A stretch of DNA of 32,000 nucleotides from assembly GCA_000503875.1 (NCBI GenBank), contig CP006913.1, positions 330,001 through 362,000 of the forward strand, given 5' to 3'. The position numbers and the translations under genes were made by a program. Shown here one piece after another: positions 1 through 32,000 of the stretch. The notes beneath the pieces are model-generated. The model saw only the letters and a program-made list of their open reading frames with translations, did not search any database and had not been told where the DNA came from. The stretch's first letter is position 1; each line of letters begins with the position of its first letter. The DNA comes from Candidatus Saccharimonadota bacterium (lineage in GTDB: Bacteria; Patescibacteriota; Gracilibacteria; Absconditabacterales; Absconditicoccaceae).

Positions 1-2391
1 ACTAATCCAAACGATGAAAAAGTAGAATTTACACGGGATATCTATAGATCAACGCAAGGATGAATAAATTCTATGGAAGCAAAAACTGATATTATGATTC
101 AAGCTTCTCCAACAGAAATTTCAACAGTATTGAGAGTATATTTAAATGGAATTCTTCAAGACATTATTCCAAGTAGTGAAGAAAAATGTCCAATAATTCA
201 ACCAGAAATACCATTGGAATTAGAACCAATCTGTTCTTCAGATCCAGAAAGTCATAGAGTATGGAAAGTAAAGAACAATAACGCACAACAAGTAGAATTT
301 AAATGGAATATACCACAGACTACATCATGTAAAGGAAATAAAATTCTTTTATGTCATGTGCCTCCCGGAAATCCAACAAATGAACATGAAATATGTATTG
401 CTAAACCAGCGGTTGCTGCGCATTTGGCAAAGGGATCGTATGAAGGATTATGTCAAAATTCTATAAATCAATCAAATATTATTGTATGATGAGAAACATC
501 AGTTGTATTTACAACACCAGTTATTGATAATCCAGAAATGTTAAGCATTTCTATTGATAATATTGAACAGGATGCTTCACTTAGTACAACAGATCTTTGT
601 CCAAAACAACCAGTTAATGATTATACTATTTCAGTTACAACAGACAAACAAGAAATTTTTCCATGAGAAGAATTAGTTTATACTATTCAATACGATAACA
701 TTGGACCAGAGCTTATGCAATCATGAACAATAGAACTCGGTTTTGATGAGAATTTTGAATATATGCCAAATGAAAATTCTGAAATAATTATTTCAAATAA
801 CAAAATTATTTTACCAACAATGTTAGGAAATAGTTCAAACAAAATAGAAATTAAATGAAAAATGAAAGTAAATATTAATACTGATTCAGAATCTTTATTT
901 AAAGCAATTATTTCGGCGGATCGTGACATAAACAAAGATAATAATATAGTAACGACCACAACAAAAATAAAAAATTTAGAACCACTCGAGTTAAGTTCTT
1001 TGTGTTCAGATAATCCATCTGCAGTGAGAGCTTGGAGAATTCAAAATCCGAATCCAATAGATGTTCCAGTTGATATTTATGTGCAAGATGAATTCTCTGC
1101 ATCAGTAATTGCAAAAGCAAACGAGCACACCTATGTAAAAACAAATACTTTTAGTACTGTAGATTGAATAAATATTGTATCATTACGATATAATGGACAA
1201 AAACAAATAGAAAATTCTAGTGAAAATGTTTCTTGTCCAAAACCTATTTCTGATTTAGCCGTAGAAAATGTAAATGTAGAAATGGTTTCAGAAGATATGT
1301 TTGTAGCACAAATTACTTTTGCAAATCTAGGTCCAAATTTATCTAGTGATATTTTAATTGATGTTGCTGTATCTGATGCTATGTTTGTTGTAGAAAATTC
1401 AATTCAACCAGAACTACAGGAAACATTGAACGTAATGGAAATAGATGAAACCTATATATTGTCTATTACGTGAGCATTGATCTCATGAGAAGCACAAATC
1501 GCAGTTACAATAAACGGTCAAACAATTGATCCAAATGTATATAACAATAATTCACAATCAACTATTTCTAGTAGTAATTATGTAGTGCCAGAAGAACCTA
1601 TCAATGAAGAAGAAAATCAAGAACATGACGCTCCTACTGAAGAACCAGAAAATATTCAATGATATGAACTCGGTGAACAAGTAGATCTTGATCAACAAAT
1701 TAAAGAGGATGAATATACAGAAGATATGATTGGTTTAGGCTGTCATTATACAGACGAAGAATATGAAAAAATAAAATTCCAAGATGTTATAAATCATCGA
1801 TCAAAACCATATGTAGAGCTTTTACGTATTAATTGTATTGTGAAAGGAAGAGAAGTAAATACTTTTGTTACTGATGACTATATAAAAAGAGGAGAAGCAA
1901 TTAAAGTAGCTATTAAATTATGGTGAATAGATAACGATTGGAAAGTTAAATCTGATAAATATATATACCTTGGAGATACTCCTATGGCTGATGTAAATAA
2001 TGCTCATTGGTCAGCTCAATACGTTGATAAGGCATATCAAATAGGTTTATTAGATTCATTATATAAAGAAACAATATCCAAAAAGATTTTTCCAAATCAA
2101 AATATTACAAGAGGGGAATCAGTGGAATTATTGGTAAAAACCTACTTATTGTTAGAAAAGACTTCATTAGAAGAAAGTGAAATTCTTATAGAGGCTATTT
2201 TTGAAGATGTTGATGATAAATCAAGTTATGCTCCATATATAAAATATGCTTATGAAAAATGATTTTTACAAGGAGTTTTGGAATCAGGTAAAACAAAATT
2301 TCTTCCAAATCAATCTATTTCAAGAAGTGAATTCGCAAAAATTGCTGCATTAATTTTTAAAGATTATTTACCAGTGTTCCTTATCAAATAA
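1..2391 (+). CDS. Cell-surface protein, 5'-truncated at the window edge. Repetitive Ig/DUF11-like modules, a CHxPPGNP motif and three C-terminal SLH-like domains.
   Basis: Track fragments 73-489, 862-1167, 1282-1473, 1726-1926 and 1984-2262 are all in frame 1. I translated the gaps by hand and they contain only TGA, with no TAA or TAG. The ORF ends at TAA 2389-2391. The C-terminus has 3 repeats of the F-x-DV...(W/Y)...G...R.E type typical of S-layer homology domains. Confidence 0.75.
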
Positions 2392-2448
2392 TATATAAGA
2401 AAAATTCTATACATATAAAGTATGGGATTTTTTTTATTATAAAAAAAA

Positions 2449-2471
2449 AGAACACGAAGTTCTAGTTTTTT
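2449..2471 (+). terminator. Intrinsic terminator after the surface-protein gene
   Basis: Stem agaac/gttct (2449-2453 / 2459-2463) followed by a T-run at 2466-2471. Confidence 0.5.
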
Positions 2472-2474
2472 AAA

Positions 2475-2551
2475 TGGTGGGTGATATAGGACTCGAACCT
2501 ATGACCCTCTGCTTGTAAGGCAGATGCTCTAGCCAACTGAGCTAATCACCC
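2475..2551 (-). tRNA. tRNA-Val(TAC), CCA encoded
   Basis: Reverse complement folds as a cloverleaf. Acceptor gggtgat/atcaccc, anticodon loop cttacaa, T-loop ggttcgagtcc, 3' CCA present. Confidence 0.9.
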
Positions 2552-2557
2552 AAATAA

Positions 2558-2632
2558 TGGCGGTCTTACGGGGAATTGAACCCCGGTTGCAGGATTGAAA
2601 GTCCCGTGTCCTAACCACTAGACGATAAGACC
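2558..2632 (-). tRNA. tRNA-Glu(TTC), CCA encoded
   Basis: Acceptor ggtctta/taagacc, anticodon loop ctttcaa, T-loop ggttcaattcc. Confidence 0.9.
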
Positions 2633-2639
2633 ATGCAAA

Positions 2640-2716
2640 TGGCGGAATGGAAGGGACTCGAACCCTCGACCTCCTGCGTGACAGGCAGGCGTTCTAACCA
2701 GCTGAACTACCACTCC
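2640..2716 (-). tRNA. tRNA-Asp(GTC), CCA encoded
   Basis: Acceptor ggagtgg/ccattcc, anticodon stem-loop cctgc-ctgtcac-gcagg, T-loop ggttcgagtcc. Confidence 0.9.
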
Positions 2717-2856
2717 GTATAATGTAATAATTTTTTACTCCTAATTAAGATGGTTAGTCTCCAAAAAGATGTATCTGTTCAAGCGTTCCTTGTCCTGAAG
2801 GATGAAGGATAACCAGCTGAACTACCACTCCGTGTAATGTAATAATTTTTTACTCC
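2696..2856. repeat. 46-nt direct repeat in two copies (2696-2741 and 2811-2856, 45/46 identical). Each copy holds the first ~21 nt of tRNA-Asp plus 25 nt of its upstream flank.
   Basis: aaccagctgaactaccactccgt[a/g]taatgtaataattttttactcc is read twice, 115 bp apart. Confidence 0.9.
2811..2831 (-). pseudogene. tRNA-Asp 5' fragment (acceptor 5' strand plus D-arm 5' half only)
   Basis: Identical to tRNA-Asp positions 1-21. It diverges inside the D-loop and has no anticodon or T arm downstream. Confidence 0.75.
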
Positions 2857-2863
2857 GTATTAA

Positions 2864-2938
2864 TGGAGCCAACTATCGGACTTGAACCGATGACCCACCG
2901 CTTACAAGGCGGTAGCTCTACCGCTGAGCTAAGTTGGC
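2864..2938 (-). tRNA. tRNA-Thr(TGT), CCA encoded
   Basis: Acceptor gccaact/agttggc, anticodon stem-loop accgc-cttgtaa-gcggt, T-loop ggttcaagtcc. Confidence 0.9.
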
Positions 2939-2963
2939 ATCAAAGAAGCCTTAGGCTCCTTAT

Positions 2964-3233
2964 TTATTTCGTTTTTTGAGCAACATTAAACATTTTTGCT
3001 ACTCTAGATTTTCTTCTTGCTGCGGTTTGTTTTTTTAAAACTCCAACTTTACAAGCTTTATCTATGTATTTATAAAGGTTTTGTACTTCTGTTTCAGCAA
3101 CAACAACACCTTTAGTTAAATTTTTCATAAATTTTTTGATAGCCATTTTCATTCTCAACTTAAAATCATAATTTCTTTGTTGAAGTTTAAGTGATCTTGA
3201 AAGCGCTTTTTTTGCTGATTTAGTAACTGGCAT
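2964..3233 (-). CDS. rpsT: 30S ribosomal protein S20
   Basis: MPVTKSAKKALSRSLKLQQRN... is a typical S20 N-terminus. I chose the internal ATG at 3233 rather than the track start at 3260. TAA stop. Confidence 0.85.
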   Translation of the reverse strand: MPVTKSAKKALSRSLKLQQRNYDFKLRMKMAIKKFMKNLTKGVVVAETEVQNLYKYIDKACKVGVLKKQTAARRKSRVAKMFNVAQKTK

Positions 3234-3269
3234 AGAGGGACAATAATAATTAAAATACAAATTATAATA

Positions 3270-3342
3270 CTCCGAGGGTGGGACTCGAACCCACGACCCA
3301 GTGGTTAACAGCCACTTGCTCTACCAACTGAGCTACCGCGGA
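3270..3342 (-). tRNA. tRNA-Asn(GTT), no CCA encoded
   Basis: Anticodon stem-loop agtgg-ctgttaa-ccact, T-loop ggttcgagtcc. One C-U mismatch in the acceptor stem. Confidence 0.8.
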
Positions 3343-3430
3343 CTAGCTGGATACAAAAAAATCCAAATTTTAGCGAACGACTTTATAGGAATTCAAATTC
3401 ATTTTTCAATAGATTCTGTATTATTTTATA

Positions 3431-3511
3431 TACCGGGGACAGGACTCGAACCTGCACACCGTAGGGCACTTGGTTCTAAGCCAAGCATGTCTACCATTCC
3501 ATCACCCCGGC
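3431..3511 (-). tRNA. tRNA-Leu(TAG), long variable arm
   Basis: Anticodon stem-loop cttgg-cttagaa-ccaag, variable arm tgccctacggtgt, T-loop ggttcgagtcc. Confidence 0.85.
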
Positions 3512-3519
3512 ATCTAATA

Positions 3520-3592
3520 CTCAGGAGATAGGACTCGAACCTATAACCACCTGATTCAGAGTCAGGTGCTCTACCAATTAAGCTACCCCTGA
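3520..3592 (-). tRNA. tRNA-Gln(CTG)
   Basis: U1:A72 with G73, anticodon stem-loop cctga-ctctgaa-tcagg, T-loop ggttcgagtcc. Confidence 0.8.
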
Positions 3593-3638
3593 ACACCAAG
3601 ATTATTTATTTTTAGTTTATTATAATTTTTGCGGAGGA

Positions 3639-3700
3639 TGGAGTCGAACCACCTGTCTTCGGGTTATGAGCCCAACGAGATACCGTTTCTCTACCCCGCA
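3639..3700 (-). tRNA. tRNA-Met(CAT). The anticodon stem is initiator-like (three G:C pairs); Ile2-lysidine identity is not excluded.
   Basis: Anticodon stem-loop ttggg-ctcataa-cccga, T-loop ggttcgactcc, acceptor tgcgggg/ctccgca. Confidence 0.75.
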
Positions 3701-3709
3701 ATATTTTCC

Positions 3710-3780
3710 CTGGGGAACTAGGATTCGAACCTAGACTGACGGAGTCAAAGTCCGCTGTCCTACCGTTAGACGATTCCCCA
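3710..3780 (-). tRNA. tRNA-Gln(TTG)
   Basis: Acceptor tggggaa/ttcccca, anticodon loop ctttgac, T-loop ggttcgaatcc. Confidence 0.85.
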
Positions 3781-3870
3781 ATGCAATCTCAAAAAATACA
3801 TATCCAAACGGATCGTGATGCCTGTATAGAGATTTTGTTTTCTATTTCAAGCTCTTTTTTAAAGAAAAAT

Positions 3871-3900
3871 ATAAAAAAGCTAGATAATATGCATCTAGCT
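3871..3900 (-). terminator. Intrinsic terminator of the Q/P-rich protein gene
   Basis: Stem gctagat/atctagc (3879-3885 / 3893-3899) followed on the minus strand by a T-run. Confidence 0.65.
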
Positions 3901-3920
3901 CAATAAAAATGTCCTAAAAA

Positions 3921-4553
3921 TTATTGTTGAATTGGAGCAACTGGTTGTTGGATTGGAGCAACTGGTTGTTGAATTGGGGCAACTGGTTGTTGAATTGGGG
4001 CAACTGGTTGTTGAATTGGGGCAACTGGTTGTTGAATTGGAGCAACTGGTTGTTGAATTGGAGCAACTGGTTGTTGGATTGGAGCAACTGGTTGTTGGAT
4101 TGGAGCAGCATTAGCTTGATAATTTTGTGATAGGAATTGTTGTGTATCAAGTGGAGCTGTTGGTTTTTCAGCAACATAATTTTGAGCACCTTCCAAAACA
4201 GTTGATGTTCCTGTTTGTACTATTTGGTTAGCTTGATTTCCTATTGCATCAAGAGTATTACCTATTTTATTAAAAAAATTTGCTCAAGGCATATTCTGTA
4301 CTTGTGGTTGTTGAATTTGTACTCAACCTTGTATTGGTTGTTGTTGAGAAACAACTGGTGTAGCTGGTACTGGTGCTGCAATTTTGGCAATAAAATCAAC
4401 AATTCATTTTAATATTTTATCAAAAACTCAATCTTCTTGAACAACAGGTTGAATTTGTTGTTGAGGAATTTGTTGAGGCATATTTTGAATTGGAGCAACA
4501 GGTTGTTGAATTACCCCATTAGCTTGTTGATTTTGGATTTGCATAGGATCCAT
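3921..4553 (-). CDS. Q/P-rich low-complexity protein (210 aa) with a C-terminal PVAPIQQ heptad array
   Basis: ATG at 4553 is in frame with track ORF 3921-4196. The gap contains 4 TGA and no TAA or TAG. TAA stop at 3921-3923. Confidence 0.7.
3924..4112. repeat. 21-bp tandem repeat, about 9 copies (ttgttgRattggRgcaactgg), encoding PVAPIQQ on the minus strand
   Basis: Direct reading shows units starting at 3924, 3945, 3966 ... 4092, with only 2 variable positions per unit. Confidence 0.95.
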
Positions 4554-4764
4554 AATAGATGCGTTATACTATAAAATATTCTATTTACACAGTATATTGT
4601 AATCGTTTCTGTAAAAAAAGCAAATTTTTACACAAGAAAATACATATAATCTTTATAAAAAAACTTGTTTTTTTATGGAAATGATATATAGTATCAATAA
4701 ATATTCTATCGGATCTTAATTATTAGTGCTTATATACTCATTTTTAAATGATTAAAAAATAAAA

Positions 4765-5664
4765 GTGGAACAATTGCAATATCAATGATCTTGAGAAAGA
4801 ATAGATAGTTTTTTATCTAAACATTTTTCATTATCGAGAAATTTTTTTCAACATATTCTCAAAAGATGATGAGTTTTAGTAAATAGTAAACACGCAAAAA
4901 AATCGCTTCAATTACAATTAAATGATACGATAGAAATAGATAATTTTCAAAGATTTCTAGATGATCAAGCGATGGAAGAAGCGCCAAAGATAGAAATACC
5001 TATTATATATGAAGAAACAGATTTTCTTGTTATTAATAAGCCAAAAGGGGTTCTTTCTCATCCAAGAACAATTTGGGAATTACATGAACCATCAGTTTCT
5101 GGTTTTCTTTACCATAAATATAAATGATTACCAAGTATTGGAAATTTCATTAGAGCAGGGATTCTCCATAGATTAGACAAACAAACCGACGGATTAATGA
5201 TTGTTGCCAAGACAGAAAAAGGATTGGCACATTTCAAAAAATTATTTCAAGAAAAATCAGAAAGCCAAGAACAATCAGATAAAGAGGCTGTTCATCTCAA
5301 AAAATTTTATCGTGCAACTTGTGAGATTACGTCAAAGGGAAAACAATTTTTACAAAAAATAGAAAATAATCTGCCTTTTACTATCGAATCGCTCGTTGTT
5401 CCCAAACTTCCTCATAGCATATCTAAGATAGGTATCACAAAAATTCTCAAGTATACGATTACTCCAGATCAAAAAAGAGTAACAATAAATTTAGAAATTC
5501 TTACCTGAAGAACACATCAGATTAGATATCATTTGTCTCAAGCAGGATTGCCAATAGTCGGGGATTATCTCTATGGAACAGATACCTGAGAAAATATGCA
5601 GCTAACTGCATGGAAACTGATATTTGAAGATGTAGAAGGAAAAATAAAAACTTTTGAAATATAA
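4765..5664 (+). CDS. rluD: RluA-family 23S rRNA pseudouridine synthase with an N-terminal S4 domain (RluD-like)
   Basis: GTG at 4765 follows an in-frame TAA. Motifs read: ERIDSFLSKHF..SRN, HRLDKQTDGLMIVAK, and T-[TGA]-RTHQIR, which is GRTHQIR. TAA stop at 5662-5664. Frame 1 throughout. Confidence 0.85.
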
Positions 5665-5668
5665 AATA

Positions 5669-5731
5669 GTCGCCGAGACTTCCTTTATCCCATTCGCAGT
5701 AATGGGGAAAAGAAGTCTAACGACGATTTTT
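5669..5731 (+). terminator. Long compound hairpin plus T-run after rluD
   Basis: Outer stem gtcg..gagacttc / gaagtct..cgac, inner stem cccatt/aatggg, then ttttt at 5727-5731. Confidence 0.55.
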
Positions 5732-5775
5732 ATCGCTATAATATAAAACAACTATTATGTTGAAATTCCTATAAG

Positions 5776-5805
5776 ATAAAAAAAGCCACACTATTAGCAT
5801 GGCTC
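5776..5805 (-). terminator. Intrinsic terminator of the GNAT cassette
   Basis: Stem agcca/tggct (5784-5788 / 5800-5804) followed on the minus strand by a 7-8 nt T-run. Confidence 0.6.
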
Positions 5806-5811
5806 TTAATA

Positions 5812-6741
5812 TTATTTTTCCTGTGTTTTATCATGCTTTTTTATGTTATATCTTATGATATATTTCTCAAAGATATTAGGAACCTTTATCATGATAGCGG
5901 TCTCTTCGGTATTACCAAAGAGCTCATTGAAAATAGTTCCAAAACATTGCATACCAATAGACAAACGACCATAAAGAGCAATAAGTATAGATGCATTAAA
6001 CCTTTTTGCCAACATACTAAAATCCTCTTCAAAGTTATCTGTAAAAGTAACATCTACAGAAAGGTCACCATATGGACGAATAAGTCCATATTCACCTTTG
6101 GGCTTAATCAAAGAACTATTCTTTGATGGAAAGTATCTATCGAAAAAATGATAAATAGGATCTAAATTACCCAATTGAGGATAAAGGGTAACTTTCCCAA
6201 TAAGAAATGTTACTGGATTGGTCCAAGATATAGATCCTGAATTTTTTTTATTTATCCAGAATCCTAATCCATCAAATAAAGCTTCCAAAGCAAATGACCT
6301 CTGATAATCTGGTTGAACAAATGCCCGTCCGAATTCAGCAGTATAAGGGAGATATTTTTCCACAAACCTTTTGCTTAAATGAAAATAGCTTGTTAATGGA
6401 GAAAATGATTCCTTATTGATTGCCGAATTACGAAGTTTTAACAATGTTTGGATTCGATATCCACCAGCAATTTCATGTTTTTTTGGATCCCAAATAACCA
6501 ATTGTTCGAAATATTTATCGAATTCATCAATATCAGTAGATTTACCAGTTCCTGCCTTTATGTGCCTAAAAGAAATCTCTCTCAGTCGTCCAATTTCCTT
6601 CATAACAGAAGGGCATTGTTCAGGCGTTACAACATAAATTTCAAAACCACCACGATTTGACGTTTTCAGTAGAAATTCTTCTCTTAATTCTGCTCTGAGA
6701 AGATGTCTGGGTTGCGGATCGATAATTTTTTCTTCATTCAT
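5812..6741 (-). CDS. GNAT-superfamily N-acyltransferase of the OlsB / hemolysin-like type (Acetyltransf_5-like), 309 aa
   Basis: Intact ATG..TAA ORF with no TAA, TAG or TGA before its TAA stop. Motifs read: IGRLREISF, HEIAGGYRIQTL, AEFGRAFVQPDYQ. It contains no TGA, and its CGA/CGG codons fall on conserved Arg positions. Confidence 0.75.
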   Translation of the reverse strand: MNEEKIIDPQPRHLLRAELREEFLLKTSNRGGFEIYVVTPEQCPSVMKEIGRLREISFRHIKAGTGKSTDIDEFDKYFEQLVIWDPKKHEIAGGYRIQTLLKLRNSAINKESFSPLTSYFHLSKRFVEKYLPYTAEFGRAFVQPDYQRSFALEALFDGLGFWINKKNSGSISWTNPVTFLIGKVTLYPQLGNLDPIYHFFDRYFPSKNSSLIKPKGEYGLIRPYGDLSVDVTFTDNFEEDFSMLAKRFNASILIALYGRLSIGMQCFGTIFNELFGNTEETAIMIKVPNIFEKYIIRYNIKKHDKTQEK

Positions 6742-6784
6742 ATGTTTTTCTTTTTAGTTTTTTTTCTTTTTATTTAGCGGAAAA

Positions 6785-6812
6785 AATATATCCAATTGAT
6801 ATAAAATGTCAA
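6785..6812 (-). promoter_or_regulatory. Sigma70-type promoter of the GNAT cassette (TTGACA-16-TATATT), followed by an A-rich AAAACTAAAA leader
   Basis: Plus-strand tgtcaa at 6807-6812 and aatata at 6785-6790. Leader motif at 6752-6765. Confidence 0.55.
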
Positions 6813-6831
6813 CAGAGAAAATATGTAGGTA

Positions 6832-8538
6832 CTACTTAGAAAAATCTTTATTTAACGTGAGAAGTTGCTGTTTTTGTTCATGAGAAAGGTGTGGATTTTT
6901 GAGTGTTTGCTGGATAAGCGATTTAATTGTTTGTCCAAGGGTTTGTTTAATAAGTTGGATTTTCTTCTCTTCTGTTTTGAGGTCAAATTCTTTTTCCCAT
7001 CGAAGTTGATGCTGATTGAGTGAGGTAATAATTTCCTGGTCTTTGGTTTCAAGCAGAGGAGTGAGTGGATTATTATCTAAAGTGAGAAAAAATTCTTTGA
7101 GAGCCAAAAGCATAGACCAAAGAGTAGGTGTTTCCTGATGTTGTTCAAAAAAATCCTGATAAAACAAAGCCGCAAAAAGAAGCTCTCTAGAAGGCTGATA
7201 AAGAGTGCTTTGTTGTTGCTTTTGTCTGCCATGAGTTTTCCCTTCATTTTGAGAATATTGTTTATATTGAGATCGAGTAAATTCAAAAGGAGAATGAAGA
7301 GTATCGCTTATAAGTTGGATATAATGTTGCTGTAAGGAAATATTATTGATTTTTTGAACAAGACCAAATAAGATATTGAGGATTTTCTGCTTGTCGATAG
7401 GTGATGTGATATCATATTGTGTTCTGATATAGGAAAAGACTGCAGAAAATCCATCTTCTGCTTCCTGCAGAATCTGGGCAAAATGCTCTTTACCCGAAGG
7501 GGAGTTCGCAAGATCATCTGCATCTTTATATGGTTTAGGGAGGATAAGTTGTTTGGGAAAAAGATCTTGCTGATAAGCAAGGGAAAGTGCTCTCTGAGTT
7601 GCATTTTGCCCAGCCGAATCACCGTCAAACAGGAAGTACACGGTATCAGTATATCTTTTCAAAATCTTGATATGTTCTTCGGTTAATGAAGTTCCAGAGG
7701 TTGCCACCGCAACAGGAAATCCCAGTCTATGCAAAGCAATAACATCCATTTGTCATTCTACCACAATAAGATAGCCGAACTGACTAATGTGTTGTTTCGC
7801 CCAATTGAGTCCGTATAAAATTTTTGATTTTTCAAATGCTGGATGCTCAGAACTATTGAGATATTTAGGGGTATCGTTGGGATCTAATACTCTTGCACTA
7901 AATCCAATAATATTGTTCATCGTATCAAAAATAGGAAAGGTAATTCTTTTTTTGAAAAAGGTATAAAAATCTGAATTTTTACTCGGTTTAATCAATGATG
8001 ATTGAATAAGATCATTATCACTAAATCATTTGCCTTTGAGAAAATTCCATAAATCATAGGAACTATCTGGTGCAAATCAAACACCGAAGTGGTGAATAGT
8101 TTCTGTATCTAATTTTCTTTTTTCTTGTAAATAGGTTTTTGCTTCTGATGATTTTTCCAAAGCATCAACAAAAAATTGTTGAGCTAACTTATGTATTCTT
8201 TTGATTTTTTCTTTTTCATCAGCATAATGGTCCAATTTTTTACTATCAACATCATATTTGGTGATATCTATATTAGCATCTTTCGCCAAGAGTTTTATCA
8301 CATCCCAAAAATCTATTTTTTCATATTCTTGGACAAAGGTAAAAACATTTCCTCCTTTACCACATCCAAAACATTTGAAGATCTGTTTCTGTGGAGAAAC
8401 CATAAATGATGCAGTTTTCTCGTTATGAAAAGGGCAGCAACCAGAGTAGTTGCTTCCAGCTCTTTTGAGTGAAACATGCCTTGAAATAACATCTACAATA
8501 TCGACGCTACTCAAAATATCATCAGTAAGTTTGGACAC
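6832..8538 (-). CDS. dnaG: DNA primase
   Basis: Fragments 8077-8538, 7753-7995 and 6832-7749 share a frame and are joined only by TGA. Motifs read: zinc finger CPFHNEKTASF..CFGCG, FGV-[TGA]-FAP, and TOPRIM EG.MDVIALH...FDGDSAG. GTG start, TAG stop. Confidence 0.9.
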
Positions 8539-8618
8539 AGGAATAATTTAATGATAAATGCTTCAATAACTTTTCTTATATAAAGTTTTCCTCCTTCAAT
8601 TCAAATTCAATTCAAATT

Positions 8619-8646
8619 AAAAAAATTGAGTATGAACGAGCATACC
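8619..8646 (-). terminator. Intrinsic terminator of the small membrane protein gene
   Basis: Stem gtatg/catac (8630-8634 / 8641-8645) with a T-run on the minus strand. Confidence 0.5.
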
Positions 8647-8669
8647 CAATTTCTTACAAAATTTTATAA

Positions 8670-8996
8670 TTATTCTTTTTTAACGAAATATCCAGTTACG
8701 AAAAGGATACCTACGATAATCAATAAAAGCCCCCAAATCATGTTTTTCAACACATAAAGACCCCAGATCAAAGCGATAATTCCCAAAATAGTGTAGATTT
8801 TTTCTTCAGTAGAAGATTTTTCCCACCAATTTCAAATTCCAGAAGCAATTACTTTTCCTTCTGCTTTTACAAATTTTGCTTCTTCATTAAATTGCTTTTT
8901 TACTTCGTCAAACTTTTTTTCAGCAGTCTTAACAACAGTTTTTACTGCTGGTTTTTTTGCTGCAGTTGGTTTTTTTGTAATTTTTTTTGCTGGCAT
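8670..8996 (-). CDS. Small membrane protein (108 aa) with a Lys-rich N-terminus and two C-terminal hydrophobic helices
   Basis: Hand translation: MPAKKITKKPTAAKKPAVKT...GIGNWWEKSS...ILGIIALIWGLYVL..LLLIIVGILFV. One internal TGA. It is missing from the track because that TGA splits it below the length cutoff. Confidence 0.6.
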
Positions 8997-9053
8997 ACCA
9001 TATAATTAATAATTAAAAATACAATACTGAATTACTGACTTTTGTATACAATT

Positions 9054-12000
9054 TTAATCTATTTGCAACTCTATTTTTTGGAGAGGTTGTTTTGTTGCTA
9101 TTTTATTCTTTGATCTAATAAATAAACCCAAGGAAATAATTCTTCTAACCTTAGCAATTTCTTCAAGCAATGTCTTGTTTATATAGTGATGTGACCAAAG
9201 TGGTAAGTGAGTTAAATGAATAGATTCTATAGATTGTTTTCCTACAAATTGTTGTAATTGCAAAAATAAATGTTCACTAATAAATGGTGCAAATGAAGCA
9301 CAAAGTTTGATATAATGAAGAAGTACGGTATATAATGTTGCATATGCTGCATATTTATCTCAATCCATTCCTGATGCCCAGAATCTTCTTCTCGATCTTC
9401 TAATATACCAATTATTGAGTTTATCGATAAATCCAAGAGCTGCTTTTGCTCCAAGATCAAGTTGATATCCATCCATTGCTTGTTCTAATTCTTGAGCAGT
9501 ATCATGAAGGGCAGCTAAAATCCATTTATCGAGTTCATTATTGATGGTATAGGTAGGAATAGATATACTTTCTAGATGTTTAAGATGTAATTTTTCTGAT
9601 GTTGCATATGCTGTTTGCCAAAGGGTATCAATATAGGTTTCATGTGAAATTAAGAGAATATTTTTTCCAGAATATTGTTGTTTGATTTCTTCATAAAAAT
9701 TCAAAATTCATTCATTATCACCAAGTCTTTCATCAACAATTAATTTTATGTCTTTTGTTCTATAGGTAGTCATTGTTTTCTTGATACTTTCAGCAGTCTG
9801 TTGTGCTCTTGTCAAGGATGAACAAACAATTACGTCAGCATCTATTCTCAAAATCTGTTCAATGAAATTTGCCTGATGTAAACTAGATTCTCATTGGGTA
9901 GTGAGTTTTCCATCGTCACCAGCATCCGCTTGTGCATGTCTCATTACATAAAGATTTGGCGTTGTATACAAAAAATTATCTACTTTTGCATAGGTTTCAA
10001 AAAATTTATAAGCATTTGTTAATGCACTAGTGAAATCTTTATATACTTGATCAACTCCTTTTTCACTAAATCTCACGGGTTCTGCCTTTACCGCAGGGGA
10101 GGAAAGGAGATACATTCTATATGCATCAGAACCATATTTTTCGAAAAGTGTTTGCGGCTCTGGATAATTTTTGAGTTTCTTGGACATTTTCTTACCATCT
10201 TCGGCAAGTACCATACCATTAATAATCACATTATTGAAAGAATTTTGTTTCATAACAGCATTTCCTACGACATGCATAGTTCTAAACCAACCTCTTGTTT
10301 GGTCAAGTCCTTCGATAATAAAGTCCGCAGGATAAATAAATTGTTTTGCTCCTTTTGTAGAATACGTTTGATTTCCTAAATAATTAGCTTGCCCAAATGG
10401 CATAGCTCCTGATTCAAACCAACAATCCATAACTTCCAAAATTCTTTTATAGACGTTTCCTTCAATAGTAAACCGATAATTGTCTACATATGGTTTGTGT
10501 AAATCTACCTGCTTATTATAAGTATTATCCCAATAATGAATTCCAAATTCTGCATTTTCCAACAAAAGTTCTTTTCTATGTGAATGATAATCTTTTTGAG
10601 CAAAAGAATTTCTACACATTGCCATAGTATCATTGTGGGCAACATAAAGAAGAGTTGCACTTGGGTATTTTGTATTCCAATCAGCAACACAAGTTTTGGT
10701 CCTTTCTAACATCAAAGAAACGGTTTCTCATTCATTGGATATTGGTTGTGTTCGGTCATATCGATTCAACGTGTCGCAGCTACAAAATTTATCTTGAATA
10801 TCAGGAGAAAGATGATCAGTAATACGATAATCAATAAAAATATTATTTCAAAGATCAAAAATAGTCTGATTTTTTTTGTCATGGATATAATCCATTATTT
10901 TTCATTCACTCCATAATTTCTGGTAATGTTCAATTTGTTTGTAATACTTGTTTTTTATTTCTTCTACAAGTTTTTTATCATATAATTCTAGCAATGTTGG
11001 CTCAATAGTTAAAAGAGCTCTCTGCAGCGGAGAAAGAACGATAACAAGATTGTTTTTGTCCGTTGTATATTTTACCAGTTGCTTAGGTAATGCCTGTGCC
11101 TGTTTGTTTCCTTCTTCAGAGAGAACTGGTTTTCCGAAGCTATCGCAGAGTTTCTTTTCGTTGTAATCTGTTTTGCCATGTCTAAGAAAGATATTTCTGG
11201 TAATATTCTTAGATCATGTTAATGTGTTAATATATAATTCATCCAAAGTTCATATAACAATCTTTTCTTCTAAATTATTTTCGTTTTCCCAAACAGGAAT
11301 TGGAGATCATCGATATCTATTTCTTGCAAGGTTCCAATCTGGAGCAGAAGAAAGAACATCAGAAAATCTATTTTTGATAGTTTCTGGTACAAATCCAATG
11401 TGATCTGCATTAGGTACGGTAGTTTTGGTAAGTTCTGGTTCTTTGATAAACCAGCTTGTAAGAGCTTTACAAATCAATGGTGTATCACATCTTCGACAAT
11501 GAGGATAAGAGTGACTATATGATTTTTGAAGAACTAATTTTCCTTCTAATTTAAGTCTAGCGATAATGTCTTTGTTGGCATCATAAACTCTGATTCATTG
11601 ATATTCTGGTACTTGATCCGTAAATTCCGCATAATCATTGAGTGGTAAGAAAAGCCAATTTTTGGCATCTTCTCTTGGCAGAAAAGCAGCGACTGCTTCA
11701 AAATCTTCTATACCAAAACTTGGTGCAATATGCACAATTCCAGTTCCATCTTCTGTGCTTACAAAATCAGCTGCTATAACTTTACAAAATTGATCTCTGT
11801 AATTATCAGGAAGTGCTTTTTTGATATACGGAAGAATTGGTTCATAAGAAAGTCAGATTATATGTTCTCATTTGAAAATATTTACTATCAAATATTCTTC
11901 TGGAGATTTATAATATTGTTTGAGTAGAGCTTGTGCAATAATATAATATTCTTTGCTATTTTTATCAAACACCATAACATATTCTATATGTTTTCCTACA

Positions 12001-13178
12001 GCTAAGAAGCTATTTCCTGGTAAAGTCCATGGAGTAGTAGTCCATGCAAGAACATTAACTGTTGCATCTCAATCTGCTTGTAATGTAGATATTTCTTGTG
12101 CTATTTTGTTATGATATACATACAAATCATAAAATTGATGAGTGATTTCATATTCATCATCTATAACTGTTTCCTCGATTTTTACAGCAAAACCAAGTGA
12201 ATTATCAGATTCTATAATTTCTGCCCAAACGCTATGAGTATGTTTTTCTGGTTCAAGATTTTTTGGTTCACCAGTATATTCTACATCTATGATATTTAGA
12301 TTAAATAACCCATGAGGCATAATTTCTTTGAAACTTCCAAGGTTATTGATTTTTGTTACATCAATACCCATCTCTTCTTTTAATTCTTTGCTGACTGTTT
12401 TTTCTAAGCTATCGCCAGTATTAATTTTTCCACCAGGGAAAACATATTTTTGTGCTTTTTTGTGATATAACATAAAAAATTTATTATCTTTTTTGAGTAC
12501 ACAATCCACAACTTGTATAAACCCATCATGAGTTGATTCATATTCAGAAGAAGGTGTTTTGTTTATGGCAAATTTGATAGTGATCGCAGGATCTTGTTTA
12601 TCTTGATATCCTTCATTTACTTCAGAATTAGAAAGCGATGTTGCACAGCTAGGGCAGTACCATTGTACTTTAAATCATTTATATACAAGATTCTGATCAT
12701 ACATATTTTTAAATGACCAAAGCACGGATTCCATAAAATCAAGGTCCATAGTGTAGTATGCATGATCCATATCTGCCCATCTTCCTATACTATCTACAAA
12801 TATTCTCCATTCATCACTAGTAGAACTTACGTATTTTCTACATTCTTCTATAAATTTTTCCATTCAGATTTTTTGTTCGATATCTTTTTTTCCATCGATT
12901 CCCAAAAATTTTTCAACCGCTTTTTCCACAGGAAGCCCATGACAATCTCGTCATCGTTCTCTGTTTACCTTATATCATTTCATAGTTTTGTATCTCAAAA
13001 TTGTGTCTTTCATAGAAGACGCAAGGCCATGTCAAAAATGAGGTGTTCCTGATGCAAATGGAGGACCATCATACGTACGTGATTGAAACATGTCAGATCT
13101 TTGATCCAATGTTTTTTGAAAAATAGTATTGGTTTTCCAATATTCTGTAATTTTGGTAAGAAGTTCTTTTTGATCCAT
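9054..13178 (-). CDS. ileS: Isoleucyl-tRNA synthetase (type-2-like core), 1374 aa, with three inserted accessory domains
   Basis: All five track fragments share one frame. I translated every gap (9264-9359, 9705-9890, 10716-12068, 12510-12674, 12864-13178) and found 18 TGA and no TAA or TAG. Motifs read: PHF-[TGA]-H (HIGH), [TGA][CGA]DCHGLP (GWD), AWTTTPWTLPGN, GTGIVHIAPSFG, SYPHC[CGA]RC, DWNLARNRY[CGA][TGA]SPIPVW, DQTRGWF, KMSKKL, NNWYIRRSRRRFW. Confidence 0.9.
9540..9971 (-). other. IleRS insertion 3: short histidine-phosphatase (SixA/PGAM-like) domain inside the anticodon-binding region
   Basis: LYVMRHAQADAG..., VCSSLTRAQQTAESI and LLISHETY lie between FFETYAKVDNF and NELDKWILAAL. Confidence 0.6.
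10509..11231 (-). other. IleRS insertion 2: histidine-phosphatase (PGAM-family) domain
   Basis: IFLRHGKTDYN, IVLSPLQRALLT, NEGETVSLMLER and LLYVAHNDTM lie between PIPVWENE..GTLDELY and VDLHKPYVDNY. Confidence 0.65.
12054..12569 (-). other. IleRS insertion 1: Nudix hydrolase domain at the entry to the CP1/editing domain
   Basis: The Nudix box GGKINTGDSLEKTVSKELKEEMGI (about 12363-12431) matches GX5(E/D)X7(R/K)EUXEEXGU. It lies between DPAITIKF and VLAWTTTPW. Confidence 0.7.
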
Positions 13179-13231
13179 AATAAAATATATTTATAGTTTA
13201 AATAGAATAGTCTATGAAGCTAAAATATTTA

Positions 13232-14464
13232 TTACCCAATAAATGGAATTTTAACGCCCCAAAATCTTATTAAATCTTTGAAAATAATGTATATACCAAG
13301 TCCCATCAAAAGGACAAAGAAAAATAAATTAATAAATCATTCTATAGTAAAATATTTTTCAGGTTGTAATTTTCAAATCCATTGAATAATAACACTCAAT
13401 AATCTTCCTCCATCCAGTGCAGGAATAGGTAAAATATTGAATATAGCCAATGCCAAAGAAATAAGGCCAGCAAATGCTAGAAATTGTTTCCATCCACCAG
13501 ATTCTAATAACATATCTCCAAATTTAACAGCTCCAACAGGTCAACTAAGTTTATTTAATGCTCAGTTAATTTTTGTTTTATCAAAAGAAAAAAGATTTTT
13601 TCCCAGACTACCAAGTGCATGGAAAGTAAGCTGAGTTTGTGCTTTAATTTCTTTTAGAGCAATACCCATTGCAGGGACAAAAGGAAATTTAATAAGCGTT
13701 CATTCTAAATCAGCAAGACTTTTTTCATCAAATCCAGAATACATAAAGGCAATTCCCAAAAGACAACTTTCTGATTCACAAATTCATTTTACTTCACGAG
13801 AAACGCCGTTTCTTGTATAATAAAGAGAAATATCTCATCCAATATTATCTTTGAGTACTTGTTCTATATTCCAAGCATTGATGCTAACAGTATTTATACT
13901 TTTTATAATATCACCAGATTGGATTCCTAGTTGTTCTCCAAGCCCACCTGAAACGACTTCAAATACTTTTACAGGAACATTTTCTATAGTTTTTTTATTT
14001 GCTTCACTAATAAATCCTTTTTGATAAAGAAAACTTTTTGTAGGCATTAAATAACTTTCAATAGGCGTAGTTGTCATATTCTCTGAAACTAGAGAAATAG
14101 GCTTTGTACCAGCAGTAAAAACAAAAGTAAAAATAATCCATGCTGCCAAAAAATTTGCTGCAACTCATGCCACAAGGATAAGAAATTTCCCACCTATGTT
14201 GGCTTTGATAAAACTATCTTTTGCATTAAATTCTTCTTCGTGTTTTGGATCTTCACCTTTTAGTCTAACAAATCATCATAAAGGAATCAGATTTAATGTA
14301 TATTCTGTCCCCGTTTTATCTGTTCGTAATTTAAATATCTTTGGAGGAATACCAATTCCAAATTCCAATACTTTTACTCCGCTTTTTTTTGCAGCAATAA
14401 AATGTCAAAGTTCATGGATCAATACCAATCCCATAAACATCAAAATTCCTATAATCAATCCCAT
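13232..14464 (-). CDS. rseP: RseP-like site-2 (M50) zinc metalloprotease with a PDZ domain, 410 aa
   Basis: ATG at 14464. Motifs read: HEL-[TGA]-H (TGA at 14405-14407), a PDZ segment (GIQSGDIIKSIN) and NILPIPALDGGR. I translated the whole ORF by hand and the only internal stop triplets are TGA. TAA stop at 13232-13234. Confidence 0.85.
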
Positions 14465-14657
14465 ATCAAAATGTTTAAAAATAAAACGTTTCAAGAATAC
14501 AAAAAAGCCTGTTCAAATCAATAGATATATTGAATATATTATATCATAAAAAAGATAAAAAACAATAGATATACCTAGATATAAGCACTTTATTTTGGAA
14601 GAACAACTATTTGTGGTTATAATAGAGAAAGCAAATTTAATTATATAAAATATAGCT

Positions 14658-17600
14658 ATGAAAAAACATTGATTATTATTGTTCGTTCTTAGTGCAATTA
14701 GTTTGATAGCATGATTCAGTCATATACAAGCACAACAAACAACTAATTGAGAAATCAGATTAGAAATCAATGCATGAAATTCTTGTTGTATCTATGGTAC
14801 ATGAATCACATTTTGAAATAAAGATGTAAGCTTTTGAATAACTGAATTTTCTGGTGATTTTCTTAATTATTTTGGGGATAATGCTCGAAGCTGTAAAGAC
14901 ATGCAAGGAACGGAAACAGGATGGGCAATGTCCATTAGTATGTCTGGTTCATTAGTAAATGAAAAATGAAACATAATCCCTGCTCAAAATGTAAAAATAA
15001 GCTTTAGTCCAACAGTACAAAAAGCAGGAAATTGTATTCCGTACATAGGATGATGAAATGATATTCCCTTAAGTTGAACAATTCCTTTAGTTCAAAAAAA
15101 TGGAAACATTCCCGAAAATTATGGAAAAATCTGTGTATTAGAAACAACAGGAGTGAATTTGAAAGTGATAACAAATACTGGTCAGTCACCATGAAATTAC
15201 GTAGGAACGTTAGTGATAGATCTTCCAAATTTTATTTCCAATCAATGTGAAATTGGAGATTTACTAGAAGGAACATTACTTGATGCTGAAACAGATGGAG
15301 TTTCGTATCTCTCTTATCCATCATGAATATTTGGAGTAACGCAAAGCTGAGGAAAATTTAATTATAGAGAGGGTGATATTGTTTCGTTTAAACTTGCAAA
15401 TATAGAACTTGGAAGTGTAGCCCCTAGAAACGATAAAAAGGTTTTTGTGCCAGAATTATTAAATCTCCCAAGAACTGCATTTAATGAAGAAAGATCTATT
15501 AAAATATCTCAACTTCTTCAGTCGCTAGATAATGATAATAATCCTGATAATGGAATTATTATAACGCCAGAAGTCATCAACGCAATTACACAAACAGGAA
15601 GTATTGAAAATATTAATATAAATACGGTAGTTACAAGTGTAGGAAAAACTGTAAGAAATACAGTAGATGTTCAAGAACATCTTGGTGGAACATTGAAAGA
15701 ACAATTTATGATAGGAGTATCATTAGTTAAAGATATTAAAATATGAACAAGTTGATCTGATCTTACATGAGTAATGATTTTTGATAATAAAATGTATTTT
15801 GTCTCTGATGATGGAATTCATGGAAAAGAACTTTGGGTAAGTGATGGAACAAATTTATGAACGTATATGCTCAAAGATATCTGGCCAGGAACAATGGGTT
15901 CTTTTCCAGATAAGTTTTTATTGGGAAGTGGTCAATTATTTTTTGTTGCAACTGATGGAGAATATGGAAGAGAATTGCGAAGTACAGATGGAACTGAAGA
16001 AGGAACTCAAATGATTATAGATATTGTCATAAATGGAAATACATCAAGTCCTGGTAATTTTACGATTATGAATAATAAAGTGTATTTTGCAGCAACAGAT
16101 GGAATAAAATGACAAGAATTATGGACTAGTGATGGAACAATAAATGGAACATATATGATTAAAGATATCTATTCTGGTGGAAATGGTTCATCACCTTCAT
16201 TTTTAGTGGAAATGCAATGAAAATTATATTTTTCGGCTTCTAGTCTTTCGGGATCACAGCAATTATGGGTCAGCGATGGAACAGAAAATTGAACTTATGT
16301 AGTTAAGCCATGAGTAAATATATGAGTTCAAGTTCTTACTGTTGCTGAAAATAAAATATTTTTTCTATGAAACATCTCTCCGTATGGACAAGAGCTTTGG
16401 GTAAGCGATGGAACAGAAAGTTGAACATATATGGTCAAAGATATTTATCCTTGAACAAATAATTCATCTATAAGTTATATAAATCCCCAATTAGATAAAA
16501 TATATTTTCAGGCAAATAACGGAATAAATTGATCAGAATTGCGAATAAGTGATGGAACAGAAAGTTGAACATATATGGTAAAAGATATTTATCTTGGTAC
16601 GTGAACATCTTATATTTATAATAGCATGATTTTATGATCAGGTAAGGTGTATTTTAAAGCAACAGATGGTGTTCATGGATATGAACCATGGGTAAGTGAT
16701 GGAACAGAAAGTTGAACGTATATGCCAACAGATTTCATGCCACATTGAAGAAATTGAAGTCCGAGTAACTTAAATTATTGCAATAATAAATTATCTATGA
16801 GAGCTACAGAATGAAGTAGTATTAGATTTTTAGCATATGATTTAGTTAACGAAACAAAAGTAAATTTATGAGCTACAAGTATTGCAGCAGCTTGTTTAAA
16901 TACAACTTTATTTTTATCATTATATAATTGATCATATGGAGTAGAATTATACAAGACAGATTGAACTGTTTGAGGAACAGTTATGGTTAAAGATATAAAT
17001 CCAGGGACGAATAACTGAGATCCCAATAATTTAACAGTAGTTTGAGATAAACTTTATTTTGTAGCAAACAGTTCTTGATACTGAGTAGAATTACGAGTAA
17101 GTGATGGAACAAATATAGGAACATATATGGTCAAAGATATTTATTCTGGAACAACAAGTAGTAGTCCATATAATTTTATAGGATTTTGAGATAAAATTTA
17201 TTTTTTAGCAACTACTTCATGATATGGATATGAATTGCGAGTAAGTGATGGAACTAATGGAGGAACATATATGATGAAAGATATCTATTCTGGAAATACT
17301 ACTTCATCAATAAGTAATCTTATAGTATATTCAGGAAAACTTTATTTTAGTGCAAATAATTGAATTAATTGAGCTGAGTTACGAGTAAGTGATGGAACAG
17401 AAACATGAACATATATGGTAAAAGATATTTATTCTGGTAATAATAATTCTAGTCCAAGCAACTTTATTATTTACTTAGATAAATTATATTTTAGAGCAGA
17501 TAATAATACAAATTGAGTAGAATTATGGACAAGTGATGGAACAGAAAGCGGTACGTATATGGTAAAAGATATTTATTCTGGAAGTAGTGATTCATATCCT

Positions 17601-19562
17601 GCTAATTTAACTATTTTTTGAGATAAAATTTATTTTTGAGCACAAAGTTCATGAAGTTGATATGATTTATGGACAAGTAATGGTACAGAAACTGGAACAT
17701 ACATAGTTTATAATAGTTTGTCGCCAAATTATATAACGGTATTTTGAAATAAATTGTATTTTTCAGCCTATAATTCATTATATTGACAAGAACTATGGAC
17801 TAGTGATGGAACAGAAATTTGAACGTATATGGTCAAAGATATTTATACGTGAACAAATAATTCAGTACCATGATCATTTACATCAGCATGAGATGAATTA
17901 TTTTTCTCTGCTAATGATTGAATACATGGACAAGAATTACGAGTTACAGATGGAACAGAGTGATGAACACATTTATTTGATGATATTAGTCCTGATGGAA
18001 ATTATTTAGACTTTACCTTACTTGGAATACAAGAAGATAAAATATATTTAAGAGCAAGTTTTTTGACACAAACATGAATGGAATTATATATTTCACAAGA
18101 TGAATTTCAGTCCATGTCTTTGGTTAAAGATATATATGTATGACGAAACGCTAATTCAAGTCCAAGTAATTTTATAATTAATTGAGGTAAAGTATATTTT
18201 ACTGCATATGCTGCTGGATATTGAATAGAATTGTGGGAAACAGATTGAACAGAAAATGGAACTCAATTAGTCAAAGATATAAACCCATGAGCAGCAAGTT
18301 CAAATCCATATACTTTGATACCAAAATGAGATAATATTTTCTTTAAGGCAACGACATCTACTAACTGACAGGAACTTCGAATGACAGATTGAACAGAATG
18401 ATGAACCAAATTAGTCAAAGATATATATCCGGGTACAACAAGTTCAAGCATTGATTATCTTGTTGCAAATGATGATGCTCTTTATTTTTTTAGGGCAGAC
18501 AACGGCCTTGATTGATTAGAACTGTGGACTAGTGATGGAACAACTAATGGGACAACTCTAGTTAAAGATATATATATAGATTGATTAACATCTACTCCAA
18601 CACCAGAAGTTTTTATAAATAATAAATTATATTTTTCAGCTGCCGATAATAGATGACGTGAATTACGAACAAGTGATGGAACAAGTTGAGGTACTTCCTT
18701 ATTGAAAGATATAAATACAAGTGCTGGTTTAAATAGTAATCCATATAATTTTACAAAGTTATGAAATATTACATATTTTGCAGCTTGAGATGGAATAAAT
18801 TGAACAGAGTTACGAAGAAGTGATGGTACAGTTTGATGAACGTATATAGTTAAAGATATTTATGTCTGAGCAAATTATTCATCAACACCAAATAATTTAA
18901 CAGTTATGGATGATAAAATATATTTTGCAGCAAATAGCTCTTGATATTGAGTAGAATTATGGATTACCGACGGAACAAATGGATGAACACAAATAATAAA
19001 AGATATTTATTCATGAGCTAGTTCTTCATCACCTGTTAATTTAAGGGTTGCATGAGATAAAATATATTTTGCTGCAAATAATAATTATGGACAAGAATTG
19101 CGAGTAAGTGATGGAACAGCAAATGGTACTCAAATGATAAAAGATATCTACTCAGGAGCTAATAGTTCAAATCCACAAATACTTACAGTTATGGATGATA
19201 AAGTATATTTTAGAGCCAATAATTATTATAGTTGATCGGAGCTCCGAGTAACAGATGGAACCATATCTGGAACTGTTTTAGTAAAAGATATAGATCCAAG
19301 ACTCTATTACTCTTCTACTCCAAGTATTTTAACTTCAATCGGAAATAAACTTTATTTCTCAGCAATCAATCAACTCAATGGAAACGAGCTTCGAGTAACA
19401 GATGGTATAATTAATGGAACGGGAACCTATCTTGTAAAAGATCTTTGGAGTGGTTCACAAAATTCAAATCCTTCAAATATTGTTTCGTTAAATAATATTC
19501 TTTATTTCACTGCTCAAGATCAACTCAATTGATTAGAACTTCGAAGATTTGTAGAAGATTAA
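14658..19562 (+). CDS. Secreted giant ELWxxDGT-repeat protein, 1634 aa (signal peptide, ~370-aa N-terminal domain, ~25 repeats)
   Basis: ATG at 14658 and signal-like MKKHGLLLFVLSAISLIAGFSHIQAQ. Frame 3 is held through to TAA 19560-19562. I checked most of the length codon by codon and it contains dozens of TGA and no TAA or TAG. The track shows only 2 short pieces of it. Confidence 0.85.
15780..19559 (+). repeat. About 25 tandem coding repeats of ~50-55 aa. Consensus: ..(K)LYF.A.d...G.EL(W)vSDGT..GT.mVKDIy.G..sS.P.n.
   Basis: The periodic SDGT/TDGT and VKDIY strings were read directly from the sequence. Confidence 0.9.
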
Positions 19563-19586
19563 TAAGAAATTAATAAATAAAAAAAT

Positions 19587-19615
19587 AATCCCAGTGGAAT
19601 ATCTGGGATTTTTTA
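19587..19615 (+). terminator. Intrinsic terminator of the ELW-repeat gene
   Basis: Stem aatcccag/ctgggatt (19587-19594 / 19603-19610) followed by ttttt. Confidence 0.75.
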
Positions 19616-19681
19616 TTGCTATTTTTTCGAAAAAACTTAGAGTAATCCAAAACATAATATTTTATACCTTTTGACGAAACA

Positions 19682-20491
19682 ATGTACGATTCACATACAC
19701 ATCTCAATAGCGAAGTTATGTATCCAGAGCGACAACATTATATGGATTTTTTTGTTCAAGCGTGAGGAAAATGATTGGTAAATTCTGGAGCCAGTGAATT
19801 TTATAATGAAAAGGGGATCGAAATAGCAAAAGAATCTTTACAAAAATATCCAAATCTTCGAGTTAAAGCTACGCTTTGACGGCATCCTTTGGAATGTGTA
19901 GAAAATATTATTACCCAAGAAAATTATCTTCAGAAAGTACAAGACCTCAAACAGCAATACCTCGCTAACAAAGAACATATTGTAGCCATAGGGGAAATTT
20001 GAATAGATGTTCATTTTCCGAATGGGCAAGAGACTTTGGGGCTTCAGAAAGAACTCTTTGCACTTCAGTGCGACCTTGCCCAAGAACTCAATCTTCCCAT
20101 TGTAGTCCATTCGAGAGATGAATTCAATCAAACAATAGATATTTTACAACATTATAAAAATCAGATTATTTATTTTCATTGTTGGGGATACGGACCAGAA
20201 GAATATCGCAGATTAAACGATATGTTTCCAAATTTATTTGTTGGATTTTGTGGAAATGTGACCTATAAAAATGCACAAGCACTGAGAGATACATTGGCTA
20301 TCGTAGATAGAAATCAACTTGTCCTAGAAACAGATGCGCCCTACCTTGCTCCGCAGGTAGTCAGATGAGAAACTAATCATCCTGCATATGTTGTATATAT
20401 CTATGATTTTGTTTCGCAGCAGCTTCAAATCTCCAGAAATATACTTGATAAACAAATAGAGAAGAATATATTTACATTATATAAAAAATAA
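19682..20491 (+). CDS. tatD: TatD-family metal-dependent hydrolase
   Basis: Motifs read: YDSHTHL, L-[TGA]-[CGG]-HP, GEI-[TGA]-ID, VVHSRD, LETDAPYL, VR-[TGA]-ETNHP. Frame 2. TAA stop at 20489-20491. Confidence 0.85.
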
Positions 20492-20514
20492 TTTTATATA
20501 CTTTCGTCTTATGT

Positions 20515-21045
20515 ATGGAAATTGAAAAAGACGGTAAATATTTTAGGAATAAATATTCTGAAATAAATAATCAATTGGATATGGATATTTGTCATGAAGA
20601 GATTCTTCACACAATTAGACTTTATAATGAGTCAATTTTTGCAATATTAAATGAAGAAGATATTTCACAAGACGTCACTCAAAAGAAAATTATCCACTAT
20701 CAAAACAAAAAAACAGAGGCTATGGTTATTTACAACGAAGCAAGAAGACAAGAAGAAATTTATTGGTATGAACGTAAAATATTTCAGGCTAGTACACTGG
20801 TAGAAATAAATGAATTAAGAGAAAAATTAGAACAACAAAAAATAGATGCACAAGAGGATTGTTTATTTCTTACTGATCAAGAAAAAGAAAATCTTTTTGA
20901 ACAAATGAATGAAAAAGCAGAAACAATAGATCGAAACAAATCATCATCTTGAATGAGAAAGAAAAAAATTTTTTCTAAAAAGATAGACGAAATCATCACA
21001 AAAAACAAACACGAAATTATCTCAAAAAATAGACTTGCCAGCTAA
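20515..21045 (+). CDS. Hypothetical coiled-coil protein, 176 aa
   Basis: Track ORF 20515-20952 continues through one TGA to TAA 21043-21045. Confidence 0.55.
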
Positions 21046-21049
21046 AAAG

Positions 21050-23506
21050 CTATACTCCAACTCTAAAATAAATTTCTTTATCAACTAATTCTCTTTTTGT
21101 TCCCCATTTGAGTGCAGAAATTTGTTTCATAATAGCTACTTTTTCTGGGGTATTAGTTACAGGATCATTATATGGTATTTTACAAGAAATACTAAATGGT
21201 TTTGATGTTGTTCCATTTACACAAAGCTTCATTGCTCATTTAAAAATTTCAGAATTCATAAGATCTGCTTTGGAAAAATCTGGAGCAAATACATTTTCCA
21301 ATACTTCAGCATCATTTGGTCATATTTTAAATGTAAGAAGTGAACCAACGTTACCCAAAATAGTTTTGGAAAGGTCCAATTCTCATCAGAGTCCTTTTTG
21401 TTTTAACTGATCCATATATTGATGTGCCATAGTAAGTCACAATCTATATTTTCTAGATTCAGATAATATACTTTCAAATGATTGAGATACATAATTCTGG
21501 AATTCATCCACATACAAGAAAAATGGTACTCTTTCTTTTGGTTCCATAGAAGCTCTTTTAAGTGTTGCCTGCTTGATTTGCATAGCAATCATTTTTCCAA
21601 TCAATTTACTATTTTCTTCACCAACCAAACCTTTTGCCAATTTACAAAGAATAATTTTCTTTTGTTGCATAGCTTCACCAAAATTAAATGCTGATTTTGG
21701 TTGTCCAATAATATTTCTTACATAGGTACTGGTTGTAAAAGGACCAAATTTTGCTTGGATAAACGGGATAATTTCTGCTTTTTCTCTATCACCCATTTTT
21801 TTATACGTCTTGTTCCACCAAGCAGCAATTACTGGGTTTGTTACATTTCTTATTTTACTTTCTGCATAGGCATCATCAGTAAAGAGTCTCATTATATCTA
21901 CCAAAGTTCATCATTCAGGTTGTTCCATAAGCAAAAAACATGCATTACGGAAGTAATCCTGGATTCTTGGACCAAAGATTTCTTCTCCATACATACTTAC
22001 AAACATTTCAATCAAATCATTTGTTACCACATCTCTTTCATCTTCAGTTTCAGTTCCATCCAAAGGATTGAATGCAAGAGGGTATTCGGTATTGGATAAA
22101 TCAAAATAGATTAGATCATCAATTCTTTCTTTTGGGAATCTATCCATCACAAAATCACATAATTCTCCATGAGGATCAAGAATACAAAATCCATTTCCAG
22201 CTTTCATATCTTCTACTGCTTGAGTTATTAATAAGGTTGATTTACCAGTACCTGTTTGTCCAATAATATAAAGATGTCTAAATCTATCTTCTTGAGTAAA
22301 TCTAATTTCTTTCTTTGTTCAAAGATAGGTATTCCACCCGAGTAATATTCATTTATCTGGCAAATTATCAGGTGCAGATACAATTTTATAATTTTGGAAA
22401 CTAAACCTTGGATTTCTATTAAACTTTGGATGTGGAAAATGGAGTATAGAAGAAAGTTCTTTGATATTTAAAATATGATGTTTTCCAAAAGAAATCATTT
22501 GATTTCGTAAAGAATCTTCACTATCAAATAATCTTTGAGTAAACGACTTAGCAAAAGTTACAATATCTTTTGTATGTTTAAATTTGAATCCATTGAGTCC
22601 TGTATAGGTATATTGGAAAAATGATTTTGCCAAATCATCAATAATTTTTTTGGGTCTATGGGGATCTGGAGAAGTAGCTAACGCCCTAATTTTTACATGG
22701 AAGATTTCATCATTTAATTTTTTATCCAAATCTCCAAGCTGATTCTGAGAGAAACTATAATTTTTTTCTTCTTTATCTTCTTTCTTTTCATCCATTTTGA
22801 AAAACCCAAAGAAGTTACTTAAAAATCATTTTTTAGATTTTTTTGCTTTATCTGTTTGTTCTCTAAGATATTTAAAAAGACTCTCATGAAGCGGTTGTAT
22901 CAATAATTGAAGAGACAATTTTTCATCTACAAATACTTTAGAATAAGCAGATAAAATACTATCCATAGGATCTGCCTCAAATGATTCATAGGTTCTAATA
23001 GGGAAAATATTATCCTTGGTAAGAGTAAATTCTCCTCAATCCATATATTTACCTGTTTCCAAAAGTTTAGGTTGTTCTATAGGCTCCACAACAGCTCCAG
23101 GATAGAAACTTCCAATTGCTTTTTCAAGTGTTTCCAAATAGTCCAAAGGAACAGCTATAATAAATTTAATTACTTCTTTTTCTATAAAAATTTCCATAGC
23201 AACATAATTGTTACCTAGATGTGTGTTTTTCCAGCTATCATCAAAAAGAGCATAAAGATTTTTGTAAATCTGACTCATAACTTCAAGATTTTGTTTCATA
23301 CTTCAAATACTATCTCCAGAATCTCATTCTGATGTTTTAACTATATTTTTTGATATTTTTACTTGAAGAAATCTTAATTTTTTTGTCTGAGATTTTCTAT
23401 GTTGATAAGCTAATTGTACTAAGAAATAATGATAAAGAAAAAATCATCCTATCGAAAGGGCTATAACAAGTATGATAGCAAGTATGATGATATTTTGGAA
23501 ATCCAT
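21050..23506 (-). CDS. TraD/VirD4-like (type IV coupling protein family) P-loop ATPase with an N-terminal TM helix, 818 aa
   Basis: Five track fragments share one frame. I hand-translated the gaps and found 14 TGA and no TAA or TAG. Motifs read: N-terminal MDFQNIIILAIILVIALSIGGFFLY, Walker A GQTGTGKST (22235-22261), ILDPHGEL, Walker B FFLYVDEFQN, and SRKYRLGLTMAHQY. Confidence 0.75.
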
Positions 23507-23593
23507 CAACAAAGAATTAATATAAAACTTGTATCAAGTATAAACAAAATGCAAAAAAAAACAAATTTTTACCCTTATTTTTTAGTAAAAAAG

Positions 23594-25327
23594 CTAATCT
23601 TCATTTTGTTTCTCTTCATCTTTTCTGTTTTTGAGATATCCTGTCAAATATATCATAATTTCTCTTTTGGTGTTTCTTGTTTTTATATCATTTAATACCC
23701 AATCAAAAGCTTGTTTCAAAAGAATTCAAATTAATTTTGATGGTTGAATATGGAATTGTTTCATAAGCATATCTCCATCCACAGCAAGTTCTTTGATAGT
23801 AAATTGACCTTCTTCATCATTTATTTGCTTAAGTAATTTTCTCAAAACATTCACTTCTTGAAGATCATTATTATTTTGGAGAGGATTGTATTGACCGCGT
23901 CTATCAGCAATAGTAATATCCAAAATATTTTCAACTTGATGATAGCCAGCTTCTGACAAAAATTTTCTAAGTTTTTTCTTGCACTGATCATCGCTTTCTC
24001 CATCAAGAATTTCTTCTGGTTTATGATGATTGGCAACGTATCGAGCAATTTGATCAATTTCTTTGCTAGAAAATCCAAGAGAAATAAAGTCTTTTTTAAC
24101 CAATTCTGGTCATCATTTTCTATGATTCAATGGTCAAGAAAGAATACCTCTAATTTCTTCTTTACTTAAATTATCTTTGTAAGCTGAAAATTGAGCAACT
24201 TTCCCTACATCATGATAGAGCATTGCCAATCTTACCAGATAATTATTATTTATTTTTTGAAGTTCATAAAGGGTAAGAAGTGTGTGGGTATATACGTCAA
24301 AAGGGTGAAATCTTACCGGTTGATGAATGTATTTTGTTGCATAAACAGCAGGAAAGATAATTTGTAATAAATGAGATTCATCAAGTAAAGCAACAAATCC
24401 AAAAGGATCTCCTTTACTAAATATTTTGATAATTTCATCTTTAATTCTTTCTTTGGCAACATGTTCGAGCAAATGATGATTGGTTTTTAATGCATTTCGT
24501 GTTGCTTTGTCAAAGTCAAACAATGTTGTATCTGATTTTTTTTGTTTAAGTTGATGATTGAGAACATTTACAAATCTGAGTCCTCTTAATAATCTAAGTG
24601 CATCTTCTTGGAATCTATGATCAGGGTCACCGACAGCACGAAGTTTCTTTTCGAAAAGATCTTGGATTCCCTTATTGGGATCTATAATAAAATACATAAA
24701 TTCTGATTCATTTCCCAATTTATATTTTTCAATAACAGAAGCTAATTTTTCTTTGTGATATATACCATCTTCAAAGAGGGTAGTGATAATATTAGTATCT
24801 TGAATTATTAATAAATTATGACTAGAGATACCAATTATTCAATTGTTCTTGAGTCATTTTAGTAATTCTTTTTCTTCAATTGCTCAGGAATTTTTGTCCT
24901 CCGATTTTTTATGGGTACTATCAGCAAAAAAATAGAGTGAATTGATGGTGAAATCTCTCCTTTTTGCATCAAGAAGAATATCATTACTTCGATGTATTTC
25001 TTCAGGATGACGAAAATCTTCGTAGCCTCATTCGGTACGAAGAGGGGTTATTTCATATTGAATATTGGTTTTACCTTTTTTGATAAAGGTAATAGTCCCA
25101 AATTTTTCTGTCATAAAATGAGAAAGTCCTATTTTGTTGCTATGATTATAGATATGTATTGGATCTCAACCAAGAGTAACATCAATATCGTTAGGACGTT
25201 GTTCTATTGTTAATAATAGATTTCTTACACATCAACCAACAAGAAAAACAGCAGTTTTGCTCTTAAGTCTTTTTTGGATAAAAGCATGCTGCTTAGCCAA
25301 ATATAATATATTGGGAAAAGAAAACAT
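23594..25327 (-). CDS. cca: CCA-adding enzyme / tRNA nucleotidyltransferase with an HD domain, 577 aa
   Basis: Motifs read: LVG-[TGA]-CVRNLLL, DIDV, RRDFTINSLY, HD region YHDVGK. The track ORF ends at TGA 23726-23728, but the reading frame continues for 44 more codons (GILLKQAFDWVLND...) to TAG 23594-23596. Confidence 0.85.
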
Positions 25328-25395
25328 AAATACGTACAAAAATATAAACGCATCAAGTATAGCAAAACAAAGCTCCTTTTCAAGAAAAGAAAAAG

Positions 25396-25671
25396 CTATG
25401 CATTATTTTGCATAGCTTCTTTAGGAAATCCGACGAAGCAAATATAATTTGCTTCTTTAGAGCCAAAGAAAATCTTTAATTTTTCAAAGTCTTCTTCTGC
25501 AATACCTCGAGGTATGCCCATATAATTTTCAAATTCCTCGAAAGGAATTGGGCATGTTTTTGAAGAGAGGTTTTCTAAAGATAGATTAATATCTTTACAA
25601 TCTTTTTCATCGAAACTATGCGAAGAAATGAAAATTTGTTTTCTTAAGTCCGTTTTGTGAGGCCAATTCAT
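25396..25671 (-). CDS. Hypothetical 91-aa protein (TGA-free cassette)
   Basis: Intact ATG..TAG ORF with its own promoter and AAAACTAAAAACTAAAAAG leader. No recognisable motif. Confidence 0.5.
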   Translation of the reverse strand: MNWPHKTDLRKQIFISSHSFDEKDCKDINLSLENLSSKTCPIPFEEFENYMGIPRGIAEEDFEKLKIFFGSKEANYICFVGFPKEAMQNNA

Positions 25672-25702
25672 CTTTTTAGTTTTTAGTTTTTTTTGCCCGG
25701 TG

Positions 25703-25730
25703 GGTATAATCTTTTTACGATAAATGTCAA
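25703..25730 (-). promoter_or_regulatory. Sigma70-type promoter (TTGACA-16-TATACC) of the 91-aa cassette
   Basis: Plus-strand tgtcaa at 25725-25730 and ggtata at 25703-25708. Leader motif at 25673-25694. Confidence 0.5.
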
Positions 25731-25811
25731 CCTAAAAAAAGCAAAAAAATATAATCTAGTTTTATCTTGAAATCCCAATCTATTTACCTATAGTAATATC
25801 CGCATAAAAAC

Positions 25812-25885
25812 GGGTGAGTAGCTCAATTGGTTAGAGCAGGTCCCTCTTAAGGACAAGGTTCAGGGTTCGATTCCCTGCTCGCCTA
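25812..25885 (+). tRNA. tRNA-Lys(CTT)
   Basis: Acceptor gggtgag/ctcgcct, D-arm agctcaattggttagagc, anticodon loop ctcttaa, T-loop ggttcgattcc. Confidence 0.85.
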
Positions 25886-25901
25886 AATGTAAAACAAAAA
25901 C

Positions 25902-25927
25902 CTGGAACGAATTCCAGATTTTTTTTA
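25902..25927. terminator. Hairpin with flanking A and T runs, probably a bidirectional terminator for tRNA-Lys and the LpxH-like gene
   Basis: Stem ctggaa/ttccag (25902-25907 / 25912-25917) followed by tttttttt. Confidence 0.6.
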
Positions 25928-26644
25928 TTATTTGTAATGAATTAATTCTAACTCTCCTTTTTCATTTTCTACCACCGCAGTACAAGAGGCAATCCAATCT
26001 CCGGTATTAAAATATTCCATTGTATGATTTTTGACATGATCAGGCATATGATAATGTCATATAATAATTCCATCACATTCTTTTTCTTTTGCCAATGCAA
26101 AAGCTCTTCTATGAAGAGTTTTTTTCGGGAAAAAATGCCTTTTAAATCGCATTTTAGATCTTTCAGAAAAAGGGACATAATGTTCTTTTGCAATATCTTT
26201 GTTAAATCTTTTTTCCAAAAGATATAATAGACTATAAAAGAAGTTAGTTATTCTACCAACCGTATCATTTACAAAATCAAATTTATCTCCATGACAAAGA
26301 TAATATTTTTTATTAGTAGCTGTCGTATATACCAAATCTTTTACAATGCTAATATTATGAACATGAACATTGTGAAGATGTTTCATAAATCCATCATGAT
26401 TTCCTTTGATATATGTTACATGGACTCAGCTTTCTATTAATTTAATAATATAATTTACAAATCTGGTTTCTTTTTCTGTTCGGGCTCAAAAAGTATTTAA
26501 TTGCCAAAAATCGATAGCATCACCATTGAATATAATTCTTTCCATTGTACAATTTTCCAGAAACTGGAGAAGTTTATTTGAAAGGTTATTTGGTTTACCT
26601 AAGTGAATATCTGATAAAATAACTGTTTTATAACGTTTTTTCAT
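25928..26644 (-). CDS. Calcineurin-like metallophosphoesterase (LpxH/UDP-2,3-diacylglucosamine hydrolase-like), 238 aa
   Basis: Motifs read: ILSDIHLG, NGDAIDFW, KGNHD, CHGD, G-[TGA]-HYH, NTGDW. There are 3 in-frame TGA and no TAA or TAG. TAA stop at 25928-25930. Confidence 0.75.
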
Positions 26645-26729
26645 AAAGAAATAAGAGAAGATAAATTACCTATAATAATATATGAAAAGATAGAAAAAAG
26701 CAAATAATAGTGATTTTTTAAAAACCAGC

Positions 26730-26815
26730 TTGAATATCTTTTATAAAAATGTAAAGTGCTTATGTCAAAATAAAAAAGAAAGAGAATTGACAAAAATAAA
26801 TATAAACCTTAAAAA
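26730..26815 (+). promoter_or_regulatory. Promoter region of the PhoH2 cassette with two candidates: TTGAAT-16-TAAAGT at 26730-26757, or TTGACA-17-TAAAAA at 26787-26815
   Basis: Hexamers read directly from the sequence. I cannot tell which one is used. Confidence 0.35.
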
Positions 26816-26822
26816 AAATCCT

Positions 26823-28181
26823 ATGAATGAAAAAAAGATTTTTGTGTTGGATACCAATGTTATCCTTCATGATAAAAAGTGTATTTTCAATTTCAAAGAG
26901 CATGATATTGTAATTCCAACCATTGTCCTTGAAGAATTAGATAAGTTCAAAAAAGGAAATGAAGAACTGAATCATCATGCGAGAGAATTTAGTCGTATTA
27001 TGGATAAATTTCGTAAGAAAAAAGAAGTAAAACCAGGTGAAGAAAACAAATTAATTGCTGCTTTACCAAATGGTGGCGTTTCTTTAGGCCCTGATAAAGG
27101 ATTGATCCAAGTAAAAAGCACTGGAATTATTCCAGAAGAGGTGAAGTCCATTTATTTTGAAGACACTCCTGATAACAGAATTCTAGGATTAGTATTAAAA
27201 CTATCACAGGATGAGACGGTAAAAAGACAAGTCATTCTAATAACTAAAGATATAAATCTGCGAATAAAAGCAGATGTTATAGGCTTAGAGGCTGAAGATT
27301 ATAAAAATGACAAGGTTTCGTTTGAAGGATATCTGGGTAGAGCAACAGTGAAATATCCAGCAAAGAAAATTACGGATATCTTCAAAACCAATCAACAAGA
27401 TGTTGACCCTAGTCTGATTAAATTTTATCCAGATGGAATTCCAGAAAATATGTATTTTATCTTGGACGGAAAGAGTAACTCTGCTTTAGCAAGATATTCT
27501 GAAAAAAAATTGATCTGTGTTGAAAAACAAAACGTTTTTGGGATCAAACCAAGAAATTCAGAACAAACATTTTCTGTTGATGCATTACGTCTTGAACAGG
27601 TTAAATTGGTCTGTTTGTCAGGCAAAGCAGGAACGGGAAAAACATTGCTTGCGATCGCTGCCGGATTGGATTGTCTCAAAAATCAAATGTGTGATCAGAT
27701 TATTATAGCTGCAGCAACGGTTCCACTGGGTAATAAAGAGATTGGATTTTTGCCTGGAGATGCTCAGGAAAAAGTATCTCCGTATATGCAAGGGCTATTC
27801 GATAACCTGGCATTTATTAAGAGACAAATGAGTCTTAAAGACAGAGAATGGGTCGAAAGTGCACAAAAAGATGGAAGAATTTTAATACAACCTTTGGCTT
27901 CTATTCGGGGTCGTAGTTTAAATGACACCTTCTTTATTATTGATGAGTCTCAAAATCTCAACCCTCACGAAGCGAAAACCATTGTAACTCGTGCGGGTCA
28001 AAACACAAAAGTTGTGTTTTGCGGTGATGTGACGCAAATTGATTCACCCTATTTAGATGCATATTCAAACGGATTGTCTCATGTTGTTGCAAAAATGACA
28101 GGGCAGCCAATGTTTGCACATATCGCATTGGAAAAAGGGGAACGAAGTCCGCTCGCTGAATTAGCAGCAACGCTTCTCTAA
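26823..28181 (+). CDS. phoH2: PhoH2-type protein: N-terminal PIN domain fused to a PhoH-like P-loop ATPase, 452 aa
   Basis: I start it at ATG 26823 (MNEKKIFVLDTNVILHD), not at the track TTG at 26730. Motifs read: PIN IPTIVLEELD, Walker A SGKAGTGKT, SIRGRSL, Walker B FFIIDESQN, GERSPLAELAA. No TGA. TAA stop. Confidence 0.85.
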   Translation: MNEKKIFVLDTNVILHDKKCIFNFKEHDIVIPTIVLEELDKFKKGNEELNHHAREFSRIMDKFRKKKEVKPGEENKLIAALPNGGVSLGPDKGLIQVKSTGIIPEEVKSIYFEDTPDNRILGLVLKLSQDETVKRQVILITKDINLRIKADVIGLEAEDYKNDKVSFEGYLGRATVKYPAKKITDIFKTNQQDVDPSLIKFYPDGIPENMYFILDGKSNSALARYSEKKLICVEKQNVFGIKPRNSEQTFSVDALRLEQVKLVCLSGKAGTGKTLLAIAAGLDCLKNQMCDQIIIAAATVPLGNKEIGFLPGDAQEKVSPYMQGLFDNLAFIKRQMSLKDREWVESAQKDGRILIQPLASIRGRSLNDTFFIIDESQNLNPHEAKTIVTRAGQNTKVVFCGDVTQIDSPYLDAYSNGLSHVVAKMTGQPMFAHIALEKGERSPLAELAATLL

Positions 28182-28198
28182 TCAGTAAGTATATATAG

Positions 28199-28226
28199 GA
28201 AAGGCTAGTTTATCTAGCCTTTTTTA
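28199..28226 (+). terminator. Intrinsic terminator of phoH2
   Basis: Stem aaggctag/ctagcctt (28201-28208 / 28214-28221) followed by a T-run. Confidence 0.8.
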
Positions 28227-28266
28227 TTTAAAGTAAAAAAATAGGTACATTTTTGTAAAAACCATA

Positions 28267-28294
28267 TTGAAAAAAAATATTTAAAGTATATAAT
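28267..28294 (+). promoter_or_regulatory. Sigma70-type promoter (TTGAAA-16-TATAAT) of the 279-aa orphan gene
   Basis: ttgaaa at 28267-28272 and tataat at 28289-28294, followed by an ~88-nt A-rich leader. Confidence 0.6.
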
Positions 28295-28382
28295 GCAATT
28301 ACCCTAAACAAAAACTAAAAGAAAGGAGGATTTTTTTGAATTGCCCTAATAACAAAAAAAACTAAAAAACTAAAAAAAATTT

Positions 28383-29222
28383 ATGGATAAAAATCTAGAA
28401 GATCCGGGATATATCTCGTTAACTGAAGGAATGCGTTTGGCTGGTTACGTGCCTGAGCATAATCCTATTGACTATCAAGAGGTTTGGGAATTTTTCGAAC
28501 GAATAAGTAAAATAAACTTAGAAGTAAGAGACCCAAAACTTCAAAAATTATTTACAATTATTGATCAACAAAAGGAACAAGAACAATCTTTCGATGAACA
28601 AGAATACCTTAAAATATTGCTTTCTGTGGTTATGGATTTAGATTTAGAAAACCATGAAACAATAATTAAAGAAATAGCAGTGTTTCACGAAAGAGATGTA
28701 GATGAAGATGAGAAAGATATGTTTGTAAATATGCTGATAAGTAGTGTTGAAGCGAAAAAAGAACATTATCTTTCTAAACTTAACGTTGTTCCAGTTACAG
28801 AAGCATCAAAACCTTCTGTTGAAGAAACAGAAGTTGTTAAGCCAATCAAAAGAAAAAGATTAAAAATTGTTCAAGAACAGGTATTTATATTACATAATAA
28901 AAAAGAGACACCCACTCCTGTTACAAAAAACAATCGTAATAGGAAAAGTTCTGTTTCTTCAAGACAAAAAGTTATCTCTGTTTTGGAGAAAAGTCAAAGT
29001 TTCTTAATATATCAGGAAGCATTCCCTTTACCAAAGGGGATAAAACGTATTCGTATCAAAGAAAATTTTGATAAAATACTTCAATTTATTGAGGAATATA
29101 TAACAAAGAAAAATCTTCCCGTACGAATAATTGTTGAAAAGGACAGAGCAAAAGTTCTTTTCAAAGATATTAAAAAGACTAGAATGCGGCACAAAACTCA
29201 AATTCGAGTGAAAGCTGCATAA
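28383..29222 (+). CDS. Hypothetical 279-aa protein with an acidic N-terminal half and a strongly basic C-terminal half (TGA-free cassette)
   Basis: Intact ATG..TAA ORF with its own promoter and terminator. I recognise no family. Confidence 0.6.
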   Translation: MDKNLEDPGYISLTEGMRLAGYVPEHNPIDYQEVWEFFERISKINLEVRDPKLQKLFTIIDQQKEQEQSFDEQEYLKILLSVVMDLDLENHETIIKEIAVFHERDVDEDEKDMFVNMLISSVEAKKEHYLSKLNVVPVTEASKPSVEETEVVKPIKRKRLKIVQEQVFILHNKKETPTPVTKNNRNRKSSVSSRQKVISVLEKSQSFLIYQEAFPLPKGIKRIRIKENFDKILQFIEEYITKKNLPVRIIVEKDRAKVLFKDIKKTRMRHKTQIRVKAA

Positions 29223-29228
29223 AAGACA

Positions 29229-29260
29229 AAAACAGGTAGTGATTCCACTACCTGTTTTTA
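29229..29260 (+). terminator. Intrinsic terminator
   Basis: 11-bp stem aacaggtagtg/cactacctgtt (29231-29241 / 29246-29256), loop attc, then a T-run. Confidence 0.85.
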
Positions 29261-29262
29261 GA

Positions 29263-29290
29263 TTGTAAAATACATGCAAATCATTATACT
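29263..29290 (+). promoter_or_regulatory. Sigma70-type promoter (TTGTAA-16-TATACT) of the 138-aa orphan gene
   Basis: ttgtaa at 29263-29268 and tatact at 29285-29290. The leader contains aaactaaaa at 29305-29313. Confidence 0.55.
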
Positions 29291-29330
29291 CAAAAAACAA
29301 AAATAAACTAAAATCAAAAAAAACCTAAAA

Positions 29331-29747
29331 ATGGGAGAAAACGAAATTAAACAGAAAATGGAAAGCAACACTTCCTTTCTGAATGAAACAAAAGCTCTTG
29401 CAATTAGTACCGAAGATGCAAAAGAGATTCATGAGTTAATGAATCTCGAAGACCTTATTCATGGTATTAATATCCGAAGAGATTTAAAAAACAAAACAAG
29501 GTTTGGTACGTTGTCACCTTCGTTAATCAAAAACTCTTTTTTAACTGAAGATGATTTTATGTATCTATTTGAAGTATTACAAGGTAGATACGAAATGTCT
29601 TCATGTGCATACAAAGACTATGTTAAGGCACAAATAAATGAACTTTGTGTCGAAGCTATCAAGAGAGAATTTATTAGCGTAAGGGCAATGGTATTTGCCA
29701 AACACCCCGCTATTAGAAATTTAAAGGCGGTTAGGGAATTAATGTAA
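29331..29747 (+). CDS. Hypothetical 138-aa protein (TGA-free cassette)
   Basis: Intact ATG..TAA ORF. I recognise no family. Confidence 0.55.
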   Translation: MGENEIKQKMESNTSFLNETKALAISTEDAKEIHELMNLEDLIHGINIRRDLKNKTRFGTLSPSLIKNSFLTEDDFMYLFEVLQGRYEMSSCAYKDYVKAQINELCVEAIKREFISVRAMVFAKHPAIRNLKAVRELM

Positions 29748-29759
29748 ACATTTTCTAAA

Positions 29760-32000: not shown

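What the first reader, a model, noticed from the sequence alone, without database searches (positions are those of the whole stretch)
5776..6812. Isolated GNAT (OlsB/hemolysin-like) N-acyltransferase cassette with standard-code signatures, between rluD and dnaG
The 309-codon ORF has no TGA. Its CGA/CGG codons sit on the most conserved arginines of this acyltransferase family:
- IG-[CGA]-LREISF (plus strand 6586-6588)
- AGGY-[CGA]-IQTL, the G.YRL motif (6454-6456)
- AEFG-[CGG]-AFVQPDYQ (6325-6327)

It has its own TTGACA-16-TATATT promoter, an AAAAAAAACTAAAAAG leader and an intrinsic terminator. It sits antiparallel to rluD and tandem to dnaG, both of which are TGA/CGA-recoded.

These are the same signatures as the 26.7-29.8 kb cluster about 20 kb away, so this is not a single contiguous island. 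Such enzymes make N-acyl amino acid or ornithine lipids. A lipid-modifying enzyme in a membrane-parasitic lineage is functionally suggestive, but that link is speculation.
Basis: partly seen in the sequence, partly recalled or inferred. Interest (0 to 1): 0.7.

Follow-up and report, generated by a model that had tools for sequence, protein, structure and literature searches.

The report
Standard-code gene cassettes in recoded bacterium
In a bacterium that reads TGA as glycine and CGA/CGG as tryptophan, this lipid-making acyltransferase gene, along with at least four other small cassettes nearby, has been kept for a long evolutionary time in the ordinary genetic code, so its working protein seems to be made by decoding machinery the bacterium is not known to have.

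Summary

**What the gene is.** ORF 5812-6741(-) is a GlsB/OlsB-type N-acyl-amino-acid synthase (PF13444; confident GNAT/AHL-synthase-like model). The source is the SR1/Absconditabacteria genome RAAC1_SR1_1.

**It is not a recent insert.** Thirteen orthologues sit in the same dnaG–rluD interval. They form one SR1-only clade and are under purifying selection (dN/dS about 0.1, dS about 1). Codon usage for the other 17 amino acids is fully native.

**It follows the standard code.**
- TGA makes up 0 of 230 Gly codons, against 426 of 1208 in flanking genes.
- CGA/CGG interchange only with Arg codons, at Arg sites invariant in 113 of 113 outside homologues.
- In flanking genes CGA/CGG interchange with TGG.

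**It belongs to a class.** PhoH2 (26823-28181), 28383-29222, 29331-29747 and 25396-25671 share the signature. Each has a TTGACA-type promoter, an A-rich CTAAAA leader and its own terminator.

**The locus varies.** There are two deep allele groups, plus empty, truncated and frameshifted versions.

**Mechanism is unresolved.** My best inference is that the functional product needs standard-type decoding, most likely in the host cell. I found no published description.

The parts
6785..6812 (-). Sigma-70-type promoter of the acyltransferase cassette: TTGACA, 16 nt, TATATT.
   Evidence: 11 of 12 consensus matches. It is the only intergenic exact TTGACA-N15-18-TATANT match in the window. Both hexamers and the TGGA before the -10 are conserved upstream of both allele groups in nine relatives.
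6742..6784 (-). A-rich, T-poor 5' leader with no Shine-Dalgarno sequence. It contains AAAAAAAACTAAAAAG at 6765-6750.
   Evidence: 68% A in positions -40 to -1, against 20-53% for 16 SR1-coded genes of the window (Mann-Whitney p = 0.0013). A-rich leaders are kept in orthologues. Across loci, 17 of 18 ORFs with an A-rich leader are TGA-free.
5812..6741 (-). GlsB/OlsB-type N-acyl-amino-acid synthase ORF: 309 codons, no TGA, Trp encoded only by TGG.
   Evidence: PF13444, 51.5 bits. NCBIfam GlsB 224 bits and OlsF N-acyltransferase region 145 bits. AlphaFold model pLDDT 92.9. Foldseek finds acyl-homoserine-lactone synthases and GNATs. dN/dS 0.09-0.15.
6586..6588 (-). CGA codon at Arg52 (IG-R-LREISF).
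   Evidence: Arg in 113 of 113 outside homologues. Orthologues carry CGA, CGT, CGC or AGA here.
6454..6456 (-). CGA codon at Arg96 (GGY-R).
   Evidence: Arg in 113 of 113 outside homologues. All 12 other orthologues have AGA or AGG, so the CGA arose within this lineage.
6325..6327 (-). CGG codon at Arg139 (EFG-R-AFV).
   Evidence: Arg in 113 of 113 outside homologues. Orthologues carry CGG, CGA, AGG or AGA, which needs several independent switches.
5781..5807 (-). Intrinsic terminator (12-pair hairpin plus T-run) directly after the TAA stop.
25396..25671 (-). Fifth cassette of the same class: 91-aa ORF of unknown function, 0 TGA, 1 CGA. It has promoter TTGACA (25730-25725), 16 nt, TATACC (25708-25703), and leader AAAAAAAACTAAAAACTAAAAAG.
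26823..28181 (+). PIN-PhoH (PhoH2/YlaK-type) cassette of the same class.
   Evidence: PF13638 plus PF02562. 0 TGA among 86 Gly codons in three orthologues. Its CGA/CGG lie on Arg columns invariant in 51 of 51 homologues, while the neighbouring cca gene swaps CGA with TGG. Leader is 60% A.
28383..29222 (+). 279-aa cassette of unknown function, same class. It has promoter TTGAAA-16-TATAAT (28267-28294), an A-rich leader with two AACTAAAA motifs, and terminator 29227-29260.
29331..29747 (+). 138-aa cassette of unknown function, same class. It has promoter TTGTAA (29263-29268), 16 nt, TATACT (29285-29290), and a leader that is 75% A.
6832..8538 (-). dnaG, an upstream neighbour written in the SR1 code; used as a control.
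   Evidence: 3 TGA. Its CGA codons align with TGG in orthologues.
4765..5664 (+). rluD, the convergent neighbour written in the SR1 code; used as a control.
   Evidence: 7 TGA. A CGA in an orthologue aligns with TGG.
14658..19562 (+). ELWxxDGT-repeat protein, which proves within the window that CGA means Trp in this genome.
   Evidence: The repeat's Trp position is TGG 10 times and CGA 12 times. The gene has 89 in-frame TGA.

Best explanation
**What it is.** The ORF encodes a cytoplasmic GlsB/OlsB-type N-acyltransferase. By family function, it would move a fatty acyl group from acyl-ACP or acyl-CoA onto the amino group of glycine or a similar amino acid. The product would be an N-acyl amino acid, a lyso-aminolipid of the commendamide type. 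No partner O-acyltransferase was found among the window proteins I scanned.

**How the gene is organised.** It is a self-contained cassette with a consensus sigma-70 promoter, a leader that is A-rich and lacks a Shine-Dalgarno sequence, and its own terminator. It has long occupied the dnaG-rluD interval of one Absconditabacteria clade. There it exists as two deep allele groups that are swapped among lineages and sometimes lost.

**What is shown.** This cassette and at least four others in the window evolve under the standard code. TGA is excluded, CGA/CGG behave as synonymous Arg codons, and Trp is always TGG. Every neighbouring gene uses TGA for Gly and CGA/CGG for Trp.

**What is inferred.** The protein under selection is the standard-code translation. 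It must therefore be made by decoding machinery that reads CGA/CGG as Arg and does not depend on TGA meaning Gly. Ordinary SR1 translation is not known to do this: it has a tRNA-UCG assigned to Trp and no tRNA-ACG.

**The mechanism I commit to.** The cassettes are expressed in the cytoplasm of the standard-code host cell to which the epibiont attaches, after transfer of DNA or mRNA. Acyl-ACP is available there. The code difference would keep the products inactive inside SR1. This last step is inference only.
For: **Source genome and its code.**
- The protein is 100% identical to one on a 1,177,760-bp SR1 contig. The PhoH protein carries a P148_SR1C locus tag.
- For RAAC1_SR1_1, Codetta infers UGA = Gly and CGA = Trp. 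The genome has one tRNA-GCG, one tRNA-UCG, one tRNA-CCG and no tRNA-ACG (PMC8629427).
- Within the window, the ELW repeat has CGA 12 times and TGG 10 times at its Trp position.

**Contrast with flanking genes in 13-15 genomes.**
- Flanks: 31 CGA/CGG columns. 22 are shared only with TGG and 1 with both; partner codons are TGG 156 and Arg 1.
- GNAT: 12 CGA/CGG columns. 10 are shared only with Arg codons and 0 with TGG; partner codons are Arg 61 and TGG 0.
- Fisher test on columns: p = 1.6e-8.
- TGA is 0 of 230 Gly codons in GNAT and 426 of 1208 in the flanks.

**Codon turnover.** Between the window and L001, 13 of 20 conserved Gly codons of GNAT changed, none through TGA. In the flanks 25 of 90 conserved Gly columns involve TGA.

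**Selection and residence.**
- dN/dS 0.09-0.15, dS about 1.2, like the flanks.
- Arg52, Arg96 and Arg139 are invariant in 113 of 113 homologues.
- SR1 copies are monophyletic, 100/100. All sit in the same interval.
- Codon usage for the other 17 amino acids matches SR1-coded genes: r = 0.91, against 0.93 for the control and -0.19 against a Bacteroidota-type contig.

**A class, not a single gene.**
- The same signature appears in the PhoH2 cluster of three genomes.
- Leader, promoter and terminator architecture is shared.
- An A-rich leader goes with absence of TGA: 17 of 18 against 15 of 89, p = 4e-10.
Against: - No route is known by which CPR epibionts deliver nucleic acid to a host. Nothing in the window shows one: the VirD4/TraG-like ATPase at 21050-23506 is a weak Pfam hit, and no relaxase or transfer origin was found.
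- The cassettes are scattered among essential genes rather than grouped in a transferable block.
- PhoH2 and DUF502 look like ordinary housekeeping or accessory proteins, not effectors.
- All cassettes end in TAA or TAG, never TGA. That would be slightly unexpected if they were read only under the standard code.
- tRNA identities in this genome are computational predictions. Shulgina and Eddy themselves say ambiguous decoding cannot be excluded.
- Codetta left CGG undecided here and inferred Arg for the sister species, so CGG may natively be Arg.
- The host of this lineage is unknown.
- Orthologue counts are not phylogenetically independent.
- Two of the "decayed" copies (L002, L013) could be assembly errors.
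Confidence: 0.4

Rival explanations
1. Ambiguous decoding inside SR1. The tRNA-UCG is charged with both Trp and Arg, or tRNA-CCG is still an Arg tRNA. Accessory cassettes tolerate a mixture of products. TGA is avoided for a separate reason such as expression level or accuracy.
For: - tRNA identity is only predicted, and ambiguity is explicitly left open.
- CGG is undecided for this genome and inferred as Arg for its sister species.
- Some probably highly expressed SR1-coded genes are also poor in TGA: the cold-shock gene has 0 of 9, p108 has 1 of 8.
Against: - It does not explain why CGA/CGG at Arg sites is confined to TGA-free genes with A-rich leaders (1 Arg partner among 157 in the flanks).
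- It does not explain why these genes never use CGA for Trp, although 35% of Trp codons elsewhere in the window are CGA/CGG.
- dN/dS of GNAT equals that of housekeeping neighbours, so partial Arg-to-Trp replacement at 3-8 invariant or conserved sites per protein should be selected against just as strongly.
- 0 of 230 Gly codons is far beyond the TGA poverty seen in expressed genes.
Confidence: 0.2
2. Code-locked conditional genes. In normal SR1 cells the products carry Trp at essential Arg sites and are inactive. They become active only when a standard-code invader, such as one of the code-11-compatible phages predicted to infect Absconditabacteria, brings Arg-tRNA(UCG) or RF2. This would make the cassettes infection-triggered defence or suicide functions.
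For: - Code-11-compatible, TGA-free phages are predicted for Absconditabacteria (PMC10746230).
- The locus turns over like a defence hotspot: deep alleles that disagree with the flank tree, plus empty, truncated and frameshifted versions.
- In the window gene all three CGA/CGG sit on invariant Arg sites.
- One cassette encodes a PIN nuclease-ATPase.
Against: - GNAT, p279 and p138 have no PADLOC or PHROG match, and PhoH2 has only weak P-loop hits.
- Across all orthologues, CGA/CGG is not clearly enriched at invariant Arg sites. My tally from the table gives about 11 of 58 at invariant sites against 15 of 112 elsewhere.
- No phage carrying the needed tRNA or release factor was examined.
- A GlsB-like enzyme is not a known defence effector.
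Confidence: 0.12
3. Foreign DNA not yet adapted. The cassette was acquired recently or repeatedly from standard-code donors (Bacteroidota-like), and its codons simply reflect the donor.
For: - The nearest non-SR1 homologues of both GNAT and PhoH2 are in Bacteroidota (about 40-52% identity).
- Presence and absence vary among close relatives.
- The GNAT tree disagrees with the flank tree.
Against: - The nearest outside homologue is only about 40-45% identical, while SR1 copies are monophyletic at 100/100.
- All 14+ contigs carrying close homologues show the same dnaG-rluD context.
- dS within an allele group equals that of the flanks.
- Codon usage for 17 amino acids is fully native, and GC content is like the surroundings.
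- New CGA/CGG codons arose inside the clade, for example Arg96 in the window lineage.
- No integrase or mobile-element genes were seen, and no close viral relative was found.
Confidence: 0.05
4. A decaying pseudogene that is no longer translated into anything useful.
For: The 3' half is deleted in L002, L013 is frameshifted, the gene is lost in L012, L015 and L016, and Arg52 is replaced by Ile in L014.
Against: - About 300-codon frames remain intact in at least 10 lineages of a 31%-GC genome.
- dN/dS is 0.09-0.15.
- The promoter and leader are conserved.
- 34 columns are invariant across 40 family members including the SR1 copies.
Confidence: 0.03

Closest known systems
GlsB, the glycine-lipid N-acyltransferase of Bacteroides (the commendamide synthase type), and the N-acyltransferase domain of OlsF.
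   Same: Full-length match to the GlsB model: residues 5-297 against model positions 1-299 of 303, 224 bits, and 254 bits for the second allele group. The protein also matches the OlsF N-acyltransferase region. It has the PF13444 domain and a GNAT/AHL-synthase-like fold. The nearest outside homologues are from Bacteroidota.
   Different: The score is below the equivalog cut-off of 300. Identity is only about 40%. No glsA/olsA-type O-acyltransferase gene lies next to it, unlike the Bacteroidota-type contig L009. It sits in a genome of a lineage thought to lack fatty-acid synthesis (general knowledge of CPR bacteria, not tested here). The substrate is unknown.
OlsB, the ornithine-lipid N-acyltransferase.
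   Same: Same Pfam family and the same general reaction type.
   Different: NCBIfam OlsB models score only 18-20 bits against cut-offs of 320-350.
Phage genomes that use two genetic codes in blocks (crAss-like and Lak phages), and code-11-compatible phages of Absconditabacteria/Gracilibacteria.
   Same: Genes obeying different codes lie in one replicon. In-frame TGA is strictly avoided so that genes remain readable where TGA is a stop (PMC10746230; preprints listed).
   Different: Here the replicon is a cellular chromosome. The standard-code genes are single scattered cassettes, not blocks. A sense-codon pair (CGA/CGG) has two meanings, not only a stop codon. No suppressor tRNA or release factor is seen, and the cassettes are inherited in fixed chromosomal positions.
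Agrobacterium T-DNA genes (from my own knowledge).
   Same: Genes kept in a bacterial genome but built to be expressed by another organism's machinery. This is the analogy for the host-expression reading.
   Different: T-DNA is one bordered, transferable segment with a known type IV secretion route and eukaryotic signals. None of that is shown here.
The Absconditabacteria CGA/CGG-to-Trp reassignment (Shulgina and Eddy 2021).
   Same: Confirmed for every ordinary gene in the window and its relatives.
   Different: That work treats the code as genome-wide. The cassettes are a gene class that does not follow it. This may be why Codetta left CGG undecided for this genome and inferred Arg for its sister species.

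Membership tests
Pfam PF13444 (Acetyltransf_5), GNAT superfamily | HMM score above the gathering threshold. | tested here: met
   51.5 bits against a cut-off of 22.4; residues 53-155 cover model positions 1-100 of 102.
Pfam PF13444 (Acetyltransf_5), GNAT superfamily | GNAT-type fold. | tested here: met
   AlphaFold2 model with pLDDT 92.9 and pTM 0.90. Best PDB matches are the acyl-homoserine-lactone synthases BjaI and MesI (E = 2e-5) and many GNAT acetyltransferases.
GlsB (NCBIfam NF053696, equivalog) | Score above the curated equivalog cut-off. | tested here: not met
   224 bits (window allele) and 254 bits (second allele group) against a cut-off of 300, although the alignment is full-length.
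GlsB (NCBIfam NF053696, equivalog) | Adjacent O-acyltransferase gene (glsA) for the second acylation. | tested here: not met
   The neighbours are dnaG and rluD in every locus. No acyltransferase domain appears among the window proteins I scanned. The Bacteroidota-type contig L009 does have PF19576 next to its homologue.
GlsB/OlsB-type N-acyl amino acid synthases | Makes N-acyl glycine, ornithine or another N-acyl amino acid from acyl-ACP. | not testable with these tools
   Needs heterologous expression and lipid mass spectrometry.
OlsB (NF052555, NF052554) | Score above the curated cut-off. | tested here: not met
   20.3 and 18 bits against cut-offs of 320 and 350.
OlsF (NF052615) | Bifunctional protein with both O- and N-acyltransferase domains. 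| tested here: not met
   Only model positions 276-512 of 570 match; 145 bits against a cut-off of 620.
Recently transferred genomic island | Atypical base composition or codon usage. | tested here: not met
   GC is 0.33 against 0.28-0.41 for neighbouring genes. Relative synonymous codon usage for 17 amino acids correlates at r = 0.91 with SR1-coded genes, within the control range.
Recently transferred genomic island | Nested among donor sequences, or close homologues outside the recipient clade. | tested here: not met
   The SR1 clade is monophyletic, 100/100. The next-best outside hit is about 40-45% identical.
Recently transferred genomic island | Mobility genes or an insertion scar; variable presence. 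| tested here: inconclusive
   No integrase or transposase lies at the locus. The interval is cleanly empty in L012, L015 and L016, and alleles are exchanged among lineages.
Standard-code gene class in SR1 (proposed here) | No in-frame TGA although Gly codons turn over. | tested here: met
   0 of 230 Gly codons in 13 orthologues. 13 of 20 conserved Gly codons changed between the window and L001.
Standard-code gene class in SR1 (proposed here) | CGA/CGG interchange with Arg codons and never with TGG. | tested here: met
   10 of 12 columns are shared with Arg codons only and none with TGG. The flanks show the opposite.
Standard-code gene class in SR1 (proposed here) | Own TTGACA-type promoter, A-rich CTAAAA leader and own terminator. 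| tested here: met
Anti-phage defence systems (PADLOC) | Match to a known defence protein model. | tested here: not met
   No hit for the acyltransferase at E up to 0.1.

The most novel reading that the evidence does not exclude
Absconditabacteria keep a dispersed set of portable expression cassettes written in the standard code. Each has a broad-host sigma-70 promoter, a leader that is A-rich and independent of Shine-Dalgarno pairing, and its own terminator. The cassettes are decoded in the cytoplasm of the bacterial host or prey after transfer of DNA or mRNA. The epibiont's own recoding (CGA/CGG = Trp) would act as a safety lock that keeps the products inactive at home. The acyltransferase would then turn host acyl-ACP into lyso-aminolipids for membrane attack, or to supply lipids to a parasite that cannot make fatty acids.
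Probability: 0.22. Interest if true: 0.97.

Novelty: categorically new. Interest (0 to 1): 0.86.

Why it matters
Genetic codes are treated as a property of a whole genome, and a change of code is seen as a firewall against gene exchange. Here a cellular chromosome carries two kinds of genes. Most obey the recoded SR1 code. A conserved, selectively maintained minority obeys the standard code, and a pair of sense codons has opposite meanings in neighbouring genes.

Every explanation left open by the data would be new:
- cross-cell expression of parasite genes in the host;
- infection-triggered or conditional switching of the code;
- gene-class-specific ambiguous decoding.

There are practical consequences too:
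- Code-inference tools and annotation pipelines mistranslate these genes or give undecided calls. The "?" and "Arg" calls for CGG in this genus may be examples.
- The cassette signature (TGA-free, CGA/CGG at Arg sites, A-rich CTAAAA leader) gives a simple way to list candidate host-interaction genes in uncultured episymbionts.

Tried and rejected
**Searches that found nothing useful.**
- Sequence search of solved structures found no homologue, only chance ribosomal L25 hits at E about 0.1.
- PHROGs and PADLOC gave nothing for the acyltransferase or the two unknown cluster proteins.
- Viral-contig scans gave one 33%-identical relative of the acyltransferase and none of PhoH2.
- Rfam found only the ten tRNAs and no leader RNA family.
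- tRNA scans of the window and 14 related loci found no tRNA-UCG, -CCG or -UCA to inspect.
- The metagenome scan with DnaG returned only four loci.
Extension through PhoH2 added 6 kb with no further cassette.

**Ideas tested and dropped.**
- Codon context around CGA/CGG shows no obvious difference between cassette genes and ordinary genes.
- A Bacteroidota-type promoter (TTTG / TAnnTTTG) is not what is conserved upstream. The conserved elements are TTGACA and TATATT.
- Enrichment of CGA/CGG at invariant Arg sites holds for the window gene but is not clear across all orthologues (my tally).
- Genome-wide promoter-like matches are no more frequent than in shuffled sequence. The promoter claim therefore rests on conservation across orthologues, not on the scan.

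Full report
**1. Where the window comes from and which code it uses**

Most long reading frames in the window are broken by TGA under table 11 and become whole when TGA is read through. The acyltransferase protein is 100% identical to a database protein from a 1,177,760-bp contig named candidate division SR1 / Patescibacteria. The PhoH protein carries a P148_SR1C locus tag. The unusual IleRS with NUDIX and two His_Phos inserts matches the published description of genome RAAC1_SR1_1.

For that genome, Shulgina and Eddy's table gives UGA = Gly, CGA = Trp and CGG undecided. It lists one tRNA-GCG, one tRNA-UCG, one tRNA-CCG and no tRNA-ACG.

The window proves CGA = Trp on its own. In the 1634-aa ELWxxDGT-repeat protein, the Trp of the repeat is TGG ten times and CGA twelve times.

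**2. The observation**

ORF 5812-6741 (minus strand) has 309 codons and no TGA. SR1-coded genes of the window use TGA for 33% of Gly codons, so the chance of none among its 20 Gly codons is 3e-4.

Its three CGA/CGG codons are at R52, R96 and R139. In an alignment with 113 non-SR1 homologues these columns are Arg in 113 of 113. The family has only five invariant Arg positions.

The promoter TTGACA-16-TATATT (6812-6785), the A-rich leader and the terminator (5807-5781) are all present. rluD has TGA but no CGA in this window. The cassette is not isolated.

**3. What the protein is**

- Pfam PF13444 at 1.8e-13.
- NCBIfam GlsB: 224 bits over the full length, below the equivalog cut-off of 300.
- NCBIfam OlsF: only its N-acyltransferase part matches.
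- NCBIfam OlsB: only about 20 bits.
- The AlphaFold2 model is confident (pLDDT 92.9).
- Its closest solved folds are acyl-homoserine-lactone synthases and GNAT acetyltransferases.

It is therefore a GlsB/OlsB-type N-acyl-amino-acid synthase whose substrate is untested. No O-acyltransferase partner lies nearby. A Bacteroidota-type contig does have one next to its homologue.

**4. It is a resident gene, not a recent insert**

Close homologues (54-88% identity) occur only on contigs with the order IleRS, 108-aa gene, dnaG, acyltransferase, rluD.

Searching genomes and metagenomes with DnaG brought more relatives:
- some with the same allele;
- some with a second allele group that is only 40% identical, in the same place (L011, L014, L017, L019, L020);
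- three with a cleanly empty interval (L012, L015, L016);
- one copy with the 3' half deleted (L002);
- one frameshifted copy (L013).

All SR1 copies form one clade against sampled outside homologues (NJ bootstrap 100/100). Inside it are two deep groups.

The acyltransferase tree disagrees with the DnaG+RluD tree. Alleles are therefore old and exchanged or sorted among lineages. This is the behaviour of a variable accessory or interface gene.

Within an allele group, dN/dS is 0.09-0.15 and dS is about 1.2. Both values resemble the housekeeping neighbours.

Codon usage for the 17 amino acids other than Gly, Arg and Trp correlates at r = 0.91 with SR1-coded genes. The control gives a mean of 0.93 and a 5th percentile of 0.875. 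The correlation with a Bacteroidota-type contig is -0.19. The gene has fully adapted to its genome in everything except the codons that distinguish the two codes.

**5. The code contrast**

Codon-level comparison of the same loci:

| | Flanking genes (IleRS, p108, DnaG, RluD; 10-15 sequences each) | Acyltransferase (13 sequences) |
|---|---|---|
| TGA among Gly codons | 426 of 1208 | 0 of 230 |
| Columns containing CGA/CGG | 31 | 12 |
| ...shared with TGG only | 22 | 0 |
| ...shared with Arg codons only | 0 | 10 |
| ...shared with both | 1 | 0 |
| Partner codons | TGG 156, Arg 1 | Arg 61, TGG 0 |
| Trp columns | TGG or CGA/CGG | always TGG |

Fisher's test on columns gives p = 1.6e-8.

Between the window and L001, 13 of 20 conserved Gly codons of the acyltransferase changed, and none changed through TGA. 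In the flanks, 25 of 90 conserved Gly columns involve TGA.

At invariant Arg139 the clade shows CGG, CGA, AGG and AGA in a pattern that needs several independent switches. The CGA at Arg96 is unique to the window lineage.

Under the SR1 code these would be repeated Arg/Trp flips at catalytic-grade positions of a protein under strong purifying selection. Under the standard code they are silent changes. The selected product is therefore the standard-code translation.

**6. A class of such genes**

*PhoH2 cluster.* PhoH2 (26823-28181) has 0 TGA among 86 Gly codons in three genomes. Its CGA/CGG lie on Arg columns invariant in 51 of 51 homologues. The adjacent cca gene swaps CGA with TGG. The two following genes of unknown function behave the same way.

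*Shared architecture.* All four genes, plus a fifth 91-aa ORF at 25396-25671 found through its leader motif, share one architecture:
- a TTGACA/TTGAAA-type -35 box and a TATAxT -10 box;
- a leader of 35-85 nt that is 55-75% A and carries AACTAAAA-like motifs;
- their own terminator hairpin.

*Contrast with ordinary genes.* Ordinary genes here have short, T-rich upstream regions.

*Conservation.* The acyltransferase promoter and leader are conserved in both allele groups.

*Association across loci.* Across twelve SR1 loci, 17 of 18 ORFs with an A-rich leader lack TGA, against 15 of 89 others (p = 4e-10, not corrected for orthology).

*Other members.* Relatives carry further cassettes of this kind: a DUF502 gene and a 262-aa ORF.

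*Limit of the TGA criterion.* TGA poverty alone also occurs in a probable high-expression gene, the cold-shock gene. The defining trait of the class is CGA/CGG used as Arg.

**7. How it most likely works**

*Shown:* The gene is native, conserved and selected. It is readable as a functional enzyme only under the standard code. It belongs to a class with distinctive, portable expression signals.

*Inferred:* The functional protein is made by machinery that reads CGA/CGG as Arg and for which TGA is not a usable Gly codon. The tRNA set reported for this genome does not provide that.

*Mechanism I rank first (about 0.2-0.25 on its own; 0.4 for the broader statement that standard-type decoding is required):* The cassettes are expressed in the standard-code host cell. 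In its favour:
- The signals would work in many bacteria.
- The enzyme's acyl-ACP donor exists in hosts, while CPR bacteria are generally held to lack fatty-acid synthesis. That is established knowledge, not tested here.

Against it: no transfer route is known, the cassettes are scattered, and PhoH2 and DUF502 do not look like effectors.

*Rivals:*
- Ambiguous decoding in SR1 (0.2). It fails to explain the strict partition between gene classes, the exclusion of TGA and the TGG-only Trp.
- Code-locked genes activated by standard-code phages (0.12). This fits the hotspot-like turnover and the published code-11-compatible phages, but has no defence homology.
- Unadapted foreign DNA (0.05). It is contradicted by monophyly, synteny, dS and native codon usage.
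- Pseudogene (0.03). It is contradicted by dN/dS and the intact frames.

**8. Comparison with what is known**

The enzyme is an ordinary kind: a GlsB-like protein that scores below the equivalog cut-off and lacks the glsA partner.

The coding regime is not ordinary. The nearest precedents are phages that use two codes in blocks, and TGA-free code-11-compatible phages of these bacteria. Those involve stop codons in viral genomes.

My literature searches found no description of standard-code genes conserved in recoded bacterial chromosomes. The genome paper does not mention them either.

**9. Verdict**

The finding is larger than stated: a conserved class of standard-code cassettes inside CGA/CGG- and TGA-recoded genomes, with the mechanism unknown.

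Caveats:
- Orthologue counts are not independent.
- tRNA identities are predictions.
- Two of the "decayed" copies may be assembly errors.
- The trees are neighbour-joining on limited sampling.
- No expression data were available.

Noticed in passing
window 25396-25671 (-), promoter 25703-25730: A 91-aa ORF of unknown function has the same cassette architecture: TTGACA-N16-TATACC, leader AAAAAAAACTAAAAACTAAAAAG, no TGA, one CGA, and its own terminator.
   Followed up: partly
window 14658-19562 (+): A 1634-aa ELWxxDGT-repeat surface-type protein has 89 in-frame TGA. Its repeat Trp position alternates between TGG (10) and CGA (12), a compact internal proof of the CGA = Trp reassignment.
   Followed up: yes
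window 9054-13178 (-): The 1374-aa IleRS is interrupted by a NUDIX domain and two histidine-phosphatase domains. This was already described for this genome by Kantor et al. 2013. The arrangement is conserved in all relatives fetched.
   Followed up: partly
window 21050-23506 (-): A membrane-anchored VirD4/TraG-like coupling ATPase (PF02534 3.7e-8, TraG-D_C) is written in the SR1 code and is 89% identical in L024. It may be relevant to any nucleic-acid transfer idea, but I did not analyse it further.
   Followed up: no
L002 9581-10201, L011 13088-13717, L014 12575-13180; window 2392-2474: Relatives carry a DUF502 membrane-protein cassette (TGA-free, A-rich leader, TTGACT promoter) right after tRNA-Val. 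The window has only 83 bp there, so this is another presence/absence cassette.
   Followed up: partly
L025 12440-13228: A 262-aa ORF in a more distant SR1 genome has the same architecture: TTGACT-N15-TATATC, a (CAAA)n leader, 0 TGA among 15 Gly codons, 3 CGA/CGG, and a terminator. This suggests the class extends beyond the genus.
   Followed up: no
L027 6577-6789 (about 5.6 kb right of PhoH2, just beyond the window end): The cold-shock protein gene has 0 TGA among 9 Gly codons but a T-rich leader and no CGA/CGG. TGA avoidance alone also occurs in probably highly expressed ordinary genes.
   Followed up: partly
published table (PMC8629427, supplementary file 5), genome GCA_000503875.1: Codetta left CGG undecided for this genome and called it Arg in the sister species. 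CGG is very rare there, so the standard-code cassettes may supply most of the informative CGG codons and cause those calls.
   Followed up: no
window 3921-4553 (-): A 210-aa Gln/Pro-rich protein ends in nine tandem PVAPIQQ repeats and has 4 TGA. A comparable gene lies in the same place in relatives.
   Followed up: no
window 2475-3781 (-) and 25812-25885 (+): A cluster of nine tRNA genes (Val, Glu, Asp, Thr, Asn, Leu, Gln, Met, Gln) surrounds rpsT and is syntenic in relatives; tRNA-Lys(CTT) lies apart. None of them reads TGA or CGA/CGG.
   Followed up: yes
upstream of p108 (window 8997-9053) and other SR1-coded genes: Ordinary genes show conserved -10-like boxes only a few to about 25 nt before the start codon and no Shine-Dalgarno sequence. 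This suggests leaderless or very short-leader mRNAs, in contrast to the long A-rich cassette leaders.
   Followed up: no

What the first reader, a model, noticed from the sequence alone, without database searches (positions are those of the whole stretch)
9054..19882. CGA (and probably CGG) is read as tryptophan in the native genes: a sense-codon reassignment on top of UGA=Gly
CGA occupies invariant Trp positions.

In IleRS:
- SYPHC-[CGA]-RC (11493-11495 on the plus strand), matching HCWRC
- [TGA][CGA]DCHGLP (12948-12953), matching GWDCHGLP
- NRY-[CGA]-[TGA]-SPIPVW (11307-11312), matching RYWGtPiP

In the ELWxxDGT-repeat protein, the family-defining W column is TGG in 11 repeats, CGA in 13 repeats (for example 15978-15980, 17094-17096, 17940-17942) and Tyr in 2. 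It is never AGA or CGT.

Genuinely conserved arginines in the same genes are AGA, AGG or CGT (RRSRRRFW, DQTRGWF, GRTHQIR, RRDFTIN).

In TatD, L-[TGA]-[CGG]-HP (19877-19882) lines up with the GWHP motif I remember from Firmicute YabD-type TatD proteins, which suggests CGG=Trp as well.

To my recollection, a CGA/CGG-to-Trp change in a clade of Absconditabacterales was predicted computationally in the Codetta screen of Shulgina and Eddy (2021). This window would be direct locus-level evidence of that code.
Basis: partly seen in the sequence, partly recalled or inferred. Interest (0 to 1): 0.8.

Follow-up and report, generated by a model that had tools for sequence, protein, structure and literature searches.

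The report
Arginine codons CGA/CGG read as tryptophan
This stretch comes from a tiny uncultured SR1 (Absconditabacteria) bacterium whose ordinary genes use CGA and CGG for tryptophan as well as UGA for glycine, a code change already predicted in print for this very genome, but a few conserved genes beside them still use these codons as arginine, which nobody seems to have explained.

Summary
In UGA-containing genes, CGA and CGG sit where tryptophan belongs and never where arginine belongs.

Across 33 SR1 IleRS orthologues compared with 32 standard-code outgroups, CGA fell in conserved columns as W 115, Y 2, L 1 and R 0. CGG gave W 15 and R 1.

The window is from SR1 bacterium RAAC1_SR1_1. Shulgina & Eddy (2021) list this genome as UGA=Gly, CGA=Trp and CGG='?'. 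The main claim is therefore already known, though still unverified by experiment.

New here:
- CGG is resolved as Trp-like in ordinary genes (3 of 3 in the window).
- The window also holds a second gene class: a GNAT acyltransferase, PhoH2 and two unknown genes. These have no UGA, use CGA/CGG at invariant arginines, and have A-rich leaders.
- This class is conserved in SR1 relatives. Where dN/dS could be measured (GNAT, 0.09) it is under purifying selection.
- This mixture plausibly explains Codetta's '?' for CGG.

Why two coding dialects coexist is unexplained. The decoding tRNAs could not be reached with these tools.

The parts
9054..13178 (-). Isoleucyl-tRNA synthetase gene, 1374 aa, type 2 (eukaryote-like), with 18 in-frame TGA, 6 CGA and 1 CGG. 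It carries three inserted domains.
   Evidence: PDB IleRS, E=1e-179, four matched blocks. Pfam hits on the orthologue: tRNA-synt_1, NUDIX, His_Phos_1, Anticodon_1.
12948..12950 (-). CGA at the W of GWDCHG in IleRS.
   Evidence: Outgroups are W in 32 of 32. SR1 relatives have TGG 17, CGA 11, CGG 1. Yeast IleRS has W.
12954..12956 (-). CGA at an aromatic column (W/F) two residues upstream in IleRS.
   Evidence: Outgroups are W 20, F 10, N 2. SR1 relatives have CGA 23, TGG 6.
11493..11495 (-). CGA at the W of HCWR in IleRS.
   Evidence: Yeast IleRS has CWR. SR1 relatives have CGA 22, TGG 9.
11310..11312 (-). CGA at the W of RYWG in IleRS.
   Evidence: Outgroups are W 30, F 2. SR1 relatives have CGA 27, TGG 4.
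10473..10475 (-). CGG in an SR1-specific tryptophan column of IleRS. This is the best CGG=Trp case in the window.
   Evidence: SR1 relatives have CGA 18-19 and TGG 13-14, and nothing else.
14658..19562 (+). ELWxxDGT-repeat surface protein gene, 1634 aa, with 89 TGA and 15 CGA. 13 of the CGA lie in the W column of 26 repeats.
19682..20491 (+). TatD-family hydrolase gene with CGA at 19730-19732 and 19859-19861 and CGG at 19880-19882.
   Evidence: Pfam TatD_DNase hit. In relatives these codons swap with TGG, CGA, CGG, TTT, TTA and ATT, never with an Arg codon. S. aureus TatD has W at the CGG site.
23594..25327 (-). CCA-adding enzyme gene with CGA at 24989-24991, 24497-24499 and 24041-24043.
   Evidence: In orthologues each of these swaps only with TGG, CGA or CGG.
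14324..14326 (-). CGA in the RseP-type site-2 protease gene (13232-14464).
   Evidence: Orthologues have CGA 4, TGG 3, TGA 1.
7000..7002 (-). CGA in the DnaG primase gene (6832-8403). A second CGA lies at 7273-7275.
   Evidence: At 7000-7002 orthologues have CGA 5, TGG 1. At 7273-7275 they have CGA 4, TAT 1, TTA 1.
34..36 (+). CGG in the S-layer-type surface protein gene (1-2391, partial). A CGA at 1798-1800 sits at the HW position of an SLH-like repeat.
   Evidence: The orthologue has TGG at the CGG site. The next SLH repeat in the same protein has TGG (NAHWSAQYV against INH[CGA]SKPYV).
5812..6741 (-). Counter-example gene 1: a GNAT N-acyltransferase (PF13444) with 0 TGA. CGA 6586-6588, CGA 6454-6456 and CGG 6325-6327 lie at invariant arginines.
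   Evidence: R in 114 of 114 distant homologues. These codons swap with AGA, AGG and CGT in SR1 orthologues. dN/dS is 0.09. Leader A content is 0.80.
26823..28181 (+). Counter-example gene 2: PhoH2 (PIN plus PhoH ATPase) with 0 TGA in 29 Gly codons. CGA 27261-27263, CGG 27906-27908 and CGA 28143-28145 lie at invariant arginines.
   Evidence: It is TGA-free in 6 SR1 lineages.
28383..29222 (+). Counter-example gene 3: an unknown 279-aa protein with 0 TGA, 3 CGA and 1 CGG.
   Evidence: CGA 29205-29207 pairs with AGA and CGG 29187-29189 pairs with AAA in L082/L083. The window's CGT pairs with their CGG at two columns. The leader is A-rich.
29331..29747 (+). Probable member of the same class: an unknown 138-aa protein with 0 TGA and 1 CGA.
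   Evidence: Leader A content is 0.73. Synteny with L082/L083 is conserved. The codon evidence is weak (one CGA, partner AGT).

Best explanation
The window is part of the genome of candidate division SR1 bacterium RAAC1_SR1_1 (order Absconditabacterales). In its ordinary genes three codons have changed meaning: UGA is glycine, and CGA and CGG are tryptophan.

Arginine is written with AGA, AGG, CGU and CGC. Tryptophan is written with UGG, CGA and, rarely, CGG.

What the codon-position evidence shows directly: the codon meanings in ordinary genes.

What is inferred from the literature: the mechanism. The lineage has no tRNA-Arg(ACG), so CGA and CGG depend on tRNA(UCG) and tRNA(CCG). These have lost the arginine identity element A20, carry G73, and are presumed to be charged with tryptophan. 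Because U34 reads both A and G, the two codons changed together. Low G+C had made both codons rare beforehand.

This is the reassignment that Codetta predicted in 2021, including for this genome.
For: Source of the window:
- The window's GNAT and PhoH2 proteins are identical to database proteins on a 1,177,760-bp contig, named P148_SR1C... / candidate division SR1.
- The closest loci are Absconditabacteria MAGs with the same gene order.

Codon positions in conserved IleRS columns, 33 SR1 sequences:
- CGA: W 115, Y 2, L 1, R 0.
- CGG: W 15, R 1.
- AGA: R 443.
- TGG: W 330.
- TGA: G 188.

Window codons:
- 39 CGA/CGG lie in TGA-containing genes.
- 17 have TGG as the main partner in orthologues and none has an Arg codon as partner.
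- 13 more are in the ELW W column.

Window versus L084 in native genes: CGR<->TGG exchanges 5, CGR<->Arg-codon exchanges 0 in 54 Arg sites.

Literature:
- this genome is listed as UGA=Gly, CGA=Trp, CGG='?', with tRNA ACG 0, GCG 1, UCG 1, CCG 1, CCA 1.
- Later work treats the reassignment as accepted.
Against: - No tRNA with anticodon UCG, CCG or CCA lies in the window or in about 45 related loci. Charging identity was therefore not examined here.
- No proteomic confirmation exists in the literature held.
- Eleven to twelve CGA/CGG codons in the window's TGA-free genes sit at arginine positions, six of them at invariant arginines. The rule does not describe every gene.
Confidence: 0.9

Rival explanations
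1. Two dialects are maintained by selection. A conserved minority of SR1 genes is kept free of UGA and uses CGA/CGG as arginine, because the products matter in a setting where the standard code applies. Members are PhoH2, the PF13444 acyltransferase and neighbouring unknown genes, plus ThyA and FabF in relatives. Possible settings are translation in the host or prey cell, or in an SR1 cell whose decoding is temporarily switched, for instance by a standard-code phage that brings tRNA-Arg or by imported host cytoplasm. This complements the main explanation rather than replacing it.
For: No UGA:
- GNAT has 0 TGA in 6 lineages and PhoH2 in 6 lineages. Neighbouring genes use TGA for 10-65% of Gly, and TGA/GGN status differs at 25 of 63 Gly sites between the window and L001.

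CGA/CGG at invariant Arg:
- GNAT, 114 of 114 homologues.
- PhoH2, 100-101 of 101.
- ThyA at R21, R127 and R166.

Exchange with Arg codons:
- In PhoH2 the column partners of CGR are CGT 27, CGC 12, AGA 9, AGG 3 and TGG 0.
- Over the same interval, GNAT has 5 CGR<->Arg exchanges in 13 Arg sites against 0 in 54 for native genes (Fisher by hand, p=1.3e-4).

Selection and residence:
- GNAT dN/dS is 0.09 and dS is 1.2, like its neighbours.
- GC3 is close to that of native genes.
- The SR1 copies share derived residues.
- Gene order is conserved.

An independent third trait: 30-nt leaders average 0.70 A against 0.33 in native genes (Mann-Whitney p=8e-6).
Against: - No mechanism is known or shown for decoding some mRNAs differently, or for expressing them elsewhere.
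- Promoters look sigma-70-like and not Bacteroidetes-like.
- ThyA and FabF do not fit a toxin or defence role.
- No TGA stop codons are used, so these genes are code-neutral for UGA rather than strictly standard.
- The GNAT gene is frameshifted in L085 and absent in L003.
- PhoH2 is far more diverged than its flanks, which also fits replacement from outside.
Confidence: 0.3
2. The TGA-free genes are repeatedly imported or overwritten from standard-code donors, such as Bacteroidota, their phages, or code-neutral phages of SR1. They are simply not yet adapted. In the SR1 cell their CGA/CGG are mistranslated as Trp, and the copies are crippled or dispensable.
For: - The nearest non-SR1 homologues of GNAT and PhoH2 are Bacteroidales, Marinilabiliales and similar taxa, at 40-50% identity.
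- Arg codon use is CGT-rich.
- Trees disagree with the flanks. GNAT is 40% identical between the window and L001 while IleRS is 84%. PhoH2 is 53% between L091 and L092 while PNPase is 95%. The drop in identity starts about 100 nt into the coding sequence, with weaker 5'-end similarity (about 68%), runs to the stop codon, and recovers partly to 75-81% in the 3' part.
- GNAT is lost or broken in some relatives.
- Code-11-compatible, TGA-free phages of these bacteria are described.
Against: - A search of 5.8 billion proteins found no donor closer than 40-50%. Every closer homologue that was checked lies in an SR1 chromosome at the same locus.
- The SR1 copies share derived residues.
- GNAT has co-diverged with its neighbours (equal dS) under dN/dS 0.09. 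New CGA codons arose at invariant Arg within that interval.
- Base composition is already like the host genome.
- There is no close relative in IMG/VR, and nothing above 47% identity in GenBank phages.
Confidence: 0.3
3. CGA/CGG are decoded ambiguously, as a mixture of Trp and Arg, throughout the cell. This could arise from one tRNA charged by both synthetases or from competing tRNA(UCG) and tRNA(CCG). It would resemble CUG in some yeasts.
For: - The anticodons UCG and CCG still carry the main ArgRS determinants C35 and G36 (general knowledge of tRNA identity).
- Codetta gave '?' for CGG in this genome and 'Arg' in its sister genome UBA5124.
- Both kinds of site exist in one genome.
Against: - The two kinds of site are cleanly separated by gene and are not mixed within genes. 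In conserved IleRS columns, 0 of 118 CGA codons fall on Arg. In PhoH2 and GNAT, no CGR codon has a TGG partner.
- IleRS has CGA at three catalytic-core tryptophans and 7 CGR codons in all, so a substantial Arg fraction would leave little correct protein (inference).
- In some SR1 genomes CGA outnumbers TGG.
Confidence: 0.08
4. CGA and CGG are still arginine everywhere. The tryptophan positions merely tolerate arginine, or the pattern is chance or sequencing error.
For: None beyond the standard-code default and the Arg-type sites in the TGA-free genes.
Against: - 115 CGA codons fall on W columns and none on R in IleRS.
- 13 of 15 CGA in the ELW gene lie in one repeat column shared with TGG (p=1e-23).
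- The same pattern appears in about 33 independently assembled genomes.
Confidence: 0.01

Closest known systems
Absconditabacteria code: UGA=Gly plus CGA/CGG=Trp (Shulgina & Eddy 2021, eLife, PMC8629427)
   Same: It is the same organism group, and this very genome (GCA_000503875.1) is in their table. The codons, the new meaning, the low G+C and the rarity of CGN codons all agree.
   Different: Their call for CGG in this genome was '?', and 'Arg' in the sister genome. Here CGG is Trp-like in UGA-containing genes and Arg-like in UGA-free genes, which plausibly accounts for the undecided call. They do not describe gene-class exceptions.
CGG=Trp in Anaerococcus and in an RFN20/Onthovivens clade of Bacillota (same paper)
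   Same: An arginine CGN codon is reassigned to tryptophan in low-G+C bacteria.
   Different: Only CGG changes there. tRNA(UCG) is absent and CGA stays Arg through tRNA(ICG). UGA is not reassigned.
Code-11-compatible, TGA-free phages predicted to infect Absconditabacteria and Gracilibacteria (Liu et al. 2023, mBio, PMC10746230)
   Same: Coding sequences associated with code-25 bacteria avoid in-frame TGA altogether and end in other stop codons. The window's TGA-free genes do the same.
   Different: The genes here are chromosomal, sit between housekeeping genes in conserved order, and have no close phage relatives. The phage paper does not consider CGA/CGG, which would be misread in an SR1 host.
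Stop-codon-recoded phages whose early genes fit the host code and late genes the recoded one (preprint 10.1101/2021.08.26.457843, listed; content recalled from memory)
   Same: One genome holds two sets of genes written for two decoding states.
   Different: That case involves stop codons only, in a phage. The switch is thought to be made by phage-encoded suppressor tRNAs. Here it is a sense codon pair plus UGA in a cellular genome, and no switch is known.
Ambiguous CUG decoding in Candida, Ascoidea and Saccharomycopsis yeasts (described in PMC8629427)
   Same: A sense codon carries two meanings in one organism, and Codetta returns '?'.
   Different: There the ambiguity is stochastic at every CUG. 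Here the two meanings are partitioned by gene.

Membership tests
Absconditabacterales genetic code (UGA=Gly, CGA/CGG=Trp) | In-frame UGA at conserved glycine positions, with genes open only under table 25. | tested here: met
   TGA falls on G in 188 of 209 conserved IleRS columns. There are 18 TGA in IleRS and 89 in the ELW gene.
Absconditabacterales genetic code (UGA=Gly, CGA/CGG=Trp) | CGA at conserved tryptophan positions and not at arginine positions. | tested here: met
   W 115, R 0. Window codons are covered. Exception: 9 CGA in TGA-free genes, mostly Arg-like.
Absconditabacterales genetic code (UGA=Gly, CGA/CGG=Trp) | CGG at conserved tryptophan positions. | tested here: met
   Across the clade, W 15 and R 1. 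In the window, 3 of 3 CGG in native genes are Trp-like, while 3 of 3 in TGA-free genes are Arg-like.
Absconditabacterales genetic code (UGA=Gly, CGA/CGG=Trp) | tRNA(UCG) and/or tRNA(CCG) with tryptophan identity (G73, no A20). | not testable with these tools
   No such tRNA lies in the window or in the related loci fetched. Presence, but not sequence, is given for this genome.
Absconditabacterales genetic code (UGA=Gly, CGA/CGG=Trp) | No tRNA-Arg(ACG); CGU and CGC read by tRNA(GCG). | not testable with these tools
   The whole genome is not available here. The published table gives ACG 0 and GCG 1.
Absconditabacterales genetic code (UGA=Gly, CGA/CGG=Trp) | Low G+C, Arg mainly AGA, and CGA/CGG rare. 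| tested here: met
   G+C is 0.29-0.37 along the window. In native genes, among Arg codons other than CGA/CGG, AGA is 82%.
Absconditabacterales genetic code (UGA=Gly, CGA/CGG=Trp) | Organism belongs to Absconditabacterales (SR1). | tested here: met
   The nearest loci are SR1/Absconditabacteria MAGs with the same gene order. Identical proteins are named SR1 RAAC1.
ELWxxDGT repeat proteins (NCBIfam TIGR04534) | Tandem repeats of about 47 residues matching the model, whose name gives W at the third motif position. | tested here: met
   24 matched stretches, 1278 bits against a cutoff of 65. Standard-code members were not aligned column by column.
Code-11-compatible TGA-free phage genes (Liu et al. 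2023) | No in-frame TGA. | tested here: met
   GNAT has 0 of 20 Gly codons as TGA and PhoH2 0 of 29. The same holds in all orthologues.
Code-11-compatible TGA-free phage genes (Liu et al. 2023) | Several different stop codons close together at gene ends. | tested here: inconclusive
   GNAT ends TAA-TAT-TAA...TAA-TAG. The others show single TAA or TAG, as do native genes.
Code-11-compatible TGA-free phage genes (Liu et al. 2023) | Carried on a phage genome. | tested here: not met
   The genes are chromosomal and lie between dnaG and rluD, or between the CCA-enzyme and L9/Obg genes, in many SR1 genomes. There is no close viral relative.

The most novel reading that the evidence does not exclude
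SR1 bacteria keep, by selection, a small conserved set of chromosomal genes written in the standard code. These genes have no UGA, use CGA/CGG as Arg, and have distinctive A-rich leaders. They include PhoH2, a PF13444 acyltransferase, ThyA, FabF and unknown genes, and they sit next to housekeeping genes written in the reassigned code. That would mean one cellular genome serves two decoding settings. Possibilities include messages translated in the host or prey cell, or genes that only yield active protein when decoding is switched during phage attack or feeding.
Probability: 0.25. Interest if true: 0.9.

Novelty: already known. Interest (0 to 1): 0.45.

Why it matters
The main claim adds locus-level and clade-level support to a published but experimentally unverified sense-codon reassignment.

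It has practical consequences:
- Public annotations of these genomes under table 25 put Arg where Trp belongs, including in catalytic motifs of IleRS.
- Codetta-type calls for the rare CGG codon are blurred by a second class of genes.

If the second class is maintained by selection, several things follow:
- It gives a direct handle on how code changes interact with gene transfer, phage infection and host dependence in episymbiotic bacteria.
- It would be a rare case of two coding dialects in one cellular genome.
- It bears on the claim that host translation machinery is no barrier to standard-code phages of these bacteria. Their CGA/CGG arginines would be misread as tryptophan.

Tried and rejected
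- Looked for tRNA(UCG), tRNA(CCG) or tRNA(CCA) in the window, in 32 SR1 loci around IleRS, in 11 further SR1 loci, and in 4-6 kb beyond each window end. None was found. The supplement of the 2026 NAR tRNA paper held nothing for this clade.
- The single metagenome-contig scan failed with a tool error and was counted as used.
- Tested a phage origin for PhoH2. There is no relative in IMG/VR by peptide patterns, and GenBank phages reach at most 47% identity.
- Looked for a Bacteroidetes-type promoter (TAnnTTTG) upstream of the TGA-free genes. It is absent, and the promoters look sigma-70-like.
- Tested a shared upstream motif, AAACCANNTTGAA. It has two exact sites, before PhoH2 and before the next gene. 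With one mismatch it is not above chance, and it is absent before the GNAT gene.
- Looked for a neighbouring-base rule that would separate Trp-type from Arg-type CGA/CGG. The distributions differ only modestly, and every base occurs in both classes.
- Tested high expression as the reason for avoiding TGA. Ribosomal protein L9 and a cold-shock gene do use TGA.
- Tested decay of the GNAT gene as the reason for CGA at Arg sites. dN/dS is 0.09, and there is no other lesion in the window copy.
- The all-against-all clustering of raw ORFs was contaminated by out-of-frame and antisense ORFs. It was used only as a pointer.

Full report
**What is in the window**

The window has 29-37% G+C. Read with UGA as a stop it falls apart. 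Read with UGA as glycine it gives about 20 long genes, which Pfam and NCBIfam identify as follows:
- an S-layer-type surface protein (1-2391)
- RluD (4972-5664)
- DnaG (6832-8403)
- IleRS (9054-13178)
- an RseP-type protease (13232-14464)
- an ELWxxDGT-repeat protein (14658-19562)
- TatD (19682-20491)
- a TraG/VirD4-like ATPase (21050-23506)
- the CCA-adding enzyme (23594-25327)
- ribosomal protein L9
- RNase HII

A cluster of nine tRNA genes lies at 2475-3781 and tRNA-Lys(CTT) at 25812-25885. None of them reads CGN or UGG.

**Checking the observation**

I replaced CGA and CGG by X so as not to bias the alignment, then compared IleRS with solved structures.
- Yeast cytoplasmic IleRS aligns W to the CGA codons at 12948-12950 (GWD[C/T]HG), 11493-11495 (CWR) and 11310-11312 (RYWG).
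- It aligns F to a fourth CGA at 12954-12956.

In the ELW gene, 13 of the 15 CGA codons lie in the W column of the 26 repeats. The rest of that column is 11 TGG and 2 TAC. The chance probability is 1e-23. The repeats match TIGR04534 in 24 stretches.

In TatD, the CGG at 19880-19882 aligns to W in the S. aureus enzyme and to V in the T. maritima enzyme.

**Bringing in relatives**

A scan of one genome per species returned two useful sets:
- 32 Absconditabacteria/SR1 loci encoding the same unusually long IleRS (47-84% identity, all full of in-frame TGA)
- about 45 standard-code IleRS loci

I aligned 33 SR1 sequences with 32 outgroups and tallied which codon SR1 uses in columns at least 80% conserved in the outgroups:

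| Codon | Conserved outgroup residue |
|---|---|
| CGA | W 115, Y 2, L 1, R 0 |
| CGG | W 15, R 1 |
| AGA | R 443 |
| TGG | W 330 |
| TGA | G 188 |

29 of the 32 relatives examined use CGA or CGG at conserved tryptophans, including the oral SR1 HOT-345; three use only TGG there.

The window's one IleRS CGG (10473-10475) lies in a column that is variable in outgroups. In SR1 relatives that column is CGA x18-19 and TGG x13-14 and nothing else. This is a cleaner CGG=Trp case than the TatD one.

In the other UGA-containing genes of the window, CGA and CGG exchange with TGG, CGA, CGG, TAT, TTT and TTA in orthologues. They never exchange with an arginine codon.

In total, 39 of the window's 51 CGA/CGG codons are in UGA-containing genes.
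- 17 have TGG as their main orthologous partner.
- None has an Arg codon as partner.
- 13 of the remainder are the ELW W-column codons.

**Identity of the organism and what is already published**

Two window proteins are identical to database entries on a 1,177,760-bp contig. These are named P148_SR1C... / candidate division SR1. An identical stretch occurs in a Rifle sediment metagenome. This is SR1 bacterium RAAC1_SR1_1.

Shulgina & Eddy (2021) predicted CGA and CGG to Trp for Absconditabacteria, on top of UGA=Gly. Their Figure 4 source data lists this genome (GCA_000503875.1) as follows:
- UGA=Gly, CGA=Trp, CGG='?'
- tRNA(ACG) 0, tRNA(GCG) 1, tRNA(UCG) 1, tRNA(CCG) 1, tRNA(CCA) 1
- the sister genome UBA5124 is listed as CGG='Arg'

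Later papers re-detect or take the reassignment as given, and note that it has not been verified experimentally. The finding is therefore correct and already known. The window adds independent, gene-by-gene support.

**Mechanism**

What the sequence shows is the meaning of the codons in ordinary genes. The mechanism is inferred from the 2021 paper:
- There is no inosine-type tRNA-Arg.
- CGA and CGG depend on tRNA(UCG) and tRNA(CCG), which carry G73 and lack A20.
- U34 wobble ties the two codons together.
- Low G+C had made them rare before the change.

I could not examine the tRNAs. None lies in the window, in about 45 related loci, or in the few kilobases beyond the window ends that could be fetched.

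Four adjacent or nearby genes contain no TGA:
- a PF13444 GNAT acyltransferase (5812-6741)
- PhoH2 (26823-28181)
- two unknown genes (28383-29222 and 29331-29747)

Their CGA/CGG codons behave as arginine.
- The three in GNAT fall in columns that are R in 114 of 114 distant homologues.
- The three in PhoH2 fall in columns that are R in 100-101 of 101 homologues, including the RGR motif seen in PDB 3b85.
- In the 279-aa gene, CGA pairs with AGA, CGG pairs with AAA, and the window's CGT pairs with CGG in orthologues.

CGG in the window is therefore split: three Trp-type codons and three Arg-type codons. This would explain the '?' and 'Arg' calls in the published table (inference).

**These genes are not simple fresh imports**

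The GNAT gene sits between dnaG and rluD in the window and in L001, L026, L005, L084 and L085. PhoH2 follows the CCA-enzyme gene in the window and in L080, L082, L090, L091 and L092.

TGA-free status:
- All copies are TGA-free, for example PhoH2 at 0 of 26 to 0 of 33 Gly codons.
- Neighbouring genes use TGA for 10-65% of Gly.
- TGA/GGN status differs at 25 of 63 conserved Gly sites between the window and its closest relative, so turnover is fast.

Signs of long residence and selection:
- The SR1 copies share derived residues and keep 71-90% of the families' invariant columns.
- Their GC3 is like that of native genes.
- Between the window and L084, the GNAT gene has dN/dS 0.09 and dS 1.2, the same as its neighbours.

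Over that same interval:

| Exchange | GNAT | Native genes |
|---|---|---|
| CGR <-> AGA/AGG/CGT | 5 of 13 Arg sites | 0 of 54 Arg sites |
| CGR <-> TGG | 0 | 5 |
| TGA <-> GGN | 0 | 19 |

By hand, Fisher's exact test on the Arg-site exchanges gives p=1.3e-4.

Across six PhoH2 lineages, the column partners of CGA/CGG are CGT 27, CGC 12, AGA 9, AGG 3 and TGG 0.

The class extends beyond the window.
- ThyA in L008 and L031 has CGA/CGG at catalytic R21, R127 and R166 and no TGA.
- FabF in L009 has CGA at a site I judge to be Arg from the recalled E. coli FabF sequence (not aligned with a tool), and no TGA.
- About 16 of 403 ORFs in the SR1 loci are significantly TGA-free.

A third, independent trait marks the class. 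The 30 nt before the start codon average 70% A, against 33% A (T-rich) for native genes, with essentially no overlap (p=8e-6). The same holds for GNAT and ThyA orthologues and other TGA-free genes.

**What complicates the picture**

- These genes are much more diverged than their flanks. GNAT is 40% identical between the window and L001, where IleRS is 84%.
- PhoH2 is 53% identical between L091 and L092, where PNPase is 95% and the CCA enzyme 83%.
- The DNA identity between L091 and L092 drops from 80-90% to about 50% between the first ~100 nt of the gene and its stop codon, with partial recovery to 75-81% in the 3' part. The terminator just after the stop is nearly identical.
- That pattern fits allele replacement by recombination, or very fast evolution of the coding part alone.
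- The GNAT gene is frameshifted in L085 and missing in L003.
- The nearest non-SR1 homologues are Bacteroidota at 40-50% identity.
- No close phage relative exists in IMG/VR or GenBank phages.
- The promoters look sigma-70-like, with no Bacteroidetes -7 motif.
- No simple neighbouring-base rule separates the two kinds of CGA/CGG.
- The closest precedent is the set of TGA-free, code-11-compatible phages predicted for these bacteria. Those are phages, however, and their authors did not consider CGA/CGG.
- I found no description of chromosomal genes of this kind in the literature held.

**Verdict**

- It is a rediscovery of a published prediction for this very genome, so on its own it is of modest interest.
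- Two things go beyond the publication. CGG is Trp-like in ordinary genes. A conserved minority of genes follows standard-code usage, which probably blurs genome-wide inference for rare codons.
- Whether that minority is maintained for a standard-code decoding setting or is repeatedly overwritten from outside is open. I rate the two readings about equally.
- Proteomics and a split Codetta run would settle both this question and the main claim.

Noticed in passing
window 5812-6741, 26823-28181, 28383-29222, 29331-29747; also L001, L005, L026, L080, L082, L084, L090-L092: A class of TGA-free genes uses CGA/CGG at invariant arginines and has A-rich leaders (about 70% A in the 30 nt before the start codon). 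It is conserved at the same loci across SR1 genomes. Where dN/dS could be measured (GNAT) it is under purifying selection.
   Followed up: yes
L091:7980-9500 against L092:7980-9500: Two close relatives (PNPase 95% identical) have PhoH2 genes only 53% identical. The promoter, the first ~100 nt and the terminator hairpin are conserved, but the body of the gene is not. This suggests allele replacement or hyper-divergence confined to the coding part.
   Followed up: partly
window 9054-13178 (IleRS residues about 206-371, 661-891 and 1062-1211): IleRS carries three large insertions absent from solved IleRS structures. They comprise a NUDIX domain and histidine-phosphatase (His_Phos_1) domains: Pfam reports His_Phos_1, while the presence of two copies is my reading of RHG-type motifs in two of the insertions. 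All 32 SR1 relatives have the same 1375-1400-aa architecture.
   Followed up: partly
window 14658-19562: The 1634-aa ELWxxDGT-repeat gene has no counterpart in any related locus. In relatives the RseP and TatD genes are adjacent. Yet the gene is fully written in the SR1 dialect, with TGA as 45% of its Gly codons.
   Followed up: partly
L006:8892-9869, L008:1506-2504, L031:3345-4184: Thymidylate synthase genes lie 1-2 kb upstream of IleRS in three SR1 genomes. They are TGA-free, CGT-rich and very different from one another. L008 and L031 have CGA/CGG at catalytic arginines, and L006 has none.
   Followed up: partly
window 2475-3781: A cluster of nine tRNA genes (Val, Glu, Asp, Thr, Asn, Leu, Gln, Met, Gln) has a ribosomal protein S20 gene embedded between tRNA-Thr and tRNA-Asn. 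The same cluster is conserved in L001, L026 and L085.
   Followed up: no
window 3921-4553 (minus strand): A Gln/Pro-rich protein ends in nine tandem copies of PVAPIQQ. Its orthologues in relatives are only 36-47% identical.
   Followed up: no
window 25812-25885; L080:9595-9670; L082:5800-5875; L091/L092 about 7450-7900: tRNA-Lys(CTT) sits just upstream of PhoH2 in the window, L080 and L082, and tRNA-like sequence lies upstream of PhoH2 in L091 and L092. The tRNA-bearing segment appears inverted between L091 and L092 (the last two were read from the alignment only, not scanned for tRNAs).
   Followed up: no
window 30486-31310: The RNase HII gene has the highest G+C in the window (0.415, GC3 0.38). 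It has an internal insertion relative to the Pfam model (two matched stretches) and a Lys/Pro-rich C-terminal tail.
   Followed up: no
L080:12268-13782: A reverse-transcriptase (RVT_1) gene lies two genes downstream of PhoH2 in one SR1 genome.
   Followed up: no
L088 (GCA_003543185.1) and L087: An independent public re-assembly of the same organism was annotated with the standard code. Native genes are chopped into fragments at TGA, while PhoH2 and the two unknown genes after it are called full-length. One of its contigs starts 940 bp before PhoH2.
   Followed up: no

Follow-up and report, generated by a model that had tools for sequence, protein, structure and literature searches.

The window analysed here, a stretch of 32,000 nucleotides, carries on its minus strand a complete ileS gene (9054..13178) of 1374 codons, which runs from an ATG at 13178 to a TAA stop at 9054-9056 when TGA is read as glycine and CGA and CGG as tryptophan. 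The gene encodes the isoleucyl-tRNA synthetase (IleRS) of an Absconditabacteria (SR1) bacterium, confirmed here to have three domains of hydrolase families inserted in its body. A first-pass annotation made from the sequence alone had described a single polypeptide of 1374 amino acids in a frame devoid of TAA and TAG, and the frame scan agrees, with neither codon found, a chance of ~1e-38 for such an open frame as estimated from its base composition, and a longest run of 236 codons in the other five frames. The frame contains 18 TGA, 6 CGA and 1 CGG codons, and comparison with 99 standard-code relatives gave a glycine majority at 10 of the 12 core TGA positions and a tryptophan majority at four of the five core CGA/CGG positions, as exemplified by the CGA-TGA-CGA that supplies the W-G-W of WGWDCHG. 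Recoded codons also occur where that annotation had placed them, with TGA at the edge of insert 1 (aa 370), in insert 2 (aa 759, 777 and 817) and in insert 3 (aa 1096 and 1157), and CGA in insert 2 (aa 806 and 809), and their position inside the inserts identifies these as native. Under code 11 the 18 TGA codons interrupt the frame, as would be expected if the assembly were chimeric, if the gene were a pseudogene, or if three or four genes had been misread as one through the use of TGA as a sense codon. Such an artefact is nevertheless effectively refuted, not only by the length of the frame and the match of TGA and CGA to conserved Gly and Trp positions, but also by the presence of the identical gene (P0001 in code-4 translation) on three contigs from independent Logan and ENA assemblies, by the same collinear architecture in more than 120 SR1 homologues of 47-98% identity, and by standard-code Patescibacteria that show this architecture in a frame open under code 11.

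The window protein scores 759.6 bits against the NCBI IleRS equivalog TIGR00392 (cutoff 621.4), and the Pfam families forecast by the first-pass annotation were all recovered, namely tRNA-synt_1 (6.8e-114), Anticodon_1 (1.1e-24), NUDIX (1.7e-7; 31.8 bits against a cutoff of 21.1) and His_Phos_1 (2.5e-26, in four stretches across two regions). Together with the alignment to the solved yeast IleRS 9wqs (E = 4.8e-184), these matches establish a full IleRS core with one Nudix and two histidine phosphatase domains in frame. Core motifs follow the order seen in type-2 (mupirocin-resistant-type) IleRS, compared here through yeast 7d5c, 8wnd and 9wqs, Priestia megaterium IleRS2 8c8v and T. thermophilus 1ile, that is HIGH, WGWDCHG, a CP1 domain with WTTTPWT and its H and D residues, RYWGxPIPxW, DCWFESG, KMSKS and a helical anticodon-binding domain, with a Foldseek E of ~1e-24. 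Segment A (aa 1-205; 12564..13178, minus strand as for all segments and inserts) corresponds to 9wqs residues 16-211 and forms the N-terminal half of the Rossmann fold, with the family-conserved HIGH motif (PHFGHG, aa 46-51), WGWDCHGLP, a CPSC zinc knuckle and the first CP1 strand. Segment B (aa 372-660; 11199..12065; 9wqs residues 215-498) is the CP1 editing domain, in which WTTTPWTLPGN (379-389), H483 and D492 precede HCWRC and RYWGSPIPVW; its editing residues are invariant among 70 homologues and it matches IleRS editing domains with a TMt of 0.76-0.79. Segment C (aa 891-1061; 9996..10508; 9wqs residues 498-666) includes the stem-contact region and presents DLHKPYVD, DCWFESG, DQTRGWF and KMSKK (997-1001) in columns invariant within the family, while segment D (aa 1212-1374; 9057..9545) is the helical anticodon-binding domain (Pfam Anticodon_1, aa 1217-1368). 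Intact HIGH, KMSKS and CP1 editing residues indicate that the SR1 core, as far as motifs can tell, performs ordinary IleRS chemistry. The suspected shortness of the C-terminus is real, as the protein ends 6 residues past the anticodon-binding domain, at about residue 856 of the 990 of 9wqs, without a DUF5915 domain. Other type-2 IleRS have a C-terminal overhang of 120-215 residues, and that of the SR1 clade measures 0-1; DUF5915 is present in relatives outside the SR1 clade and missing only from it and the sister lineages P0122 and P0123, all of which have an insert at site 3. The window protein thus departs from type-2 IleRS in its extra domains of 166, 230 and 150 aa, its lack of DUF5915 and its use of TGA for Gly and CGA/CGG for Trp.

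Insert 1 (aa 206-371, 166 aa; 12066..12563) is a MutT/RppH-like Nudix domain located within CP1, 8 residues ahead of the WTTTPWT editing motif, with the Nudix box G250-x5-D256-x7-K264-E265-L-K-E268-E269-M-G271-I272. It shares its fold, box and three predicted catalytic glutamates with MutT and the Bacillus-Bdellovibrio-type RppH enzymes (3ees, 4jzu and 1mut); BdRppH (3ees) is its best PDB match by sequence, followed by NUDX1 and MutT, and also by structure (TMt 0.68-0.70). In contrast to these enzymes it is embedded in another protein, scores 36 bits with the MutT model (cutoff 98), and bears in the window's lineage the conservative changes E256D and R264K. Most homologues have the canonical box (GEREEEG pattern), and E265, E268 and E269 are conserved in every one that bears the insert, which shows long-term purifying selection on the putative Nudix catalytic residues. 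Insert 2 (aa 661-890, 230 aa; 10509..11198) lies between RYWGSPIPVW and DLHKPYVD and is a PhoE/CobC/PspA-like member of histidine phosphatase branch 1, the branch that includes dPGM, with PspA (4ij5) and dPGM as PDB sequence matches and a TMt of 0.6-0.75 against PGM, PSP and Rv2419c. It possesses the full R-H-G...R...E...H set of that branch in R666-H667-G668, R720 (SPLQRA), E818 (in a G-E-T whose Gly is encoded by TGA) and H848, and differs in its location within IleRS and, in SR1 relative to other Patescibacteria, in an additional helical sub-insert of ~40 aa. R666, H667, R720, E818 and H848 are conserved in 100% of 121 sequences and invariant in 24 divergent lineages at 26-32% identity, and long-term purifying selection on all of these predicted catalytic residues is thereby shown.

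Insert 3 (aa 1062-1211, 150 aa; 9546..9995), also matched by Pfam His_Phos_1 stretches, is a short SixA-like histidine phosphatase domain which has the R-H...R...H residues (R1080-H1081, R1124 and H1179) and the size of SixA. The first-pass annotation had seen RHG...SPL.RA...GE(T/S)...H twice, which holds for insert 2, whereas insert 3 reads RHA...SSLTRA...SHE, with no clear instance of the proton-donor motif GE(T/S) in its sequence. It differs from SixA in this absence of an identifiable proton-donor Glu, in its place within IleRS, in its score of 42.7 bits against TIGR00249 (cutoff 74.5) and in its degeneracy among some relatives; eight SR1 homologues (P0030, P0035, P0036, P0037, P0042, P0047, P0112 and P0119) retain the scaffold but lack the catalytic residues, and to judge from these sequences insert 3 is in decay in several relatives and partly reduced to a pseudo-enzyme. 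None of the three inserts reaches a curated NCBIfam equivalog cutoff (MutT, SixA, CobC). AlphaFold2 folds them as separate confident domains (pLDDT 85-93, 84-96 and 72-92 for inserts 1 to 3), although the whole IleRS model has a pTM of 0.40-0.42 with a low-confidence Rossmann core, and the spacing between active sites therefore cannot be read from it.

The survey across the CPR, which covered IleRS as the host protein, showed that the inserts are conserved across the SR1 order and patchy in other Patescibacteria. The inserts are orthologous site by site. In many Patescibacteria the IleRS bears inserts of the His_Phos, Nudix or GNAT type, which are combined patchily, recur at several sites and are also found in tandem; site 2 is occupied by His_Phos in Paceibacteria, Saccharibacteria, Peregrinibacteria/Peribacteria, Yanofskybacteria, Spechtbacterales and Minisyncoccia, and one Patescibacteria-type relative, P0185, has both GNAT and His_Phos within IleRS. 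The window IleRS is the extreme case of this Patescibacteria-wide insertion of His_Phos, Nudix and GNAT domains. Presence and absence vary among IleRS with 55-66% identical cores, and P0114, an SR1 homologue, has no Nudix at all, from which it follows that the domains are dispensable for aminoacylation. A literature search found no publication on a phosphatase-IleRS link or on these inserts. A curated precedent for IleRS hosting an accessory small-molecule enzyme does exist in NCBIfam NF040702 (‘ileS_w_GNAT’), with an N-acetyltransferase; unlike that family, the window protein (284 bits against a cutoff of 1999) has no GNAT and its accessory domains are hydrolases rather than a transferase. 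The classical comparison is with CP1 of the class Ia synthetases IleRS, ValRS and LeuRS, likewise a hydrolytic domain inserted in the Rossmann fold, which acts in cis on the tRNA 3' end and inside which the window Nudix is itself nested. CP1, however, is universal, specific for mischarged tRNA and of unrelated fold, whereas the inserts described here are confined to particular lineages and each of them can be dispensed with.

The best matches to a profile of the embedded phosphatase are free-standing PhoE-like Patescibacteria proteins of ~190 aa. In all five look-ups the gene for the closest of these lies between argS and an insert-free ileS, downstream of the former and directly upstream of the latter, with gaps or overlaps to ileS of 2-10 nt, while the Firmicute CobC used as a control is located in a cobalamin operon. 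At nine loci with an embedded phosphatase argS immediately precedes ileS; several other Patescibacteria loci have neither an IleRS insert nor an adjacent phosphatase gene. At a further locus (L003) a free-standing Nudix gene is found 4 nt downstream of ileS, and its product is 32% identical (E = 2e-22) to the Nudix embedded in another Patescibacteria IleRS. The phosphatase family is thus shown to be genetically tied to ileS across Patescibacteria, either inserted or as a separate gene between argS and ileS. A free-standing, orthologue-like phosphatase gene wedged between these genes where IleRS is insert-free constitutes Rosetta-stone-type evidence of a functional link, with the difference from the usual end-to-end fusions that the phosphatase is inserted internally at a specific IleRS loop. 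Gene adjacency could also itself have caused the fusion by local rearrangement, instead of reflecting a shared function.

We give about even chances to an explanation in which a type-2 editing IleRS acts as scaffold while the Nudix and the first phosphatase are active in cis on a nucleotide-type substrate. The host is the housekeeping, editing-competent type-2 (eukaryote-like) IleRS of Absconditabacterales (SR1), now a scaffold for three alpha/beta hydrolase domains and devoid of its usual C-terminal tRNA-binding domain. Substrates would be of a phosphorylated or pyrophosphorylated nucleotide type, either generated at the synthetase or interfering with it, and in the simplest two-step scheme the Nudix would first split a diphosphate linkage, leaving a phosphate for the histidine phosphatase to strip. 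Candidates include adenylate-derived by-products (Ap4A/ApnN), the Ap4A clean-up proposed, beside one of NDP-X, in the first-pass annotation being possible, or a blocked tRNA end. Motif and catalytic-residue conservation, the predicted folds, the shared architecture of the SR1 homologues and the genetic linkage speak for this explanation; the scores below every equivalog cutoff, the patchy presence among similar cores, the loci with neither insert nor neighbouring phosphatase gene, a possible origin of the fusion from adjacency and the low overall pTM speak against it. The SixA-like third domain would be mainly structural in SR1, perhaps replacing the lost C-terminal domain, and may still be catalytic in the window's lineage.

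An unlikely but still credible alternative is that genome streamlining brought together a housekeeping MutT-type sanitiser and a broad PhoE-type phosphatase with no mechanistic tie to aminoacylation, genes beside ileS having fallen by local rearrangement into permissive surface loops of a protein that is essential and expressed constitutively, where the enzymes just kept their former jobs. The generic, free-standing nature of the nearest phosphatase kin, the patchy gain and loss of domains that IleRS can do without, and the position of the phosphatase gene beside ileS, from which a local fusion would readily arise by mechanical means, are all consistent with this. So too are the faster evolution of the inserts (38-42% pairwise identity within the SR1 family against 62-72% for the core) and the nature of the three insertion points, which are loops of 3, 0 and 22 residues in yeast IleRS and of 0-22 residues in solved IleRS. 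Chance capture accounts poorly, however, for the recurrence of three small-molecule enzyme families (His_Phos, Nudix and GNAT) at several sites and in tandem, for tight operon packing kept across divergent lineages, and for the repetition of internal insertion, which is far more constrained than end-to-end fusion.

It is distinctly improbable that tRNA-Ile itself is the substrate of the Nudix in CP1 and of the phosphatase, which would clear its 3' end of pyrophosphate or phosphate, its 5' end of triphosphate, or the tRNA of a nucleotide cap, and so make damaged or toxin-modified tRNA chargeable. The E. coli CCA-adding enzyme has an HD phosphatase able to heal tRNA ends, and toxSAS toxins pyrophosphorylate tRNA CCA ends. 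The best Nudix neighbours by sequence and structure include the RNA pyrophosphohydrolases BdRppH, BsRppH and YtkD, the editing motif 8 residues from the Nudix binds the CCA end, clearing of a 3'-PP end needs a pyrophosphatase and then a phosphatase, and both genes flanking the phosphatase in argS-phosphatase-ileS encode tRNA enzymes. Yet the Nudix resembles MutT-type NTP hydrolases just as strongly, the AlphaFold2 model lends no geometric support, repair in one synthetase would cover tRNA-Ile only, and the tRNA genes of the window form a tight polycistron with 6-8 nt spacers, which makes general 5'-triphosphate ends unlikely. We consider it very unlikely that the inserts are pseudo-enzymes throughout, with structural, tRNA-binding or ligand-sensing (allosteric) roles that offset the lost C-terminal domain. 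The loss of R-H...R...H from insert 3 in eight homologues whose scaffold motifs remain, the invariable coincidence of DUF5915 loss with a site-3 insert, and E256D and R264K in the window's Nudix box all point in this direction. Against it stand the invariance of the insert 2 catalytic residues over very deep divergence, the largely canonical Nudix box with its three metal-binding glutamates, and the other Patescibacteria that bear inserts yet retain DUF5915, and on this evidence a non-catalytic role fits insert 3 only.

Few enzymes have been studied as closely as the aminoacyl-tRNA synthetases, and to our knowledge the domains added to them are editing, RNA-binding or protein-interaction modules. 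The isoleucyl-tRNA synthetase (IleRS) of the window presents an architecture that is real, native and strongly conserved, the new element of which, as far as it can be read from motifs and alignments, is a set of internally inserted accessory domains resembling catalytic-type hydrolases of the Nudix and histidine phosphatase families. CP1, itself a hydrolytic insertion of the class Ia synthetases, is the classical analogue. Among curated families the nearest precedent for an added enzyme domain in IleRS is NF040702 ('ileS_w_GNAT'), but the window protein scores 284 bits against 1999 and has no acetyltransferase Pfam match, placing it outside that family. No description of a Nudix or histidine phosphatase domain in a synthetase, or of a synthetase-Nudix fusion, was found in the full-text literature, a scope outside which most subscription journals fall.

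The gene occupies 9054-13178 on the minus strand, running from a start codon (ATG) at 13178 to a stop codon (TAA) at 9054-9056, and its 1374 codons, which correspond to a protein of about 160 kDa, contain no internal TAA or TAG, although 18 TGA codons would break the frame under the standard bacterial code. With this base composition, a frame of that length would stay open by chance with a probability of about 1e-38, and the single long reading frame described in the first-pass annotation is confirmed; none of the remaining five frames exceeds 236 codons, and a plus-strand reading of the same interval gives short frames only. The recoded codons fall on conserved glycine and tryptophan columns, as predicted by the code proposed for the Absconditabacterales, in which TGA is read as glycine and CGA/CGG as tryptophan (Shulgina and Eddy, 2021; PMC8629427). 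Among 99 IleRS relatives with apparently standard-code sequences, glycine predominates at 10 of the 12 TGA sites in the alignable core and tryptophan at four of the five CGA/CGG sites there, the tryptophan counts being 99/99 at position 77, 97/99 at position 623 and 77/99 at position 562. At residues 75-77 (12948-12956, minus strand) the run CGA-TGA-CGA encodes the W-G-W of WGWDCHGLP, position 76 being glycine in 97 of the 99 relatives, and this run, like the gene as a whole, offers a compact example of the joint reassignment. The window has 10 tRNA genes, with no tRNA-Gly(UCA) and no Trp-type tRNA(UCG) in the set; nine of the 10 form a minus-strand cluster at 2475-3781 (Val-TAC, Glu-TTC, Asp-GTC, Thr-TGT, Asn-GTT, Leu-TAG, Gln-CTG, Met/CAT and Gln-TTG) with several genes spaced by just 6-8 nt; the tenth, Lys-CTT, lies at 25812-25885 on the plus strand.

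The nearest named homologues carry the NCBI names Candidatus Absconditabacteria, Absconditabacterales or SR1. An identical copy of the window gene is held in the databases as P0001, on three contigs of public assemblies and mistranslated with code 4. In this entry and in many of the homologues P0003-P0120 the database translation is wrong, with tryptophan at TGA and arginine at CGA, so that conserved glycine and tryptophan positions are misread, and NCBI labels such SR1 proteins only as 'class I tRNA ligase family protein'.

Scored over the whole protein, the IleRS equivalog model TIGR00392 reaches 759.6 bits against a cutoff of 621.4, in contrast to the ValRS and LeuRS models, which score far lower and under their own cutoffs. 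The corrected translation matches Pfam tRNA-synt_1 (6.8e-114) and Anticodon_1 (PF08264; 1.1e-24, aa 1217-1368), and a phmmer comparison with PDB sequences aligned four blocks to yeast cytoplasmic IleRS (E = 4.8e-184). The HIGH motif is present as PHFGHG (aa 46-51), with G49 encoded by TGA, and the KMSKS motif as KMSKK (aa 997-1001), in which K997, M998 and K1000 are invariant among 70 non-redundant homologues. The CP1 editing motif, W379-T380-T381-T382-P-W-T385...N389, is accompanied by H483 and D492; across the same 70 homologues T380-T382, T385, N389, H483 and D492 are invariant and W379 nearly so, and the zinc-knuckle cysteines (CPSC, HCWRC), HIGH and KMSKK are likewise invariant or nearly so. 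At the level of sequence these features indicate an intact IleRS, predicted to be competent in aminoacylation and editing, and assign the core to the IleRS family on every defining feature tested except the type-2 C-terminal domain. DUF5915, which represents this tRNA-binding domain, has no Pfam match in the window protein, and the chain stops six residues past Anticodon_1, at about residue 856 of 990 in yeast IleRS, from which we conclude that the domain is absent. Relatives outside the SR1 clade carry DUF5915 and 120-215 extra C-terminal residues; among the IleRS compared, the domain is missing solely from the SR1 clade and from the homologues P0122 and P0123. The complete core and the short C-terminus noticed at first reading are thereby both borne out. 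A downstream ORF at 8670-9005 was considered as a detached IleRS C-terminus and rejected, its product being lysine-rich and, by eye, of membrane-spanning appearance.

Three breaks in the phmmer alignment to the yeast enzyme delimit the inserts, which span aa 206-371 (insert 1), 661-890 (insert 2) and 1062-1211 (insert 3), at points where the yeast chain has 3, 0 and 22 residues, respectively. Insert 1 lies within the CP1 editing domain, eight residues ahead of WTTTPWTLP, and insert 2 between RYWGSPIPVW and DLHKPYVD/DCWFESG, and insert 3 separates the helical anticodon-binding domain from the stretch that follows KMSKS; going by the general layout of class Ia synthetases, we take the sites to be those named CP2/CP3 and stem-contact. 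Pfam assigns NUDIX (PF00293; 1.7e-7, 31.8 bits against 21.1) to aa 224-308 and His_Phos_1 (2.5e-26) to four stretches in two regions. The forecast that hmmscan would return tRNA-synt_1, Anticodon_1, NUDIX and two His_Phos_1 matches thus came true, and the description of an IleRS core with three in-frame inserts holds. An intein or other excised element was ruled out on a reading of the sequence, the inserts being ordinary enzyme folds lacking intein-like boundary residues.

The Nudix box of insert 1, G250-x5-D-x7-K-E-L-K-E-E-M-G-I, departs from the reference GX5EX7REUXEEXGU by conservative E-to-D and R-to-K replacements. Its best match among PDB sequences is BdRppH, the Bdellovibrio RNA pyrophosphohydrolase (3ees), followed by NUDX1, MutT and BsRppH, and matches to the NCBIfam models for MutT, YtkD and RppH each stay below cutoff (for MutT, 36.4 bits with a cutoff of 97.9 for TIGR00586 and 37.9 bits with a cutoff of 148 for NF008044), so that insert 1 is best classified as a MutT/RppH-like Nudix domain that is no MutT equivalog. 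A proline 16 residues past the Nudix box, presumably a mark of ADP-ribose pyrophosphatases, is present as P288, but was dropped as an indicator of substrate class because it is not conserved in the family. Insert 2 scores 93 bits against 21.7 with His_Phos (PF00300), displays the motifs RHG, SPLQRA, G-E-T and AHN, and has PspA-type phosphoserine phosphatase and dPGM as its closest solved structures, all of which identify it as a predicted branch-1 histidine phosphatase; the glycine of G-E-T is a TGA codon, in agreement with the earlier claim that the inserts are native and carry recoded codons. Insert 3, of 150 aa, contains RHA, SSLTRA and SHE, with R1080-H1081-(A), R1124 and H1179 present, and its best NCBIfam model is SixA (TIGR00249), at 42.7-47.3 bits against a cutoff of 74.5, a likeness confined to size and motifs. 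Of the two histidine phosphatases proposed in the first-pass annotation, insert 2 has the full motif set, but in insert 3 a proton-donor glutamate is not identifiable in the window sequence. The inserts are thus assigned to the Nudix and His_Phos superfamilies, with the MutT, SixA and CobC equivalog models below cutoff.

The best 120 database homologues, 1189-1421 aa in length and 47-98% identical to the window protein, contain PF00300 in all cases and PF00293 in most. In insert 2, the 121 sequences aligned share R666, H667, R720, E818 and H848 without exception. The Nudix box is canonical (G...E...RE..EE.G) in most homologues, the E256D and R264K replacements belonging to the subclade of the window, and E265, E268 and E269 are kept in every homologue with a Nudix insert; one homologue, P0114 (1189 aa), lacks this insert entirely. 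Mean pairwise identity is 38-42% in the inserts against 62-72% in the core, and faster evolution with retention of catalytic residues is what would be expected for functional enzymes under a looser structural constraint. In insert 3 the R-H...R...H set is retained in about 90% of homologues; eight (P0030, P0035, P0036, P0037, P0042, P0047, P0112 and P0119) have it replaced, their insert being shortened to 119-139 aa with persistence of the scaffold motifs FIExVLRINPDIIY and KLPTYxIxNE.

AlphaFold2 models were computed for two 1200-aa constructs, aa 175-1374 and aa 1-1200 (models m1557df82d702 and m6c53a5c1b5b3), from the mistranslated P0001 sequence, which has tryptophan for glycine, and a shallow family-only alignment. 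The pLDDT ranged over 85-93 for the Nudix insert, 84-96 for insert 2 and 72-92 for insert 3 in the two constructs. Rossmann segments in the aa 175-1374 construct, and the entire Rossmann core in the aa 1-1200 construct, fell below 50, probably because few sequences were aligned, the first construct was truncated and the input had tryptophan for glycine, and not for a biological reason. With a pTM of 0.42 (aa 175-1374) and 0.40 (aa 1-1200) and a poor Rossmann core, the models give no inter-domain geometry or active-site distances. On the question raised at first reading, whether the inserts fold as independent lobes, their local confidence supports separate domains. A Foldseek search with the first model returned type-2 and eukaryotic IleRS and isolated IleRS editing domains at TMt 0.76-0.79; local matches were BdRppH (TMt 0.68-0.70) and AtNUDX1 (0.61-0.62) for insert 1, consistent with a predicted alpha/beta/alpha Nudix fold, and PGM, phosphoserine phosphatase and Rv2419c-type phosphatases (TMt 0.6-0.75) for insert 2, whose fold they support.

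The distribution of the inserts beyond SR1 was followed by comparing aa 175-1374 with 1.84 billion cluster representatives and measuring gaps between core segments with purpose-built HMMs in the 148 nearest IleRS representatives. An RHG-containing insert of 180-200 aa is present at site 2 in about 50 of the 148 (P0127, P0129 and P0132 among them), and RHG-containing inserts are found at site 3 in P0128, P0149, P0181 and others, at both sites in P0134, P0146 and P0148, and as tandem copies at site 2 in P0147. A Nudix domain occurs alone at site 1 in P0136, P0213 and P0233, together with a site-2 phosphatase in P0226 (named 'Patescibacteria group bacterium'), and at site 2, replacing the phosphatase, in P0266 (1126 aa); P0185 (1859 aa) combines GNAT and His_Phos with an enlarged C-terminus. 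These architectures were independently confirmed by Pfam, and the catalytic series R, H, R, E, R, H is invariant across 24 aligned site-2 regions that are 26-32% identical. IleRS sequences with tryptophan at conserved glycine positions represent TGA-recoded lineages, and they include P0136 with the Nudix domain only, P0135 with site 3 only, P0123 with Nudix and site 3, and P0122 (1740 aa) with Nudix, a 626-aa site-2 insert and site 3.

A scan of GTDB species genomes, a sample from which SR1 was left out as the pattern RYWG is written there in recoded codons, gave at least 80 loci, at least 18 of them with a site-2 insert. Among the loci listed, those with the insert are mostly Patescibacteria (Spechtbacterales, Paceibacteria, Peregrinibacteria/Peribacteria, Saccharibacteria, Minisyncoccia and Yanofskybacteria), with tandem double phosphatases in the Peribacteria/Peregrinibacteria loci L016, L020 and L021, and the insert is absent from Flavobacterium, Nocardia and similar type-2 IleRS. 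The survey for further inserts urged at first reading has therefore located them throughout SR1 and in other Patescibacteria. The SR1 site-2 insert matches other site-2 inserts best and the site-3 insert other site-3 inserts, suggesting that each insertion is old and has been inherited site-specifically; at the same time, presence and absence flip between IleRS with 55-66% identical cores in a rough neighbour-joining tree, so that gains or losses must have been frequent.

A profile of the embedded site-2 phosphatase has its best matches in free-standing proteins of about 190 aa, several of which are named Patescibacteria or 'broad specificity phosphatase PhoE'. This profile search supplied the linkage set; a word-seeded search with a single embedded phosphatase gave 15 matches. 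In all five loci checked (phosphatase at 6001-6588 of L082, 6001-6591 of L084, 6001-6561 of L086, 5001-5597 of L088 and 5001-5618 of L089) the free-standing phosphatase lies directly upstream of an insert-free ileS, with a gap of 4-7 nt or an overlap of 7-10 nt, the adjoining IleRS being 946-987 aa long with DUF5915 present. The phosphatase directly follows argS in four of the five, one small opposite-strand ORF intervening in the fifth, and the loci L082-L089 share a conserved Patescibacteria order of L20-L35-IF3-SmpB on one strand with argS, PhoE-like phosphatase, ileS, a small ORF and recO. In that match list, the CobC of a Firmicute belongs instead to a cobalamin operon. Since argS directly precedes ileS in at least nine GTDB loci with an embedded phosphatase, argS-phosphatase-ileS and argS-ileS with the phosphatase inside appear as one neighbourhood in two states, which is evidence of the Rosetta-stone type for joint action of the phosphatase and IleRS, or at least for their co-expression. 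Some Patescibacteria loci have neither an embedded nor an adjoining phosphatase. The Nudix domain has one comparable case, in the Spechtbacterales locus L003, where a 162-aa free-standing Nudix gene (5254-5739) begins 4 nt after an ileS that itself already has a site-2 phosphatase, and its product is 32% identical (E = 2e-22) to the embedded site-1 Nudix domain of P0226. In L086-L088, Nudix genes situated some 5 kb upstream of ileS resemble the embedded domain in a generic way only and are not counted as linkage.

The alignments thus show, at the level of sequence, full conservation of the catalytic machinery in the Nudix domain and the first phosphatase and tolerance of catalytic death in the third domain, and the loci show genetic coupling of the phosphatase family to ileS. 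We infer that the Nudix domain and the first phosphatase are working enzymes that act in cis with IleRS, their substrate being of a phosphorylated nucleotide type; cleavage of a diphosphate followed by hydrolysis of a monoester would be the natural chemical reading. Candidate substrates would be adenylate-derived dinucleoside polyphosphates, the idea put forward in the first-pass annotation, or a blocked tRNA end. The third domain may be chiefly structural in SR1, possibly standing in for the lost C-terminal tRNA-binding domain. The main rival to such cis activity is hitch-hiking, whereby a housekeeping phosphatase gene that happened to neighbour ileS would have been taken up into permissive loops time and again, adjacency then having led to fusion without signalling a shared function. 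The patchy gain and loss of the inserts would fit such a history, as would the generic PhoE-like character of the closest free-standing relatives; the recurrence of three small-molecule enzyme families at several IleRS sites and the tight, conserved packing of the operon argue against it.

A more specific version of cis activity, to which we give little credence, is that the Nudix domain and the phosphatase form a repair or detoxification unit for tRNA or an aminoacyl-adenylate analogue. The Nudix domain, lying beside the editing site that binds CCA, would free a blocked tRNA-Ile end of its pyrophosphate or cap, or else break down a toxic nucleotide attached to the synthetase, and the phosphatase would take off the leftover phosphate; a substrate put out of use by a toxin or a competitor could in this way be charged by IleRS. 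Relevant to tRNA repair, HD domains of CCA-adding enzymes can have phosphatase activity on tRNA ends, and the window encodes a CCA-adding enzyme with a PolyA_pol head, RNA-binding and HD domains at 23594-25402 (minus strand). If true, a repair unit would constitute an unknown layer of quality control or defence inside a synthetase, spread across the Candidate Phyla Radiation.

The significance of the architecture rests on its order-wide occurrence, the selected catalytic residues and the operon-linked phosphatase elsewhere in Patescibacteria, which together point to an unrecognised biochemical partnership of IleRS with phospho- and pyrophospho-hydrolases in a large and poorly understood part of bacterial diversity. 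Standard-code homologues such as the one at the Paceibacteria locus L004, which has the site-2 insert, split versions such as the free-standing phosphatase and insert-free IleRS of Candidatus Staskawiczbacteria (GCA_001820475.1, locus L085), P0114 with its Nudix-free chain and the homologues with a dead third domain provide natural material for comparison, and the argS-phosphatase-ileS linkage makes the association functionally testable.

Several other genes of the window were noted. A plus-strand ORF of 1634 aa at 14649-19562, with a signal-peptide-like N-terminus and about 35 repeats of the form ELW(V/T)SDGT..GT..VKDI..., has a weak match to DUF5980 as its sole Pfam match and probably encodes a large surface or secreted repeat protein. 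A Gln/Pro-rich ORF at 3921-4568 (minus strand) closes with PVAPIQQ repeated nine times in tandem. The interval 21050-23581 (minus strand) encodes a VirD4/TraG-like coupling-protein ATPase (T4SS-DNA_transf, TraG-D_C), and 26694-28181 (plus strand) a PIN-PhoH fusion protein.

Follow-up and report, generated by a model that had tools for sequence, protein, structure and literature searches.

A self-contained Nudix-fold domain, belonging to an extended MutT/NudG-like subfamily, is encoded on the minus strand at 12054–12569 of the window, the 32,000-nucleotide stretch of DNA analysed here. It sits in frame within the short hairpin that opens the CP1 editing domain of a type-2 isoleucyl-tRNA synthetase (IleRS), and it is under purifying selection. 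Taking all the evidence together, the domain probably gives the synthetase a tethered, active pyrophosphohydrolase of the MutT/NudG-like kind. Aminoacyl-tRNA synthetases (aaRSs) are among the most conserved of enzymes, and the bacterial ones seldom carry foreign catalytic domains. We found no description of an aaRS–Nudix insertion in the literature searched, which excludes most subscription journals. A preliminary description of this DNA had proposed a Nudix domain at the entrance of CP1. The profile and fold evidence and a clean point of insertion bear this out, but that account was incomplete, as the domain is one of three hydrolase inserts in the IleRS. The features of the gene are collected in Table 1.

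Table 1. Features of the ileS gene and its inserted domains (window coordinates).
Feature	Residues	Position	Strand	Basis and remarks
ileS, complete		9054..13178	−	1374 codons + TAA, 18 in-frame TGA = Gly; code-25 translation
In-frame TGA, Gly168	168	12675..12677	−	Upstream of Nudix insert; code-25 translation
Extended Nudix module, inserted	204–375	12054..12569	−	Pfam NUDIX, AlphaFold2, Foldseek, alignment to 9wqs
Nudix box GGKINTGDSLEKTVSKELKEEMGI	249–272	12363..12434	−	Sequence
Glu309 of LEPEK, outside box	309	12252..12254	−	Kept in 121/123 relatives
Module-specific motif SDNSLGFAVKIEETVIDD	324–341	12156..12209	−	Modelled β-hairpin after Nudix fold
In-frame TGA, Gly370	370	12069..12071	−	Near end of insert; terminates spurious 146-aa code-11 ORF
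Thr-rich editing peptide WTTTPWT	379–385	12024..12044	−	Sequence; three residues downstream of insert
Histidine-phosphatase insert 1 (HP1)	661–891	10506..11198	−	Pfam His_Phos_1
Histidine-phosphatase insert 2 (HP2), SixA-like	~1062–1211	9546..9995	−	TIGR00249 sixA
Anticodon-binding helical domain		9057..9545	−	Pfam Anticodon_1, match to residues 1217–1368

A Nudix domain at the entrance of the IleRS editing domain

Translated with code 25 (TGA = Gly), the minus-strand reading frame is a single protein of 1374 aa, identical to GenBank AHB41141.1 (SR1 bacterium RAAC1_SR1_1). It is an IleRS of the type-2 (eukaryote-like) class. It scores 741 bits with TIGR00392 ileS (cut-off 621.4), its top PDB match is the yeast/Candida cytoplasmic IleRS (E = 2e-178), and the PHFGHG (HIGH), KMSKK, WTTTPWT and GTGIVHIAP motifs are each present. 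Other type-2 enzymes (Thermus thermophilus 1ILE, yeast/Candida 7d5c and 9wqs, MupA/MupB) can be aligned with it over the catalytic core with its HIGH and KMSKK motifs, the CP1 domain (WTTTPWT, GTGIVH) and the anticodon-binding helical domain. The window IleRS differs from these in having three extra hydrolase domains, amounting to about 550 residues, and no C-terminal domain. The models for mupirocin-resistant MupA/MupB (NF000257 and NF000258) give 517 and 538 bits against a cut-off of 1900.

The HIGH motif is itself encoded as PHF[TGA]HG. All 12 TGA codons of the IleRS core fall at columns where glycine is invariant in orthologues, and on pooling all TGA columns 130 of 158 orthologue residues are glycine. 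The two TGA codons flanking the Nudix segment had been read as glycine in the preliminary description. They are indeed in frame, and the column of Gly168 is invariably glycine in orthologues and in the Chloroflexi references.

The insertion comprises 172 aa, where about 170 had been estimated, between DPAITIKF ending at residue 203 and VLAWTTTPWTLPGN beginning at residue 376. On alignment with the yeast cytoplasmic IleRS (9wqs), query residues 205–372 fall in a clean gap that separates chain residues 211 and 215, and the Thr-rich editing peptide follows directly. The WTTTPWT region aligns both to 9wqs and to the isolated T. thermophilus CP1 domain (1wk8). The module runs from an N-terminal E.T.DGF strand through the Nudix fold to a C-terminal β-hairpin and two helices.

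An HMM search and structural superposition, both suggested at the outset, support a Nudix fold. With Pfam NUDIX (PF00293, gathering score 21.1) the insert alone scores 36.1 bits (E = 7e-9), and the domain is also above threshold in the full-length protein (31.6 bits). The AlphaFold2 model (pLDDT 88.9, pTM 0.81) is predicted to be an α/β/α Nudix sandwich with the box on a loop-helix-loop, the helix lying at the position of the box. Foldseek superimposes this model on the Nudix structures 3ffu, 4dyw, 6ypb and 3a6t with RMSD of 1.3–1.9 Å over about 104 residues (probability 1.00, target TM-score 0.68–0.75), and it fits BdRppH, MutT and NUDX1 in this range. BdRppH, AtNUDX1 and MutT were also matched in a PDB sequence search with the insert. 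Its nearest families are MutT, NudG and PRK08999. The 8-oxo-dGTP diphosphatase MutT models give 36.4 bits against a cut-off of 97.9 (TIGR00586) and 37.9 against 148 (PRK10776), and other embedded copies score 30–49 bits with the MutT equivalog models. The RppH models (PRK00714) give at most 24 bits against cut-offs of 116–259. Every NCBIfam subfamily score is far below its curated cut-off, and therefore a specificity cannot be transferred to the insert.

The Nudix box lies within the stretch VFPGGKINTGDSLEKTVSKELKEEMGI. It was described as near canonical with its glutamates kept as KELKEE, and this is what the sequence contains. Compared with GX5EX7REUXEEXGU it has the pattern G-x5-D-x7-K-E-L-x-E-E-x-G-I, with two conservative departures (E to D at 256 and R to K at 264) and an intact EUxEE core. 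The insert shares its predicted α/β/α fold, the Glu triad of the box and the GGK lysine with the MutT/NudG-type enzymes (BdRppH 3ees/3ffu, AtNUDX1 and E. coli MutT). The box of the dominant clade, GGKVEKGETQEQALVRELQEEVGI, is close to that of E. coli MutT, presumably GGKIEMGETPEQAVVRELQEEVGI. The GEPxNxEPEK motif of NUDT1-like enzymes is shared too, present here as GEPKNLEPEKH in common with free-standing MutT/NUDT1-like relatives. Yet a classical MutT-type enzyme is a protein of ~130–150 aa, whereas the insert sits within another enzyme, has an N-terminal E.T.DGF strand and a C-terminal hairpin/helix extension that they lack, and in the window copy shows D for the E of Gx5E and K for the R of RE. 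The hairpin motif is confidently predicted in the AlphaFold2 model, and L328, D341 and their neighbors are at least 95% conserved. It occurs also in a free-standing relative (P0010) and in the IleRS of lineages L020 and L022, and is absent from the ordinary small Nudix proteins compared. Its presence in P0010 rules out an adaptation for docking to IleRS.

The other two inserts are histidine phosphatases of branch 1 (PF00300, 91.6 bits against a threshold of 21.7). HP1 is inserted cleanly between 9wqs residues 498 and 499. Its catalytic set RH..N / R / E / H is intact with the residues at least 95% conserved, and its AlphaFold2 model (pLDDT 89.1, pTM 0.88) has PhoE/CobC/PspA-type phosphatases as Foldseek neighbors. 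HP2 lies between 9wqs residues 666 and 688, ahead of the anticodon-binding domain, and matches TIGR00249 sixA over residues 1075–1190 with E = 1.8e-12. It is less well conserved than HP1, with catalytic residues 80–95% conserved and dN/dS of 0.17–0.30. HP1 also matches the CobC/PhoE-like phosphatase half of the RNase H/acid phosphatase PRK07238 (Rv2228c type), far under cut-off, and the same small-molecule phosphatases are its structural neighbors. Fusions of the PRK07238 type are end to end, whereas HP1 is inserted inside an aaRS. A mobile-element or intein-like insertion was considered, and the only Pfam families matched by the protein are tRNA-synt_1, NUDIX, His_Phos_1 and Anticodon_1.

The protein ends right after the anticodon-binding domain and thus lacks the C-terminal domain found in type-2 IleRS. 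The alignment stops near residue 856 of 9wqs, and the Chloroflexi references run about 200 aa further. The ORFs of the window contain no DUF5915 or other IleRS fragment that could be a separate C-terminal piece. In the distant L020 lineage that domain is encoded separately.

An IleRS with an additional enzymatic domain has already been curated as NF040702 (ileS_w_GNAT; 'isoleucine--tRNA ligase, N-acetyltransferase domain-containing'). The profile has ~190 extra positions between the DPxxxxF strand (~221) and WTTTPWT (~414), and judged by these coordinates its extra domain probably occupies the same CP1-entry loop. That domain is a GNAT, where the window IleRS carries a Nudix domain. The window protein scores 268.8 bits with this model against a cut-off of 1999, and has no Pfam match to an acetyltransferase domain.

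Conservation and distribution of the insert

The Nudix fold has dN/dS of 0.07–0.12, compared with 0.05–0.08 for the IleRS core. Among 123 relatives E265, E268 and E269 are present in every one and K251 in 120, and this conservation of catalytic residues holds at domain identities down to about 30%. The preliminary description had asked whether the metal-binding glutamates are conserved, and had set against its own proposal a non-conserved low-complexity segment; the invariant glutamates and purifying selection dispose of the latter. Loss of the box in entries lacking a precomputed PF00293 match can be ruled out, as all 123 aligned inserts keep E..EE. The box is fully canonical in 80 of the 123. 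Positions 256 and 264 covary, being E/R in 80, D/K in 28 and H/K in 6, and the last glycine of the box is D or N in some relatives. On this alignment a fully canonical box is both the ancestral and the majority form. The box originally reported is present, and in its window form, with D for E and K for R, it is a derived variant. The departure of the window clade from the consensus (E to D or H, R to K) is an observation that speaks against activity.

The architecture with one Nudix domain and two histidine phosphatases is common to the IleRS of SR1/Absconditabacteria. It is found in more than 120 protein clusters from Absconditabacteria, of 1340–1421 aa with PF00133, PF00293, PF00300 and PF08264. 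A crude tree suggests that the Nudix domain was gained first and the phosphatases later, HP2 before HP1, and that one lineage has lost the Nudix domain. P0235 is the only relative truly without it. An 11-aa linker, KITSKTMEQTY, replaces the insert there, both histidine phosphatases are kept, and the nearest relatives, with 84% core identity, retain the Nudix domain. Because so close a relative has deleted it, the insert is not required for aminoacylation itself.

Related domains are found in the leucyl-tRNA synthetases (LeuRS) of TGA = Gly bacteria. In the L019 LeuRS the same cassette, whose box is degenerate with M for E and N for R, is placed directly ahead of VYTTRPET, between the positions of residues 240 and 241 in Thermus LeuRS. 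This is the sole LeuRS example so far with a Nudix domain at the CP1 entry; a metagenome scan for others returned two LeuRS, neither with the insert. The LeuRS of L023 and L024 have Nudix inserts with canonical boxes at other loops. It is therefore probable that the exact placement beside the editing site is not essential, and the idea that the Nudix domain must adjoin the editing peptide to function is weakened. The apparent enrichment of Nudix inserts in class Ia synthetases rests on IleRS and LeuRS.

The cassette also occurs free-standing, in P0010/L017, where its box is canonical, and large proteins of unrelated kinds have related Nudix domains fused to them. In the L020 lineage a further free-standing Nudix protein lies nearby, and hence the embedded copy is not simply the only Nudix domain of the cell.

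Probable activity and alternative readings

It is likely that the domain works as a Mg2+-dependent pyrophosphohydrolase. Glu265, Glu268 and Glu269, which we take to occupy the positions of MutT E53, E56 and E57, would together with Glu309 bind the metal and activate water; Glu309 is a candidate fourth metal ligand or catalytic acid. Lys251 would contact phosphate. The canonical Glu/Arg pair of the Nudix box forms a structural salt bridge, and the covarying Asp256/Lys264 would stand in for it.

The substrate may be a nucleotide-type compound encountered at a class Ia synthetase. aaRSs make Ap4A from aminoacyl-AMP plus ATP. A dinucleoside polyphosphate such as Ap4A, or an (aberrant) NTP, is a tentative assignment and frankly a guess, and the histidine phosphatases may process the Nudix products further. 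aaRSs are a main source of Ap4A, with the Ile, Leu and Val enzymes in the low-activity group, and Nudix hydrolases break it down (PMC10148737). Given that IleRS and LeuRS are weak producers (PMC10148737), removal of Ap4A at its source is not compelling. Trimming of the 5′-triphosphates of leaderless tRNAs is also unlikely. The window has nine tRNAs spaced by 6–8 nt, and such packed tRNAs must be cut from a precursor, which bears on the question indirectly.

A different view is that the fold has been kept and catalysis lost, so that the domain is a scaffold that holds or steers CP1, binds the acceptor arm of tRNA, or compensates for the lost C-terminal tRNA-binding domain. The non-canonical box of the window clade (D256, K264), D or N at the last glycine in some relatives, and the degenerate box in the first LeuRS Nudix domain (L019) are all consistent with this. 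Throughout the family there is no counterpart of the C-terminal domain with which other type-2 IleRS contact tRNA, and the most conserved stretch of the insert includes a non-catalytic hairpin, DN.LGFA.KI..T..DD. We nevertheless consider it unlikely. Invariant metal-binding glutamates, with K251 and E309 at least 97% conserved, at ~30% identity are expected for catalysis and not for a scaffold, and the ancestral box is canonical. The hairpin is present in the free-standing copy, and is therefore no device for docking to IleRS. Moreover L020, which has the Nudix domain only, still has a separately encoded C-terminal domain, so the arrival of Nudix was not compensation for its loss.

Alternatively the domain could be an active housekeeping MutT-like sanitizer of the nucleotide pool that, as the genome was reduced, merely settled in a permissive loop of a gene both essential and constitutively expressed, with no mechanistic link to isoleucylation. 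All three insertion sites are surface loops of variable length among IleRS, the LeuRS inserts are at varied loops, related domains are fused to unrelated proteins, and one lineage has dropped the insert and kept its IleRS. Small genomes of the Absconditabacteria type lack nucleotide synthesis (PMC8080830), which we count in favor. The variety of LeuRS loops and unrelated fusions speaks against coupling, and because of it the fusion may reflect co-expression rather than a mechanistic connection. However, class Ia synthetases have acquired Nudix domains repeatedly in independent events, from two Nudix lineages and at three or more loops, including the homologous CP1-entry loop of IleRS and LeuRS. 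Random parking does not predict this, and we regard a mere lodger as improbable.

It could also be proposed that the Nudix domain and then the histidine phosphatases act in cis on a nucleotide-linked lesion or poison of class Ia synthetases, for example by removing 3′-pyrophosphate or 3′-phosphate from the CCA ends of tRNA, or hydrolyzing inhibitors that mimic aminoacyl-adenylates. A pyrophosphohydrolase and phosphomonoesterases with apparently intact active sites are together in one protein. In IleRS and one LeuRS the insertion immediately precedes the Thr-rich peptide lining the pocket for the tRNA 3′ end, and the extra domain of NF040702 seems, from profile coordinates, to be in the same loop. 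GNATs of the MccE type detoxify aminoacyl-nucleotide antibiotics. Yet the argument is entirely inferential, and we know of no such activity in any aaRS–Nudix fusion. In LeuRS the remaining Nudix inserts are distant from the editing peptide, and the structural neighbors of HP1 are small-molecule phosphatases. P0235 lost the Nudix domain and kept both phosphatases, and therefore the three form no obligate pathway. Such repair is quite unlikely.

A more specific version, which we judge more doubtful still, is a two-step end-cleaning or antidote system built into the class Ia synthetases of bacteria that read TGA as glycine. In the first step the Nudix domain would cleave off a group attached through pyrophosphate, and in the second a histidine phosphatase would take away the phosphate left behind. 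The target would be a toxin-made 3′-pyrophosphorylated CCA end of tRNA or a nucleotide-mimic synthetase inhibitor, and substrate tRNA or enzyme would be restored on the spot. If true, it would amount to a new form of quality control that goes further than the editing of amino acids.

Lastly, under code 11 the segment looks like a free-standing 146-aa ORF (12069..12509) with a GTG start, as previously pointed out and as the code-11 ORF list contains, and several databases annotate it so, but its reading as a small gene of its own, an assembly error or a pseudogenised region outside the IleRS is refuted by the unbroken code-25 frame with TGA at invariant glycine columns, by the identical architecture in independent NCBI, JGI, ENA and Logan assemblies, and by dN/dS far under 1. 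GenBank TPA and JGI records label such code-11 fragments 'hypothetical protein' or 'MutT'. One apparently free-standing Nudix protein (P0318, ~166 aa) is such a fragment of an embedded copy.

Implications for Absconditabacteria

Without code 25 such genes are split into fragments labeled 'hypothetical protein', 'MutT', 'PhoE' and 'SixA', and this corrupts metabolic reconstructions of Absconditabacteria. The natural Nudix deletion in P0235 and the free-standing homologue P0010 provide ready-made controls. Throughout a candidate phylum the synthetase has kept three additional hydrolase active sites, each of them apparently intact, and a second class Ia synthetase, LeuRS, has gained Nudix domains independently, once in the homologous loop. 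There may thus be an unrecognised functional connection of class Ia synthetases with the hydrolysis of nucleotides or phosphates in these reduced, host-dependent bacteria, for which turnover of Ap4A or NTP, repair of tRNA ends and resistance to inhibitors are among the candidates.

Reading frame and host enzyme

In the bacterial code the region breaks up into short ORFs, among them the free-standing 146-aa ORF that the preliminary description had seen there, which we reproduced on the minus strand. Using code 25, in which TGA is read as glycine, it becomes a single unbroken gene with 18 in-frame TGA codons, including the two said to flank the Nudix segment (12675-12677 and 12069-12071). Even the G of the HIGH motif is encoded by TGA (PHF-TGA-HG). 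Within the IleRS core, all 12 TGAs fall on columns that are invariantly glycine in nine orthologues, and 11 of these 12 columns are glycine in two code-11 Chloroflexi IleRS. When all TGA columns are pooled, 130 of 158 orthologue residues are glycine. The G of the Nudix box appears as W in many database copies as a result of code-4 translation, which adds support. Judged from these alignments, TGA is glycine in this ileS gene.

The code-25 translation is identical to AHB41141.1, public in GenBank under the plain label 'Isoleucine-tRNA ligase [candidate division SR1 bacterium RAAC1_SR1_1]'. Code-11 public records break the gene into fragments called 'hypothetical protein', 'MutT', 'PhoE' and 'SixA', and code-4 records render all 18 TGAs as Trp. 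Entries mis-called with one code or the other are P0001, P0121, P0241-P0244, P0273-P0283 and P0301-P0303.

The protein scores above the TIGR00392 IleRS equivalog cut-off (741 bits vs 621) and belongs to the type-2 group; among solved structures it matches eukaryote-like type-2 enzymes best (yeast/Candida IleRS, E = 2e-178). It lies outside the MupA/MupB family. It ends directly after the anticodon-binding helical domain, without the C-terminal domain of ~200 residues that type-2 IleRS have there; none of the window ORFs encodes that domain.

Coordinates of the IleRS, its inserts, neighboring genes and relatives
Feature	Location	Strand	Details
IleRS gene	window 13178-9054	-	1374 codons in code 25
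ORF in bacterial code	window 12069-12509	-	146 aa, GTG start
Nudix insert	window 12569-12054	-	aa 204-375
HP1 (histidine-phosphatase insert 1)	window 10506-11198	-	residues 661-891; between yeast IleRS residues 498 and 499; His_Phos_1
HP2 (histidine-phosphatase insert 2)	window 9546-9995	-	residues ~1062-1211; between yeast residues 666 and 688; SixA-like His_Phos_1
IleRS protein end	window 9054-9060	-	
Nine-tRNA cluster	window 2475-3781	-	Val, Glu, Asp, Thr, Asn, Leu, Gln, Met/CAT, Gln; some spacings only 6-8 nt
Gln/Pro-rich ORF	window 3921-4553	-	210 aa; ~ten tandem PVAPIQQ copies at end
GNAT-like (Acetyltransf_5) protein	window 5812-6741	-	
Secreted-looking protein	window 14658-19562	+	1634 aa; some two dozen repeats of G.ELW.SDGT..GT..VKDI type
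VirD4/TraG-like coupling ATPase	window 21050-23506	-	
CCA-adding/poly(A) polymerase-family enzyme	window 23594-25327	-	HD domain
Lone tRNA-Lys(CTT)	window 25812-25885	+	
PIN-PhoH protein	window 26823-28181	+	
P0235, IleRS	L016 152-3721		1189 aa; HP1 + HP2
P0010, free-standing Nudix	L017 99-758		219 aa
P0330, LeuRS	L019 5001-8540		
C-terminal IleRS piece	L020 10465-11184		includes DUF5915

A folded and conserved Nudix domain

The segment of about 170 aa described between DPAITIKF and VLAWTTTPWTLPGN is 172 residues long with exact boundaries, residue 203 being the last of DPAITIKF and residue 376 the first of VLAWTTTPWTLPGN; all details of the preliminary description were confirmed. Aligned to yeast IleRS, query residues 205-372 are placed between residues 211 and 215 of the chain, so that ~167 residues stand in for ~3, directly before the Thr-rich editing peptide WTTTPWT. 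The proposal of a Nudix domain at the entrance of the editing domain (CP1) agrees with this clean insertion, with the profile score and with the predicted fold. Pfam NUDIX gives the insert alone 36.1 bits (gathering score 21.1, E = 7e-9), and its sequence matches among solved structures are BdRppH, AtNUDX1 and MutT. An AlphaFold2 model (79 homologues in the alignment) has a mean pLDDT of 88.9 and pTM of 0.81. It superposes on BdRppH, Burkholderia MutT, rose NUDX1 and E. coli MutT with RMSD of 1.3-1.9 Å over ~104 residues and target TM-scores of 0.68-0.75; because ordinary Nudix proteins are in its alignment, the model is supporting and not fully independent evidence. Profile and predicted fold thus place the insert in the Nudix superfamily; in this genome its box departs slightly from the canonical form.

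The module extends beyond the Nudix fold on both sides. An N-terminal extension provides a conserved strand (E.T.DGF), and a C-terminal one a beta-hairpin and two helices with SDN.LGFA.KI..T..DD, a motif absent from small free-standing Nudix proteins. The insert falls outside the MutT, NudG and RppH equivalogs. For the embedded copies and P0010 the best-scoring curated families are consistently MutT/NudG, with all scores far below the equivalog cut-offs, and specificity therefore cannot be read from them.

The insert is shared by IleRS of 1370-1379 aa from a JGI contig and from eight species-level MAGs of the GTDB genome set, at 46-86% identity. A collection of 5.8 billion proteins holds >120 clusters of 1340-1421 aa that combine PF00133, PF00293, PF00300 and PF08264. 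Where named, these are from Absconditabacteria, Absconditabacterales, Absconditicoccaceae or SR1, and their sole annotation is 'class I tRNA ligase family protein'. Among 123 aligned inserts, some only ~30% identical, the three metal-binding glutamates of the box (E265, E268, E269), the conservation of which had been proposed as a check, are present in every one. The GGK lysine is kept in 120 and Glu309 of LEPEK in 121. The box is fully canonical (GX5EX7REUXEEXGU) in 80 of the 123; in the window clade D (or H) replaces its first E and K replaces R. These two positions covary (E/R 80, D/K 28, H/K 6, with few mixed pairs); in Nudix structures they form a salt bridge, and this would account for the covariation. 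Comparing the window gene with four close orthologues (Nei-Gojobori), dN/dS is 0.07-0.12 for the Nudix fold vs 0.05-0.08 for most IleRS core segments. Such conservation is what a working enzyme would show, rather than decaying filler, and activity is predicted. Taken together, alignments and model show that the Nudix domain is folded and under selection, that its predicted metal-binding set is complete, and that two short linkers join it to the base of CP1.

Other inserts and the history of the architecture

The Nudix insert of the preliminary description is real and belongs to a larger feature: the IleRS has three hydrolase inserts, and there are parallels in LeuRS. The HP1 catalytic residues (RH..N, R, E, H) are >=95% conserved, and its model (pLDDT 89.1, pTM 0.88) matches PhoE, CobC, PspA and glucosyl-3-phosphoglycerate phosphatases. 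HP2 is more loosely kept, with catalytic residues 80-95% conserved and dN/dS of 0.17-0.30.

Searching 1.84 billion representatives exhaustively with HMMER, with the insert as query, brought up intermediate forms, which were re-translated in code 25. The IleRS of the distant lineage of contigs L020 and L021 (994 aa) has only the Nudix, whose box is canonical. Its gene is split: the C-terminal piece comes 2.5 kb further downstream, behind a transposase-like gene, a free-standing Nudix and an NYN gene. The L022 enzyme (1196 aa) has Nudix and HP2, and the SR1 crown group (~1340-1420 aa) has all three inserts. In a neighbor-joining tree of 780 core columns rooted on Chloroflexi IleRS, the nesting order is L020, then L022, then the crown group. 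As the tree is crude and the outgroup distant, the order of gain is a working hypothesis.

In P0235, known from one 5-kb Logan contig, an 11-aa linker (KITSKTMEQTY) replaces the Nudix. It lies deep within the crown, beside insert-bearing relatives at 84% core identity, and this indicates a precise secondary loss. With one close relative lacking it, the Nudix is therefore not needed for isoleucylation as such. P0010, from an organism in which TGA is Gly, is an ORF with stops at both bounds followed by an opposite-strand gene. It carries the entire extended module with a canonical box, the SDNSLGFAVKVDGTITND motif and ~45 extra C-terminal residues, so that the cassette is also found as a protein of its own.

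P0330, from a TGA = Gly organism, is a LeuRS of bacterial type (TIGR00396, 684 bits). Its residues 224-455 lie between residues 240 and 241 of the Thermus LeuRS chain, right in front of VYTTRPET, which corresponds to WTTTPWT in IleRS. This stretch includes the extended cassette seen in IleRS (ETTDDGF ... IVLDD), its box degenerate, and a second Nudix of different lineage follows past the editing core. The code-25 LeuRS of L023 and L024 lack the CP1-entry insert; each has a canonical-box Nudix, past the editing domain in L023 and past the SPIPVYY strand, the position of HP1 in IleRS, in L024. A Nudix inside a class Ia synthetase recurs in these lineages, in a loop that varies. The curated 'IleRS with GNAT' family (NCBIfam NF040702), of which the window IleRS is not a member, is ~190 positions longer from the DPxxxxF strand to WTTTPWT (profile positions ~221-414, in profile coordinates only). 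We infer that this extra domain occupies the same CP1-entry loop, which if true would make the loop a hot spot where domains are inserted. Unrelated large DUF5661 proteins likewise carry related Nudix domains; P0332, P0342 and P0369 (~1140-1210 aa) have one near residue 800.

Possible role and significance

The Nudix insert is probably an active Mg2+-dependent pyrophosphohydrolase of the MutT/NudG kind. Alternatively it might be a catalytically silent scaffold, a module for tRNA-end repair or an antidote, or an unrelated passenger enzyme. For an active hydrolase, our tentative best guess at the substrate is a nucleotide compound at the synthetase, either Ap4A-type dinucleoside polyphosphates or NTPs. 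Aminoacyl-tRNA synthetases are a main source of Ap4A, which Nudix enzymes hydrolyze (PMC10148737). The suggestion of Ap4A is weak because the Ile, Leu and Val enzymes are listed as low producers (PMC10148737). HP1 and HP2 might then process the mononucleotide products. With no nucleotide synthesis, these bacteria live on material from their hosts (PMC8080830), making nucleotide handling plausible, although this does not explain the choice of host protein.

The full-text literature searched, which leaves out most subscription journals, yielded no mention of a Nudix or histidine-phosphatase domain inside an aminoacyl-tRNA synthetase. Domain accretion on these synthetases is familiar, as are Nudix hydrolases; their combination here is not. 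Mis-calling of this gene in code 11 or code 4 would mislead metabolic reconstructions. The finding is real, an IleRS with three hydrolase inserts conserved across SR1/Absconditabacteria on the sequence evidence, with parallel Nudix insertions in LeuRS. Its interest lies in a conserved system, catalytically competent in appearance, for which a natural deletion and a free-standing form are at hand as controls.
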